Positions 1-64,000 of a DNA stretch of 64,000 nucleotides are shown in pieces (the stretch's first letter is position 1; every line of letters begins with the position of its first letter). The notes beneath the pieces were generated by a model. The model saw nothing but the letters and a program-made list of their open reading frames with translations. It did no database searches and was not told where the DNA came from. This DNA is from Fimbriiglobus sp. (GTDB lineage: Bacteria; Planctomycetota; Planctomycetia; Gemmatales; Gemmataceae), in assembly GCA_043787415.1 (NCBI GenBank), contig JAYVUZ010000240.1, positions 1,028 to 65,027 of the forward strand, in the 5' to 3' direction. The translations under genes were made by a program, and so were the position numbers.

Positions 1-978
1 CTCGACGGCCGCCAGCCGGCTGCCACCCTGGGGGTGCTGCCGACCCGTGACGATGAGCCGGGAGCCGGACTACGCTGGGTGGACCCGAACGGGCCGGCCG
101 GCAAGGCGGGGTTGCAAGCCGGCGACCGCATCCTCAAGGTCGGACCGGGCGAGAACGCGACAGCGGTCGTGCCGAACCGTCACGAACTGGCCGAGTTGGT
201 GGCGGCCAGCCGACCGGGCACCGTGCTGGCTGTCGAACGGAAGCGGGGCGATTCGACGGAGACAGTGATAGTCACGCTCGCCGCCGCCACTCCCACCCTT
301 CCGGACGAACTGCCCGCCGCCGAGCCGACGGGCGGCCCGCTCGCGACTCCGCCACCCGGCTTGCGCCGACGGACCAACCCGACCAGCGGTCGCAAAAGCT
401 GGGTGTATGTGCCCGACACGGTCCGCAAGGACTCCGCACCTGGTCTGCTCGTCTGGTTGCATCCAGCGGGGAAGGGTGGCCGGGACGCCGAGGCGGTGGT
501 TGAACTGTGGAAAGGCGTGGCGGTGGAACGGGGGCTGGTGCTGGTCGGCCCGGAGTCGGCCAACCCAGAAGGCTGGCTGGCCAGCGAAGCCGAAGAGGTG
601 CTGGCCGATGTGAGGGTCATCGCCCGCGAGTGTGGAGCTGACCCGGACCGGGTGGCGGCGGTCGGCGTCGGGGCTGGCGGACGGATGGCATACCACCTGG
701 GCTTTACCAGCGGCGACTTTATCAAGGGTGTGGCCGCTGTGGGCGCCGACCTCGGCACCAAACCGCGTGACTCGCAACCGGGCCGCCCGCTCTGGCTCTA
801 TCTGGGTGTTGGGGAGAAGGACGGTCGTCGTGAGGGCATGACCACCACCGCAGACGAGCTACGGTCACTCGGGTATTTCGTCACACTTCGGGAAATGACC
901 GGCGTCGGTGCTGACACACTGGACGCCGACACGGTAAACAAGTTGGGTGTGTGGCTAGACTACCTCGACCGCATCTGA
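1..978 (+). CDS. PDZ domain + alpha/beta-hydrolase-fold (esterase-like) protein, 5' end outside window
   Basis: Frame 1 is open from nt 1. PDZ-like segment (GKAGLQAGDRILKV) is followed by an esterase-like core (LLVWLHPAGKGG ... DPDRVAAVGVGAGGRMAY). Stop TGA at 976-978, followed by a strong hairpin. Confidence 0.7.
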   Translation, partial: LDGRQPAATLGVLPTRDDEPGAGLRWVDPNGPAGKAGLQAGDRILKVGPGENATAVVPNRHELAELVAASRPGTVLAVERKRGDSTETVIVTLAAATPTLPDELPAAEPTGGPLATPPPGLRRRTNPTSGRKSWVYVPDTVRKDSAPGLLVWLHPAGKGGRDAEAVVELWKGVAVERGLVLVGPESANPEGWLASEAEEVLADVRVIARECGADPDRVAAVGVGAGGRMAYHLGFTSGDFIKGVAAVGADLGTKPRDSQPGRPLWLYLGVGEKDGRREGMTTTADELRSLGYFVTLREMTGVGADTLDADTVNKLGVWLDYLDRI

Positions 979-991
979 CAGCAATAACTTG

Positions 992-1044
992 CACATCACG
1001 CGAGCGGCATCGGAGAAATTCTCCGATGCCGCTCGCGTGATGTG
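992..1044. terminator. Long perfect hairpin between convergent genes (about 24-bp stem)
   Basis: cacatcacgcgagcggcatcggag / ctccgatgccgctcgcgtgatgtg are exact reverse complements around an aaatt centre. It lies between the stop at 978 (+) and the stop at 1060 (-). Confidence 0.6.
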
Positions 1045-1059
1045 ATCGTCTGAAGCAAC

Positions 1060-2907
1060 TCATTGACAGGTCGGCACGCACACCGGCACGTATCGGGACA
1101 CGCACCGGCTGATGGTGTACCGCTCCATACTAGTGTACGGTACGCACTGAAGCCGGCACACCTGGTATGGCTCGCATCGCGGCACGGAGCGGGTAACATA
1201 CCGGCAGTGCTGCTCCGGCACATACCTCACTGAACAGTGCCGCACGACCCAACTGTGATCTTCCGGCACGTACCGACAGGTCCGCACCGGAAAGTACCGC
1301 ACACACTCTTCTGGAATGTACTCACAGTATCGGCGATTCTCATACCTGACATGGTCTTCGCGGACCTGCCGACAAGTGGTGTACGGCACATCGAACACTT
1401 GCGTCTCGGGTACCATCTGGCAGTGCCGCCGCACCTGATAGCTCGTGTGGTCCTGTTTCTCCGTCCGGCAGGTGGTGTACGGGATTTGCACGGTGCGGGT
1501 TTCCGGCACGCTGTAGCAATGACGACGAGTGACCATCTTGGTGTGGTTTTCGGGCACCATCCGGCAGGTGGTGTACGGCACGCTACGGGTGTGAGTCTCC
1601 GGCACGCTATAGCAGCGGTGTCGAGTCTGGTAGCTGACATGATCCTCCCGCACCGTCCGGCAGGTGGTGTACGGCACTTGGCAGACCTGCTCCTCAGGCA
1701 CCCGGTAGCAATACTGCCGGGTCACATAGTCGGTGTGCGTGTCGGCGACTATGCGGCAGACAGTCTGACAGTGCGGAACGGTTTCCGTGTAGGGCACGCA
1801 CCGCGTCTGGCAGACGTATTCGGTGGTGCAGACTGGTCGGCAAACATAGTTCGTGTCACACACCACTCGGCACTCGGTCCGCGGCACGCACACCGGCCGG
1901 CAGACCACACGGCCGCCACACGGGTCGCAGGGGTCCGGCACGAATTCGCTGACCGTCTGGGTCTCGTAGATGGTGTACGACACCACCCGTTGTGTCGTCA
2001 CCGGCTCGCTGACGTAGTGGGTCCGCTGCACCGCTACCTGGTGAGTTTCCGTCCGGTAGCGGGTAACCGGGTAGTAACTCGTCCGCTGCTCGTATTCCGG
2101 CCGGTAGCTGGTGCGTATCACCGGCTGCTGGTAGCTGGCGGTTTCGATCCGGTAGGTGATGTACCGATGCTCCCGGGCGTGATGCTCCTGGACGGTGTAA
2201 TAGGTGCTGTACGGCACCGGCACTGTGTACGGCTCGACCACCGGCCGGTAGGTGACATACTGTTGCTCGGCGACGTGCTGCTCGTACACCGGTCGGTTGA
2301 CGGTGTAATGCACCGGCTCACAGTACTCCTGCACCACCGGGCGATTCAATGTGTAAGTGTGCTCACGGACGTGCTGCTCGCGGATCGTGCGGTAGGTGCT
2401 GTACGGTATGGCAACATTGTACTCGTTCACCACCGGGCGGTGGAAGGTGCGGGACACCTGCCGGACGTGCTGCTCGTACACCGGGTGGTAGGTGCTGTAC
2501 GGGATGGCCACCGGCACGTCCCGGTACACCGGCCGGTTGACGGTATACCGCTGCTCCTGCAACTGGGTGTCGTACACCGGCCGGTTGACGACGTAGCGAT
2601 AGACGGTGTCGTGCTGTTCGACCACCGGCCGGTTGACGGTATACGGCATCGCCTCCACTTGGGAGTCGTAAACCGTGCGGTACGCAGTGACCGTCACCGG
2701 CTGGTAGGTGCTCCGCGTCACCGGGCGGTAGGCGACTTCGTTTACCACCTCGCTTACCGGCTGGTACGCAATCCGCATACTCATCACCGGCGGGACACAC
2801 TGCTCGGGCGCGAGTGCGGCGGCCGGATAGCCACACAGACCGCAGTGCCCGGCCGTGGCAGCGAGTGGCGTCATCAGCACCGCTGTCAGAATCCAGTACC
2901 GTTGCAT
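1060..2907 (-). CDS. Secreted Tyr/Val/Pro- and Cys-rich repeat protein (YTV-type planctomycete repeat protein)
   Basis: ATG at 2907 is preceded by GGAGGG, followed by a signal-peptide-like MQRYWILTAVLMTPLAATAG. N-terminal half has many YTVNRPV / PYSTY units. Middle has CRPVC-type Cys clusters. C-terminal part has five 32-aa Cys repeats. The longer ORF to 3051 was rejected as the start. Confidence 0.75.
   Translation of the reverse strand: MQRYWILTAVLMTPLAATAGHCGLCGYPAAALAPEQCVPPVMSMRIAYQPVSEVVNEVAYRPVTRSTYQPVTVTAYRTVYDSQVEAMPYTVNRPVVEQHDTVYRYVVNRPVYDTQLQEQRYTVNRPVYRDVPVAIPYSTYHPVYEQHVRQVSRTFHRPVVNEYNVAIPYSTYRTIREQHVREHTYTLNRPVVQEYCEPVHYTVNRPVYEQHVAEQQYVTYRPVVEPYTVPVPYSTYYTVQEHHAREHRYITYRIETASYQQPVIRTSYRPEYEQRTSYYPVTRYRTETHQVAVQRTHYVSEPVTTQRVVSYTIYETQTVSEFVPDPCDPCGGRVVCRPVCVPRTECRVVCDTNYVCRPVCTTEYVCQTRCVPYTETVPHCQTVCRIVADTHTDYVTRQYCYRVPEEQVCQVPYTTCRTVREDHVSYQTRHRCYSVPETHTRSVPYTTCRMVPENHTKMVTRRHCYSVPETRTVQIPYTTCRTEKQDHTSYQVRRHCQMVPETQVFDVPYTTCRQVREDHVRYENRRYCEYIPEECVRYFPVRTCRYVPEDHSWVVRHCSVRYVPEQHCRYVTRSVPRCEPYQVCRLQCVPYTSMERYTISRCVSRYVPVCVPTCQ
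1237..1710 (-). repeat. Five tandem 96-bp (32-aa) coding repeats inside the YTV/Cys-rich gene
   Basis: Protein repeat unit is C(Y/Q)xVPE-x6-VPYTTCR-x3-(E/Q)(D/N)H-x5-R(R/H)(H/Y). The DNA core ccggcaggtggtgtacgg recurs at about 1466, 1562 and 1659. Confidence 0.8.
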
Positions 2908-3094
2908 GGCCGCACCCTCCTGCCGTCCGTCGTGGTGTAAAGCTGCCGCCGCGCAGGGCGTGAGCCGTAGAAAATATGCCCGACGGCCGGTGGCCGGGTG
3001 AGCCGAAGCGGGGGGAACTGGGGGGACCGTGCCGGACGCCCTCCCGGTCAACCGGCGTAGCCCGGTTAACCGCGCCGGCCGTTAAGATAGGCTC

Positions 3095-3961
3095 ATGTCA
3101 TCCGTCGCAGGTATCACGCCCGACCACGACGAGAGCGTCGAACAGGGGTACTTCTTCCGCACCTTCCGCGAGCGGTTGGCCGAAAACCTACCCGCGCAGG
3201 AGATTCTGACCCGTGCCCATGAAGAGGTGTTGTCCAGTACACGGCTGCCGATGGCCGTCGAGTTCCTGGCCACCGAGCTGAAGCACACCGGCCGGCTGTC
3301 CAGCGGGTTCGCCCGCCTGCCACACTATTTCACCCCATTCCAGACGTTCGTGGTGGCGCAGGCCGAGGACGAGCGACAACGGCTGACCATGCCCAAGGCA
3401 CTCGAAATCCTGGAAAAGGAAGCGACTTACAAGAGCGGAACCCCGCTGCCGGCCGGGCTGTTCGTGTACCAGTACGAGACCATCGCCCGGAACCGCTTGG
3501 GGTACGATTCCGGCCTGACAGCCGTCGCCGGCGACCCGATCTACCCGGCCGAGTGGCGGGGGTACATCGACTTGATCCGCCGACAGTCGGGGGTGATGGA
3601 GTTCGCCGACCTGGTGTACCTGCGGAGCGAACAGTACGTCGCCGACGTGCGGCGTCGAAAGCCCGGGTTCGAGCCGCCGGTGCCGCCGCTGTTCGCCGCG
3701 AAGGAAGGGAAGATCGCCAAGGCCAGCAAGGGCCGCGACCCGCTGTTCCTGTTCGCCGCGCTCCAGCGACAGCTCGGCTACCCGGAAGTGCCACGGTTCA
3801 AAACGCGGGAGGATCTCGGGGGCCGGTTCGAGGCGCTGCAAAACAAAGTCAAAGAGCTGGAATCGCGGCTCCGAATGCTCGAAGCCGAGCAGCGGGGCAC
3901 GTTCGACCCGACGCAGTTCGGCAAGCCAGACTTGTTCAAGGACGACGAAGACAAGAAGTGA
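3095..3961 (+). CDS. Hypothetical protein, 288 aa, C-terminal coiled-coil-like segment
   Basis: ATG at 3095. Balanced, non-Arg/Pro-biased composition in contrast to the overlapping frames. KVKELESRLRMLEAEQR segment. Followed by a hairpin. No family recognised. Confidence 0.65.
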   Translation: MSSVAGITPDHDESVEQGYFFRTFRERLAENLPAQEILTRAHEEVLSSTRLPMAVEFLATELKHTGRLSSGFARLPHYFTPFQTFVVAQAEDERQRLTMPKALEILEKEATYKSGTPLPAGLFVYQYETIARNRLGYDSGLTAVAGDPIYPAEWRGYIDLIRRQSGVMEFADLVYLRSEQYVADVRRRKPGFEPPVPPLFAAKEGKIAKASKGRDPLFLFAALQRQLGYPEVPRFKTREDLGGRFEALQNKVKELESRLRMLEAEQRGTFDPTQFGKPDLFKDDEDKK

Positions 3962-3966
3962 CAGAC

Positions 3967-3996
3967 GAGGCCCACCCGTTGGTGCGGGTGGGCCTC
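3967..3996. terminator. 12-bp-stem hairpin between convergent genes
   Basis: gaggcccacccg-ttggtg-cgggtgggcctc, located between the stop at 3961 (+) and the stop at 4002 (-). Confidence 0.55.
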
Positions 3997-4001
3997 ATGG
4001 C

Positions 4002-4232
4002 TCAGCTCGCGGTCGGTTTGCAGGAGCGGAAGATCTGAAGGACTTCGTGCAGGTCTTCGCTGATTTGCACTTCGTCGTCCAGGAAATCTTTCAGCCAGAT
4101 GAAGTTGAGCTTCTGGGCCAGGGCCACCAGCGGCAGCAGGTCGCCGAGCCGGACGCGTACCGAGGGGTCCATAAGTGGCTCGTCGGCCGTCTCCTCGACC
4201 GCCTCGCGGAAGACTCGCAGGTGTGTGCCCAT
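4002..4232 (-). CDS. Small acidic hypothetical protein (76 aa)
   Basis: ATG at 4232 is preceded by GGAGAGG at good spacing. Fills an otherwise empty 400-bp gap and ends at the 3967-3996 hairpin. Locally lower GC. Confidence 0.5.
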   Translation of the reverse strand: MGTHLRVFREAVEETADEPLMDPSVRVRLGDLLPLVALAQKLNFIWLKDFLDDEVQISEDLHEVLQIFRSCKPTAS

Positions 4233-4357
4233 CGCTGCCTCTCCATGGTGTCAGCTTTACCATCGTCCCGGCGGGCGGCCGGACGTGACGAGTTTCGCGG
4301 CGGCAGACATCCGGTTCCCAGCGGGCCGGTAAGATATGCGCGTGACGCGGGGGGCGT

Positions 4358-5356
4358 ATGGCCACTTTTGCGGTACTCGGCGCCGGCGGTTGGGGGACGG
4401 CCGTAGCCGTCGTGCTGGCCGCACGGCCCGGGGTGCGCGTCCGGTTGTGGGCTGCCCGTGAGGCGTCCGGCCGGCAGTTGATGGAGATGCGGGAGAACGT
4501 CCGCCAGTTGCCCGGAGTGCCGATCCCACGCGCCGTCGAAATCACCACCGACCCGGCGGTGGCGGCCGGGGCCGACTGCTGGGTGACGGCCGTGCCGACC
4601 GCCCACCTCCGGGCCACGCTCGACCGGCTGCGGCCGTTCGCCGGCGACGTGCCCGTGGTGTCGCTCACCAAAGGCATCGAGCAGGGCACCTTCCGCCGAC
4701 CGACGCAGGTCATCAACGAGGTGCTCGGGCCGCGGCGGGTGGCGGCGGTCAGCGGCCCGAGCCACGCCGAGGAGGTGGCCCGAGGGATGCCGACGAGCGT
4801 GGTCGCGGCCAGCCCGGACGCGGAACTGGCGGGGTGGGTGCAACGGCACTTCGGCGGCGACCGGCTGCGGGTGTACACCAACCACGACTTAGCCGGGGTG
4901 GAACTGGCCGGGGCGCTGAAGAACGTTATTGGGGTGGCCGCCGGGGTGGCCGACGGGCTGGGCTTCGGCGACAACGCGAAGGCGGCGCTGCTGGCCCGCG
5001 GACTGGTGGAGATGACCCGGTTCGGCGTGGCCCACGGGGCCGAGCCGGCGACCTTCGCCGGGCTGGCCGGGGTGGGCGACCTCATCACCACCTGTTTCAG
5101 CAAGCACGGGCGTAACCGCCGGGCCGGCGAGCGGCTGGCCCAAGGGGTGACGCTCGCAGCGTTGGCAGCCGGGCCGCAAGTGGCCGAGGGGTTGTACACC
5201 GCCAAGAGCGTGGCCGACCGGGCGGCGGCGATGGGGCTGGACGTGCCGATCATGAGCGGGGTGCATCAGGTGCTGTATGCCGGTTTGTCGCCGGCGGTAG
5301 CCGTGCGGGAGTTGATGGCCCGCGCCCAGCGGGGCGAGAACACCTTCCTGGGGTGA
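4358..5356 (+). CDS. gpsA: NAD(P)H-dependent glycerol-3-phosphate dehydrogenase
   Basis: GAGGWGTA dinucleotide fold, SLTKGIE, GALKNVIGVAAG. Typical length of 332 aa. Confidence 0.95.
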   Translation: MATFAVLGAGGWGTAVAVVLAARPGVRVRLWAAREASGRQLMEMRENVRQLPGVPIPRAVEITTDPAVAAGADCWVTAVPTAHLRATLDRLRPFAGDVPVVSLTKGIEQGTFRRPTQVINEVLGPRRVAAVSGPSHAEEVARGMPTSVVAASPDAELAGWVQRHFGGDRLRVYTNHDLAGVELAGALKNVIGVAAGVADGLGFGDNAKAALLARGLVEMTRFGVAHGAEPATFAGLAGVGDLITTCFSKHGRNRRAGERLAQGVTLAALAAGPQVAEGLYTAKSVADRAAAMGLDVPIMSGVHQVLYAGLSPAVAVRELMARAQRGENTFLG

Positions 5357-5360
5357 CGGC

Positions 5361-5849
5361 ATGGAACCAACGGTCGCCTTTAAGGAGTGGGCGGCGGTCT
5401 GCCTGGCCCTGGCCGGCGGGCGGCAGACGGTCATCCTTCGCAAAGGTGGCACCCACGAGGAGGGGGGGGTGTTTCGCCCGGAGTTCGACCGCTTCTGGTT
5501 GTATGCGACGCAGTTCCACGAGCAGCAACAGGCCGGGCTGAAGCCCGAATTTCTGCCACTCCTTGAGGCGGCGGAACGGCCGCCGGCCGGCACGGTGGTG
5601 CTAACGCACGTTGCCGCGGTGACGGCGGTGCGTCACCTGACGACGCTCGACGAGGTGTTGGCCCTGGACGACCGGCACGTGCTGACCGCCGACGTGGTGC
5701 GGCAGCGGTTCCACTACCGCACGCCCGGGCTTTACGTGTTCGAGGTGCGGGTGACGCCGGCCCGCCGGCTAGTCGTGCCCGAGCGGCCGGCGTATGTCGG
5801 CTGCAAGACGTGGGTGCATCTACACGCGGACGATTTGGAGCCGAAATGA
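5361..5849 (+). CDS. DUF1802 family protein
   Basis: N-terminus VAFKEWAAVCLALAGGRQTVILRKGG matches my recollection of the DUF1802 signature. Starts 4 nt after gpsA and overlaps the next gene by ATGA. Confidence 0.75.
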   Translation: MEPTVAFKEWAAVCLALAGGRQTVILRKGGTHEEGGVFRPEFDRFWLYATQFHEQQQAGLKPEFLPLLEAAERPPAGTVVLTHVAAVTAVRHLTTLDEVLALDDRHVLTADVVRQRFHYRTPGLYVFEVRVTPARRLVVPERPAYVGCKTWVHLHADDLEPK

Positions 5850-6595
5850 CTCAGGTCGTGCTTGTCACCGGGGCCGGCAAGCGGCGGGTCGGGTTCCACG
5901 TCGCCGAGGCGTTCGCCCGCCGCGGCTGGGCGGTGGCGGTGCACTACCGCTCATCCGCCGCCGAGGCGGCCGACACGGTCGCCCACCTCCGCGGTCTAGG
6001 GGCGGACGCCGACACCTTTGCCGCCGAGCTGAGTGACGAGGGGCAAGTGCGGGCAATGACCGAGGGTGTGTATGCGCGGTTCGGCCGGGTGGACGCGCTG
6101 GTAAACGCGGCCGCCGTCTGGCCCCGCAAGCGGCTCGAAGACGTGACTGCCGCCGACGTGCGGACGTGCTTCGACGACAACACCCTCGGCACCTTCCTCA
6201 CCTGCCAGCACGTCGGGCTACGCATGTGTGGCCAATCCGACGGCGGGTGCATTGTGAACATCGGCGACTGGGCCGACGCCCGGCCGTACCGCGACTACGC
6301 CGCATACTTCCCGAGCAAGGCCGCGATTCCCGGGCTGACGCGAACGTTCGCCGTTGAACTGGGCACCCGGAACCCGAAGGTGCGGGTGAACTGCGTCCTG
6401 CCGGGGCCGGTGATGCTGCCGCCGGATTTGCCCGAGGCCGAGCGGCGGGAAGCCATCGATGCCACGCTGGTCAAGCGGGAGGGGTCGCCGGGCCACGTCG
6501 CGGCGGCGGTGCTGGCGCTAGTGGACAACGAGTTCGTGACGGGGGTGTGCCTGCCGGTGGACGGCGGGCGGACGGTCTACGCCGGGGGGCTGTAG
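5846..6595 (+). CDS. Short-chain dehydrogenase/reductase (pteridine-reductase-like SDR)
   Basis: ATG at 5846 overlaps the DUF1802 stop (ATGA). VTGAGKRRVG cofactor motif and a YxxxK catalytic motif (YFPSK). Confidence 0.9.
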   Translation: MTQVVLVTGAGKRRVGFHVAEAFARRGWAVAVHYRSSAAEAADTVAHLRGLGADADTFAAELSDEGQVRAMTEGVYARFGRVDALVNAAAVWPRKRLEDVTAADVRTCFDDNTLGTFLTCQHVGLRMCGQSDGGCIVNIGDWADARPYRDYAAYFPSKAAIPGLTRTFAVELGTRNPKVRVNCVLPGPVMLPPDLPEAERREAIDATLVKREGSPGHVAAAVLALVDNEFVTGVCLPVDGGRTVYAGGL

Positions 6596-6649
6596 GGCAC
6601 GCTATTGCGTGCCGTGGGCGCGAGGACGGCACGCAATAGCGTGCCCTAC
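6592..6649. repeat. 23-bp-arm perfect palindrome with self-complementary arms, spanning two convergent gene ends
   Basis: gtagggcacgctattgcgtgccg - 12 nt - cggcacgcaatagcgtgccctac. Each arm contains ggcacgc-tatt-gcgtgcc. The left arm covers the SDR stop and the right arm encodes the last residues of SelA. Confidence 0.7.
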
Positions 6650-7948
6650 GGCTGCCACCAGGTCGTCCTCCTGCTCCGCGAACACCGTCCGCACGTCCAG
6701 CAGCATCTTGCCACCCTTCACCCGCCCGAGGACCGCCGGCGAGCCGATCCGCAATCGCGCCGCTAGACCGGCCTCGTCCAGCACCACCACGGCCGTCGGC
6801 AGGGGCACGTCCGGCAAGGTGCCGCCGCCGGCGTAACCTACGTCGTCCCGCGCCGTGCCACCGAGCCGCAACGCCAGTCGGGCGGCCCGCTCCCGCAGTT
6901 CGGCGAGCGGCGTCGTGAGCATCCGCAGCGTCGGCAGCTCGCGGATCGCCCGGGCCGGATCGCGGTACACCCGCAGGGTCGCTTCCAACGCCGCGAGCGA
7001 CAGCTTGTCCAGCCGCACCGCCCGGAACAGCGGGTCGGCCTCGATGCGGTCGATGAGCGGCTTTCGCCCGGCGATGACGCCGGCTTGTGGCCCGCCGAGT
7101 AGTTTGTCCCCACTGAACAGCGTCAGGTCGGCCCCGGCCGCGATGCCGGCCGACACCAGCGGCTCGCTCCCGAGGCCGAAGGCCGCAAGATCGACCGCTA
7201 GCCCGCTGCCGCAGTCGTCCACCACGGGGATGCCGTGTCGCTTGCCGACAGCCGCCAGCTCACCGACGCTCACCGACTTGGTGAACCCCCGCACCCGGTA
7301 GTTACTGGTGTGGACCCGCAGCAGCATGGCGGTGTTCGGCCCGACGGCCCGCTCGTAGTCGGCGACCCGGGTGATGTTGGTGGTGCCCACCTCGCGGAGC
7401 GTCGCCCCGCTGACGGCCATCACCTCCGGGAGTCGGAAGCCGCCGCCGATCTCGATGAGCTGGCCCCGGCTGACGACCACCTCTCGGCCGGCGGCTAGTG
7501 CCCGCAGCACCAGCACCGTGGCGGCGGCGCAGTTGTTGACGACCGTCGCCGCCTCGGCCCCGGTGAGGTGGCACAGCCCGGCCCGCACCGGGTCTTGCCG
7601 CTTGTTCCGCTTCCCGGTGGTGAGATCGACTTCGAGGTTCAGGTAGCCGCTGGCAGCGGCGGTCACGGCGACCACCGCCTCGGCGTGCAGCGGCGACCGG
7701 CCCAGGTTCGTATGCAGGACGACGCCGGTGGCGTTGATCACCGGCCGGAGTCGAGGGGCCGCGTCGGCGGCCAGGCGAGTCGCCGCCCGTGCGGCGAACT
7801 CAGCGACCGTCGGAATCGGATCGGGCAACTCGGCACGCACGGCGGCCAACTCTGCCCGGACGGCGGCGGTGGCCGCCGGCGACCGCAGCCCTAATTCGGC
7901 CAGCACGGCCGTGACGGCCGGCAGCTTCCGCCGCGGCTCGCTGGTCAT
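6602..7948 (-). CDS. selA: L-seryl-tRNA(Sec) selenium transferase
   Basis: NATGVVLHTNLGRSPL, plus the PLP-lysine region FSGDKLLGGPQAG. 448 aa. ATG overlaps the upstream stop (ATGA). Confidence 0.92.
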   Translation of the reverse strand: MTSEPRRKLPAVTAVLAELGLRSPAATAAVRAELAAVRAELPDPIPTVAEFAARAATRLAADAAPRLRPVINATGVVLHTNLGRSPLHAEAVVAVTAAASGYLNLEVDLTTGKRNKRQDPVRAGLCHLTGAEAATVVNNCAAATVLVLRALAAGREVVVSRGQLIEIGGGFRLPEVMAVSGATLREVGTTNITRVADYERAVGPNTAMLLRVHTSNYRVRGFTKSVSVGELAAVGKRHGIPVVDDCGSGLAVDLAAFGLGSEPLVSAGIAAGADLTLFSGDKLLGGPQAGVIAGRKPLIDRIEADPLFRAVRLDKLSLAALEATLRVYRDPARAIRELPTLRMLTTPLAELRERAARLALRLGGTARDDVGYAGGGTLPDVPLPTAVVVLDEAGLAARLRIGSPAVLGRVKGGKMLLDVRTVFAEQEDDLVAAVGHAIACRPRAHGTQ

Positions 7949-8748
7949 GTCGGCTGGTCGGCCGGAACGAACCGCCGCAAGAACTTCACCCCGGCGGCCA
8001 CATCGCCGGGGCGGTCCGGCCCGCCCTCGCGGTCCACCACCACGAACCCGCGGTAGTCGGCCGCATCCAGGGTGGCGATCACGCTGAACCAGTCCAGGTC
8101 GCCGGCCCCGACGGCCGTCTCAGTGCCGCCGCCGCTGACCGACACCGTCCGCCCGTCGCGGGCCTGCACCACCGCCACCCGGCCGCCGAGGGCACGCAGT
8201 GCGGCGAGCGGGTCGAGTCGGTTGAGCAGGAAGTTGGTCGGATCGTAGCAAGCGGCCAGCCCGCCGGTGTCGAACCCGTCCAGGTACTTCGCCACCGCGT
8301 CGCCGACATCCAGCCCCGGTTCCACCGCGAGCCGCACCCCCAGCCGGTCCGCACACCTCCCGAGATCAGCGACCGCCTCCCGTAATATCGTCCCCCGCGG
8401 CGTCGGCTCCTCGCCCGGCAACTTTGGCAGCGGCACGATCACCGTCCGACAACCCAGGTCAGCCGCCAGTTGCAGCACCTTGCCGACATACTCGACCCGC
8501 TGTTGCTGGTCGTCGGCGACATCAAGTCCCCGACGCAGCGGGCAGACGACCGCGGCCAGCGACAGGTTGAAGGAGCGGAGCAGGGTGCGAAACTCCCGCC
8601 GGCCGGTGGCGGTCAGCCGGTCCGGGGCCAAGTCGCCGGCGGCGTCGATCTGCACCCCGCTGACCCCGAGCTTGGCGGCCGACAGCAGCCCCTGCCGCGG
8701 CGGCTGGCCGAGGGCGTCGAGGCTCAACCCGAGCAGGAGCCGACGCAT
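7945..8748 (-). CDS. Sugar phosphate isomerase/epimerase (xylose-isomerase-like TIM barrel)
   Basis: Length and pattern typical of the AP-endonuclease-2 / xylose-isomerase-like fold (RLAVEP..., YDPTNF). ATG at 8748. Confidence 0.75.
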   Translation of the reverse strand: MRRLLLGLSLDALGQPPRQGLLSAAKLGVSGVQIDAAGDLAPDRLTATGRREFRTLLRSFNLSLAAVVCPLRRGLDVADDQQQRVEYVGKVLQLAADLGCRTVIVPLPKLPGEEPTPRGTILREAVADLGRCADRLGVRLAVEPGLDVGDAVAKYLDGFDTGGLAACYDPTNFLLNRLDPLAALRALGGRVAVVQARDGRTVSVSGGGTETAVGAGDLDWFSVIATLDAADYRGFVVVDREGGPDRPGDVAAGVKFLRRFVPADQPT

Positions 8749-8788
8749 TTTTCACCGCGGAGGGCGCTCAGGACGCAGAGGAGGACAA

Positions 8789-9337
8789 TCAGGATTGTAG
8801 TTCGGAGCTCAAAACTTTGGTTTTCTCTGCGCCCTCGGCGGTGAAAAATTCGGAGAACGGTTTCACCACCCGGCGGAAGGCGGCGGTCGGCAAATGGACG
8901 GTGCCCCAACGCGGGCTACGGACCCGCAGGTGCTGGCGGTAGTCGGCGACGGTCACGCCCCGCATCAGGTAGCGGTCGCCGCGGAAGGGGAACTGGTCGG
9001 GGGTGTCCGCCGGCAGTTCGACGGCCGCCGCGAGGTGGTAGACGAAGGCCAGCACGCCGCGGAAGTCGGGGCCGAGGTGGGTGGCCCAGCGGGCGAGGCC
9101 GTCCACGTCTTCTTGCGTGGACCAGTTGTGCCAGACGGCCCGTGGCGGGGCGAACTTGCGGCCCTTCACGTCCACCACCAGCCGGGCCGAGTCGGGGCCG
9201 ACCACGATGAAGTCGAGCGACTTCACGTCGGCGTCGCCGAGCAGCGTGCGGCGGGCCTCGTCCACGGCGATGAAGCCGACGCCGTTGGCCCGCAGGTAGG
9301 CCTCGAACGCTGCTTCGTAATGGTTGGAGCGGTCCAT
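8789..9337 (-). CDS. HYExAFE family protein (PD-(D/E)xK-like fold)
   Basis: ATG at 9337 lies 1 nt after the hisS stop. N-terminal NHYEAAFEAYL motif. LDFIVV ... VVDVKGRK resembles a restriction-endonuclease-like core. The longer ORF to 9505 lies antisense-free inside hisS and was rejected. Confidence 0.75.
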   Translation of the reverse strand: MDRSNHYEAAFEAYLRANGVGFIAVDEARRTLLGDADVKSLDFIVVGPDSARLVVDVKGRKFAPPRAVWHNWSTQEDVDGLARWATHLGPDFRGVLAFVYHLAAAVELPADTPDQFPFRGDRYLMRGVTVADYRQHLRVRSPRWGTVHLPTAAFRRVVKPFSEFFTAEGAEKTKVLSSELQS

Positions 9338-9338
9338 G

Positions 9339-10676
9339 TCAGGGCAGTCGCCGGCCGACTTCGGCGACGAGTTCGGCGGCCGGCACGGCGGCCTCGGTTC
9401 GGGTCGAGAGGTCGCGGATCTGCCATACACCGGCAGCGAAATCTTCCGCACTGGCCGACACGGCCAGTTTACAGCCACGCTTTTGGGCGTACTGGAACTG
9501 CACACCCTTGCCCTTCACGTCCGGGTAGACCTCGGTGCCGATGCCGGCCGCCCGTAGCTCGCGGGCCGCCCGCTGGCAGTCGGCCAGCCGGGCCGGGTCG
9601 AGTTGGGCGACCAGCACCGGGGCCGGCGACGCCCCGCCCTGTGTCCACGGGTGCTTCATCTCGTCCATCGCGGCCAACAGCCGGTCCACGCCGAGCGACG
9701 CTCCGACGCCGGGCAGCACCTGCTTGGTGTACAGCGAGGCGAGGTTGTCGTACCGGCCGCCGCTGCACACGCTGCCGTACTTGGCCCACTCGCCGGTGAG
9801 GAAGGTTTCGTAGATGGTGCCGGTGTAATAGTCCAGCCCGCGGGCGATGCTCAGGTCGAGTTTGATGTGAGGGTAAGATACGCCCAAAGCATTGCAGGCC
9901 GTGAACAGTTCGCGGAGGCGTCGAACGCCTTCGGCCACGAGTGGGTTACTGCCGAAAGCACCTTCTAAGCGTTCAAGCAAGTCGAGACTGGGGCCTACAG
10001 CCGTCACAAGGCCGAGCACCCGCGTCGTGTGAAACTCGGTTACGCCCGCTTCTCGAATCATCTCCTCGGCAACCTTGTCCTGTCCGATCTTGTCCAGCTT
10101 GTCCAGCGCACGCAGCAAGGGTACGGCCTTATCGGCGACTCCTAACCCATCCAACACTCCGTTGAGCAGCAATCGATTGTTGACCCGCAACTGAAAATCG
10201 GGCACCTCCAGCGCCCGGAACAGGTCGCAGATGACCAGTGCCACCTCGATGTCACTGGCGTTCGAGGTGGTGCCGATGGTGTCGAAGTCGCACTGCCAGA
10301 ACTCGCGGAACCGCCCCTGGGCCGGCCGCTCGCCCCGCCACACCGGCCCCATCGCGTACCGCTTGAACGGCGTCCCCGCCTCCGGCACGTGCCGGGCGGC
10401 GAACCGGGCGAACGGCACCGTCAGGTCGAACCGCAGACCCATCTCCGCCTCTTCGGCCTTCGCCCCGCGGACCCGGTACACCAGCCGGTCGGACTCCTCG
10501 CCGCCCTTGCCGAGCAGCACGTCCAGCTTCTCGGCCGCCGGGGTGTCGATGGGGGCGTAGCCGTAGGAGCGGTACACCGCCCGGGCGGCGTCCAGCACCC
10601 GCTCCTTGGCCAGCATCTGGGCCGGCGGGAAGTCGCGGAAGCCGCTCGGCGGCCGGGTTTCGATCAGCTTCGACAC
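9339..10676 (-). CDS. hisS: Histidine--tRNA ligase
   Basis: PSGFRDFPP, class II motif 2 region RFREFWQCDFD, motif 3 region. 445 aa. GTG start. Confidence 0.95.
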   Translation of the reverse strand: MSKLIETRPPSGFRDFPPAQMLAKERVLDAARAVYRSYGYAPIDTPAAEKLDVLLGKGGEESDRLVYRVRGAKAEEAEMGLRFDLTVPFARFAARHVPEAGTPFKRYAMGPVWRGERPAQGRFREFWQCDFDTIGTTSNASDIEVALVICDLFRALEVPDFQLRVNNRLLLNGVLDGLGVADKAVPLLRALDKLDKIGQDKVAEEMIREAGVTEFHTTRVLGLVTAVGPSLDLLERLEGAFGSNPLVAEGVRRLRELFTACNALGVSYPHIKLDLSIARGLDYYTGTIYETFLTGEWAKYGSVCSGGRYDNLASLYTKQVLPGVGASLGVDRLLAAMDEMKHPWTQGGASPAPVLVAQLDPARLADCQRAARELRAAGIGTEVYPDVKGKGVQFQYAQKRGCKLAVSASAEDFAAGVWQIRDLSTRTEAAVPAAELVAEVGRRLP

Positions 10677-10691
10677 GTCCGCTCCGGGGGG

Positions 10692-11867
10692 TTACTTGTT
10701 CCGCTTGTACCGCTCGCTCTGACGGTCGAGGAACCGCTGCTCCTCGGCCGTCAGCGACCCTTTGCCGCTGCGGGCGATCTTCTCCAGCAGTTGGTCCATC
10801 CGCTCGTCGTCGGCCTGCTGGGCCTCTAACTCCTTCTGGATGCGACGGGCGGTGCGGGCCTGCAACCACTTCCGCACCGGGCCGACCGATTTCGCCCGGG
10901 GCGGCGGAGACTCGTCCCGCTCCAGGCTGGTGTACCCCTGGCTGAAATCCCCGTACCCAGTGTCCTCGGCCTCGGACTGGGTCAGCCGGGTGTACGCCGA
11001 GAACATCATGAACAGGCCCAGCCCCATGAACAGCGTCTCGTTGAAGGTGATGCTGGCCACCACCACCAGCAGGCCGACCATCAGCCCGGACATGCCGGCC
11101 ACCCGGGCGGCGGTGTGGTAGTCCCGCCGTGCCCAGATGGCCGTCATCAGCAGTTGGCCGCCGTCCATCGGGTAGGCCGGCAGCAGGTTGAAGGCCAGCA
11201 GCACGCAGTTCAGCCAGAAGATGCGGTACACCCAGACCACGAAGCCGGTCGCCTGTGCCCGCTGGTATGGCGGGCTGGCGTCGGTCGCCTTGCCCAGTAT
11301 CTCGTTGACCGTGAAGGCGTCCCGCTTGTAAAAGGCGTCGGCCAGCCCGGGCGGCGGGTCTACCGGCCGGCTGGTACCCGGCTCGTACAGCTTCAGCCCG
11401 TACTCGCTGGTGTAGGTGCGGCCGTCCCGGGTACTCCGCATCGCGGCGGTGTACGGGTCGAGCGTGAACGGGTTGGGCATGAACCCGGCCAAGGCCAGCA
11501 GCCCGCCGCACAGCAGGGCCAGCACCAGGTTCACCATCGGTCCGCCGGCCACGGTGATGAAGTTGGCCCGGGCGGTGTGCGGCACGTCCACGAAGGCCAG
11601 CCCGCCGAGCGGCCAGATGAGGATCTCCTGCGGCTCCCCGCCGACCAGCCGGCCGGCCAGGCAGTGGCCGAGTTCGTGCAGCAGAACGATGCCGAACAGG
11701 AGGACGACGCTGAAGAGGAACACGTCCCCCCACCAGACGATGTTCCGCTCGCCCCCCACCTGGCGGAAGAACAGCCCGATGGTGACGACGAAGAACAGCC
11801 AGTGTACCTTGACCGGGATGCCGAACATCCGCGGCAGGCTCACCCCCCAGCTCAGCATGTCACGCAT
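10692..11867 (-). CDS. Site-2 protease family (M50) membrane metalloprotease
   Basis: HELGHCLAG (HExxH) and NLLPAYPMDGG second motif, with multiple TM segments. ATG at 11867 is preferred over TTG at 11897. Confidence 0.85.
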   Translation of the reverse strand: MRDMLSWGVSLPRMFGIPVKVHWLFFVVTIGLFFRQVGGERNIVWWGDVFLFSVVLLFGIVLLHELGHCLAGRLVGGEPQEILIWPLGGLAFVDVPHTARANFITVAGGPMVNLVLALLCGGLLALAGFMPNPFTLDPYTAAMRSTRDGRTYTSEYGLKLYEPGTSRPVDPPPGLADAFYKRDAFTVNEILGKATDASPPYQRAQATGFVVWVYRIFWLNCVLLAFNLLPAYPMDGGQLLMTAIWARRDYHTAARVAGMSGLMVGLLVVVASITFNETLFMGLGLFMMFSAYTRLTQSEAEDTGYGDFSQGYTSLERDESPPPRAKSVGPVRKWLQARTARRIQKELEAQQADDERMDQLLEKIARSGKGSLTAEEQRFLDRQSERYKRNK

Positions 11868-11963
11868 CGGCCGGCACCTTCGGGAAACGGACGACAACCG
11901 GCGGGGAGGTCGCTAGCATCGTACCGTCGGCGTGCGACCGCCGCAACCGCCCGGAGCCGTCTC

Positions 11964-12488
11964 GTGAGCCGCACCCTCGTCCACACCGGCCGCAGGATCC
12001 GCGTCTACGTCGACGTGACCGTGGCGCCGGACGGCACCGAGGTGCGGCGGGACGTGGTGAAACACCCGGGGGCGGTTGTCGTTCTGCCGGTGCACGCCGA
12101 CGGCCGGGTGGTGCTGCTGCGGAACCGGCGGTGGGTGGTCGAGGACACGCTGTGGGAGTTGCCGGCGGGGACACTCGAACCCGGCGAGCCGCTGGAGGAC
12201 GCCGCCCGGCGGGAGCTACAGGAGGAAACTGGGTACACGGCCGAGCGGTGGCGGTCGCTCGGATTCCTGTACGCCTCGCCGGGGGTGTTGGATGAAAAGC
12301 TGCACCTGTTCGTCGCCGAGGGGCTGACCGCCGGGCCGCAGATGCTCGAAGCCGACGAGGAGATGACCCATCACACACTGGACCTGGGCGAGGCGGTGGC
12401 CATGTGCCTGCGGGGCGAGATTCGAGACGCGAAGACCATCACCACGCTGCTGCTGTGGGAGCGGTTGGTTCGGTGCCCGAAGCGCTAG
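11964..12488 (+). CDS. NUDIX hydrolase (ADP-ribose pyrophosphatase-like)
   Basis: Nudix box GTLEPGEPLEDAARRELQEETG. GTG at 11964 is preceded by GGAG. The upstream part of the 457-aa ORF is antisense to the S2P gene. Confidence 0.85.
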   Translation: MSRTLVHTGRRIRVYVDVTVAPDGTEVRRDVVKHPGAVVVLPVHADGRVVLLRNRRWVVEDTLWELPAGTLEPGEPLEDAARRELQEETGYTAERWRSLGFLYASPGVLDEKLHLFVAEGLTAGPQMLEADEEMTHHTLDLGEAVAMCLRGEIRDAKTITTLLLWERLVRCPKR

Positions 12489-12528
12489 CGAGGGGAAAGA
12501 ACCTCGCTAGCGCTTCGGGCACCGAACC
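12467..12528. repeat. 27-bp-arm perfect palindrome at convergent gene ends (family member A)
   Basis: ggttcggtgcccgaagcgctagcgagg - ggaaagaa - cctcgctagcgcttcgggcaccgaacc. The left arm encodes the NUDIX C-terminus plus its stop. The right arm ends 1 nt before the glgC stop. Confidence 0.75.
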
Positions 12529-12529
12529 G

Positions 12530-13792
12530 TTATGGCAATCGGTTCGGGGCCTGGAACGTCTCGGCCGGCTCGCCTTTCGGCACCACCACCACACCGCCCT
12601 CGGTGACGGTGAACCCCCGCCGCCGGTCGAACTCTGTGTCGTACCCGATGACCGTGTACGCCGGCAGCTTGACGTCCTTATCGAGGATGGCCCGCCGCAC
12701 CCGGCAGTACCGCCCCACCTCGGCCCCGTCCAGCAGGATGCTGTCCTCGACCACGGCGTAGCTGTTCACCCGCACGTTGGGCGACAGCACGCTCCGCCGG
12801 ACGCTGCCGCCGGACACGATGCACCCGACCGACACGATGCTGTCTAGCGCCTCCCCGCGGCGGATGTCGCCCGGCCGGCCCTCCCCGGCGTGGACGAACT
12901 TCGGCGGCGGCGACTGCGGCACCCACGTCCGGATCGGCCAGCCGGCGTCGTACAGGTTCAGCTCCGGCTCGGCGGCCACCAGGTCGAGCGTCGCCTGGTA
13001 GTAGGCGTCCAGGGTGCCCACGTCCCGCCAGTACGGCCGGGCCTTGGCGTTGCGGTCCCGGAAGCGGTGGGCGAACACCTGGTAGTCGTTGGCCAGCATG
13101 TGCGGGATCACGTCCTTGCCGAAGTCGTGCCCGCTGTCGGCCTTGGCCGCGTCCTCGCACAGCAGCTCGAATAGGGTCCGGGTGTTGAACACGTAGATGC
13201 CCATCGACCCGAGGCAGCGGCCGGGGTCATCGGGCAGGGCGGGGGCCGTCTTCGGCTTCTCCAGGAAGCCCACCACCCGGTCGTCGGCGGCCACCGTCAT
13301 CACCCCGAACTGGTCGCTCTCGGCCACCAGGACGGGGATGCAGCCGATGGTCAGGTCGGCCCCGGCCGCCCGGTGCTGCCGGACCATCTCGGCGTAGTCC
13401 ATCTTGTAGATGTGGTCGCCGGCCAGCACCAGCAGGTGTTCGGGGTCGTCCTTCTCCAGCGTATAAATGTTCTGATAAATCGCATCGGCCGTGCCCTTGT
13501 ACCAGGTCTCGTCGATGCGTTGCTGGGGCGGCAGCACGTCGATGAACTCGCCGAGTTCGGGGCTGAGGAAGTTCCAGCCGAGGCGGATGTGCCGCTCCAG
13601 GGACCGGCTTTTGAACTGGGTGAGGACGTACACCTGCCGCAGCCCGCTGTTGATGGCGTTCGACAGGGTGAAGTCCACGATGCGGTACGGCCCGGCGAAC
13701 GGCACCGCCGGCTTGGCCCGGTCGCGGGTGAGGGGTTCGAGCCGTGTGCCCTTGCCACCGGCCAGGATCAGCGTGAGGACCGACGGCGGCAT
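12530..13792 (-). CDS. glgC: Glucose-1-phosphate adenylyltransferase
   Basis: LAGGKGTRLEPLTRDRAKPAVPF and a left-handed beta-helix C-terminus. 420 aa. Confidence 0.95.
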   Translation of the reverse strand: MPPSVLTLILAGGKGTRLEPLTRDRAKPAVPFAGPYRIVDFTLSNAINSGLRQVYVLTQFKSRSLERHIRLGWNFLSPELGEFIDVLPPQQRIDETWYKGTADAIYQNIYTLEKDDPEHLLVLAGDHIYKMDYAEMVRQHRAAGADLTIGCIPVLVAESDQFGVMTVAADDRVVGFLEKPKTAPALPDDPGRCLGSMGIYVFNTRTLFELLCEDAAKADSGHDFGKDVIPHMLANDYQVFAHRFRDRNAKARPYWRDVGTLDAYYQATLDLVAAEPELNLYDAGWPIRTWVPQSPPPKFVHAGEGRPGDIRRGEALDSIVSVGCIVSGGSVRRSVLSPNVRVNSYAVVEDSILLDGAEVGRYCRVRRAILDKDVKLPAYTVIGYDTEFDRRRGFTVTEGGVVVVPKGEPAETFQAPNRLP

Positions 13793-13801
13793 GACGGGTT
13801 C

Positions 13802-14353
13802 CTAGCGAGCGGGGAGACGCCATCTTGCTTCATGGTAAACCGCCGCCAACGGGTCCGCCATCTGCCAGGCCGGGAAGTGGGCCACGGCCCGCACCCGCCC
13901 GTCATCTCCCAGAGCCGCCGCCTCGTCCGGGCGGTCGAGCAGCCGGCGGGCTTGAACCGCCAAGCCGGCGCGGTCGCCCGGGGGGAAGAAGCGGCCGGCG
14001 TCGCCGAGCGTCTGGCGTAACTCTGGGGTGTCGGCCGCCACCACCGGCCGGCCGGCCGCCATTGCCGCCAGGGCCAGCCGCCACCCACCGGCCCGGTGCG
14101 GCACCCACACCTGCACGGCTTGGTCGAACTGTGTTTGCGGGACGGCACCGAACACGAAGGGCGGGACTGGCGGGGCATCGTCCCACACGGCCTGCCGGGC
14201 GAACCGCATCAGCCGGCCCCGCTCCGGGCCATCGCCGGCCACCACCAGCGACAGCCCCGGGTCGGTGTACCGCAGGATGTCGAACGCCCACACCGCGGCG
14301 GCCACGTCGGCCCGGTGATCGAGCCGGCCGCCGGTGACGATCAGACGCGACAT
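13802..14353 (-). CDS. Glycosyltransferase family 4-like protein, C-terminal Rossmann half only (possible gene remnant)
   Basis: ATG at 14353. LSLVVAGDGPERGRL ... AAMAAGRPVVAADTPELRQTLGD matches the GT4 C-terminal domain. There is no room for an N-terminal domain, and the usual Glu residues of the E-x7-E region read A/A. Confidence 0.5.
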   Translation of the reverse strand: MSRLIVTGGRLDHRADVAAAVWAFDILRYTDPGLSLVVAGDGPERGRLMRFARQAVWDDAPPVPPFVFGAVPQTQFDQAVQVWVPHRAGGWRLALAAMAAGRPVVAADTPELRQTLGDAGRFFPPGDRAGLAVQARRLLDRPDEAAALGDDGRVRAVAHFPAWQMADPLAAVYHEARWRLPAR

Positions 14354-14368
14354 GGGGCGGCTCCCTGT

Positions 14369-14436
14369 TTGGTGGGACAGGCATCTCTGCCTGTCCGAGT
14401 GATGACCCGGACAGGCAGAGATGCCTGTCCCACCAA
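14369..14436. repeat. 29-bp-arm perfect palindrome with self-complementary arms
   Basis: ttggtgggacaggcatctctgcctgtccg - agtgatgacc - exact reverse complement. Each arm contains ggacaggca-tctc-tgcctgtcc. It lies between the hpt stop and the GT-half start. Confidence 0.75.
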
Positions 14437-14447
14437 GACCCTGTTTG

Positions 14448-14969
14448 TCAGTGCGGGTGGTCGCCGGGCAGCACCCCGATGAACGGCAGGTGCCGGTACT
14501 CGTCGTTGAAATCCAGCCCGTACCCGACCACGAACTCGTCCGGGATACTGAACCCCACGAAGTCCGGCTCGAACGGCACCGTCTGCCGGCCCACCTTGCG
14601 GAGCAGTACGCACGTCTTGACCGACGCCGCACCGCGGGCCGTCAGGTGTTCCACCAGCCGGGCGATGGTCGCCCCGGTGTCCAGGATGTCGTCCAGTAGC
14701 AGCAGGTGCCGGCCGGTCACGTCGGGCAGCAGGCCTTCGTTCACCACCAGCGCCCCGGCGGTGGTCGCGGTGCCGCGGTAGCTGGACGCCTGCACCAGCC
14801 CGATGCGGATCGGCACGTCCAGTTGGCGGATCAGGTCGGCGAGGAAGACCAGCGAGCCGGTGAGGACGCCGACGACCGTCACCGGGCCGTCGGCCAGGGC
14901 CGGCCGCATCTCGGCGGCCAGGGCGGTCACCCGCTCGCGGATGCGGTCGGCGGAGATAAGAACGTGCAT
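14448..14969 (-). CDS. hpt: Hypoxanthine phosphoribosyltransferase
   Basis: PRPP motif LLLLDDILDTGATI, then FVVGYGLDFNDEYRHLP. ATG at 14969 is preferred over TTG at 14981. Confidence 0.93.
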   Translation of the reverse strand: MHVLISADRIRERVTALAAEMRPALADGPVTVVGVLTGSLVFLADLIRQLDVPIRIGLVQASSYRGTATTAGALVVNEGLLPDVTGRHLLLLDDILDTGATIARLVEHLTARGAASVKTCVLLRKVGRQTVPFEPDFVGFSIPDEFVVGYGLDFNDEYRHLPFIGVLPGDHPH

Positions 14970-14977
14970 CGGCTCAT

Positions 14978-15721
14978 TCAACGGACGCCGGCCGCGGGAT
15001 CAAGCGGCACCCGGCCGCCGTAGGTCGCCCGCAGGGTGTCCGGGGTGAACGCCTCGGTCACCGGCCCGTCGGCCACCAGTGCCCCGTTCAGCAGCGCCAC
15101 CCGGTCGAAGTACTCGGCCACGGTGGCCAGGTCGTGGTGCACCGCCACCACGGTCTTGCCGGCGGCCCGCAGCCCGCGGAGGAGTTCGACGGCCGCCCGC
15201 TCGGTGACGGCGTCCACCCCCTGGAACGGCTCGTCCAGCAGGTACACTGCGGCGTCTTGCACCAGTGCCCGGGCCAGGAACGTCCGCTGCTGCTGGCCGC
15301 CGGACAGCTCGCCGATTTGACGGGCTGCGAAGTCACCCATGCCGACCTGATCCAACGCCGCCTCGACCCGCGCCCGCTCGGCCGCCCCGGGTCGGCGGAA
15401 CCAGCCGAGCCGGCCGTAAGTGCCCATCAGCACCACATCCCGCACCCGGGCCGGGAAGTCCCAATCGACGCTCCCCCGCTGCGGCACGTAAGCGATCGCC
15501 AGGCGGTCGGCGGCGAGTGGCTTGCCGTGAATGCGGACCTCGCCGGCAACCGGCCGCACCAGCCCGAGGATCGCCTTGAGCAAGGTCGATTTGCCCGCCC
15601 CGTTCGGCCCGACCACCCCGGTCAGGGTGCCGGCCGGGACGGCCAGCGACACGTCCCGCAGCACCGGGGCGGCCCGGTAGGCGACGGTCAGCCCCCGCAC
15701 CTCGACGGCCGGCGGGGTCAC
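14978..15721 (-). CDS. Metal (Zn/Mn-type) ABC transporter ATP-binding protein
   Basis: Walker [10 protein letters not shown], signature LSGGQQQR, Walker B YLLDEP. GTG at 15721 overlaps the upstream stop (GTGA). Confidence 0.9.
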
Positions 15722-16647
15722 TGGGTCAGCGCCCGGCAAATGGTGTCGATGTTGTGCCGGACCATGCCGACGTAGGTGCCCTGCGGCGTGCCCTCGGCCC
15801 CGAGCGAGTCGGAGAACAGGGCGTCCGGCCCGCCGATCAGCCGTACCGGCTTGCCGCTGCGGGCGGCGGCCGTGTCCAGGACTTTTTTCAGCCCCTTGTC
15901 CGGCACCGACGACTCGGCGAACACGGCCGGCACCCCGCGCTCGGCCAGAAACCCGGCCAGGTCGTCCACGTCCCGGGTGCCGATGCCGGCGTCAGTGCTG
16001 ACCCCTTGCAGCCCCCGCACTTCGAAGCGGTAGGCCCGGCCGAAGTACCCAAAGGCGTCGTGCGACGTGACCAGCACCCGCCGGCCGGCCGGCAGGGCGT
16101 CGGCCTTCGCCCGCACCTCCTCGTGCAGATCGAGCAGTGTCCGGCGGTAGCGGTCGGCGTTGGCCTGATAGTCGGCGGCGTGGGCCGGGTCGGCGGCGGA
16201 CAGCTCGGCCCGCACCACGTCCACGCAGCGCATCCACAGCGACACGTCGAACCACACGTGCGGGTCGTGGGCGCCGGCGTTGCCGTCGGCCGGCCGCAAC
16301 TCGGCCTCGGGAATGGTCGAGGCGACCGCCGCCGCCCGGCCGCCCGGCGGGTTGCGGGCCAGCAGGTCGGCCATCTTGCCCTCCAGGTGCAGCCCGTTGA
16401 ACAGCACCAGCCGGGCGGACTCCAGGGCCACCGAGTCGTTCGCCCCGGGCTGGTAAGTGTGCGGGTCGGTGCCCGGCGGCATCAGCACCGTAACAGCCAC
16501 ATGTGACCCGCCGATCTCCCGCACCGCGTCGCCGATCAGGCTGGTGGTGGCCGTGACGGATAGCTTGCCGTCGGTGGCCGGACCGGGCCGGGTGACCGGT
16601 AAGCAACCGGCGACGGCTGAGGCGAGGCAGACGAGGACGACACGCAC
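15718..16647 (-). CDS. Metal ABC transporter substrate-binding lipoprotein (ZnuA/TroA family)
   Basis: Lipobox [15 protein letters not shown] and DPHVWFD metal-site motifs typical of cluster A-I binding proteins. Confidence 0.9.
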
Positions 16648-16769
16648 AGCAGGCTCCGGGCATAGGTTCGCCTAACTCATCATGTTAGCCGGGGCGAAAA
16701 AAGCCACTGATGTCGGCCTGATTCTTTGCCGCAGCGACTCCGCGATTGTCCGGCGACGGCGGATTTTCT

Positions 16770-16799
16770 TTGACAGGAGATGACGTCGACGGCTATTTA
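16770..16799 (+). promoter_or_regulatory. Candidate sigma-70-type promoter upstream of the DUF1559 gene
   Basis: TTGACA (16770-16775), an 18-nt spacer, then TATTTA (16794-16799), in an AT-richer 230-bp intergenic region. Sequence pattern only. Confidence 0.3.
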
Positions 16800-16877
16800 T
16801 AGATATGAGCGGCGGCTCACGCACTCGTCGCGCGGCACTCTCCTCCACATTTGCCGCCGCTCACAGGGAGTCTCTCT

Positions 16878-17939
16878 ATGATCCTCGCCCGTCGGCAGGC
16901 GGAGCCACGCTTTGCCTTCACGCTCATCGAACTGTTGGTGGTGATCGCCATCATTGCGATTCTCATCGGGCTGTTACTGCCCGCGGTCCAGAAGGTGCGG
17001 GACGCCGCCGCCCGCGCCCAGTGCAGCAACAACCTCAAGCAGATCGCCCTGGCCCTGCACGGCCACCACGACTCCCTCGGCACCTTCCCGCCGGGTGGGA
17101 TGCAGACCGGGGCCAACGGGACCAACTGTTACACCAACTGGGCCGTCGAGATCCTGCCGTACCTGGAACAGGCCAGCCTGTACGCCCGGTACGACCAGAA
17201 GGTGCTGAACGAACACCCCAACAACCTGTTCGTCACCCAGCAGCGGGTGAAAACCTACGAGTGCCCGGCCGACACCCTGGCGGGCGTCCTAGATACCCCC
17301 GCGAGTGGGCCGAAGGCCGGCGGATCGGCCGGCGCCCGGGGCGATGACAAGTGGATGCACGGCAGCTACCGGGCGGTGTCCGGCCGGGCGTACAAGGGCA
17401 GCCAGACCTACCCCCGTGGGTTTTGGGACACCTACGAGACGGCCTACTGGGCGCCGGACGGCACCCTGCCGCTGCACAGCTACAAAGGGGTGTTACACGC
17501 CACCAACGGGGCTTACGGCGGCATCCCGGAGCAGGCGGGGGCGACCGGCATGGGCAGACCCGAGCGGATGACCTCCGTCACCGACGGCACGTCCAACACC
17601 CTGCTGGTGGGGGAGAACACGTTCTTCGACAACCCGACCCGGTCCACCTACTGGGCGTACAGCTACGCCTCGTACAACCAGTCGAGCATCTGGACCGAGA
17701 GCCGGACGCTCAACAACTCGTACTGGGGCTGTGCGCTGGCCGTCGGCGGGACGCCGCCGTTCGGCATTCTGGCCAACTCGGACCAGGTGTGTAAGCGGGC
17801 GTTCGGCAGCAACCACACGTCCGGGCAGAACTTCGGGCTGGCCGACGGGTCGGTCCGGTTCGTCACCAAAACGGTGGACACGACCATGCTGGCATTCATG
17901 GCCACCATGAGTGGCGGCGAGGTGGTGAGCGGCCAATGA
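16878..17939 (+). CDS. DUF1559 domain protein with prepilin-type N-terminal cleavage/methylation domain (H-X9-DG protein)
   Basis: [29 protein letters not shown]-terminus. C-terminal [12 protein letters not shown] motif. ATG at 16878 is preceded by GGGAG. Confidence 0.9.
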
Positions 17940-18439
17940 CCACCCGCCGCACGACGGTCGCCCGACTGGCGGCTCTTGCCGCCGGGCTGGGGCTGCTGGC
18001 CGGCTGCGGCGGCGGCCCCCGGCTGGCCCGGGTGAGCGGGGTCGTCACCCTCGACGGCAAGCCGTACCCGAACGCCGTGGTGTCCTTCCAGCCGATCGGC
18101 GGGAAGGACAACGAGAACCCCGGGGGCGGGTCGATGGGCGTGACCGATGCCAGCGGCCGGTTCGTCCTCAAGACAGTCGAACGGGCCGAGGGGGCGGTGG
18201 TCGGCCGGCACCGGGTCCGCATCAGCACGCTGCCGGGGAAGGGGACTGTCGAGGTGACCGACACCGGCACCGTGGACGGGGTCATCCTGCCCAAAGGCAA
18301 GAAGCCGGACATGGACCTTGATGACTTCCCCATGTCCTGGAACGAGAAGTCGGACCACACCTTCGACGTACCCGCCGGCGGTACTGACAAGGCCAACTTC
18401 GATGCGGTAACGGATAAGAAGTCCGCCCGGAAGAAGTAG
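17936..18439 (+). CDS. Lipoprotein, carboxypeptidase-regulatory-like beta-sandwich (usual DUF1559 partner)
   Basis: ATGA overlap with the upstream gene. Lipobox [18 protein letters not shown] ... TDASGRF pattern. Confidence 0.7.
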
Positions 18440-18461
18440 GGCCGGCCGCCGGCCGTTCGTT

Positions 18462-18511
18462 GCGACCGCCGCCCCCGCCACCTACATTGGCGGGGGTGGT
18501 CGCCTCGTTTT
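18462..18511 (+). terminator. Rho-independent-type terminator
   Basis: gcgacc..cccccgcca / tggcggggg.ggtcgc stem, followed by ctcgtttt. Confidence 0.55.
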
Positions 18512-18527
18512 CCCCTCTGGGCGGGTC

Positions 18528-19988
18528 ATGTCGAAGGTCAACGTGCTGGTGGTCGGCAAGGGCGGGCGGGAACACGCCCTGGTCTGGAAACTCGCGCAGT
18601 CGCCCCGGGCCGGCATCGTCTACTGCTGCCCCGGCAACGCCGGCACCGCGGCCCACGGCACCAACGTCCCGTTCGACCCGTCCGACTTCGAGCGGGTGGC
18701 CCGGTACTGCCGCACCGAGTCCGTCGGGCTGGTGGTCATCGGCCCGGAAGACCCGCTCGCCCTCGGCCTGAGCGACTACCTGCGGGCCAAGGGGGTGCGG
18801 GTGTTCGGCCCAACCAAGTCGGCCGCCCGGGTGGAAACCAGCAAGGTGTTCGCCAAGGAGCTGATGCGGCACGCCGACGTGCCGACGGCCGACTTCCGCG
18901 TGTTCGACCACCCCGAGCCGGCCCGCACCTACCTGGACACCCGCGACTACCCGACGGTGGTGAAGGCCGACGGGCTGGCGGCGGGGAAGGGGGTCATCGT
19001 CTGCAAGGACACCCCGGCCGCGAAGGTGGCCGTCAAACGGATCATGGTGGACGAAGAGTTCGGGGCGAAGGCCGGCCGCACCGTGGTGATCGAGAAGCGG
19101 CTGGACGGCGAAGAGGTGTCGGTGCTGGCGCTGGTGAGCGGGCGGACGGTGCTGCCGCTGCCGCCGTGCCAGGACCACAAGCCGGCCCTCGACGGGGACA
19201 AGGGGCCGAACACCGGCGGCATGGGCGCGTACTGCCCGGCCCCCATCGGCACGCCGGAGCTGATGAAGCAGTTCGAGGCCGAGGTGTTCGTGCCGACAGT
19301 CCACGCCCTGAAGCGGAGCCGCAACCCGTTCCAGGGGGTGCTGTTCGCCGGCCTCATGCTCACGCCGCAAGGGCCGCGGGTGCTGGAGTTCAACTGCCGG
19401 TTCGGCGACCCCGAAACCCAGTGCCTGATGGTGCGGCTCAAGACGGACCTGCTCGATTTGCTGGAAGCCGTGGCCGACGAGCGGCTCGGCGAGTTCGCCG
19501 ACGACAAGCTGGCGTGGGATCCGCGGCCGGCGGTGTGCGTGGTGCTGGCCAGCGGCGGCTACCCCGGCAAGTACGACGTGGGGAAGACGATCACTGGCCT
19601 GGGTGTGGCGGCCGCGCTGCCGGACGTGCAGGTGTTCCACGCCGGCACCAAGGCGGCCGGCGACCGGGTGCTGACGGACGGCGGCCGGGTGCTAGCGGTG
19701 ACGGCCCTCGGCAAAGACTTGGCGGCGGCCAAGGCACGGGCCTACGAGGCAGTCAAGCTCATCCAGTTCGCCGGGATGCACTACCGCACCGACATCGCCG
19801 ACAAGGCACTCCAGCGGAAGCCGGCAAAGGCGGCCAAAGTGTCAGACCCGTCCAAGCCGCGGCCGACCATGCCCCAGCGCAAGGCCGACGGCGTACAGGC
19901 CGGCTCCGCCGACCGCCGGGGCGAGGTGAAACGGGTCGGTGTACCCGACGGCGAAATGGACCCCGACCGCCGGCCCGAACCCGAGTAG
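18528..19988 (+). CDS. purD: Phosphoribosylamine--glycine ligase with a low-complexity C-terminal tail of about 60 aa
   Basis: VLVVGKGGREHAL, ATP-grasp core, canonical end near ...HYRTDIADKAL, then a K/P/R/D-rich tail to the stop at 19988. Confidence 0.93.
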   Translation: MSKVNVLVVGKGGREHALVWKLAQSPRAGIVYCCPGNAGTAAHGTNVPFDPSDFERVARYCRTESVGLVVIGPEDPLALGLSDYLRAKGVRVFGPTKSAARVETSKVFAKELMRHADVPTADFRVFDHPEPARTYLDTRDYPTVVKADGLAAGKGVIVCKDTPAAKVAVKRIMVDEEFGAKAGRTVVIEKRLDGEEVSVLALVSGRTVLPLPPCQDHKPALDGDKGPNTGGMGAYCPAPIGTPELMKQFEAEVFVPTVHALKRSRNPFQGVLFAGLMLTPQGPRVLEFNCRFGDPETQCLMVRLKTDLLDLLEAVADERLGEFADDKLAWDPRPAVCVVLASGGYPGKYDVGKTITGLGVAAALPDVQVFHAGTKAAGDRVLTDGGRVLAVTALGKDLAAAKARAYEAVKLIQFAGMHYRTDIADKALQRKPAKAAKVSDPSKPRPTMPQRKADGVQAGSADRRGEVKRVGVPDGEMDPDRRPEPE

Positions 19989-19993
19989 ACCGC

Positions 19994-20305
19994 TCAGGGC
20001 CAGGCTCTGCCGGAGTGACCGCGACGGCCGGGCGTGCCAGGCGACACCCCGCAGCAGGCCGCCGCCCCGCCGAACCCGGCCCGGTCGTGGGCGACGAGCG
20101 GCACCAGCCGCGGGTTCAGCAGGTCGAGGGCAGCTCGGTCGGTGCCCAGGAACACGAGGTCTTCCGGGACGAATACCACCGTCATGCCGTAGCCGGCGAT
20201 GGTGCAGCCGGCGGCCGTCATGCCGGCGGCCGTGGCCAGCAGTAGCCACCGGCGGGGGCGGGGCGGCAGTTCGGCCGGCTTCAGTGTGCCACGGGTCAGC
20301 CCCAT
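19994..20305 (-). CDS. Truncated or decayed paralogue of the upstream small membrane protein
   Basis: ATG at 20305 overlaps the upstream stop by 10 nt. Has one TM, then FVPEDLVFLG...HDRAGFGG, which parallels FLPHDLAYLG...HDRAAFGG of the neighbour. The C-terminus turns Arg/Gly/Pro-rich. Confidence 0.4.
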   Translation of the reverse strand: MGLTRGTLKPAELPPRPRRWLLLATAAGMTAAGCTIAGYGMTVVFVPEDLVFLGTDRAALDLLNPRLVPLVAHDRAGFGGAAACCGVSPGTPGRRGHSGRAWP

Positions 20306-20736
20306 GCCGGCCGCGAAGCCGGGGCTAGGGCCAGGGTGGCGACCCCGTGCCAGGTGTCCAGGTAGCCGGTGCCGAGGTACGTCAGAAAGCTGGCGAATCC
20401 GACCAGCCCGCTGGCCAGCAGGGTGTGCCAGGCCCATCGCTCGCCGGCCGCTAGCGGGCCACTCACCAGCCACAGGTACATCACCCCAACGGCCGCGAGT
20501 GCGCCGCCGAAGGCGGCCCGGTCGTGGATCATGAAGTGGACGACGCGACACTGGTTCACGCCGCACAGTTGGTCGGCCGACTGCCCAAGGTAAGCCAGGT
20601 CGTGTGGCAGGAACTCGCCGCGGGCGGCCAGGAACAGGGCGAACAGACCGTTACCTAGCAGGGCCAGTCCGTCCAAGGCGAGCAACGGCCGGCCGTCGCC
20701 GACCAGCAGCCGGATGAGGCCGGGGTCGGCAGTCAT
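20296..20736 (-). CDS. Small integral membrane protein (146 aa), translationally coupled to the desaturase
   Basis: ATG at 20736 overlaps the desaturase stop (ATGA). Three to four hydrophobic segments. No family recognised. Confidence 0.6.
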   Translation of the reverse strand: MTADPGLIRLLVGDGRPLLALDGLALLGNGLFALFLAARGEFLPHDLAYLGQSADQLCGVNQCRVVHFMIHDRAAFGGALAAVGVMYLWLVSGPLAAGERWAWHTLLASGLVGFASFLTYLGTGYLDTWHGVATLALAPASRPAWG

Positions 20737-21590
20737 CGGCCGACCCTGACGGCGGGGACACCGGCCCGGTCCAAGTGAGGGTCGAGTCGGCGGGCCAGTT
20801 CCGGCCAGTGGTGGTGTGGCACGCCCGGGTACAGGTGGTGTTCGAGGTGGTACAAGTGCTCGAAGGCGATCACCCGGGCCACCCGGCCACGGACCCGCCG
20901 GGTCTGGCCGAGCGGCCCGTCGCCGTCCGGGGTGTACGGCAGGTATGCCAGCGCGAACGGGAACACCCATGCCCCGGCCACGCACAGGAGGAGGTAGGCC
21001 GCCGGCCACGGCGTCCGCCAGACCGCCGCCGCGGCGACGAGGGCGGCGGCGAGGCTGATGGTCAGTGCTGCTTCCATAAGCAACCGCCGGCGGTCGGTCG
21101 GGTGGTGCCGCATCGCCCACAGCCACAGCTGGGGGACGTATACCGGGCCGACGAGCAGTGCCCGCCACCAGCTCGCATGGGCCGCCGCCCCTTCCACATC
21201 GTCGGCGTGGGGATAACGGGCATGGTGGTGGCGATGGGCCAGTTTGTACGCCCGACCGCTGCGGAAAGTGACCGCTTCGATCAGGGTGAGGAGAAGGTCG
21301 TTCCACCGCCGCGGCAGCCCGAGCGAGCCGTGGACCAGGTCGTGCGAGGTGGACCCGTAGGTGACGAACATCAGCCCAGCGGCGGCCAGCACCGCCAGGG
21401 GCCACACGCCCCAGGTCGCGGCGGCGACGTACCCGGTGATGAAGGCCGCCGGCAGCAGCAGGGACACGGCAACCCGCCAGCGCGGCAGCCGGAGCAGGTC
21501 CGGGGCGATGTCGCGGAGGCGGGGCAGGGGGTGAGACACGGGCGGCCTCTCTCGACGAACTACCCGCGAACGCCGGCCGGCCGGCAACAT
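20733..21590 (-). CDS. Fatty acid desaturase family protein
   Basis: Three His boxes: HDLVH, HRHHH, HLEHH. Membrane-spanning N-terminus. Confidence 0.88.
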   Translation of the reverse strand: MLPAGRRSRVVRRERPPVSHPLPRLRDIAPDLLRLPRWRVAVSLLLPAAFITGYVAAATWGVWPLAVLAAAGLMFVTYGSTSHDLVHGSLGLPRRWNDLLLTLIEAVTFRSGRAYKLAHRHHHARYPHADDVEGAAAHASWWRALLVGPVYVPQLWLWAMRHHPTDRRRLLMEAALTISLAAALVAAAAVWRTPWPAAYLLLCVAGAWVFPFALAYLPYTPDGDGPLGQTRRVRGRVARVIAFEHLYHLEHHLYPGVPHHHWPELARRLDPHLDRAGVPAVRVGR

Positions 21591-21606
21591 CGGTCAGGCG
21601 TTCGGG

Positions 21607-22299
21607 TCAATTCACCTGCGGCCGGCGGAACAGGTCGGCGACCGCGATCAGCCCGCGATCGACGCCGTCGAGAACGACTGGCAACTGCTGGCCGGCGGCG
21701 TACACGGCGGTCGCGGCGTAGGTGTCGCCGGCCGGCCGGGTGTACACCTCGACCTGCCGCTGCGGGACGTTGACCACCCAGTAAACCGGCACCCCGGCCG
21801 CCGCGTAGACGGCCAGCTTTTCCCGCTGGTCGCGGCGGAGGCTGGCGTCGGCCACCTCGACGAACAGGACGATGTCCGCCGGCCCCGGGTGACGGGTGGC
21901 GTAAGTCAGGTCCGGCCCGCGGGCGATGCTCAGGTCCGGCTCCGGCTCGCTGTCGTCGCCGAGCGTGGCTGCCGTCTGCGGGCCGACCGACCAGTCGTCG
22001 CTCAATGTCCGGTTGAAGTACTTGGTGAGCACACGGATCGGGTAATCGTGGTCGGGGCCGCGGCTCATCTGGTTCACCACGAATCCGTTCAGGAGTTCGA
22101 CGCGCTCGCCGTCGGCCAGCACCCCGGCCTTGAGCATGGCGTGGTATTCGGCCACGGTGAACCGCCGCAGCCCTTCCAGCCCGCCGTACGGCGGATCGTC
22201 GGCTTCGACGGGCGGGGCGGACGCGGCCCCCGGCAGGATCGCCTTCGGCGGCGGGGTGACGGTCGTCGGGTCGGGCGGGGCCAGCGTCGCGGCACTCAT
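21607..22299 (-). CDS. Uma2 family (DUF820) endonuclease
   Basis: FTVAEYHAML...GERVELLNG..., EPDLSI, FVEVADAS motifs of the Uma2 PD-(D/E)xK family. ATG at 22299 is preceded by GGAGGA. Confidence 0.85.
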   Translation of the reverse strand: MSAATLAPPDPTTVTPPPKAILPGAASAPPVEADDPPYGGLEGLRRFTVAEYHAMLKAGVLADGERVELLNGFVVNQMSRGPDHDYPIRVLTKYFNRTLSDDWSVGPQTAATLGDDSEPEPDLSIARGPDLTYATRHPGPADIVLFVEVADASLRRDQREKLAVYAAAGVPVYWVVNVPQRQVEVYTRPAGDTYAATAVYAAGQQLPVVLDGVDRGLIAVADLFRRPQVN

Positions 22300-22339
22300 A
22301 CTCGTCCTCCTCGCCTTCCCTTGTACCACACCGCCGGCG

Positions 22340-22948
22340 TCAGCCACACACCACCCGCCGGCCGTCAACCCGCCAGCCCCCGGCCGCGATGCGTGAAATC
22401 GCCTCCGGCAACGCCCCGCATTCGGCGTCGTACACCCGGGCGGCCAGCGTCTCCGGCGTGTCGTCGCCCAGTACCGGTACCGCCCGCTGCACCACCACCG
22501 GGCCGGTGTCGTAGGTGTCGTCGGCGAAATGGACGGTGCAGCCGCTCACCTTCGCCCCGTAGGCCAGCACCGCCTCATGGACGTGTCGGCCGTACATGCC
22601 CTTGCCACCGAACGCCGGCAGCAGCGACGGGTGGATGTTCAGCACCCGATGCCGGTACGCCGGCGGGATGCGGAGCAGGTGCAACCAGCCCGCCATGACA
22701 ACCAAGTCCGGGGTGAAGTCGTCCACGGCCGCGAACACCCGGGCGGAGAAGTCGTCGTCCGGGTTTCGCCCGACGACCGCCACCGGCACGCCCGCCCGGC
22801 CGGCCCGGCTGACGGCGAACGCCGCCGGGTCGCTGCTCACCACGCCAGTTATGGCGGCGTTGAGCCGGCCGTCGGCGGTGCGGAAGAGGAGATTTTGGAG
22901 GGTTGTGCCGCCGGCACTGACAAGCACCACGAGGCGGGGTCGGGCCAT
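22340..22948 (-). CDS. purN: Phosphoribosylglycinamide formyltransferase
   Basis: VLVSAGGTTLQ, NIHPSLLPAFGG, GCTVHFADDTYDTGP. Confidence 0.95.
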   Translation of the reverse strand: MARPRLVVLVSAGGTTLQNLLFRTADGRLNAAITGVVSSDPAAFAVSRAGRAGVPVAVVGRNPDDDFSARVFAAVDDFTPDLVVMAGWLHLLRIPPAYRHRVLNIHPSLLPAFGGKGMYGRHVHEAVLAYGAKVSGCTVHFADDTYDTGPVVVQRAVPVLGDDTPETLAARVYDAECGALPEAISRIAAGGWRVDGRRVVCG

Positions 22949-22989
22949 TGGCGTGCTACCGTCACTGGTTTAGGGGGCCAGCATAAATT

Positions 22990-25900
22990 ATGCTGTACGG
23001 GAGCCGGCAGCCGAGGACCGCGATGGACGCCTTGTTCCCTGACCTGACGCGCCGGTTCGACGGGGCCAAACTGGTCGGGTATCTGAATTTCTCCGACGGC
23101 CGCCCCGACCCCAAGTTCCGGGCCGGCGTCGCCGACATCTGGGCCGCGCTGCTGGCCGCCGGCGACCCCACGCCCTGGCAGACGCTGCCGCGGTGGCTGA
23201 CCGCCCGCGCCGACGAGTTACAGGCTGGCGGGGCGGCCGCCTACGCGGACGTGACCCAGGCGAAAGACGTGATCGCCGGTGGGCTGGTCGAACTGCCGCC
23301 ACTCTACCGCCGGCACCACGCCGACCTGTTAGCCCACCAGCCGGACGACGCCCTGTTCGCCCCGTTCTTCCTGGTCCGCTGTGCCGAGGCGACACTCGCC
23401 GCCCGCGGGACGGGCAAGCCGTTGCGGACGGCTCTGGCGGGCCTCAACGACTTCGTCGGCTACCGCCCGATCGCCCTGCTGGAGAGCCGGCCACAGACCG
23501 ACTTCTACCCGCACGAAAAAGTGGCCCCGGTGCCGCTCTACTTCCGCGGCGTCGGCGCCGCGCCGGGCAAGTACGCCGACGTGGTGCGGCCGACGCTGGA
23601 ACTGTTGGCCGCCACCAACCCCGACCGCCTCGCCGCCGCCTCGTTCGACCTGACCCGCATGGACGAGCTGGCGATGGACCCGCGGGCGGTGGATCACTTC
23701 CACCCGGTGAACAAGCGGCCGAGCGTGCTGTTCGGCGAGTGGGACCCGCACCGCATCGACAACCAGGGCTACTACCGCCGGTTCGTTCTGCGGCAGCCGA
23801 CCTTGGACGCTCTGTTGAAGTGGGCCGGCGACGGCGGCCGGTGGTTCGAGGCGGCCGCCGCCCTGTGCGGCACCATCCTGATGGGTGCCGGTGTCTCCGG
23901 CAGCGGGCCGACCGACCACGACAGCTCGGTGACGCTGTCCGGGCTGGTGCAGAAAATCGCCCGCTACCGGGACGACTTTTACAAGCACTTGCTCGCCGAG
24001 TCGCGGGGGCCGGACGGCGACCGGCTCCGCGACGAGGCGGCCCGGCTGAAGCAGCCGTTCGCCGGCGTGCGGCAGTACCTGAACGCCACCATCGCCGCCG
24101 AACGGGCACTCCACCTCCAGGAACGCCGGCTGGCCCTGCTGTTCGCCAGCATGGGCTACCCGGCTGCGGCCCGGGAGCGGGCCGGCCGCATCCCCGCCCC
24201 GGCCGCCCGGTTTGCCACCGAGGTGCGGCTGCGGCAGACCGAGGCCGGGCAGGCGGTGCTGGCCGGCAAGCTGGCCGACGCCCGCCGGCTGCTCGGCGAG
24301 GCCGAGGACTTGTTGCACCGCGGCATCAACTGCGGGGCGCTCATCGACCCGTGGAACATCCTCGGCTACCAGGGGCTGTTCCCGATCTTCCCCGGCCGGG
24401 ATGACACCGTCCGCGACCCCCGGGCCGAAGACCTGATCCTGACCGTCGGCCGGCAGTTCGACGTGTACGCCCAGGGGCTGGCCGCCGCCGCCGCCGGGCC
24501 GCACAAGCCGGCCGAGGCCGGCTACCGGGAGGGGCTGAGTGAACTCGCCGGGTGGTGGGACAAGTACGCCACCCCGGCCGTCAGCGACCTGCCGAAGGTG
24601 CAGGGGCAGGAGCGGGCCGATGCCGCCGACCACGTGGCCAAGGCGCTGGCCCTGTGGCAGACCGGCGGGGCCTCCGACCCGGCCTTCTGGCGGACACACC
24701 GGGATGGGTTCCAGACCCCGGCCGCCTTCGCCCAGGTGATCGACGCCCTGCTGGGTCGCAACGATCATCGGGCGGCGCTCGCCCTGCTCGTGACGTGGCT
24801 GAGCGAGGCCGACCGGGTGCCGCTGCAAGACCCGTCGGCGACGTTCGTCCGGCTGGCCTTCCGCTGGCTGCGGGCGGTCATGTCCGGCGACCTCGCGGCC
24901 GACGAGCGGCGGGCGCTGGTGAAGCGGTTCTTCGAGCTGCTCGAAGCGAATGCCGACGACCGCTGGAGTGTGCCGGACCTCGGCCTCGGGTCGGACCGGG
25001 ACGAAGATGAAGAGGAGGACGACGACGACGAGGACGACACTTTCTCCTCGGCCTACGAGGGGATGACGTTCCAGGACTCGGCCGACGACGGGGAAGAGGG
25101 GAGCGTTGCCGAAGGCGGGCCGGCGCAACAGGCCGGGGAGTTCCCGCTGGACGGCGACAGCGACCGGGCCGAGGACAGTTTGCGGTTCCTGGCGGCCGTC
25201 GCCCGGCTGTGGCGGACCGCCGCCCGGCCGGACCTGTGGGCGGCCGACCCGGCGGCAGTCGGCGAGTGGCTACGGGCGGCCCGCTCCAACCTGAGCGAGC
25301 TGCGGCACCTCACGGAGCGGCTGCACGCCATCGAGATTCCGGAGCCGACCAGCGGCCTGGAAGGGGTGATGGAGTACGACCGCCGGCGGAGTCTCAAGGG
25401 CCACCTGCTCGACCAGACGGTGCAGACGGCCGTCGAGACGGCGGCGGCCGCGCGGGCACTCGCGGCGGCGGTGCCGCGGTCGGCCGAGTTGCCCGGCCCC
25501 CGCGCTCAACTGTCGGGGCCGACCATCGACCTGCCGCCGTGGGAGCCGGCCGCGGTACGGCTGGAGCGGGCCATCGCCACCGCCGACGCGGCGGCCGCCC
25601 GGAAGGTGCTGCCGGGCTTCATCCAGGCGTTCCGGCACGAGCCGCTGTTGGTGAGTCCGCCGGCGGACGGCGGGCCGCCCGGCCCGGCGGTGCGGGCGCA
25701 GTCTGCCCTACAGATGGTGGAAAGCCTGCTGGCCCGGCTCCCCCGGCTGGGGCTGCTGCGCGAAACCTATCAGCTCACCCGGCTGGCCCGGGTGATGGAG
25801 CGGAACGACCCGCCGGACGGGAAACGGGTGAGCAGCTTCGACCAGTTGTTCCGCACCGGCGTCACCGGCGTGGTGGACGCCCTGTTGGTGGCCGGCCGGG

Positions 25901-26913
25901 ACTGGGGCGAGGACGCGGCCGAGGACGGGCCGCTGGCCACCGCCTTGCGACAAGCCGCCGACTCGTTCCACTCGCTGTGGGTGGACCACAGCGGCGGGCT
26001 TCGCCTGAGCGCCCTGGAAGGGGTGCTGGACGCCGACGACTGGGGCGAGGTGCGGGACTTCGTCAAGGGCTACGGCGGCGACCTGTTCAGCGTGCGGTTC
26101 CTCACCTTGTCGAACGTCCGCGGCATCCTGGGGCAGGGGGTGGGCAACTGGCTGGACAAGCAGGTCCTGGAGGCCGACGACCCGCGGCCGAAGCTGGTGG
26201 AGGCGTGGGAAGGCGGTAAGCTCGATCGGACGAAGACGGCCCGGCTGTTCGAGGTGGTGCTGCAATCGCTGGTCGAGCACTACGACGAGTACCGCGATTA
26301 CAACACGACGACGACGCTCAGCGACTACGGCGAGAACCTGTACACCCTGCTCGACTTCCTGCGGCTGAAGGTGCAGTACGACCGCTACGCCTGGCGGCTG
26401 CGGCCGCTGGTGCTGGCCCACGACGGGCTGTGCCGGCAGGGGTTCGACCGCCTGGCGGAGAAGTGGCGGGAGTTCATCGCTAACAAGACAGGCAAGCTGG
26501 CCAACGAGCTGCTGGCGGAACTGGACAAGCGGGAGGTCGAACACGCCGTCAAGCTCCGCACCATCCGCGACCGGCTGGAGGAGCGGTTCATCCAGCCGCT
26601 GCGGATGGACATGGCGGCGGCCCGAGTGGCCCGGGCGGCGACCGCCGCGGCCGACGGCCAGCCGGAGGACAATCCATCCTTCGAGGGGCTGCTGGCCGCC
26701 ATCCGGCCGTTGGCCGACCACCCGAGCGGGGTCGGGCTGGACGTGCCGGCGTGGCTACGGCGGGTCGAGGACGAGTTGCGCAAAGTGAAGGCGGCGTCGG
26801 CCGACGGGGACGCCGAACCGGCCGAGGCGTACCCGTTCCCCGAGGCCGTGCCGCTCGACTTCGACCAGCTCAAGCGGCAGCTCGCCGAGTGGGACAAGCC
26901 GCTGGGGGAGTGA
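22990..26913 (+). CDS. Large hypothetical protein (1307 aa), predicted mostly helical, with an internal poly-acidic tract
   Basis: Single uninterrupted ORF with protein-like composition. DRDEDEEEDDDDEDD tract near aa 660-675. No catalytic or binding motif recognised. The start could instead be ATG at 23023. Confidence 0.8.
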   Translation: MLYGSRQPRTAMDALFPDLTRRFDGAKLVGYLNFSDGRPDPKFRAGVADIWAALLAAGDPTPWQTLPRWLTARADELQAGGAAAYADVTQAKDVIAGGLVELPPLYRRHHADLLAHQPDDALFAPFFLVRCAEATLAARGTGKPLRTALAGLNDFVGYRPIALLESRPQTDFYPHEKVAPVPLYFRGVGAAPGKYADVVRPTLELLAATNPDRLAAASFDLTRMDELAMDPRAVDHFHPVNKRPSVLFGEWDPHRIDNQGYYRRFVLRQPTLDALLKWAGDGGRWFEAAAALCGTILMGAGVSGSGPTDHDSSVTLSGLVQKIARYRDDFYKHLLAESRGPDGDRLRDEAARLKQPFAGVRQYLNATIAAERALHLQERRLALLFASMGYPAAARERAGRIPAPAARFATEVRLRQTEAGQAVLAGKLADARRLLGEAEDLLHRGINCGALIDPWNILGYQGLFPIFPGRDDTVRDPRAEDLILTVGRQFDVYAQGLAAAAAGPHKPAEAGYREGLSELAGWWDKYATPAVSDLPKVQGQERADAADHVAKALALWQTGGASDPAFWRTHRDGFQTPAAFAQVIDALLGRNDHRAALALLVTWLSEADRVPLQDPSATFVRLAFRWLRAVMSGDLAADERRALVKRFFELLEANADDRWSVPDLGLGSDRDEDEEEDDDDEDDTFSSAYEGMTFQDSADDGEEGSVAEGGPAQQAGEFPLDGDSDRAEDSLRFLAAVARLWRTAARPDLWAADPAAVGEWLRAARSNLSELRHLTERLHAIEIPEPTSGLEGVMEYDRRRSLKGHLLDQTVQTAVETAAAARALAAAVPRSAELPGPRAQLSGPTIDLPPWEPAAVRLERAIATADAAAARKVLPGFIQAFRHEPLLVSPPADGGPPGPAVRAQSALQMVESLLARLPRLGLLRETYQLTRLARVMERNDPPDGKRVSSFDQLFRTGVTGVVDALLVAGRDWGEDAAEDGPLATALRQAADSFHSLWVDHSGGLRLSALEGVLDADDWGEVRDFVKGYGGDLFSVRFLTLSNVRGILGQGVGNWLDKQVLEADDPRPKLVEAWEGGKLDRTKTARLFEVVLQSLVEHYDEYRDYNTTTTLSDYGENLYTLLDFLRLKVQYDRYAWRLRPLVLAHDGLCRQGFDRLAEKWREFIANKTGKLANELLAELDKREVEHAVKLRTIRDRLEERFIQPLRMDMAAARVARAATAAADGQPEDNPSFEGLLAAIRPLADHPSGVGLDVPAWLRRVEDELRKVKAASADGDAEPAEAYPFPEAVPLDFDQLKRQLAEWDKPLGE

Positions 26914-26968
26914 CGTTCGTCGGGCGTTTCCGCTCGTCACGCGTGGGCTTCATACCCTCGGCAGCACC

Positions 26969-27628
26969 CTACGAGAACCGTGCCGTCGCTCGCACCGCAC
27001 CCCGCAGCCGTCGGAGGTAGGTCGTCCGTGGCACGTCCGCCGCCCCCAGGCTGCGGGTGTGGTCGTTGACGATCTGCACGTCCCAGAGGACGAACCCGCC
27101 GGCCACCAGCCGGTCCCGTAAGGCCACCAGCGCCACCTTGCTCGCATCACTGGCCCGGTGGAACATCGACTCGGCGGCAAATAGCCCGCCGACCTGCACG
27201 CCGTACACCCCGCCCGCTAGGTCGTTGCCTTGCCACACCTCGACGCTGTGGGCGTGGCCGAGGCGGTGCAGGACGGTGTACGCGGCCAGCATGTCGGCCG
27301 TCACCCAGGTGCCGCCGTCCCGCTCTTCGCCACATGCCGTCATCACTGACGCAAAGGCCTGGTTCGCCGTGGTGCGGAACTGGCCCTTGCGGAGCGTTCG
27401 TTGGAGCGACCGCGAGACGTGCAGGCCGTCCGGCAGCTCGATGACGCCACGGGGGTCGGGCGACCACCACAGCACCGGGTCACCGTCGTTGAACCACGGA
27501 AATACGCCGTCGCCGTAGGCGGCCAGCAGGGTGTGCGGCAGCAAGTCGCCGCCGACCCCCACCAGGCCGTCCGGGCCGGCGTCGGCCGGCGGTTGCCAGA
27601 AGCGTTCCAGAGGGCACCCTCTCACCAA
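26969..27628 (-). CDS. aat: Leucyl/phenylalanyl-tRNA--protein transferase
   Basis: GVFPWF, LWWSPDPR, HSVEVW, GGLFAAESMF. Start is TTG at 27628 or GTG at 27625. Confidence 0.92.
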   Translation of the reverse strand: MVRGCPLERFWQPPADAGPDGLVGVGGDLLPHTLLAAYGDGVFPWFNDGDPVLWWSPDPRGVIELPDGLHVSRSLQRTLRKGQFRTTANQAFASVMTACGEERDGGTWVTADMLAAYTVLHRLGHAHSVEVWQGNDLAGGVYGVQVGGLFAAESMFHRASDASKVALVALRDRLVAGGFVLWDVQIVNDHTRSLGAADVPRTTYLRRLRGAVRATARFS

Positions 27629-27771
27629 CGTGTCCCGATGGTAGCAGTCGGCCGGGCGGACACAAACCGTTTCCCGGGAAGGCGGTTCGAGGTCGCTGCC
27701 GACATGGCCGGTCCGGGCGAAAATTCGTAAAATGCTCGTGTTGGAATGCCCCGTCTCGCTGGAGTGCTGGC

Positions 27772-30483
27772 TTGGCCGACGTCACCCTCCCCCCGAACTT
27801 CCCGTCGGCGGCCGACGACGCCCGTAACGCCCCGCTCGACATCGTGGACGAGCTGAGGGACAGCTACCTGACTTACGCCCAGTCGGTGATGGTCAGCCGG
27901 GCGTTGCCGGACGTCCGCGACGGCCTGAAGCCGTCCCAACGGCGCATCCTCGTGGCCATGCGTGACCTCGGGCTGAACCCGACCAGTGCCACGTCGAAGT
28001 GCGCCGGCATCATCGGCGAGACGATGAAGCGGTATCACCCGCACGGCGATTCCAGCATCTATGACACGCTGGTACGGCTCGCCCAAGATTGGGTGATGCG
28101 ACAGCGGCTGATCCACGGCCAAGGGAACTTTGGGAGCATCGCCGGGTTGCCCCCCGCCGCCCACCGTTACACCGAAGCCCGGCTCACCCCCGCCGCCGCC
28201 GAGCTGCTCGAAGACCTGGACGCCGAGACGGTCGATTTCATCGACAACTACGACGGCAAATATCGTGAGCCGCTCGTACTCCCAGGCAAATTTCCGAACT
28301 TACTGGTCAACGGGTCGGACGGCATCGCCGTCGGCATGGCCACGGACATCCCCCCACACAACCTCCGAGAGGTGTGTGCCGGCCTGATGAAACTGATCGA
28401 CGAGCCGGACGCCACCCTGCACGAGCTGATGGAGCTGATCCCCGGGCCGGACTTCCCGACCGGCGGCATCGTCATGGGCCGGCACGGCATCGCCCGCGGC
28501 TACCTCGGCGAGCGGTCCCGCATGACCCTGCGGGCGCGGGCCGAGGTGGTGGAGGAGGGCAAGAGCCAGCACGTCCTGATCCGCGAGGTGCCGTACCAGG
28601 TCACGCGGAACAAGTTGATGGCGGACATCGCCGAGGCGGCCAAGGACGGGGGGAAGGACAGCCCGGCTCGGATCGCCGGGATTTCGGCCGTGACGGACGA
28701 GTCCAGCGCCCGCACCGGCGAGCCGGTCCGCATCGTGGTCGAGCTGAAGCGGGGCGTGGACGCCCACATGGTGCTCAACCAGCTCTACCAGTACACCCCG
28801 CTCCAGAAGACGGTCAGCGTCGGGATGCTAGCCCTGGTGGACGGCCGGCCGCAGTTCCTGACGCTCAAGGAGATGATGCAGAAGTACCTGGACCACCGGG
28901 TCCAGGTCATCCGCCGGCGGACCAGCTACTACCTCCGCGAGGCCAAGAAGCGGGGCCACACCCTCGAAGGCCAGCTCATTGCGATTTCCTCTCTGGACGA
29001 GGTGATCGAGATTTGCCGGCGGTCGCCCAGCCGGGCCGAGGCCAAGGAGCGGCTCCAGGGGATGGCCGTCGCCCCGGCGGTGATGGAGCGGGCCATCGGC
29101 CAGTTGGCGTTCGCCGCCCTCACGAGCGAACTCGGCGCGGTGGACGCCTACCGCATGACCGAGGCCCAGGCCGAGGCGGTGGTGCGGATGCAGCTCGGCC
29201 AGCTCGCCGCCCTGGAGAGCGACGCCATCCTCAAGGAGTACACCACACTCCGCGGCGAGATCCGCTCCTACGAGGCCCTGCTGGCCGACGACGGCCAGGT
29301 GAACGACATCATCCGGGCCGACCTCCAGGAGATGGCCGCCAAGTACGGGTCGGACCGGAAGACGGAAATCACGGACGACGGCGGCGACGTGGACCTGGAA
29401 GACCTGATTTCCGACGAGCCGTGCGTGGTGACCATCAGCCACCAGGGGTTCGTCAAGCGGATGCCGGTGGACACCTACCGGGTGCAGGGCCGGGGCGGGA
29501 AGGGGGTCCGCGGCGGGCTGAAGGAGGACGACTTCGTCGAGCACTTCTTCACGGCGACGACCAAGAGCTACCTGCTGATTTTCACCGACAAGGGGCAGTG
29601 CTACTGGCTCAAGGTGTACCGGGTGCCGTCGGCCAACCGGGACTCGGCCGGCCGGTCCGTCGCCAACGTATTGTCCCTGAAGGCCGACGAGAAGATCGCC
29701 GGGGTCATCCCGGTCCGGCAGTTCGAGGACGGCGTGTTCCTGCTCATGGCCACCCGCCAGGGGCTGGTCAAGAAGACCTCGCTCATGGAGTACAGCCGGC
29801 CGCGACAGGGGGGCATCATCGGCATCAACCTGGAAGACGGTGACGCGCTGATTGATGTCTGTCTGACACGGCCTGGCGACGAGGTGGTGCTGTCCACCCG
29901 CACCGGCATGGCCATCCGGTTCAGCGAGGCCGACGCCCGGGCGATGGGCCGGGGGGCGACCGGGGTGTGGGGCATCAAGATGAAGGCCGGGGCCGACGAA
30001 CTGGTGGGCATGGTGGTCGCCGACGCCGAGGGCATGTTGCTGACGGTGTGCGAGAACGGGTACGGCAAGCGGACCCCGTTCGGGCCGAACGAGCCGGCGG
30101 TCGCCGATGAGGTGGTGGACGACGAGGCCGCCGAAAGTCCGCCCGCGGCCGAGGCCGGGGAGGACGCCGAGCCGGCCGAGCGCGGGTCGATGCGGTACCG
30201 CCGGCAGCGGCGGGGCGGGAAGGGCGTCCGGGACATCCGCACCAGCGAGCGGAACGGCCCGGTGGTCGGGGTGGTGGACGTGCGGGAGGGCGACGAGGTC
30301 ATGCTCATCACGACCGGCGGCATGGTGACGCGGAGCCGGGTGGACGCCGTCCGCGTGACCGGCCGCAACGCCCAGGGGGTGCGGGTGATGAACCTGAAAC
30401 CGGGCGACAAGGTGGCCACCCTCGCCAAGGTGGCCCCGGGCACGGGGGCGGACGAGTCCACGGCCGTCACACCGCAGGAGTGA
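27772..30483 (+). CDS. gyrA: DNA gyrase subunit A
   Basis: [37 protein letters not shown], active-site [10 protein letters not shown], beta-pinwheel C-terminal domain. TTG start is preceded by GGAG. Confidence 0.97.
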
Positions 30484-30487
30484 GTCG

Positions 30488-31489
30488 ATGCGGGTGCTCA
30501 TCACCGGCGGGTACGGGTTCATCGGGGCGTGGATCGCCCGCAGCCTGCTGGCCCGCGGGGCGGCGGTCGTCAGCTACGACCTCCGCGAGGACGCCCGTCG
30601 GCTGCGGCTCGTCCTGAGTGACAGCGAGGTGTCACAAGTCGCCTTCGCCCCCGGCGACGTGACCGACACCGCCGCCCTGACGGCCGCCATCCGACGGCAC
30701 GGAGCCACCCACGTCATCCATCTGGCGGGTCTACAGGTGCCGACATGTCGGGCCGACCCGGTCCTCGGGGCCACGGTCAACGTGGTCGGCACGCTCAGCG
30801 TGTTTGAAGCCGCTCGCGCAACCGGCGTCCAGCGGGTGGTGTACGCCAGCACGGCGGCGGTGTTCGGCCCGCCGGCCGCCTACCCGCCGGGATCGCAGCC
30901 GGACGACGCACCGTTGCTGCCGGCCACACACTACGGCGTGTTCAAGGTGTGCAACGAGGGGAACGCCCGGGTGTACGCCCAGGACCACGGGCTGACCAGC
31001 GTCGGCCTGCGGCCGTGGGCGGTGTACGGCGTCGGCCGCGACCTGGGCATGACCAGTGAACCCACCAAAGCCGTCAAGGCGGCGGTCCTCGGCCGCCCAT
31101 TCGCCGTCAGCTTCGGCGGGGTGATGGACTTCCAGTACGTGTGGGACGTGGCCGAGGCATTCGTGCTGGCCTGCGAGCGGCCGTTCACCGGGGCCGGGGC
31201 GTTCAACCTCCGCGGAGCGGTGGCGTCGCTGGACGAGTTCCGGCGGACCCTGGTGCGGGTGCTGCCGGCGGCCGAGAACCTGGTGACGGTCGGCACGTCC
31301 CAGATCGGCATCGCCTACGACTTGGCCGACGACGGCGTCACGGCCGCGCTCGGGGCGTTGCCAAAGACGAGCCTGGAAGACGGCATCCGGGACACGGTCG
31401 AGCGGTTCCGAGCGCTGAACGCCGAGGGCCGGCTGGACGCGAGTGAGTTGGATACTGCCCTACCGCCGCCGGTTGCGGACGAGGTGTAA
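30488..31489 (+). CDS. NAD-dependent epimerase/dehydratase
   Basis: ITGGYGFIGAW Rossmann motif and YxxxK (YGVFK). Starts 4 nt after gyrA. Confidence 0.9.
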   Translation: MRVLITGGYGFIGAWIARSLLARGAAVVSYDLREDARRLRLVLSDSEVSQVAFAPGDVTDTAALTAAIRRHGATHVIHLAGLQVPTCRADPVLGATVNVVGTLSVFEAARATGVQRVVYASTAAVFGPPAAYPPGSQPDDAPLLPATHYGVFKVCNEGNARVYAQDHGLTSVGLRPWAVYGVGRDLGMTSEPTKAVKAAVLGRPFAVSFGGVMDFQYVWDVAEAFVLACERPFTGAGAFNLRGAVASLDEFRRTLVRVLPAAENLVTVGTSQIGIAYDLADDGVTAALGALPKTSLEDGIRDTVERFRALNAEGRLDASELDTALPPPVADEV

Positions 31490-31494
31490 CCAAC

Positions 31495-31523
31495 GTCCGC
31501 CCGCGCTCGACGCACGGGCGGAC
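31495..31523. terminator. 9-bp-stem hairpin between convergent genes
   Basis: gtccgcccg - 11 nt - cgggcggac, between the stops at 31489 (+) and 31530 (-). Confidence 0.45.
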
Positions 31524-31529
31524 AGGGGG

Positions 31530-32162
31530 TCATTTCAGCTCGACCGACCAGTACGCGGCGTCCAGGAACGACTGCCACGACTGGTACTTTCGCTGCGACA
31601 GCTTCAGGTTCAGCACCGGGCTGCGCTTCGGCTTCTCCGGCTTGCGGGTCAGCGCCATGTTCGCCTGCCGCGGGGTCCGCCCGCCCTTCCGCACGTTGCA
31701 GTCCACGCAGGCACAGACGATGTTCTCCCAGGTGGCCAGCCCGCCCTGGCTCCGCGGGATGACGTGGTCCAGCGACAGCTCGCTGGTCACGAACTTCTTG
31801 CCGCAGTACTGGCACTGATTGTTGTCCCGGGCGAACAGGTTCCGCCGGTTGAACTTGACCGTCTGCCGGGGCACCTTGTCGTACCCGACCAGCCGGATCA
31901 CCCGGGGGGCCTGAATCTCCGCCGTCGGCGTCCGCACCCAGTCGTCGTCCTCCTGACGGAAGTGGGCTGCCCGGTACGCGCTCAGCTCGGCCCACGACGC
32001 GAAGTCGTAAGTGGCGTAGGTGCCGTCCTCCTGGGACACCACTTCGGCCAGGTCTTTGCACAACAGGCCGAACGCCCGCCGGACGCTGATCACATGGACG
32101 GCCATGTACATCTTGTTGAGCACGAGGACACTGGCGTCCAGCGGCGTGTAGCCGGCGGTCAT
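31530..32162 (-). CDS. HNH endonuclease
   Basis: CQYCGKK...LSLDHVIPRSQGG...WENIVCACVDCNVRKG (HNH with a Cys4 zinc site). ATG at 32162 is preferred over the upstream start at 32258. Confidence 0.85.
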   Translation of the reverse strand: MTAGYTPLDASVLVLNKMYMAVHVISVRRAFGLLCKDLAEVVSQEDGTYATYDFASWAELSAYRAAHFRQEDDDWVRTPTAEIQAPRVIRLVGYDKVPRQTVKFNRRNLFARDNNQCQYCGKKFVTSELSLDHVIPRSQGGLATWENIVCACVDCNVRKGGRTPRQANMALTRKPEKPKRSPVLNLKLSQRKYQSWQSFLDAAYWSVELK

Positions 32163-32337
32163 GGGGCGGACCTCGTTCTCGGTGGTTAGGCGGCGGGCCG
32201 GACCGGCGACCCGCGTCGTCGGGAGAGGAGGGGAGGAGTGGGGGTGAGGTTCAGTCACGCTGGTATTCTACCCCACCCGCCAAACCGGACGCAAGCAACG
32301 GCCGTGGGGAAGGGGCCGACTTCACACGCCGCTCACG

Positions 32338-33441
32338 TCACGGTCGCAGCACCAGCCGACGCAGCTGATCGGCGGCCCGGGCCACCCGCTCCGCGCATCC
32401 GGTTAGCCGGCAGGTGGCGACCGTGACCGTCACCCCGGCCGGGGTGTCGTAGCGGATGCGCGTGAACCGCCGGCCGGGGTAGATGAGGCCGGCCGCCCGC
32501 ACGCCGAGAGCGGCGGCGTAGCCGAGCGCCTGGTGTAAGTCGTCCGGGTGCGGGCCGGCCGCCAGTAGCGGCTTCCACTTCACGTCCCAGACGGCGGCCG
32601 GCCGGCTGTGGGCGTCTAGCACGAGGAGATCGGGGCGCATCTCAACCGTGGGCCGACCTGCCGGGCCGCGGAGGAGCAACGGATGTTGGGGCACGACGGA
32701 CCGCCCCGCCAGCGGGGTTGCGAGCAAGTGTTCAAGATGCGATTCGAACAGCCGTTCCAAATTCAGTAACAGCCCGTGATCCAGCGCCACCTCGATCTGT
32801 CGGCACCACGCGAGTAACGGTCGGTAGCCGGCGAGCCGTGGGTCGCTGAAAGCGGCCGGCGGCGTCGGGTGCGGTCGGACCCCGGTGAATCCGTCCGCCG
32901 CTGCCTGGAGGGCGGTGCGGGTGGTCGGGTCGAGCGGGCCGGCGAGCAACCGGCCCGCAACAGCCAGCGGCCAGCCGTTCCACGGCTGATCGGCCGTGAA
33001 CTCGTCCACCGCCTGGGTGAACCCGACGGCCGATCGCTGGAACGTCGCGGCGAAGTCGATGCGCCCACGCACGAAAGCCGCGTGTTCTGGCCGCTCGGCG
33101 TACCCGCGGGCCAAGCCGGCCGCCGACCGCTCGGCCAGGAGGTCCGCCAGTTGCCCGGCCAGTGCGGACCGGAGTTCGCGGCCCAGATCGGCGTCGCCGA
33201 TTCGACCAACCGCGAGCAGCCGCGCGGCGGCCTCCCAGCCGAGTTTCGGTGTCACTTCCCAGACGCAGTTGGGCGTTGCGAAGGTGCCGACCCAGCCGCG
33301 GGCGGTCAGCCGGTAGCGACCCCGGTCGGCGGTCGGCAGCACCTCGACGACGTGCGGCCAGTCGGTTGACAGCGCGGCCGCATCAGCCCGCGGTAGCCGG
33401 CGGACTTCGGTCCGCCGCTCGACCAGCCGGATTCGCCTCAT
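32338..33441 (-). CDS. McrC-like PD-(D/E)xK nuclease subunit
   Basis: MRPDLLVLD-x9-VWDVKWK ... DLHQALGY ... GLIYP parallels E. coli McrC TDITI..IVDAKYY..NLYQLMNY..LLIYP. 367 aa. Confidence 0.78.
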   Translation of the reverse strand: MRRIRLVERRTEVRRLPRADAAALSTDWPHVVEVLPTADRGRYRLTARGWVGTFATPNCVWEVTPKLGWEAAARLLAVGRIGDADLGRELRSALAGQLADLLAERSAAGLARGYAERPEHAAFVRGRIDFAATFQRSAVGFTQAVDEFTADQPWNGWPLAVAGRLLAGPLDPTTRTALQAAADGFTGVRPHPTPPAAFSDPRLAGYRPLLAWCRQIEVALDHGLLLNLERLFESHLEHLLATPLAGRSVVPQHPLLLRGPAGRPTVEMRPDLLVLDAHSRPAAVWDVKWKPLLAAGPHPDDLHQALGYAAALGVRAAGLIYPGRRFTRIRYDTPAGVTVTVATCRLTGCAERVARAADQLRRLVLRP

Positions 33442-33532
33442 GGGGTGTCAGACGGGGCAGGGGGGAGCGCCGGCAGCCTGCGGGCGGCCGGGTCGAACAG
33501 CCGGAACACCACGTCGCCCTTTCTGTCGCTGG

Positions 33533-34345
33533 TCAGCGGTGAGCCACCGTCGTCTCCACCAATGCCAGTTCACCCCGTAGCCCTGCTTGGAAAAACCGCT
33601 CGCCGGCCTCCCGCTCGAACGCCGCTTGAAGCCCGGCCAGTTCGGCGTCCGGCTGGCACAAGCCGAGTACCCGTTCGGCCGACCGGGCCACGACCTGGGT
33701 GCAGGCGATCCGCACCAGTTGGGCGATCAGGGTCGGCTCGTCGCCGATCGATCGGGCCGTGTTCAGCCCGGCCAGCAGGTGCCCGACCGCCGCAGACGGG
33801 TCGCCGTCGAGGGCGGCAACCGCCGCCGCAATGCTCAGCACACTCTCGACGGCCCGCCGCTCATGGATTGAGTTCAGGTTGGCCGGAAGGGCATTCAACC
33901 CCGGCACCACGGTCGCGCTGCCGCCAACGGGCTGGTCCCAGAGAGTTTCGGCGGCGCGACGAGTTTCAGCGGTCTGTTTCAGCACCGCCCGCAGGCGGAC
34001 AGCTTCCTCAGCCACCGGCTGACGGTTGGACGGTCCGTCGTAGTGCCAGTGGTCGTCGTTCAGCGTGCGGTCCCAGCCCTCGGGTAGGAGCTTCGAGGCG
34101 GCAGCGACGGTGTCGGCCGAATTCGTCGGCAGCTTGCTGAGGGTGTCGTTCCGCGTGGCGATCAGATCGGGAAGTCGCCAGTTCGGGTTCTCGGCGTCGA
34201 GTTCGGTGGCTACGGCAGCAAGCTCCCGCTGACCCTGCCAGCGGGTGGTCAGATACCATGCCGGTGGGACTGACACGGCCCCCAAAAAGAAGGCGACCAC
34301 CCACGGCCAAAGCCGGCGGCGAGAGGACGTTACCTCGTGCATCAT
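33533..34345 (-). CDS. Membrane-anchored helical protein of unknown function, lying between the McrB-like and McrC-like genes
   Basis: The ATGATG start embeds the upstream TGA (34340-34345). One TM (LWPWVVAFFLGAVSVPPAWYL), then a helical domain of about 230 aa (…IGDEPTLIAQLVRIA…). No family name recalled. Confidence 0.6.
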   Translation of the reverse strand: MMHEVTSSRRRLWPWVVAFFLGAVSVPPAWYLTTRWQGQRELAAVATELDAENPNWRLPDLIATRNDTLSKLPTNSADTVAAASKLLPEGWDRTLNDDHWHYDGPSNRQPVAEEAVRLRAVLKQTAETRRAAETLWDQPVGGSATVVPGLNALPANLNSIHERRAVESVLSIAAAVAALDGDPSAAVGHLLAGLNTARSIGDEPTLIAQLVRIACTQVVARSAERVLGLCQPDAELAGLQAAFEREAGERFFQAGLRGELALVETTVAHR

Positions 34346-37011
34346 CGGGCGACCTCCGGGGCCGACGGGCGGCGCTTGCGAGTGGCGGCCGCGTCGGGGG
34401 CGAACGGGGCCAGCCGGTCGAGCCGGTCCGGGCGGCCGGCGAACAGGTCGGCCAACGCCGGCCGCACCTCGTGTTTCCAAGTGGTTCGTACCAGGTCACG
34501 GGTCATTTGCTCCCGCAGCCAGTAGGCGTGGCCGATCTGCCGGTCCGGGCCGAAGTCGCGGGCGAGTTGGCCGTTCACCTGCTCGAACCAGTTGACCAGG
34601 TGGCCGCCGAATTCCGGGTCCGGGTCGGCCGGCGGGTGGCGGGTGAGCCAGCGGCTGAGCACCGCCGCGTCCGGCGGCATGTCGATGAAGGCGAACCGCC
34701 GGCGGGTGGCCTGGTCGAGCGGCGTCACCGAGCGGTCGGCCGGGTTGAGGGTGGCGATCAGCATGAGGTTCGGCGGCAGCCGGAACGGCGCCTTCGAATA
34801 CGGCAGCGTCACCGCCTGGTCGCGGTACTCCATCAGGTACAGCAGCTCGCCGAACACCCGCGGCAGGTTGCCGCGGTTCAGCTCGTCCACCAGCAACACG
34901 TGCTGCTCGGAGGGGTGCCGCGTCGCCCGTTCGGCGAACCGCACCAGCACCCCCGGCTCGACCGGGTATGCTACCGCACCACCGTCCGATTTGGGACGGA
35001 TGCCTTCGACGAACTCCTCGTAGCTGTACGCCGGGTGGAACTGCACTGTCGCCAGTCGCTCGGGTCGGTCGCCGGTCAGATGCCGGGCGAGGCAGCGGGC
35101 GACGTGCGTCTTGCCGGTGCCGGGTACGCCTTGCAGCACCAGTTGCCGCTTGGCCACGAGCAAGCCGATGGCCCGGTCTAGCCACGGCTCGGCGAGCAAG
35201 GTCGCCTCGCGGAAGGCGGTGCGGTCGAACCCGCCGCCGGGCCGGCCGGCCCGCTTCAGCAGCAGCGGCGTCGGGTCGTCCAGCACCGCGGCGGCGAACA
35301 GCGGCAGCAGCCGGTCGAAGGTGAGGATGGCGTCGCCGACCAGCTCCTCGGTGCGGGCGACCGCCTCGGCCGGGCCGAGCCGCACCCCGGCGACGAGGTC
35401 TTTGTTGGCCGCCCACTCGCGGAGGTCGGCGGCCGACCCGAGGATCACCCCGGGGGCGTCCACCCCGCCGGCAAACCGCAAGCTCGCCCCGCCGGTCGCC
35501 TGCAACGCCTCGAACAGTAGTGGGCCGTGGGCCTGGACGTTGGCCCGGAACCGTCGGCCGTCGGCCCGGGCGGTGCGGGACAGGTGGAAGCCGACGGCCA
35601 ACCCGTCGGCCGCCAGCCGTGCGAACAACTGGGCGGCCGTCTTCTTGGTGGCGTGCCGCTGGTAGAAGGTGGCCCACAGCACCGGCTGGTACGGCCCGCT
35701 CTGGCCGTAGTCGTTCTTGCACACGCTGCTCAGTGCCCGCCCGGGCTTGGCCGCGGTCTCCAGTTCCCAGCCGTATTCGCCGCCCAGCACCGGCCGGACG
35801 TACCGCTCGGCCAGGGCGTCGCACAACTCGACCAGCGGCGAGCGGACGGCGTAGCGGTAGCGGTCGCGGGCGGCGGCCATCCACTCGGCCGAGTTGTTGT
35901 CGGCCAGCTCGTCGAGAAAGTGGAAGGTGTCCCGGGCGAAGCCGCCGAACCGGCCGCGGGCAGCATGGGGGGAACGGCGGCCGAGTCGGCCGAGCAGGTC
36001 GCCGACCTCCAGGGGGTGGATGCGGAACCGTTCGCGCAGCACGTCGGCCAGGCCGACGAGCAGGCGGTAGCGACCGAGTGGCGACAGCCCCGGTACGATG
36101 GCGTCGTCAACGGCCTCTTGGCCGGCCGCAACTGTCGTGGACCATGTCGGGAACAGTTTGGGGTGACGCAGGTGCAGCACGCCGGCGGCGAGCCAGAGGC
36201 CGTCACCCGCCAACCAACCGGGGGCCAGTACGTCCAGGTCGTCGGGGTTTCTGACACCTTCGAGCCGCTCGAACCAGTCCGCGGCCGACGGCGGCACGGC
36301 CGGAGACTCCCCACATGCGGCGGCAACCTCGCCGAGCAGTTCGGCGGGGCTGGTCGGAGGCGGTGGGGCAATACGGCGCTTCACCGGCACGTCCGCCCGC
36401 AGCACCCGTACCTCAGCTTTCAGCCGACCATCGCGGCTGTTCAGCCCCGGTTCGGCCGGCCCCGGCTCGCGGCCGGCGGCCCGGCTGACCGCCCGCAGGA
36501 AACGGTCGATCCGGCCAGCGGGCAGGCCCGGCCGGGCTTCCAGTAGCACCTCGTACACGCGGGTGACGGCGGCGAACGATGCGGCCAAGTGATCGCCACC
36601 GCGGTCGACGGCCGACCCAAACCGGACACAGCCGGCCAGCACCTCGGGGCACCACAACGGCAGGCGGGACGGGTCAAGCGCGTGGGCAGCGGCAGCCCAG
36701 AACCGCCAGCCGATGCCCGGGACGAAGTACGGCCCAGTGGCGGACGCACAGCGGGCCAGCCGGTCGGCGAGTGGCCCGTCGCCGCGGTGCAGGTGGGCCA
36801 GGCCGTGCCGTACCCACTCGGCGTTCATGGCCGCAGCCGGGTGCCAGCTACCGAGGGCAGTGACCGCGGCAGACAGATCAGACCGCCAGATGTCAGCAGG
36901 GGTGGCGTCGAGATCGAGCGAAAAGAAGCCGAGGACAGGTTCAGTGACCGCACCGTCGTCGGCGAAGCCGTCGAGCGCGGCGAGCAAGTCGGCGGTACGG
37001 GGTGCGGGCAT
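34342..37011 (-). CDS. McrB-family AAA+ (GTPase-type) protein with a DUF2461-like domain and a duplicated helical N-terminal region
   Basis: GVPGTGKT, LLVDELNRGN, IATLNPADRS, RRRFAFI, QIGHAYW (McrB/AAA_5 set). Central FGGFARDTFHFLDELADNNSAEWMAAARDRYRYAVRSPL matches the DUF2461/TIGR02453 N-terminal signature. ATG at 37011 is preferred over TTG at 37128, but the start is uncertain. Confidence 0.82.
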   Translation of the reverse strand: MPAPRTADLLAALDGFADDGAVTEPVLGFFSLDLDATPADIWRSDLSAAVTALGSWHPAAAMNAEWVRHGLAHLHRGDGPLADRLARCASATGPYFVPGIGWRFWAAAAHALDPSRLPLWCPEVLAGCVRFGSAVDRGGDHLAASFAAVTRVYEVLLEARPGLPAGRIDRFLRAVSRAAGREPGPAEPGLNSRDGRLKAEVRVLRADVPVKRRIAPPPPTSPAELLGEVAAACGESPAVPPSAADWFERLEGVRNPDDLDVLAPGWLAGDGLWLAAGVLHLRHPKLFPTWSTTVAAGQEAVDDAIVPGLSPLGRYRLLVGLADVLRERFRIHPLEVGDLLGRLGRRSPHAARGRFGGFARDTFHFLDELADNNSAEWMAAARDRYRYAVRSPLVELCDALAERYVRPVLGGEYGWELETAAKPGRALSSVCKNDYGQSGPYQPVLWATFYQRHATKKTAAQLFARLAADGLAVGFHLSRTARADGRRFRANVQAHGPLLFEALQATGGASLRFAGGVDAPGVILGSAADLREWAANKDLVAGVRLGPAEAVARTEELVGDAILTFDRLLPLFAAAVLDDPTPLLLKRAGRPGGGFDRTAFREATLLAEPWLDRAIGLLVAKRQLVLQGVPGTGKTHVARCLARHLTGDRPERLATVQFHPAYSYEEFVEGIRPKSDGGAVAYPVEPGVLVRFAERATRHPSEQHVLLVDELNRGNLPRVFGELLYLMEYRDQAVTLPYSKAPFRLPPNLMLIATLNPADRSVTPLDQATRRRFAFIDMPPDAAVLSRWLTRHPPADPDPEFGGHLVNWFEQVNGQLARDFGPDRQIGHAYWLREQMTRDLVRTTWKHEVRPALADLFAGRPDRLDRLAPFAPDAAATRKRRPSAPEVAR

Positions 37012-37351
37012 CGGCCGTGGGATCCAGACCCGGGGTAGCCGATTGTAATGCCGTCGCGGGTGGCAGGGAAGCGAGGTCGTCGGCCAGAAATGAAGCGTCC
37101 CGGCGGCCACCTCCGCGGCGTCGCCCAATCACCGCAGTAGCAACCGCCGGGACAGCTTCAGACTACCGCACCCCGTCGCACGACACAAACCCCAACCGGC
37201 CCGAATCCGGACGGCCGCCCGGCCCGGCGTCGGGAAAGCCGACGGCGGCCGCGGCGGATCGCCCGGCCCGCGGACCGCACATAATTACGATTATCGGACG
37301 CAGACGCTGCACAATTTTCTAGCCGTTCCAGTCATCTCGTCACGCCTTCGG

Positions 37352-38311
37352 TCAGTCGGCAGCCATGCCGCCCATCCGGCGGAACTTGGCGTAGCGGGCG
37401 TCCAGAAGCCGGTCCGTCGGCACGCCCGACAACTCGCGGAGGTGCCGGATGAGGTGGGATTTTAGCGCGGCGGTGGCGCCCCGCGGGTTGCGGTGGGCGC
37501 CGCCCACCGGCTCCGGAATCACCTCGTCGATGACCCCGGACCGTAAACAGTCCGTCGCCGTCAGCCGCAGGGCGCCGGCGGCCTTCGGCTTCGTCTCCTC
37601 AGTGGCCTGCTTCCACAAGATGCCGGCGCACCCCTCCGGGCTGATGACCGAGTAGTAGGCGTGCTGCATCATGCTCACCCGGTCGCCGACGCCGATGCCG
37701 AGGGCGCCACCCGACCCCCCTTCCCCGATGACGACGCACACCACCGGCGTCGCCAGCCGGGACATCTCCAGGATGCTGGTGGCGATGAGTTGCGACTGGC
37801 CTCGTTCCTCGGCCCCGATGCCGGGGTATGCCCCGGGGGTGTCGATCAGGCACACCACCGGCAGGCGGAACTTGGCCGCGAGTTGCATCTTGGCCAACGC
37901 CTTGCGGTAGCCCTCCGGATGAGCACAGCCGTAGAAGCACTGCTGCCGCTCGGCCAGCGTCCGGCCCTTCTGGTGGCCGACCAGCATGAGCTTGAAGTCA
38001 CCCAGCCGGGCGAACCCGGTGCGGACGGCCCGGTCGTCGCCGAACGCCCGGTCGCCGTGCAGTTCGGTGAACTCGTCGAACAGGTTGGCGACGTAGTCGG
38101 CCGTCTGCGGGCGTTTCGGGTGCCGGCTGACCAGAACCGTTTCCCACGGGGTTAGCTCGCCGTACCGGGCCTTCAGCCGGGCCACCAGCTCCCGCCGCAG
38201 CCTGCGGACCTCCGGCCCGGGCTGGTCCGAGCTGTCCTCGGCCTCGACCCGGGCGAGGTCCAGCTCCAACTCGTGAATCTCGTCCTCGAACGCGAGCGGG
38301 GCAACGGGCAT
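37352..38311 (-). CDS. accA: Acetyl-CoA carboxylase carboxyltransferase subunit alpha
   Basis: VVCLIDTPGAYPGIGAEERGQ, VIGEGGSGGALG. 319 aa. Confidence 0.95.
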   Translation of the reverse strand: MPVAPLAFEDEIHELELDLARVEAEDSSDQPGPEVRRLRRELVARLKARYGELTPWETVLVSRHPKRPQTADYVANLFDEFTELHGDRAFGDDRAVRTGFARLGDFKLMLVGHQKGRTLAERQQCFYGCAHPEGYRKALAKMQLAAKFRLPVVCLIDTPGAYPGIGAEERGQSQLIATSILEMSRLATPVVCVVIGEGGSGGALGIGVGDRVSMMQHAYYSVISPEGCAGILWKQATEETKPKAAGALRLTATDCLRSGVIDEVIPEPVGGAHRNPRGATAALKSHLIRHLRELSGVPTDRLLDARYAKFRRMGGMAAD

Positions 38312-38351
38312 GGCTGTCGATAGTGGTGGGAGCGGGGCGAACCGACTGGTC

Positions 38352-39254
38352 TCACATCTGCTCGTCTTCGACTTCTTGCACCGACTTGAACACTTTGCAC
38401 TTCTTCAGCTCCATCAGCACCTCGTGGAAGCCGGGCGGGCGGTCGTCCGGCTTCTTGGCCAGCATTTTCAGCACGAGGTTGCCGAACTCGTCGGTCACGT
38501 CCGGGTTGTAGGAGGACGGGTGCGACGGCCTCTCCTTCAGGTGCTTGACCATGATCTCGGTCAGGCTGGTGCCGCGGAACGGCGGCCGGGCGGTGGTCTT
38601 CTCGGTGCCGGTGACCAGCTCGTACAAGGCGCAGCCGAAGGCGTACACGTCGCTCCGGGCGTCCAGCCTGAGGTTCTGAATCTGCTCCGGCGACATGTAG
38701 CTGGGCGTTCCCTGCGGCTTCTTCGGGCCGCCGCCGAACAGGCTGCCGATCAGCCCGCGTTTGATCGGCTGGGCGATGGCAAAGTCAATGATCTTCGTCT
38801 TGCCGGAGGCGTTACACAGAATGTTGTCCGGCTTGATGTCTTTGTGAATGAACCCGCTGGCCGTCATGTACGCCAGCCCGGTCGCCGCCTGCTTGAAAAT
38901 ACCTTTGGCTTTCTCCCTGAGGAATTGTTTGTCGGCCGGCAGCCGGCTTTGCAGGCGGGTGCGGAGTGACCCGGCCGGGAAGTACTCCATGATGAAGTAC
39001 GGCGGGTTCGTCTTCGTAACTTTGGACACTTTCAGAATGTTGATGACGTTCTCGTGCCGCATCTTCAGCCCGACCTCGGCGTCGTTGAGCAGCTCGGCCA
39101 GGGCCACCTTGTCCTGCTTCAGTTCGGGCAGCAGCATCTTCATGGCGAAGTGCCGGCCGCTGCCCTCGACGCACTCGAACACGAGCGTCTTCTGGCCCAC
39201 CTGGAGGGTGGCCCGCAGCTTGTAGCCGTCGATGGTGTCCCCGACATCGGCCAT
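38352..39254 (-). CDS. Serine/threonine protein kinase, catalytic domain only (non-RD, DFA variant)
   Basis: HFAMKML (VAIK Lys), FIHKDIKPDNIL, IIDFAIA, PSYMSPEQ. ATG is preceded by AGGGGG. Locally lower GC. Confidence 0.9.
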   Translation of the reverse strand: MADVGDTIDGYKLRATLQVGQKTLVFECVEGSGRHFAMKMLLPELKQDKVALAELLNDAEVGLKMRHENVINILKVSKVTKTNPPYFIMEYFPAGSLRTRLQSRLPADKQFLREKAKGIFKQAATGLAYMTASGFIHKDIKPDNILCNASGKTKIIDFAIAQPIKRGLIGSLFGGGPKKPQGTPSYMSPEQIQNLRLDARSDVYAFGCALYELVTGTEKTTARPPFRGTSLTEIMVKHLKERPSHPSSYNPDVTDEFGNLVLKMLAKKPDDRPPGFHEVLMELKKCKVFKSVQEVEDEQM

Positions 39255-39272
39255 GACTCGCCCCCTGCCCGG

Positions 39273-40205
39273 CTACCAGTATTCTTCGAAGTGGACGTTG
39301 CCCTTGAGCTTGATCGCCGCCTGGTCGGCGACGAACCCGCGGGCTTCTAACAGCTCGATGACCCCAGTCGGCGTCGGGAACAGCCGCTTGCCGGTGTCCT
39401 TGTCCTTCACGGGCGCCCCGATCATTTTCGGGTTGCCGCACAGGTACACATGGCAGCGGGCCGGGTCGAGGTGGCCGCCGGCCGCGTCGTCCAACTCGCC
39501 GCCCAGGAGCAAATCCTGGACGTACGCCTTCCGGCTCAGGCCGGCCTCGCGGGTGGCCAGCGGCAGGTACTTGTAGTTCGGGAACTGGCCCATCAGCCGC
39601 TTGTGCGTGTCGAGGTAGCCGAGGTCGCGGAGGTAGCGGACGCAGCACGCCTGCACGATCCGGCCGGTGTGCCCGCGGCGGAGCAACTCCCAGAGCATGT
39701 GGTTGTGCGGCGCCTCGCCGGTGCCGGTGCCCAGGAACACCACCGTGTCGCCGGGCTGCACCGGGTCCAGGGTGAAGTGGCCGACGATCTTCTCGCCGAC
39801 CTGGATGCGGTCGCCCGCTTTCAGCTCGAACAGCCGCGGCGTGAGCGCCGGGATGCGGCCACCGGCGTCCCCTTCCCGCACCAGCACGACGTAGAACTCG
39901 ATCCAGTCGTCCTGTGCCACGTCCCGCAGTACACCGGGCGACGATTCGACACTGCTGCTGATCGAGTACGACCGCCGCACCACCTTCGCCCGGTCGGCGT
40001 CCGATAATCCCTCGGCCTGGCAGCCGGCCGTCCGCGGCTCCCAGTAGCCGAGGCCGAGGGTGCAATATTGGCCCGGTTTGTGGGCCGGGCGGGGGAAGTC
40101 GGGCCGGACCCGCAGCACCATGAGGTCCGAATGGACCTTGTGCAGGTGGACCACGGTCGCGTTGTACCGCTGCCGGCGGGCGAGGGCGATGTCGTCCGAG
40201 GTCAT
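39273..40205 (-). CDS. Ferredoxin--NADP(+) reductase
   Basis: RSYSISS FAD motif, GTGTGEAP NADP motif, C-terminal FEEYW. Confidence 0.9.
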   Translation of the reverse strand: MTSDDIALARRQRYNATVVHLHKVHSDLMVLRVRPDFPRPAHKPGQYCTLGLGYWEPRTAGCQAEGLSDADRAKVVRRSYSISSSVESSPGVLRDVAQDDWIEFYVVLVREGDAGGRIPALTPRLFELKAGDRIQVGEKIVGHFTLDPVQPGDTVVFLGTGTGEAPHNHMLWELLRRGHTGRIVQACCVRYLRDLGYLDTHKRLMGQFPNYKYLPLATREAGLSRKAYVQDLLLGGELDDAAGGHLDPARCHVYLCGNPKMIGAPVKDKDTGKRLFPTPTGVIELLEARGFVADQAAIKLKGNVHFEEYW

Positions 40206-40236
40206 GCGGGCAGTATACGGGCGGCCCGGCTCGGCG

Positions 40237-41091
40237 TCAGCCGAGCTTGGCCACCGCTTCCTTCAGGTAGGCCACGCACTTCTTCATGTCCGGCGACGGG
40301 TCGTTCTCGTTGGCCTCATACTCCAGGCTGACGTACCCGCCGAACTTCACCTCCCGCAGGGCCAGTAACACGCCCGGCACGTCCAGCGACCCGGTCTTGT
40401 CCCCGTAGGGCACGTCCGTCTTGCGGGTGTTGTCGTGGTCCTTCAGGTGCAGTCCGAAGTTGCGGGCGCCCATCTTGCGGATCTGCTCGGCCGGGTCGAG
40501 CGGCTCGTTGAACGGCTTCTGGCCCATGCGGATCAGGTGGCCCGTGTCCAGACAGGTGCCGATCAGCGGGTGGTGGTCCTTCACCGCTGCCAGGATGACG
40601 TCGGCCGAGTACCAGCGGTGTTTCTTGCCGTTACCGCTCGGCCCGTGCGGGTGGATGGCAATAGCGATTTTGAACTCCTCCACCAGCTTGTCCAGGCTGT
40701 CAAAGCTGTCCGGGGCCGGGTCGGCACTCAGGTACTTCACCCCCAGGGCGGCGGCGAAGTCGAACAGCTTCTTGTTGGCGTCGTGATTCTTCGTGAACGA
40801 CTCGACCCCGAAGGCCAGGGGCGTCACGCCGTACTCGCCGCACAGCTTTTTGGCCGCCGCGATCTGTTCGGGCGTGCTGCTAGTAGCGACGTGGCCGCGG
40901 TAGAACTCGGCGTATTTCAGGCCCAGTTCCTGGGTCCGCTTGATTGCATTCTCCAGGTCGAACTTGCGGAAGCTGTACGACTGGACGCCGACCTTCAGGC
41001 TACCGAACGGGTCGTCAGCCCGGCCGACGGCGGCGGTGGCGAGGGTGGCCGCACCGGCAGCGAGGAACGAACGGCGGTCGAGCGGGGTCAC
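40237..41091 (-). CDS. Tat-exported sugar phosphate isomerase/epimerase (xylose-isomerase-like TIM barrel)
   Basis: Twin-arginine signal DRRSFLAAGAATLA. TIM-barrel pattern (IAIHPH, CLDTGH, SLEYE). GTG start is preceded by GGAG. Confidence 0.85.
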   Translation of the reverse strand: MTPLDRRSFLAAGAATLATAAVGRADDPFGSLKVGVQSYSFRKFDLENAIKRTQELGLKYAEFYRGHVATSSTPEQIAAAKKLCGEYGVTPLAFGVESFTKNHDANKKLFDFAAALGVKYLSADPAPDSFDSLDKLVEEFKIAIAIHPHGPSGNGKKHRWYSADVILAAVKDHHPLIGTCLDTGHLIRMGQKPFNEPLDPAEQIRKMGARNFGLHLKDHDNTRKTDVPYGDKTGSLDVPGVLLALREVKFGGYVSLEYEANENDPSPDMKKCVAYLKEAVAKLG

Positions 41092-41151
41092 GGCGGCACT
41101 CCGGGGAGGGTGCGGACCATTGTGCCGTGCCGGGCGGGAAAAGGCCAGTGG

Positions 41152-42333
41152 TCAGTTCGCCTCGTGCGTGCGGATGACGAGCAGCAGCGGCACCGCCCCG
41201 GCCGGACGTTCGCCACGGCCGTCGGCGAACGCTCGGACTTCCTTAGACGCCGGTCCAGGGCGGCCGCCGGCCGGCGACAACGCGAACAGCAGGGCCGGTT
41301 GCCGTGGCACCAACTGCTTGACCACCTGCCCGATGGTCGAACGATCCTTCGGCTCGCGGGGTGCCCGTTTCGGCTCGCCGAGTAAGTCGCGGACCTCCTT
41401 CGTGTCGGCCACACCGAACGCCGACAGGTGAGCCGGCCCGAGCTTGGCCCCGCCCTTCTGTTGCGCCGCGAGTGCCGCCAGGAAGGCGGTTCCGTCGGCC
41501 GCCGTCAGCCCGTCCACATAGACGGCGAACGTGCCCGGCTGCTTCGCTTTGAGCAGCGCCTGGGCCGCCTGATCCACCACCACCGCCCAGCCGCAGGATT
41601 TGGCCGCTTCCTGGATGACCGGCACGGTCGCCGCCGGGTCGGTCACGAATAAGTCGAGCCGGGCCGCCGGCAGCGTGGCCCAGACGGCCGTCGCGCGGGC
41701 GCGAACGGAGGGCGTGTCGAGGTCGGCGAGCGGGCTGAGCAGCGGCAACTGCACCGTAGCCTCGGCCGGCGGCTCGATGCCGGTGAACAGCCCGGCGGCA
41801 AACAACTCCGGGCCGTCAGCCGACCGGGGCTGCGGGGCGACTTCCGTGTTCCGGGCCGGTGTTGGAGCGATTGCGACGACTGGGCCGGGTTCCGGTGCGG
41901 ACTGTGGCGAGGGGGCGATTTCGACACGGCCCGCCGGCGGGGCCGCCGGCCGAGCCGGCGGCGTCGCCTTGGCCACACCCTGTTGACCCTGTTGCGGGCG
42001 TCGCGGCCCAGTAATCTGGAACGTCAGGACACCGACCGCGGCAAGCACACCAGCGGCTGTTGCGACGGGCAGCCAGGCCGATCGCCGGGGCCGATCGACG
42101 GGGCGAGCCGGCACGATGATCGGCAGTGCCCCGATGACTCCGTCGGCGAACCCGAGCGGGGTGACGAAATGCGGCAGCTCCCCCAACTGTCGGCGGTCGC
42201 TAACCAACCTGTCGGCCAGGAAACGAGCGTCCGGCGAGGTGGCCAGCAGTCGGCCCAGCCGCTCGGTTTCATTCGGCGTCAGGGGGCCGTCAGTCGCGGC
42301 GGAAATCAGTAGGAGGTCAGCTTCAGTCAGCAT
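41152..42333 (-). CDS. Putative anti-sigma factor (single TM, Pro/Ala-rich linker)
   Basis: Starts 25 nt after the ECF sigma gene. N-terminal helical segment, TM AWLPVATAAGVLAAVGVLTF, extracytoplasmic C-terminal domain. Confidence 0.65.
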   Translation of the reverse strand: MLTEADLLLISAATDGPLTPNETERLGRLLATSPDARFLADRLVSDRRQLGELPHFVTPLGFADGVIGALPIIVPARPVDRPRRSAWLPVATAAGVLAAVGVLTFQITGPRRPQQGQQGVAKATPPARPAAPPAGRVEIAPSPQSAPEPGPVVAIAPTPARNTEVAPQPRSADGPELFAAGLFTGIEPPAEATVQLPLLSPLADLDTPSVRARATAVWATLPAARLDLFVTDPAATVPVIQEAAKSCGWAVVVDQAAQALLKAKQPGTFAVYVDGLTAADGTAFLAALAAQQKGGAKLGPAHLSAFGVADTKEVRDLLGEPKRAPREPKDRSTIGQVVKQLVPRQPALLFALSPAGGRPGPASKEVRAFADGRGERPAGAVPLLLVIRTHEAN

Positions 42334-42358
42334 GGTCGTCCGCGAGTGTTCGAGTCGG

Positions 42359-42913
42359 TCAGCCGTCCGCTTCCAGCAATCCCCTTAACTCCAGTCGGGC
42401 GCGGTGGATGCGGCTCCGGACCGTCCCCACCGGCACCCCCACCACGACGGCGATTTCCTCGTACATGAGGCCGTCAATGTCTTTCAGCACCAGCACCGCC
42501 CGGTGGTCGGGGGACAGCCGGGCTAGTGTCGCCGACAACTTCGCCGTCTCCTCGGCTCGTTCGACCGCGGGCGGCGGCGGGTCGATGCTGGCCGGGTCGG
42601 CCGGCTCGGCCGCCCCCCCGTCCCCGCCGGCCTCCAGCCGGGCCACCGGCCGCCGCTTCCGCTTCTGGCTCACCGCCGCATTGAAGGCGATGCGGTACAG
42701 CCAGGTGAAGAACTCGCTGTCGCCCTTGAAGTTCGGCAACGCCTGGTAGGCGTGCAGGAAGGCGTCCTGGGCGGCGTCGGCGGCGTCCTCCGGGTTGCCC
42801 AGGATGCGGGCGGCCAGGTTGAACACGCGGTCCTGGTACTTCCGCACCAGCTCGCCATAAGCGGCGGTCCGGCCGGCCAGGGTGTCCGCGATCAGCCGGC
42901 GGTCGTCGGTCAC
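42359..42913 (-). CDS. ECF-type RNA polymerase sigma-70 factor
   Basis: Region 2 (FLHAYQALPNF...FFTWLYRIAFNAA) and region 4 HTH (YEEIAVVVGVPVGTVRSRIHRAR). Confidence 0.92.
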   Translation of the reverse strand: MTDDRRLIADTLAGRTAAYGELVRKYQDRVFNLAARILGNPEDAADAAQDAFLHAYQALPNFKGDSEFFTWLYRIAFNAAVSQKRKRRPVARLEAGGDGGAAEPADPASIDPPPPAVERAEETAKLSATLARLSPDHRAVLVLKDIDGLMYEEIAVVVGVPVGTVRSRIHRARLELRGLLEADG

Positions 42914-43060
42914 GGCATCCCGACAGTGTGACGTGCCCGGGGTGGGCGGAGTTCCGTCGTTTTACCCCGCACCGCGGGGCCGGCAACCGCCCTCCAACGG
43001 CAGCCAGCCGTCTGCTAGACTGTTCATCTGCCCATCCCCCCGCCGGACGCCGCCCCCGCT

Positions 43061-49876
<6,816 letters not shown>

Positions 49877-50035
49877 CCGTCACCGCCGAGAGGCAGGGAG
49901 TGGTTCGCACGGTTCGCACTCCGCGTCTCCGGCCCGAGATCGCCATAAGTCGTTGCCCGCGTAGTGTCGTGCGCACCCGGCGATTGGTTCGCACGACCAC
50001 CCCCCGCGGCGTGAGAACCAATTCGTCACCGTGCC

Positions 50036-52573
50036 CTACCCCGGCCCGTCCACCTCCAGCTTGCCGAGGTACAGCATCTTGGTGTCGCCGGTGCGGTACA
50101 ATTCCTCCAGCATCAGCCCCACGTCCGGCGTGAGCTGCCTCGGCTTGAACCCGACCGGCGGCTTGCCGTTGATGGTGACGGCCAGCGGCTTCGACCAGTC
50201 GATCAGGTCGCGCTCCAGCCAGACGACGAACTTCCGCACCCCGACGGCCTCGCTGATCTCGACCACCCCGTTGCGGCCGAGGTCGGCCTTGAACCGCGGC
50301 GGGTCCACCGCCGCCCCGGGGGCGCGGTTGACCAGCAGGTTGTCCCGCTTCAGCCCCCCCTGCCCCACCCCCACCCAGTAGAAGCGGTCGTCGGCCTCCC
50401 GCAGCACTTGCCACGGCTCGACCCCGCCGGTGCCGAGCTTCAGGCTGGCCGTTCCCCGCACCCGGGTCTTGCGGCCCATCCAGTCGAAGATGCGGGGCAG
50501 CTCGGCGGCGAAGAAGTCCGGGCTGCCCCGCCCGCGGTACACGGCCGCCAGGGCCGGGAAGCCGCGGGGCATCCACTTCTCGAACAGCGCGCGGATGGCC
50601 CGGTACTCGGCCCCGAGTTCCCCGCAGACGAAGTACATGGGCAGCTTCTGGGCGTTCCGCCAGTAGCCGGAGGTCAGCCAGGCCGGCGGGGTGGCCCCGT
50701 TCGCTATCACCCCGGCCAGCAGGTCCGGGTGGGCCAGCCCGAGGTCGAGGGCGAAGTCGGCGCCGCCGCCGTACCCGAAGGCGAACACCTTGTCCGGGTC
50801 GTACCGCACCCGGCGGAACACGTCCCGCAGCACCACCGTGGCGGCCGGGTGGTTGAGGCCGCGGTAGTCGTACTCCCGCTGGCCGGCCCCCCACTTCGGG
50901 GCCACCACCACATACCCGAAGCGGTCGGCGAACTCGCCCAGCCGGCCGGCCAGCTTCTCGGCCGCGAACGCCGGGTCGGTGAGTGCCAGGATGACCGGGT
51001 ACGGCCGGCCCGGGTGCCACTCGGCCGGCAGCCGGAGGGCGTAGTCGAACCCGCGGGGGGCGGTGGCGTCCGGCGGGGTGGTGCGGATGACGATCCCCTT
51101 CGCCCCCTCGGCATCGGTGGGCAACACCGGCCTGCCGGGGGCGAGGGGGTTGAGCGGGTCGGGCGGCGGAGCCAGGGCCACCACCTGCGTCAGCTCGTCG
51201 GTGCCGGCGGGTGTTCCGCCACGGTACTCGGACAGGGTGGCGACGCGGGCGTTGCTGGTATCGCCTCGGAGGTAGCGGCCGACGAACTGCCGCGCCTGCC
51301 AGGCGGCGACGGCCGCCGCCGGGTCCGGGTCGGCACCGTTCTTCCCCTTGATTGCCCCGCTGACCGCGAGAGCCAGCAAGGCTTCCGGTTTGGCCGCCGC
51401 CGGTCCGTCGAACCGCCGCGTGGCGTCAGCCTGTCCGGTGAAAAGCTCCAACCGGGCGACCGTGTCGGGGTGAAGCTCGGCCCGCACCGCCGTCCCGGCG
51501 GCGAACAGCGACTGGGCTGCCGGCGTCTGCCGGGTAAGTACTGCGGCCACCGCCAGCCCACCGCCGACCGCCGGCAGCTCCGGCGGACCGCCGACGGCCT
51601 TCAGCACCTCGTCGAGCAGCCGGGCGGTTTGATCGAACCGCTGAAAAGCGGTGTCTACGGTGGTCTTGAGCGAGGCAAACCGCAGTGCCTCCTTCGGGTC
51701 GAGCGGTGACGGGGAGTAGCCGGTGACGGCCGCGCGGGCGAGCTGCCAGCGGCCGGCTTGCGTCGCCGCCTCCACCTCGTCGTTGACCCGCCGGGTTTCG
51801 GCCACGGCCAACTCGTTGCGGAGTTTGTCAGCCCGTGTCGCGTCGTCACCGACCAGCCCGGCCGGCACATCCGTCTTCAGCTTCTCAAGCTCTTGTTTGG
51901 TCGCCAGGAGGTATGCCGCCCCGGTGTTCGAGGGGTCGGTGAGCGACACGTCTTTCAGGAAGGTGGCGATCCGCAGCCGGCGGCCGACATCGACCTTGCC
52001 GGCCGGGTCTTTCAAGTCGGGGTGGGTGCCGAGGAACCGCCGCACCTGGTCCGGAGGCAGCTCGCTCGTCTGGTAGAGCGGCTTCCAGGCGTGGGTGGTG
52101 CTCTCCATCGACACCATTGCCGGGTCGAGGCGGACCATCTGGAGGATCACTGACACCGGCGCGCCGTTGGGCAGATCCGGGGTCGGCGCCGACAACCCTT
52201 TGATGGTCTGTGACCACTTGGCGTTGAACAGGTCGGGCCTCACGGGGATGCCACTGGGGAACGGCCGCTTGCCCGCCGCGCCGGCGAGCGGCAGCTTGAG
52301 CGGCGTGTACTCGGGCCGGGCCACCACCCCTTCCTCCAGCTTGCCGCCCTTGCGGGCGTGCATACTGAAGACGACCGACCGCGGGCCGTCCTCCATCGTG
52401 TCCAGGCCGTTGATTTTGGCCACCACCACCCCCGCTCCGCCGGGGACGGTCAGCATCTCCTTTTCCTTGTGATGGGTGCCCTGGAGCACGAACCCGTCCG
52501 GCAGGATGACCACGTCGGCGGCGAGCGCCCCGCAGCCGGCCAGCAGGAGTACAAGGGAGAGCGGGCGGGACAT
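50036..52573 (-). CDS. Large lipoprotein with a C-terminal alpha/beta-hydrolase-like domain lacking the nucleophile Ser
   Basis: Lipobox LLLAGCG. C-terminal YPVILALTD...FAFGYGGGADFAL...MYFVCGE pattern of the esterase fold, with G-Y-G-G-G at the elbow. Confidence 0.75.
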   Translation of the reverse strand: MSRPLSLVLLLAGCGALAADVVILPDGFVLQGTHHKEKEMLTVPGGAGVVVAKINGLDTMEDGPRSVVFSMHARKGGKLEEGVVARPEYTPLKLPLAGAAGKRPFPSGIPVRPDLFNAKWSQTIKGLSAPTPDLPNGAPVSVILQMVRLDPAMVSMESTTHAWKPLYQTSELPPDQVRRFLGTHPDLKDPAGKVDVGRRLRIATFLKDVSLTDPSNTGAAYLLATKQELEKLKTDVPAGLVGDDATRADKLRNELAVAETRRVNDEVEAATQAGRWQLARAAVTGYSPSPLDPKEALRFASLKTTVDTAFQRFDQTARLLDEVLKAVGGPPELPAVGGGLAVAAVLTRQTPAAQSLFAAGTAVRAELHPDTVARLELFTGQADATRRFDGPAAAKPEALLALAVSGAIKGKNGADPDPAAAVAAWQARQFVGRYLRGDTSNARVATLSEYRGGTPAGTDELTQVVALAPPPDPLNPLAPGRPVLPTDAEGAKGIVIRTTPPDATAPRGFDYALRLPAEWHPGRPYPVILALTDPAFAAEKLAGRLGEFADRFGYVVVAPKWGAGQREYDYRGLNHPAATVVLRDVFRRVRYDPDKVFAFGYGGGADFALDLGLAHPDLLAGVIANGATPPAWLTSGYWRNAQKLPMYFVCGELGAEYRAIRALFEKWMPRGFPALAAVYRGRGSPDFFAAELPRIFDWMGRKTRVRGTASLKLGTGGVEPWQVLREADDRFYWVGVGQGGLKRDNLLVNRAPGAAVDPPRFKADLGRNGVVEISEAVGVRKFVVWLERDLIDWSKPLAVTINGKPPVGFKPRQLTPDVGLMLEELYRTGDTKMLYLGKLEVDGPG

Positions 52574-52682
52574 GGCGGCGGTCCGGTGGGGCGACGGTGT
52601 ATTGTCGTTGGCGGTCGGGCGTGGAACAATACAGAGACGCTACCCGGCCAACGGCGGCCGACTGGCAGCCGTTGGAGCGTCC

Positions 52683-53066
52683 ATGCCGATCCGGTTCCGC
52701 TGCCCGACCTGCACCGCGCTGATGAGCATTGCCCGTCGCAAAGCCAATGTCGTCGTCACTTGCCCGAAGTGCGGCGAACAGGTGGTGGTGCCGACCACCG
52801 AGCCGGCGGCCGTCGGGGCAGGCAACAGCTATGCCGTCGCCGAGGACCGACCGCTGTTCGAGCGGCCGGACTTCGACAGCCTGCTGGAGCGGGTCGGGGT
52901 GTCCGCGCCGCCGATACCGGCGAGGCCGAGCGAATCCCCTGCCCCGCTAGCAACGGCCGTCGAGGAGGATGTGATCACGCTGAGCTACCCGGCCGCCGCC
53001 GGGCTGGCGGCCGGGTGCGTCGGGCTGGTGTTGGCCAGCTTCGCGGCCGGGTATCTGCTGAGGTGA
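52683..53066 (+). CDS. Zinc-ribbon protein with a C-terminal TM anchor
   Basis: ATG at 52683 is preceded by GGAG. CPTC-x15-CPKC ribbon. C-terminal LAAGCVGLVLASFAAGYLL. The longer ORF from 52476 overlaps the divergent promoter region and was rejected. Confidence 0.65.
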   Translation: MPIRFRCPTCTALMSIARRKANVVVTCPKCGEQVVVPTTEPAAVGAGNSYAVAEDRPLFERPDFDSLLERVGVSAPPIPARPSESPAPLATAVEEDVITLSYPAAAGLAAGCVGLVLASFAAGYLLR

Positions 53067-53073
53067 CGGCCCG

Positions 53074-56000
53074 TCACTCGAACCGAACCAGCAAATCCCC
53101 GCCCTCCACTTGGGTGCCGGCTTTGGTCAGCACCTCGGCCACGTTGCCGTCCCGCTCGGCGTAAATCGTCGTCTCCATCTTCATCGCTTCCAGGGTCAGG
53201 AGCTTTTGCCCCGCGGCCACCACCTCGCCCGGCTTCACCGCGACGGCCACCACAGCCCCCGGCATCGGGGCGGCCACCTGCTTGAGGTTGCCGGCCTCCG
53301 CCTTCACCCGTTTCGGGGCGGTGCCGCCGCCGAGCGAGCGGTCGTCCACCAGCACTTCTCGCGGCTGGCCGTTCAGCTCGAAGAACACCTGCCGCCGGCC
53401 GTCCGGTTGCGGGTCGCCGACGGCCAGCAACTTGACGATCAGCGTCTTGCCCGGCTCGATCTCCAGGCTGACCTCGTCGCCCTTCTGCATCCCGTGGAAG
53501 AACACCGGCGTCGGCAGCACGCTCACGTCGGCGAACTTCCGCCGGTGGTCGGCGAAGTCGGTGAACACCTTGCCGTACAGCAGGTACGACAGCACGTTCC
53601 GGTCGGTCGGCTCCCGCTTGTACTTGTCCCGTAGTGTGCCCTTCGCCGCGGCCAAATCAGCGGGCGGCAGGCTGGCCCCGGCCCGCTCGCGGAGTGGTGT
53701 GCGGCCGCGGAGCACCTTCTTCTGCAAGTCCGCGGGGAAGCCGCCGGGTGGCACCCCAAGCTTGCCTTCGAAGAACTCGACCACGCTCTCGGGGAACGAC
53801 ACGTCCTTGTTCGGGTCGGCCACGTCGGCGGCCGTCAGCCCGTTGGCCAGCATGGACAGGGCCAGGTCGCCGACCACCTTCGAGGTGGGCGTCACTTTCA
53901 CGATGTCGCCAAAGAGCTGGTTCACCTGGGCGTAGGTGCGGCACACGTCCGGCCAGCGGTCGCCGAGGCCGAGCGACTTGGCCTGCTGTTGCAGGTTGGT
54001 CGCCTGGCCGCCCGGCATCTCGTGCTGGTACACGTCGGCGGTCGGCAACTGGTCGCTCTCGAACGCCTTGTACTGCCGGCGGACGCCCTCCCAGTAGCGG
54101 GCCGTCTCTTGCAGTGCGTCGAAGCCCAGCCCGGTGTCGCGGTCGGTGAACCGCAACGACTCGGCGAGTGCGTTCAGGCTCGGCTGGGCGGTGTTGCCAC
54201 TCAGCGGCGCGAACGCCACATCGACCACGTCCACTCCCTCCTCGGCCGCCAACAGATAACTGGCGAGCTGGCCGCCGGCGGCATCGTGGGTGTGGAAGTG
54301 GATCGGCAGCCCGACCGCCTGCTTGAGCGCTTTCACCAGCCGCTTCGCCGCGTAGGGCTTGAGCAGTCCGGCCATGTCCTTAATGGCCAGCAAGTGGGCA
54401 CCGGCCTTCTCCAGCTCCTTGGCGAAGTCCACAAAGTACGTCAGGGTGTATTTGTCCCGCTTGGGATCGAGGATGTCGCCGGTGTAACAGACGCACGCCT
54501 CGGCCAGCGAGTGCGTCTCGGACCGGACGGCGTCGATAGCCGGGAGGAGGTTGGGCAGGTAGTTGCAGGCGTCGAAGATGCGGAACAGGTCCATGCCGGC
54601 CGACGCCGCCTCACGCACGAACGCCGACACCAAGTTGTCCGGATAGTTCGTGTACCCGACCGCACTCGACCCCCGCAGTAGCATCTGAAAGATAATGTTT
54701 GGAATGCGCTCGCGGAGCCGGGTCAGCCGCTCCCACGGGTCTTCCTTGAGGAACCGCATACTCGTGTCGAACGTCGCCCCGCCCCACATCTCCAGGCTGA
54801 ACAGGTCGGCGTGGTGGCGGGCGTAGCGGTCGGCCACGGCCAGCAGGTCGAACGTCCGCATCCGGGTGGCCAGCAGCGACTGGTGGGCGTCCCGCATGGT
54901 GGTGTCCGTGACCAGCAGCCGCTTCTGGTCGCGGACCCAGCCGGCAAACTTCACCGGGCCGAGTTGCTTGAGCAGGTCACGGCTACCTGGTGGCAACTCG
55001 CCCGGGGCGGCGGCAACCCGGCGGAAGTGTTCCCCCCCGCCCGGTGATGTGTCCGGCGGTTCGGTGCCCCGTTTCACCTCCGGGTGGCCGTTGACGATCA
55101 CGTCGGCGACGTAGCTCAGCAGTCGGGTCGCTCGGTCCTGCCGGGCCGGCAGTTTGAACAGGTCGGGCGTTTCGTCCAGGAACCGCGTCGTCACCGTGCC
55201 GTCCAGGAACTTCGGGTGGACGATCAGGTTGAGCAGGAACGGCAGGTTGGTTTTGACCCCCCGCACGCGGAACTCTTGCAGGCAGCGTTCCATCCGCCGG
55301 GCGGCGTCGGCGAAGCGGTTGCCGCTGGCCGTCACCTTCACCAGCAGGGAGTCGTAGAAGGGGGTGATGACCGCCCCGTTGAACGCCGTGCCGGCGTCCA
55401 GCCGGATGCCCGGCCCGCTGGCGCTGCGGTACGCCGACAGCCGGCCGTAGTCCGGGGTGAAGCCGTTGGCCGGGTCTTCGGTGGTCACCCGGCACTGGAT
55501 GGCGAACCCGTGGGTCTGGATTTTGGACTGGTCGCCCATGCCGATGTCCGGGTCGCCCAGCGGGGTGCCGCCGGCGATCAGGATTTGGCTCCGCACGATG
55601 TCGAACCCGGTTACCACCTCCGTGACCGTGTGTTCGACCTGGATGCGGGGGTTCACTTCGATGAAAAAGAATGTCCCGGTGTCGGCGTCCACCAGGAATT
55701 CGACGGTTGAAGCATTGTCGATGCCGACCGCTCGCCCGACTTTTAGGGCGGCTTCCAAAATCCCCTCGCGGGTGGCGGCCGGCAGGTTCGGGGCCGGGGC
55801 CAGCTCGACCACCTTTTGGTGCCGCCGCTGGATCGAGCAGTCCCGCTCGAACAGGTGGACGAGGCCGCCGTGCCGGTCGCCGAGCAGTTGCACCTCGATG
55901 TGCTTGGCCCGCTCGACGAACTTTTCCAGGAACACGTCCGGCACGCCGAACGCCTGGCCGGCCTCGCGGGCCGCACTCTCGACGGCTTCCGTCAGCTTGA

Positions 56001-56532
56001 TCGGGTCGCGGACCACCCGCATCCCCCGCCCGCCGCCGCCCATGCTGGCCTTGACGATCACCGGGTAGCCGAGCTTCTCGGCGACAGCCCCGGCGTCGGC
56101 CGCCGACACCGGCTTGTCACTGCCGGCGAGCGTCGGCACGTCGGCCAGTTGGGCGATGCGGCGGGCCGCCACCTTATCGCCGAGCTGTTCCAGCACCGCC
56201 GGTTTCGGCCCGACGAAGGTGATGCCGGCGACCGCGCACGCCGTCGCAAACGCCGCGCTCTCACTCAGGAAGCCGTAGCCGGGGTGGATGACATCCGCCC
56301 CGATGCCCGTCGCCAGGTCGATGAGGCCGGGGATGTCCAGGTAGGCCCGGATCGGCTCGCCCGGTTTGCCGACCTGATACGCCTCGTCGGCCTTGAAGCG
56401 GTGGAGGGCGAAGCGGTCCTCGTGCGAGTAGACCGCGACGGTCCGCAGCCCCAGCTCGTGGGCCGACCGGAACACCCGGATGGCGATCTCGCTGCGGTTG
56501 GCGACGAGCAGTTTCTTGAACGGGCCGGCCAT
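53074..56532 (-). CDS. pyc: Pyruvate carboxylase
   Basis: Biotin carboxylase N-terminus (KKLLVANRSEIAIRVFR), carboxyltransferase TIM domain, C-terminal biotinyl EAMKME. ATG at 56532. Confidence 0.95.
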   Translation of the reverse strand: MAGPFKKLLVANRSEIAIRVFRSAHELGLRTVAVYSHEDRFALHRFKADEAYQVGKPGEPIRAYLDIPGLIDLATGIGADVIHPGYGFLSESAAFATACAVAGITFVGPKPAVLEQLGDKVAARRIAQLADVPTLAGSDKPVSAADAGAVAEKLGYPVIVKASMGGGGRGMRVVRDPIKLTEAVESAAREAGQAFGVPDVFLEKFVERAKHIEVQLLGDRHGGLVHLFERDCSIQRRHQKVVELAPAPNLPAATREGILEAALKVGRAVGIDNASTVEFLVDADTGTFFFIEVNPRIQVEHTVTEVVTGFDIVRSQILIAGGTPLGDPDIGMGDQSKIQTHGFAIQCRVTTEDPANGFTPDYGRLSAYRSASGPGIRLDAGTAFNGAVITPFYDSLLVKVTASGNRFADAARRMERCLQEFRVRGVKTNLPFLLNLIVHPKFLDGTVTTRFLDETPDLFKLPARQDRATRLLSYVADVIVNGHPEVKRGTEPPDTSPGGGEHFRRVAAAPGELPPGSRDLLKQLGPVKFAGWVRDQKRLLVTDTTMRDAHQSLLATRMRTFDLLAVADRYARHHADLFSLEMWGGATFDTSMRFLKEDPWERLTRLRERIPNIIFQMLLRGSSAVGYTNYPDNLVSAFVREAASAGMDLFRIFDACNYLPNLLPAIDAVRSETHSLAEACVCYTGDILDPKRDKYTLTYFVDFAKELEKAGAHLLAIKDMAGLLKPYAAKRLVKALKQAVGLPIHFHTHDAAGGQLASYLLAAEEGVDVVDVAFAPLSGNTAQPSLNALAESLRFTDRDTGLGFDALQETARYWEGVRRQYKAFESDQLPTADVYQHEMPGGQATNLQQQAKSLGLGDRWPDVCRTYAQVNQLFGDIVKVTPTSKVVGDLALSMLANGLTAADVADPNKDVSFPESVVEFFEGKLGVPPGGFPADLQKKVLRGRTPLRERAGASLPPADLAAAKGTLRDKYKREPTDRNVLSYLLYGKVFTDFADHRRKFADVSVLPTPVFFHGMQKGDEVSLEIEPGKTLIVKLLAVGDPQPDGRRQVFFELNGQPREVLVDDRSLGGGTAPKRVKAEAGNLKQVAAPMPGAVVAVAVKPGEVVAAGQKLLTLEAMKMETTIYAERDGNVAEVLTKAGTQVEGGDLLVRFE

Positions 56533-56574
56533 ACAGGTGCGTCCTCGACGGGGCACCCGGAGTGATAGGCTTCA

Positions 56575-56625
56575 GAGCCGCGACCGCAAGGGAGCGTCCG
56601 GGACGTTCTCGTACGGTCGCGGCTC
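56575..56625 (-). terminator. 12-bp-stem hairpin downstream of the DUF1573 gene
   Basis: gagccgcgaccg ... cggtcgcggctc, with an imperfect inner stem in the 27-nt loop. Confidence 0.45.
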
Positions 56626-56639
56626 GTACCGACCCGGCG

Positions 56640-57614
56640 TCACTTCACCACGGTCGCCGTCCACGGCACGGTCACCGTCGGCGTCTCCTTGCTGTCGGTC
56701 AGGATTTGGAGCGTCCCCGCGGCCGGCCCGGCGGCCGTCGGGGTGAGGGTGACTGTGAACAGGTGGGTCGGCCGCGACCCGGCCGCCGACGGCTTGACCA
56801 CCAGCCCGGACACGCCCCCCTTCACCTCCTTGACGGCGAACGGCCCGGCCAGTTGCACCTGCACCTGCTTCTCGACCGGCTTGCCCAGCGGCACCGAACC
56901 GAACGCCACCTCCGGCGGGATGAGGGTCACGCCGGGCACCACGTTCACCGACACCGGCACCCGCAGCCGTTCCACGCCTAGGCCGGTGGTAGTCAGGTAC
57001 ACGTCGGCCGTCCAGTTGCCGACCGGACACTTGGGGTCGAGCGTCACCGTCAGCTCGTGGGTGCCGTTGCCCGCCGCCTTGACCGTCGGCTTGAGGTACA
57101 CGCCGGTGCTGCGGGCCTCGGCGATCTTCCAGTTCGGGTCCGAGTAAAACGTCACCTTGGTCGCCGCCGCGGCCGGCTGCCCGGCCCGGACGATGCCCAG
57201 GTTCAGCGCGTCCGGCGTGAGGATCAGATCCGACCGTGTCACGGTCGTCACCTTCAACTGCACCTCTTCCGTCACCCCCGCCGTCACCACCGGCACGTAC
57301 ACGATGACCGTTTTCAGAATACCCGGGGTCGGAATGCGGTTCGTGTCCATGTTGGCCAGCACGGCCGTAGACTGGCCGGGGGCGAGCTGCGGGTTCAGCA
57401 CCGTGGCCGACACGCACCCGCACGACACCCGCGGCTGGCCCAACTGGACGGGCTGGGCCGACCTGTTGGTGACCGTGAAGTAGTGTTGGAGGACGGTGCC
57501 CTTGGGCGAGGTGCCGAAGTCCTTGGCCAGCTCGCTGAAATAATCGGTGGCCCCGGCCCGACCGGTGCCGGTCGCCGACAGCCCCACCAGAATGCCGAGC
57601 AGCGTGCGGAGCAT
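56640..57614 (-). CDS. DUF1573 domain-containing secreted protein (Ig-like repeats)
   Basis: Signal peptide, then HYFTVTNRSAQPVQLGQPRVSCGCVS (the DUF1573 SCGC motif), followed by further beta-sandwich-like repeats. Confidence 0.85.
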   Translation of the reverse strand: MLRTLLGILVGLSATGTGRAGATDYFSELAKDFGTSPKGTVLQHYFTVTNRSAQPVQLGQPRVSCGCVSATVLNPQLAPGQSTAVLANMDTNRIPTPGILKTVIVYVPVVTAGVTEEVQLKVTTVTRSDLILTPDALNLGIVRAGQPAAAATKVTFYSDPNWKIAEARSTGVYLKPTVKAAGNGTHELTVTLDPKCPVGNWTADVYLTTTGLGVERLRVPVSVNVVPGVTLIPPEVAFGSVPLGKPVEKQVQVQLAGPFAVKEVKGGVSGLVVKPSAAGSRPTHLFTVTLTPTAAGPAAGTLQILTDSKETPTVTVPWTATVVK

Positions 57615-57791
57615 GAGCTGTGATCCCCTGTCGAGTCTGGGCAGCGGGGGCCGATCCTAGGCCTGCCCGCCGTCACACTTCAGATTATCCGCAACCGTGC
57701 GGGTGAACTGTCAGCAAAAACCCCGCCGACCCCGTGGCCGACACCCGGGCACACCTTACGCGGCCGGCGGAACCCGCGGCACCGGCCGCGT

Positions 57792-58523
57792 CTAGCGGTG
57801 AGCGACGACCGCCACACGCACTTGCGCCGCCCCGCCGGCCACTAGCGCGCGGGCACAGGCGTCGGCGGTTGCCCCCGTCGTCAGTACGTCATCGACCAGC
57901 AAAACCCGCTCGCCCCGCACCACCGCCCCGGCCCGCAGGCGGAACGCGTCGCGGACATTTTCAGCTCGCCCGCTCGCCGACCGGGCCATCTGTCGGGGTG
58001 TCGCCCGCGCCCGTCGCAGTGGTTGTGCGAACTGTAGCGACAGCCCGGCCGCCACGCCCCGGGCGATGGCAGCCGACTGGTTGTAGCCCCGTTGGAACCG
58101 GCGGACCCAGTGCAGCGGCACCGGCACCACCAGCGTCGGCGACGGGCTGCCGAGCGTCACGCCCCGCACGGTCGCCCAACAGCGGCCGAGTTGTTCCGCC
58201 AGCGGCTCGCCGGCGGCGTGCTTCGTTGCCAACACCGCTTCACGTAGCCGGCCGTCGTACACGCCGAGCCGGGTCGCAGTCTCGAACCGGAACTTCTGCC
58301 TACGGCACCGCGGGCAGCCGTCGGCGGCGTCCATGTGCGGGCCGGTGGTGCTGGAACACCGCGGGCAGGTCGGCTCATCGTCCGACGTGGCCGCACTGGT
58401 ACATGCGGAACAGAGCCAGGTTTCGGACAGTGACGGCAGCAGGTTTTCGCCACAGAGGTGGCAATCACGGGGCCAGACCAACTCGGCAAGGCCCTCAACG
58501 TAGGGGCGGAAGTAGGGCCACAT
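57792..58523 (-). CDS. ComF family protein (phosphoribosyltransferase-like)
   Basis: N-terminal Cys4 pairs (CHLCG..CSAC, CPRC..CPRC). C-terminal PRTase motif VLLVDDVLTTGAT. ATG at 58523 leaves the upstream palindrome intergenic. Confidence 0.85.
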   Translation of the reverse strand: MWPYFRPYVEGLAELVWPRDCHLCGENLLPSLSETWLCSACTSAATSDDEPTCPRCSSTTGPHMDAADGCPRCRRQKFRFETATRLGVYDGRLREAVLATKHAAGEPLAEQLGRCWATVRGVTLGSPSPTLVVPVPLHWVRRFQRGYNQSAAIARGVAAGLSLQFAQPLRRARATPRQMARSASGRAENVRDAFRLRAGAVVRGERVLLVDDVLTTGATADACARALVAGGAAQVRVAVVAHR

Positions 58524-58540
58524 GAGAAGCCATTTTGGCC

Positions 58541-58593
58541 GTAGCCCGAAGCGCGAGCGAGGGAAATCCACCCTCGCTCGCGCTTCGGGCTAC
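58541..58593. repeat. 23-bp-arm perfect palindrome (family member B, homologous to 12467-12528)
   Basis: gtagcccgaagcgcgagcgaggg - aaatcca - ccctcgctcgcgcttcgggctac. It shares the core gcccgaagcgc(t/g)agcgagg and the right flank gaaccgt with element A. Confidence 0.75.
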
Positions 58594-58601
58594 GAACCGT
58601 C

Positions 58602-60185
58602 TCACGCCGACCGGCGGATGGCCGGCGCGGACAGCAAGGACAGGGTGAACCGGCTCGGCTCGGCCGGGGTGGGGTCGAACCGCAGGTCGCCGCCGTTCTG
58701 CCGGGCCAGCCGCCAGGCGATCGACAGACCTAGTCCCCTGCCCCGCCCCGCCGACTTGCCGGAGAAGAACGGGTCGAACAGGTGAGGCACCACCTCGGGA
58801 TTGGGGCCGCCGCCGGAGTCGGCCACCCGTATCAGCACGCGATCCCCACTTGACTCGGCCCAGATACGGACCCGCCCGCCGGCGGGCGCCGCATCCAGGG
58901 CGTTGCGGAGTAGCTGGGCCACCGTCCGCCGCACCTGCTCCGGGTCGCCGGCCACCGTCGTCGCCTCATCCGCTTCCACGGTCAACTCGACCCCACGGGC
59001 GGCAAACTCGGCGGCATGATCCGCGACGCAGACCGCCAGCAGCGGCGACACCCGGCCGACACCCGGCTTGGCAGCGGGCGGGCGGGCGAAGTGCAGCGTC
59101 CCGCGGAGCAAGTCGTGCACCCGCTCCGTCTGCCGCAGGATGGACGCGAGTTGCCGCCGGCGGTCGGGGTCGAACTCGTGCTTGAGCAACATCTGGGCGT
59201 GGCCGGCGATCACCCCGAGCGGGTTGTTGATCTCGTGGCTGGCACCGGCGGCGAACTCGGCCAGGCCGGCCAGCTTGGCGTCCCGAAGTTCCGCGTTCCA
59301 GTCGGCCCGGAGTCGTGCCAGCGACTCGGCCAGCCGGTCGGCCCGGGTGTCGGCGTCGGCCTGCCAGACGGCCGCACTGCCCCGCCGGCCGGCGGCCACC
59401 GCCCGCAACAGCCGCACCTCGGCCCAGACGGGAACGGCCGCAACATCGGACGGTTCTTCCCGCCAATTCCGGGCCACGGCCTGGTCGGCGACGTGCCGCG
59501 GGTGCCGGACCGTCGGATCGGTCAACCCGAGCCGCGCCCGATCCGCCTCGACGGCCGCAACCGCTCGTTGGACCAACGGGAAGAGCCGGTCGGGGGCACC
59601 CGACCGGATGGCGTCGTCCGGGTGCAACCGGATCAGCCCGACGGTGGCGGTCACCCACTCCGGCAGCCGCCAGCGGGCGGCCAGCCGACGGCCCACCGCG
59701 ACCGCGTCCAGGCCCCACCGCGCCTGTTGGCTGGCCGGGGTGGCGAGTTGGAATCGCACCTCCGCGCACGACAGCGGCTCGACGGCCGCGAGGGCCAGCC
59801 AGCCGAGCGGTACCAGCCCGGCCACGGCGGACGCGAGTAGCGGGTCAAGAGCGTCAGACCGGGCCAGTTCCCCGGCGACGGCCGACACGGCCTCAACGAA
59901 GCCGACAAGAACGGGCGGCGGCGGTACGGTCGCAGTCAATTGTTCGAGCAGATCGGCGATTGTGCCAAGCAGCGCCGGCTGGAGCAAGCCGGCGGAAGAA
60001 AACGGATGGGCCTGCGGTGTCGCCGTCGGCCGGCAGTACCGCAGTACATGGGCGACGGCGGCCGGGTCCGCGACCACCCCCGCCGGGTCCGGCAGATCGG
60101 CCGTCAGTGCCGCCACGGCCGCGGGGGTGGGCCGCAACCACGGCAACCCGACCGCCCGCTCGGCCACACTCGCCCCGCTCGGCAC
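58602..60185 (-). CDS. Soluble sensor histidine kinase
   Basis: H-box ASHEINNPLGVI, N-box LRNALDA, G-boxes VADSGGG / GRGLGLSIA. No obvious TM segments. GTG start. Confidence 0.88.
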   Translation of the reverse strand: MPSGASVAERAVGLPWLRPTPAAVAALTADLPDPAGVVADPAAVAHVLRYCRPTATPQAHPFSSAGLLQPALLGTIADLLEQLTATVPPPPVLVGFVEAVSAVAGELARSDALDPLLASAVAGLVPLGWLALAAVEPLSCAEVRFQLATPASQQARWGLDAVAVGRRLAARWRLPEWVTATVGLIRLHPDDAIRSGAPDRLFPLVQRAVAAVEADRARLGLTDPTVRHPRHVADQAVARNWREEPSDVAAVPVWAEVRLLRAVAAGRRGSAAVWQADADTRADRLAESLARLRADWNAELRDAKLAGLAEFAAGASHEINNPLGVIAGHAQMLLKHEFDPDRRRQLASILRQTERVHDLLRGTLHFARPPAAKPGVGRVSPLLAVCVADHAAEFAARGVELTVEADEATTVAGDPEQVRRTVAQLLRNALDAAPAGGRVRIWAESSGDRVLIRVADSGGGPNPEVVPHLFDPFFSGKSAGRGRGLGLSIAWRLARQNGGDLRFDPTPAEPSRFTLSLLSAPAIRRSA

Positions 60186-60206
60186 CGGGCACCTCTTCTC
60201 AGCGGA

Positions 60207-60788
60207 TCAGGCGACGGCCGCCGTCTCCATTTCGAGCTGCACACACATCCGCTCGATCAGCACGTCCACGTCGAACGGCTTGTGCAGGAAGTCGTCGGCG
60301 CCGGCCAAACGCAGCTCCTGAATCTTGTCATCCTCCACCATGCCCGAGATGCAGATGATCCGCACCTCTTCCAGGCCGACGTCCCCGCGGACCCTGTGGC
60401 AGACTTCCTTACCGTTAATATCCGGCAGCATCACATCCAGGACGATGAGGTCCGGCCGGTACTCTTTCACCATCATCCCTGCGTCGAACCCGTTGCCGGC
60501 AGTCTTGACTTCGAACCGGCCGTCTTCGTCCAACGCCTTGTGGATCATCTCGACGATGTCCACGTCGTCGTCGACCAACAGCACCTTCCGCTTGCCACTC
60601 TCCAGGGCGTCCGTCGGGATGCCGTTGTCCTTCATGAACTTGTACAGCATCTCCCGGGGGATGCGGCGGAACTTGCTGCCGGGAACCCGGAAGCCCTTGA
60701 GCTGACCGTTGTCGAAGCAGCGAATAATGGTCTGCTGGCTGACCTTGCAGATTTTCGCCGCTTCGCCGGTCGTGAACACCGTCTTCAT
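60207..60788 (-). CDS. Response regulator with an N-terminal excisionase/MerR-type HTH and a C-terminal receiver domain
   Basis: ATG at 60788. FTTGEAAKICKVSQQTIIRCFDNGQLKGFRVPGSKFRRI (HTH), then VLLVDDD ... DLIVLDVMLPDINGKE receiver. Confidence 0.88.
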   Translation of the reverse strand: MKTVFTTGEAAKICKVSQQTIIRCFDNGQLKGFRVPGSKFRRIPREMLYKFMKDNGIPTDALESGKRKVLLVDDDVDIVEMIHKALDEDGRFEVKTAGNGFDAGMMVKEYRPDLIVLDVMLPDINGKEVCHRVRGDVGLEEVRIICISGMVEDDKIQELRLAGADDFLHKPFDVDVLIERMCVQLEMETAAVA

Positions 60789-61198
60789 GTGCGTCCACCC
60801 TGCCGGCTGCGGCCGGCTCCTGTCGAGGAGGCCCCGCGGCGAAGTGCCGGGGGGCGGGATCCATCCGTGGCCCAACACGCTACCCAGCCGACCCTGACGT
60901 GGGTCGGGCGGGAGGCGACGACGGTCCGCGCCAACGGGGTCTGAGGGGGTTGATCTCGGTGCCGCCCGACTTGAGTCGAACCGCACGGGAAGAATAACTC
61001 ACCCGCCCCCGGTGTCAACGCAACCCACCGGTCCTCCCAGGTTTCACTCGTCGGCGCCGTCTAGCGTGCTTCGCAGACCCGCCACAGTTTACCGCCCCTG
61101 CCAACTGGCCCCAGCCCCCGCCGGTTCACCAGTCGGACCCACCGTCATGCCGCCCCGAGTGCCGGAGTTGCGTGTCCGACGGAACGCCCCATACCCAC

Positions 61199-63028
61199 CT
61201 ATCCCAGAGAAAACAACAGCACTGCCAGGTCGGCCGGGGTGATGCCACTCACTCGGCTTGCCTGACCCACGCTGGCGGGCCGAACGCGGGCCAACTTCTC
61301 CCGCGCCTCGGCCCGCAGGTGCGGCACGGCGGCGTAGTCGAAGGTGTTCGGAATCCGTCGCGTTTCGAGCCGCTTGAACCGGGCCACCTCGTTCGCCTGA
61401 CGGTCCACGTAGCCGCTGTATTTGGCCTCCATCAGCACCTGCTCGACCACCGGCGGCGGCGCGTCCCGCAACGGCGGGTGGCGGTCGCAGACGTCGGCCC
61501 AGGGGACTTCCGTCCGCCGCAGCCAGGTCAGCAGCGTGTCGCCGTCGGAGCGGGTGCCGGCGAGCGTGGCCTGAACCTCGGCGATGCCCTGTTCCTTCAC
61601 TTGCAACCGCTCCCAGGCCGCGTCGTCCACCGAGCCGATGCGGCGGCCGACGGGCGACAGCCGGCGGTCGGCGTTGTCGTGCCGGAGCAGCAGCCGGTAC
61701 TCGGCCCGGCTCGTGAACATGCGGTACGGCTCATCCACCCCCTTCGTCACCAGGTCGTCGAGCAGAACGCCGATGTACGCCTGCGAGCGGTCCAGCACCA
61801 GCGGCGGCTCGCCCTTCAACTTGAGGGCGGCGTTCAGCCCGGCCATCAGCCCTTGCGCTGCCGCCTCCTCGTACCCCGTCGTGCCGTTGATCTGGCCGGC
61901 GAAGTACAGTCCCTCGACCGGCTTCGTCTCCAGCGTCGGCCGCAGCTGGGTGGGCGGGGCGTAGTCGTACTCGACGGCGTACCCCCAGCGCATGACCTCC
62001 GCGTTCTCCAGCCCCGGGATGAGCCGCAACATGCCCTGCTGCACGTCCTTCGGCAGGCTGGTGGAGATGCCGTTGCAGTAGTACTCCCGCGTGTTCAGCC
62101 CTTCCGGCTCCAGGAAAATTTGGTGCCCCGGCTTGTCGGCGAACCGTACCACTTTGTCTTCGATGCTCGGGCAGTACCGCGGCCCCCGGCCCTCGATCTG
62201 GCCACAGTACATCGGGGCGCGATGCAGGTTCTGGCGGATCAGGTCGTGGACGGCTTCGGTCGTGGTAGTCAGGTGGCAGATGACCTGTGGCACCTCGATC
62301 CGCTCGTTCGAGAACGAGAACGGCCGGGGCAAGTCGTCCCCGCGGGCCTCTTGGAGTTTGGAGAAGTCGATGGTGCGGCCGTTGAGCCGGCACGGGGTGC
62401 CGGTCTTGAACCGGGCCAGCTCGAAACCACAATCGGCCAGCGCGTCACTCATCCGCTCGGCGGACACGTCCCCGGCCCGACCGCCGGCCGTTTTGGCCTC
62501 GCCGGTGTGCATCACGGCCTTGAGAAACGTGCCGGTCGTCAGGACGACGGCCCGGGCCAGGTAGCGCGTCTCGCCCCGGGCTACCACTCCCAGCACCCGC
62601 CGCGTGGCCGGGCTGCCGCTGTCGGCGAACGGCGCCAGTAGCAGCCCCTCGACCAACTCTTGCCGCAGGGTCAGGTTCGGCTGGTCCTCCACCCACCGCT
62701 TCATGGTGGCCTGGTACAGCTTCTTGTCGCACTGCGCCCGCGGCGAGTGCATGGCCGGCCCCTTCGACGCATTGAGCATCTTGAACAGGATGCCGCTGGC
62801 GTCGGTACACCGGCCCATGACGCCGCCGAGGGCGTCGATCTCGCGGACCATCTGCCCCTTCGCCACCCCGCCGATGGCCGGGTTGCAGGACATCTGGCCG
62901 ACGGCGTCGGCGTTCATGGTCAACAAGCAGGTGCGGAGGCCCAGCCGGGCGGCGGCCATAGCCGCCTCGGTGCCGGCATGCCCGGCCCCGACCACCACCA
63001 CGTCGAACGAGAAGGTCAGCTCGGGCAC
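61199..63028 (-). CDS. mnmG: tRNA uridine-5-carboxymethylaminomethyl(34) synthesis enzyme MnmG
   Basis: [19 protein letters not shown] motif, [33 protein letters not shown] start. Confidence 0.96.
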
Positions 63029-63116
63029 GCGCGCACCTGTCGGGAAGTCAGTTCCAGCAGTTTACCCGGTCGCCGGGGCGGGTAAAACGACCGCCACCCT
63101 CCCGAGGCTACTGCCG

Positions 63117-64000
63117 ATGGACCTGACCGCCGCCGCCCGCCAGGGGTTCGCCCCCATCGACGCCGACCCGGCCATCAAGGCGAAGGCCGAGCAGTTCCTC
63201 GCCACCTGGCTGACCCACCCGGACTACGCCGCCTACCGCCCACAGGTCGAGAAGCTGATCGCCGACGCGAAGTGGTCGGTGCTGCTGGACAGCTTCTATC
63301 AAGTGCTGCCGTTCGGCACCGGCGGCCGGCGGGGGGCCGTCGGCGTCGGCCCGAACCGGATGAACCTGTGGACCCTCGGGGCCAGCGTCCAGGGGCACTG
63401 CGAGTACCTGCGGCAGCGGTTCCCCGGGGCGAACGAGTTGCACGTCGTCCTGGCCTACGACGTGCGGACCTTCGGCGACAAGCGGGGGGTGTACGACCCG
63501 TCGCGGCCGAACCCGGTCCTCGGGCTGACCAGCCGCAACTTCTGCGAGGTCGCCGCCGGGGTGTACGCGGCCAACGGCATCCACTCGTACATCCTCCCGC
63601 CCGACACGAAGCGGTACGTCTCGACCCCGGAGTTGTCGTTCAGCATCCGGCACCTGAAGGCCCACGGCGGGCTGAACATGACCGCCAGCCACAACCCGCC
63701 GGACGACAACGGGAGCAAGTTCTACGACGACCGGGGCGCACAGCCGGTGCCGCCGGACGACCAGCTCATGAGTGACCTGGTGGACCAGGTGTCGCACATC
63801 AAGCAGATGTCGTTCGCGGAAGCGACCCGGTCCGGCAAGGTCCACTTCCTCGATGCGGCCCCGCACGAGGCGTACATCGACTTGTGCCGCAAACAGAGCC
63901 TGGTGCCGCCGCCGCAGGGGGACGAAATCCGGGTCGTCTTCACGCCGCTGCACGGGGTCGGCCAGTTCTGCGCCGGCGAGACGCTGGAGCGAGCCGGGTT
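63117..64000 (+). CDS. Phosphoglucomutase/phosphomannomutase family protein, 3' end outside window
   Basis: Absent from the ORF track because no stop occurs before the window edge. My own translation from ATG 63117 (GAGG upstream) gives MDLTAAARQGF...FGTGGRRG...LNMTASHNPPDDNGSKFY, which contains the phosphoserine loop TASHNP. Confidence 0.85.
   Translation, partial: MDLTAAARQGFAPIDADPAIKAKAEQFLATWLTHPDYAAYRPQVEKLIADAKWSVLLDSFYQVLPFGTGGRRGAVGVGPNRMNLWTLGASVQGHCEYLRQRFPGANELHVVLAYDVRTFGDKRGVYDPSRPNPVLGLTSRNFCEVAAGVYAANGIHSYILPPDTKRYVSTPELSFSIRHLKAHGGLNMTASHNPPDDNGSKFYDDRGAQPVPPDDQLMSDLVDQVSHIKQMSFAEATRSGKVHFLDAAPHEAYIDLCRKQSLVPPPQGDEIRVVFTPLHGVGQFCAGETLERAG

What the first reader, a model, noticed from the sequence alone, without database searches (positions are those of the whole stretch)
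31530..37128. Non-canonical McrBC-like islet: DUF2461-fused McrB AAA+ protein, an interposed membrane protein, a McrC nuclease and an HNH neighbour
Four minus-strand genes run from 37011 down to 31530. (i) 34342-37011: the C-terminal third carries the McrB/AAA_5 motif set, read directly from the translation. These are GVPGTGKT, LLVDELNRGN, IATLNPADRS (compare McrB MNTADRS), RRRFAFI and QIGHAYW. (ii) 32338-33441 has an intact PD-(D/E)xK core (MRPDLLVLD-x9-VWDVKWK) and DLHQALGY...GLIYP. This parallels the E. coli McrC C-terminus. (iii) In canonical mcrBC the two genes abut. Here a 270-aa gene with a single N-terminal TM helix sits between them. Its ATGATG start embeds the McrB-like TGA (34340-34345), and a 91-nt gap separates it from the McrC-like ATG. 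(iv) An HNH nuclease gene follows 175 nt further downstream on the same strand. The block lies between housekeeping genes (gyrA/epimerase on one side, accA on the other), as a small defence islet would. I do not recognise this gene arrangement as a described system.
Basis: partly seen in the sequence, partly recalled or inferred. Interest (0 to 1): 0.8.

Follow-up and report, generated by a model that had tools for sequence, protein, structure and literature searches.

The report
McrBC operon with membrane-protein insert
This is a planctomycete (Gemmataceae) version of the McrBC DNA-cutting defence system with an extra membrane-anchored protein gene between its two usual genes; that gene is broken by a deletion here, and the neighbouring HNH nuclease gene is a separate, highly conserved gene rather than part of the system.

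Summary
The four minus-strand genes and the quoted motifs are real. Gene A (34342-37011) is a McrB-type AAA+ GTPase with a DUF2461 domain. Gene C (32338-33441) is a McrC nuclease with an intact PD-(D/E)xK core. DUF2461-McrB plus McrC is a widespread, uncharacterised two-gene McrBC subtype found in several phyla. What is special to Gemmataceae is gene B. B belongs to a fold-orphan family of N-terminally anchored, probably periplasm-facing helical proteins. It sits in 0-5 tandem copies between mcrB and mcrC, often with overlapping stop and start codons. All five B-centred look-ups gave A-B(n)-C-HNH.

The window's B is defective. An out-of-frame internal deletion removed about 170 codons. The "91-nt gap" is the relic of B's 3' end, and its old stop codon overlaps the mcrC ATG.

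The HNH gene is not a component. It is 74-85% identical across the 80 best loci of at least 579 matches in species genomes, and most of those loci lack McrBC genes upstream. It carries its own conserved promoter-like element and leader. Complete A-B-C clusters also occur without it.

The cluster is an old, vertically inherited and frequently eroded locus, not a recent insertion. Verdict: a new variant of a known kind, of moderate interest. What B does is unknown.

The parts
34342..37011 (-). Gene A: McrB-like AAA+ GTPase, 889 aa, with a two-part N-terminal region
   Evidence: Pfam AAA_5, DUF2461 and McrB_lid. NCBIfam McrB 1.4e-36. Family profile against E. coli and T. gammatolerans McrB structures, 6e-61 and 2e-56. 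Walker A, Walker B, NxxD (N-P-A-D) and RRRF are invariant in 20 homologues.
35962..37011 (-). A residues 1-350: helical N-terminal region found in the long, Gemmataceae-type A proteins
   Evidence: AF2 model with mean pLDDT 83. Only weak, recurring Foldseek matches to HhH-GPD glycosylases (E 0.6-5, probability at most 0.75). The shorter distant homologues lack it; other long distant homologues carry N-terminal extensions that were not compared with it.
35242..35949 (-). A residues about 355-590: DUF2461-like alpha/beta domain, the presumed specificity or DNA-reading module
   Evidence: Pfam DUF2461 is partial in the window but full length in relatives. Foldseek matches the DUF1054 structures 2A8E and 3MQZ at probability 1.0, E 2e-3 and 5e-3.
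34345..35184 (-). A residues about 610-889: McrB AAA+ GTPase core and lid
33533..34345 (-). Gene B, disrupted allele: 270-aa product with the TM helix and the N-terminal half of the helical domain. Its ATG overlaps the stop of A (ATGA).
   Evidence: Matches B-family profile positions 14-274 of 485, E 1e-68. Aligns to the first 265 aa of the 484-aa orthologue. The protein stops right after the GLRGE(R>L)A motif. No Pfam, NCBIfam or PADLOC hit.
33438..33569 (-).
   Evidence: The translation is TGIGGDDGGSPLTSDRKGDVVFRLFDPAARRLPALPPAPSDTP*. It matches B profile positions 455-480, E 1.4e-7 for a single comparison. Orthologues have a B stop overlapping the C start.
32338..33441 (-). Gene C: McrC-like PD-(D/E)xK nuclease, 367 aa
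   Evidence: Pfam McrBC 8e-20. Family profile against McrC structures, 8e-36 and 2e-25. P270-D271, D286, K288 and K290 are invariant.
32163..32295 (-). Promoter-like element (TTGCGT-18-TAGAAT) and TGAACC leader of the HNH gene. This belongs to the neighbouring gene, not to the McrBC operon.
   Evidence: CTTGC-N17/18-TAnnAT plus YGAACC is conserved upstream of the HNH gene in loci with and without A/B/C. The strict consensus scan does not list it. No Rfam match.
31530..32162 (-). Gene D: stand-alone HNH endonuclease, 210 aa. It is a conserved neighbour and not a system component.
   Evidence: HNH_5 and HNH. Closest solved relatives are IscB/Cas9-type HNH domains and Gmet_0936. The best 80 loci of at least 579 matches in species genomes are 74-85% identical. 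Most of those loci lack A/B/C.

Best explanation
The locus is a chromosomal McrBC-type (Type IV-like), nucleotide-driven restriction module of the DUF2461-McrB/McrC subtype, in a form specific to Gemmataceae.

Inferred from homology to solved McrBC complexes: A assembles into a GTP-hydrolysing AAA+ ring. Its N-terminal DUF2461 domain, together with an extra helical region, is the DNA-reading part. C docks into the ring, stimulates hydrolysis and cuts DNA with its PD-(D/E)xK site.

Shown by comparison: in this lineage one to five tandem genes for a fold-orphan, N-terminally anchored helical protein (B) have been inserted between mcrB and mcrC, often with overlapping stop and start codons. By charge bias B faces the periplasm.

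B is an optional accessory whose role is not known. My best guess is that it tethers the nuclease to the cytoplasmic membrane, or modulates it there, through its short conserved Arg-rich cytoplasmic tail.

In this window B has been disrupted by an out-of-frame internal deletion. The organism is therefore left with an intact A and C and a truncated B, working at best as a plain McrBC pair. The downstream HNH gene is an independently transcribed, near-universally conserved Gemmataceae gene, and its adjacency reflects ancestral gene order.
For: McrB identity:
-, with invariant Walker A, Walker B, NxxD and Arg-finger motifs in 20 homologues.

McrC identity and catalytic residues:
-.

The subtype is widespread and normally has two genes:
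- Distant A homologues carry a full DUF2461 plus AAA_5 and are followed directly by McrC, never by B.
- Sources name homologues 'DUF2461 family protein' or 'McrB' in Acidobacteriota, Anaerolineae, Actinomycetota and Eisenbacteria.

B is linked to the pair:
- A-B(n)-C was found in 5 of 5 B-centred look-ups, including Frigoriglobus tundricola and Gemmata sp. SH-PL17.
- The same order appears in many HNH-centred and A-centred loci with different flanks.
- 4-nt overlaps occur at the B/C junction and, in the window, at the A/B junction.

Nature of B:
- AF2 model with pLDDT 91. No PDB fold match and no Pfam or NCBIfam hit.
- Net charge is +4.8 on the N-terminal side of the TM helix and +1.4 on the C-terminal side, over 41 homologues.

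B is broken in the window:
-. The same 270-aa product is found on contigs from three samples.

HNH is independent:
- It is 84% identical to the L004 orthologue, against 49%, 33% and 35% for A, B and C.
- 35 of 73 usable HNH loci have no A/B/C within at least 6 kb upstream, and 11 more have none in shorter flanks.
- A promoter-like element and leader are conserved regardless of the upstream genes.
- Complete A-B-C or A-C clusters lack HNH in L104, L108, L127, L146 and L148.
Against: - No activity was measured. GTPase activity, DNA binding and any dependence on DNA modification are inferences from homology.
- The function of DUF2461 is unknown. Its only structural relatives are uncharacterised DUF1054 proteins.
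- The cluster behaves as a vertically inherited chromosomal locus with no signs of mobility. This is not typical of a defence island.
- Parts survive alone: 18 intact-looking A genes have no B/C/D downstream, and some loci have only B or only C. The parts may therefore have separate roles, or the system may often be decaying.
- The B family is very large: 43,020 50%-identity clusters at E<=1e-3. It also occurs fused to ABC-2 permeases away from McrBC. B may therefore have an envelope function of its own.
- Any contact between B and A or C is pure inference.
- C of the window is the most divergent member of its family (Pfam 8e-20, against 1e-44 to 1e-53 for relatives).
Confidence: 0.65

Rival explanations
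1. This is the first reader's view: a four-gene defence system in which the HNH protein is a second nuclease acting with McrB, the membrane protein and McrC.
For: HNH lies immediately downstream on the same strand wherever the ancestral arrangement is kept. It also stays with A-B-C in several lineages whose outer flanks have changed: the window, L004/L010, L012, L021/L025 and L023. Two loci have A directly followed by HNH (L130 and L138).
Against: HNH is 74-85% identical across species in which A, B and C are 27-70% identical. It is present without any A/B/C in most species sampled. It has its own conserved promoter-like element and leader, whatever lies upstream. It is missing after complete clusters of another clade.
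Confidence: 0.08
2. The cluster is not a defence system. It is a lineage-specific chromosomal DNA-maintenance or envelope-linked function, for example processing of damaged or incoming DNA at the membrane. It uses an McrBC-type motor-nuclease and has been retained by vertical descent.
For: The chromosomal position is fixed, next to a Rad52/Rad22-family gene, a metallophosphoesterase and the conserved HNH gene. No compositional anomaly or mobile-element neighbours are seen in the window. No relatives occur on viral, phage or plasmid records. The N-terminal region of A shows weak resemblance to HhH-GPD glycosylases. B-family domains are fused to ABC-2 permeases.
Against: Presence is patchy, with repeated loss of single parts. 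B forms fast-evolving tandem arrays (27-55% identity, up to five copies), which looks like an arms-race locus. All characterised McrBC relatives are restriction enzymes, as described in papers PMC7680126 and PMC11090510. The HhH-GPD matches are not significant.
Confidence: 0.15
3. B is functionally unrelated to McrBC. The mcrB-mcrC interval is merely a tolerated landing site for a highly expanded planctomycete membrane-protein family.
For: The family is very large. Members occur outside McrBC as ABC-2 fusions. A-C pairs without B exist (L021, L025, L097, L099, L101, L125-L127). B-only loci exist (L031, L055, L067). The window tolerates a broken B.
Against: 5 of 5 look-ups of B homologues drawn from across the hit list (35-100% identity to the first query sequence) fall between A and C. 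The stop of B overlaps the start of C in several genomes. A subfamily of B carries a conserved cytoplasmic N-terminal peptide. Insertion inside a coupled two-gene operon, repeated across clades with 41-70% A identity, is hard to explain without selection.
Confidence: 0.12

Closest known systems
Canonical McrBC (E. coli K-12 EcoKMcrBC; Thermococcus gammatolerans McrBC)
   Same: The AAA+ GTPase has Walker A/B, the NxxD signature (N-P-A-D here), an Arg finger and a lid. The partner is a PD-(D/E)xK nuclease of the McrC family. Profile matches to the solved structures are 6e-61 for McrB and 2e-25 to 8e-36 for McrC.
   Different: The N-terminal reader is a DUF2461 domain plus a 350-aa helical region, not the DUF3578 or YTH-like domains. 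A scores far below NCBIfam's McrB equivalog cut-off (126 against 637 bits). One to five membrane-protein genes lie between mcrB and mcrC in this clade. Target specificity is unknown.
Two-gene DUF2461-McrB / McrC systems of other phyla (annotated 'DUF2461 family protein'; uncharacterised)
   Same: The domain architecture of A is the same, a full DUF2461 plus AAA_5 plus McrB_lid, with 31-37% identity over residues from about 250-355 to about 870. An McrC gene follows.
   Different: They have no B gene. McrC abuts or overlaps mcrB. The shorter members (537 aa) lack the 350-aa N-terminal helical region; longer ones (up to 984 aa) have N-terminal extensions that were not compared with it.
Three-gene non-canonical McrBC systems LlaI / BsuMI (R1 DNA-binding protein, R2 AAA+ motor, R3 nuclease)
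   Same: Both are McrBC-type systems with a third protein-coding gene in the operon (abstract of bioRxiv 10.64898/2026.08.31.748284).
   Different: There the third protein is a soluble, site-specific DNA-binding module that replaces the fused N-terminal domain. Here the reader domain is still fused to A, and the extra protein is membrane-anchored, fold-orphan and variable in copy number.
[quoted passage not shown] 2024, PMC11090510)
   Same: Both are McrBC relatives with a membrane or pilus connection. There the GTPase is fused to an FtsB-like TM/coiled-coil domain and is associated with signal-peptidase-type pilus assembly genes. The C-terminal module of B shows borderline GspG-pseudopilin likeness in one homologue.
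   Different: CoCoPALM GTPases belong to the NxD branch and carry coiled coils. A is NxxD, has no TM or coiled-coil fusion, and the membrane element is a separate protein. No homology between B and CoCoPALM parts was tested.
Stand-alone HNH endonucleases of the IscB/Cas9-HNH type (e.g. Gmet_0936, PDB 4H9D), for the neighbouring gene only
   Same: The HNH/CCCC zinc-finger core matches: TbaIscB HNH 2e-13, 4H9D 3e-9 and NCBIfam IscB 1e-14.
   Different: The 210-aa protein has its own 110-aa N-terminal region. It has no RuvC domain or guide-RNA context. It is conserved like a core gene in Gemmataceae.

Membership tests
McrB (AAA+ GTPase subunit of McrBC) | AAA+ core with Walker A, Walker B (DExNR), the NxxD signature and an arginine finger, homologous to solved McrB | tested here: met
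   GVPGTGKT, VDELNRGN, N-P-A-D-R-S and RRRF are invariant across 20 homologues. Pfam AAA_5 and McrB_lid. Profile against 6HZ4, 6e-61.
McrB (AAA+ GTPase subunit of McrBC) | Orthology with E. coli McrB (NCBIfam equivalog PRK11331, cut-off 637 bits) | tested here: not met
   126 bits, covering only the AAA+ part. A is a member of the McrB superfamily, not an EcoKMcrB equivalog.
McrB (AAA+ GTPase subunit of McrBC) | GTP-specific hydrolysis stimulated by McrC | not testable with these tools
   Biochemistry is required.
McrB (AAA+ GTPase subunit of McrBC) | N-terminal domain that binds (modified) DNA | tested here: inconclusive
   The N-terminal DUF2461 domain matches only the uncharacterised DUF1054 structures. 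The helical region matches HhH-GPD glycosylases weakly (E at least 0.6).
McrC (nuclease subunit) | McrC family fold with an N-terminal McrB-interacting part and a C-terminal PD-(D/E)xK catalytic core | tested here: met
   Pfam McrBC 8e-20. Profile against 6UT5_G 8e-36 and 6HZ4_M 2e-25. P-D, D-x-K-x-K and the DLHQ..Y motif are invariant.
McrBC operon | mcrB and mcrC adjacent, typically overlapping, in one operon | tested here: not met
   In the window B (813 nt) and its 3' relic separate them. Adjacency is kept in B-less relatives (L021, L025, L097, L099, L101) and in all distant DUF2461-McrB/McrC pairs.
McrBC (Type IV restriction) | Restriction of modified foreign DNA | not testable with these tools
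   No experiment. PADLOC carries no model that hits even canonical-type McrC, so its silence is uninformative.
Type II secretion pseudopilin GspG-like domain (for the C-terminal module of B) | Match to Pfam T2SSG or NCBIfam GspG above the curated cut-off | tested here: inconclusive
   Only the duplicated module of P0298 hits: T2SSG 20.4 bits (cut-off 21) and GspG 20.8 bits (cut-off 88.85). 0 of 41 family members hit. No Foldseek or PDB profile hit. This module is deleted in the window's B.
HNH endonuclease (neighbouring gene D) | HNH/ββα-metal core with a Cys4 zinc site | tested here: met
   Pfam HNH_5 1.5e-16 and HNH 6.8e-15. CxxC...DH...N...CxxCN is readable in the sequence. PDB hits to IscB/Cas9 HNH domains.
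Component of the McrBC-like system (gene D) | Co-occurrence in both directions and co-transcription with A/B/C | tested here: not met
   D occurs without A/B/C in at least 35 of 73 usable loci. A-(B)-C occurs without D in at least 5 loci. D has its own conserved promoter-like element and leader. Transcription itself was not measured.

The most novel reading that the evidence does not exclude
B proteins could be envelope-facing sensors or adaptors that tie an McrBC motor-nuclease to the cytoplasmic membrane. Restriction would then be coupled to DNA entry (phage injection or DNA uptake). The tandem, fast-diverging B paralogues would provide a variable recognition surface. That would be a membrane-coupled Type IV restriction system not described before. 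The window itself carries only a broken copy, so any test would have to use relatives such as Frigoriglobus tundricola or Gemmata sp. SH-PL17.
Probability: 0.2. Interest if true: 0.75.

Novelty: new variant of a known kind. Interest (0 to 1): 0.5.

Why it matters
McrBC is the textbook modification-dependent restriction system. All characterised forms are soluble cytoplasmic complexes.

This lineage-wide variant differs in one striking way. One to five rapidly diverging, membrane-anchored and probably periplasm-facing proteins are encoded inside the mcrB-mcrC operon. This raises a testable possibility: restriction may be localised or triggered at the envelope.

The finding also gives a first genomic context for three things: a very large, fold-orphan planctomycete protein family; DUF2461 as a likely DNA-reading module of a widespread McrB subtype; and a highly conserved stand-alone IscB-type HNH gene.

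For this particular window the practical message is more sober. The accessory gene is a deletion remnant, and the HNH gene is a bystander.

Tried and rejected
- PADLOC, NCBIfam and Pfam on B, including permissive thresholds and all 41 family members: nothing usable.
- Foldseek of a high-confidence B model against the PDB: no match, best E 0.49. A PDB profile search for B also found nothing.
- My recollection that the C-terminal motif of B resembles GspG pseudopilins got only borderline support from one homologue. I therefore report it as inconclusive.
- phmmer of the window's C alone against the PDB found nothing. A family profile was needed.
- The consensus promoter scan found no sigma-70-like site in the region. 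The HNH promoter-like element is supported only by conservation.
- Rfam: no family in 30000-39000.
- B and the N-terminal part of A on viral contigs, phage records and plasmid records: none.
- Literature: no paper held mentions both DUF2461 and McrB. The main text of the McrBC census paper does not mention Planctomycetes, TIGR02453 or DUF1054.
- Whether close relatives also carry the truncated B could not be settled. L171 and L172 end inside B, and L170 is a frameshift-ridden low-coverage assembly.
- dN/dS of the retained half of B (0.39, against 0.29 for A) does not date the disruption.
- The HhH-GPD likeness of A residues 1-350 was rejected as evidence because it is not significant.

Full report
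**Observation**

The source contig, an ENA metagenome assembly, carries the same four gene calls of 889, 270, 367 and 210 aa. They sit between accA on one side and an epimerase and gyrA on the other. The quoted motifs are all in the translation. Three junctions are correct as described:
- the stop of A overlaps the start of B (ATGA);
- 91 nt separate the B stop from the C ATG;
- 175 nt separate the C stop from the HNH ATG at 32162.

Two small corrections apply. The spacer in the nuclease motif is 7 residues, not 9. The longer TTG and GTG ORF starts (37128 and 32258) are not supported by homologues. GC content across the block (0.69-0.73) is the same as in the flanks.

**What A and C are**

A hits Pfam AAA_5 (2e-21), the start of DUF2461 (1.7e-10) and McrB_lid. 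It also hits NCBIfam's McrB model over its AAA+ part (1.4e-36), far below the equivalog cut-off. A profile of 20 homologues matches the solved E. coli and T. gammatolerans McrB AAA+ domains at 6e-61 and 2e-56. Walker A, Walker B, the N-P-A-D form of the NxxD signature and the RRRF arginine finger are invariant. NxxD is the canonical McrB class in the census of Bell et al. (PMC11090510).

C hits Pfam McrBC (8e-20). A 15-sequence profile matches the solved McrC proteins at 8e-36 and 2e-25. P-D, D-x-K-x-K and DLHQxLxY are invariant. A and C are therefore a McrB/McrC pair with catalytic motifs intact.

**The N-terminal 600 residues of A**

An AlphaFold2 model (mean pLDDT 83) shows two parts.
- An alpha/beta domain at about 355-590. 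It matches the two DUF1054 structural-genomics entries 2A8E and 3MQZ at probability 1.0. Pfam recognises the same domain as a full-length DUF2461 in relatives.
- A helical region at 1-350. It has only weak, non-significant matches to HhH-GPD glycosylases.

DUF2461-McrB fusions are common. The last protein search returned thousands of hits. Many carry DUF2461, AAA_5 and McrB_lid, and sources name them 'DUF2461 family protein' or 'McrB' in Acidobacteriota, Anaerolineae, Actinomycetota and Eisenbacteria. In metagenome loci these distant relatives (31-37% identity) are followed directly by McrC. The fusion is therefore a widespread but uncharacterised McrB subtype, and DUF2461 occupies the position of the specificity domain.

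**The interposed gene B**

Full-length homologues are about 480-500 aa. The window's B aligns only to their N-terminal 265 residues.

The family has no Pfam, NCBIfam or PADLOC match. It has a confident AlphaFold2 model (pLDDT 91): a long N-terminal helix, an all-alpha solenoid and a small beta module. That model has no significant fold match in the PDB. Across 41 homologues the net charge is +4.8 before the hydrophobic helix and +1.4 after it. By the positive-inside rule this places the bulk outside the cytoplasm; this is an inference. One subfamily has a conserved cytoplasmic peptide, F-x-P-P-x-P-R-S-R-F-R-x-L-R-K.

All five look-ups that started from B homologues landed in the order A-B(n)-C-HNH. 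These included the cultured Frigoriglobus tundricola (three B copies) and Gemmata sp. SH-PL17 (two copies). Loci fetched through the HNH gene or through A show 0 to 5 tandem B copies. The stop of the last B often overlaps the mcrC start.

B is thus a conserved, clade-specific insertion into the operon, and it is optional. A-C pairs without B exist (L021, L025, L097, L099, L101, L125-L127), and distant DUF2461-McrB/McrC pairs never have it.

The family is very large: 43,020 50%-identity clusters at E<=1e-3 and 5,523 at <=1e-30. Some members are fused to ABC-2 permeases in a context without McrBC. An independent envelope role therefore cannot be excluded. The C-terminal module looks pseudopilin-like to me. 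Only one homologue gives borderline GspG/T2SSG scores, so I leave that open.

**B is broken in this window**

The in-frame product matches B profile positions 14-274 of 485 (E 1e-68) and stops 11 codons after the GLRGE motif. Now read the following DNA in the frame that ends with TGA 33440-33438, which overlaps the mcrC ATG. It encodes TGIGGDDGGSPLTSDRKGDVVFRLFDPAARRLPALPPAPSDTP*. This is the conserved C-terminal end of the family (profile positions 455-480, E 1.4e-7 for a single comparison).

An out-of-frame internal deletion of roughly 170 codons therefore removed the second half of the solenoid and most of the beta module. The same 270-aa product is on contigs from three different samples, so this is not an assembly error. 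Whether the truncated protein still does anything cannot be told. dN/dS of the retained half against a 69%-identical relative is 0.39, compared with 0.29 for A.

**The HNH gene**

It is a 210-aa stand-alone HNH. Its closest solved relatives are the HNH domains of IscB/Cas9 proteins and Gmet_0936. Several results argue against it being a component.
- It is 84% identical between the window and L004, where A, B and C are 49%, 33% and 35% identical.
- A scan of one genome per species found at least 579 relatives, and the best 80 are all 74-85% identical.
- Of 73 loci with usable upstream sequence, 35 have no A/B/C within at least 6 kb. Eleven more have none in shorter flanks, and 27 have at least one of the three.
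- In the opposite direction, complete A-B-C or A-C clusters of another clade (L104, L108, L127, L146, L148) are not followed by HNH.
- Upstream of the HNH start, a CTTGC-N17/18-TAnnAT element and a YGAACC leader motif are conserved whether or not McrBC genes precede it.

The gene is therefore an independent, core-like unit. Its adjacency reflects the ancestral order PGM - Rad52-like - MFS - metallophosphoesterase - A - B(n) - C - HNH - HtrA-like proteases. In the window's lineage both outer flanks have changed; the accA-A junction is shared with a 69%-identical relative.

**State of the system across genomes**

The cluster is eroded in many genomes. Eighteen long-type A genes have no B/C/D downstream. 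Some loci retain only B, only C, or A followed directly by HNH. No relatives of B or of the N-terminal part of A occur on viral contigs, phage records or plasmid records. This fits a vertically inherited, dispensable chromosomal locus that is repeatedly lost, rather than a mobile island.

**Mechanism**

Shown:
- membership of A and C in the McrB and McrC families, with intact catalytic motifs;
- conserved operon-like linkage of B;
- disruption of B here;
- independence of HNH.

Inferred from the solved McrBC complexes (PMC7680126, PMC6624300): A forms a GTP-driven ring that reads DNA through its N-terminal region, and C docks, stimulates hydrolysis and cleaves.

Speculative: B tethers the complex to the membrane, or modulates it there, via its short Arg-rich tail, possibly linking restriction to DNA entry.

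**Comparison with what is known**

The closest characterised relative is canonical McrBC. The closest uncharacterised relative is the two-gene DUF2461-McrB/McrC subtype. Two other systems share single features but differ in the protein concerned and in the GTPase branch:
- the three-gene LlaI/BsuMI systems, which add a soluble DNA-binding R1;
- the CoCoPALM systems, which are membrane- and pilus-linked and belong to the NxD branch.

I found no description of the A-B(n)-C layout in the literature held.

**Verdict**

This is a new variant of a known kind. Interest is moderate (0.5). The lineage-wide variant is intriguing and testable in cultured Gemmataceae, but this window holds a degraded copy, and the role of B is unknown.

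Noticed in passing
window 32163-32295 (minus strand); also L007-L086 upstream of the HNH gene: Upstream of the HNH gene there is a conserved promoter-like element (CTTGC-N17/18-TAnnAT). It is followed by a leader motif YGAACC-N11-13-GCGCSTC and a variable GC-rich hairpin about 80-100 nt before the start codon. The leader motif was found in 75 of the 80 HNH loci; the promoter-like element was seen in the roughly 30 loci aligned. There is no Rfam match. It could be a regulatory site or a structured leader.
   Followed up: partly
P0331, P0360, P0381, P0308 (from the representative search); context in JGI sample 3300047160: Complete B-family modules, including their own TM helix, occur as C-terminal fusions to ABC-2 type permeases. 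The one context examined (P0331) contains no McrBC genes.
   Followed up: partly
L109:5451-12749 and L137:8132-15423: Arrays of five tandem B paralogues follow the McrB-like gene directly. The paralogues are only about 30-37% identical to the query set.
   Followed up: partly
L095, L102, L105, L106, L110, L112, L122, L129, L142, L149, L158 and others: Eighteen long-type DUF2461-McrB genes are intact-looking ORFs of 900-1000 aa with no McrC, B or HNH gene downstream. In several the ancestral upstream genes (MFS and metallophosphoesterase) are still present.
   Followed up: partly
window 43061-49876 (+): A 2271-aa ORF with duplicated UvrA domains (UvrA_inter and UvrA_DNA-bind twice, plus ABC_tran), which is more than twice the length of a usual UvrA.
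   Followed up: no
window 22990-26913 (+): A 1307-aa ORF (called as 1296 aa on the source contig) with no Pfam family on record. It lies between the Leu/Phe-tRNA-protein transferase gene and a formyl-transferase gene.
   Followed up: no
L088:11988-13364: In Gemmata sp. SH-PL17 a gene with a faint N6_N4_Mtase hit lies just downstream of the HNH gene, next to the A-B-B-C cluster. No methyltransferase is near the cluster in the window.
   Followed up: no
L170 (ENA ERZ26165376, 3x long-read contig): This is the closest relative of the window's A (91% identity). The same accA-side genes precede A, but its B region is spread over several reading frames. This is probably low-coverage assembly error, so it could not be used to date the B deletion.
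   Followed up: partly
L091:16213-16848: In one metagenome locus the HNH gene lies inverted downstream of A-B-B and is flanked by two McrC fragments, which indicates a local rearrangement through mcrC.
   Followed up: no
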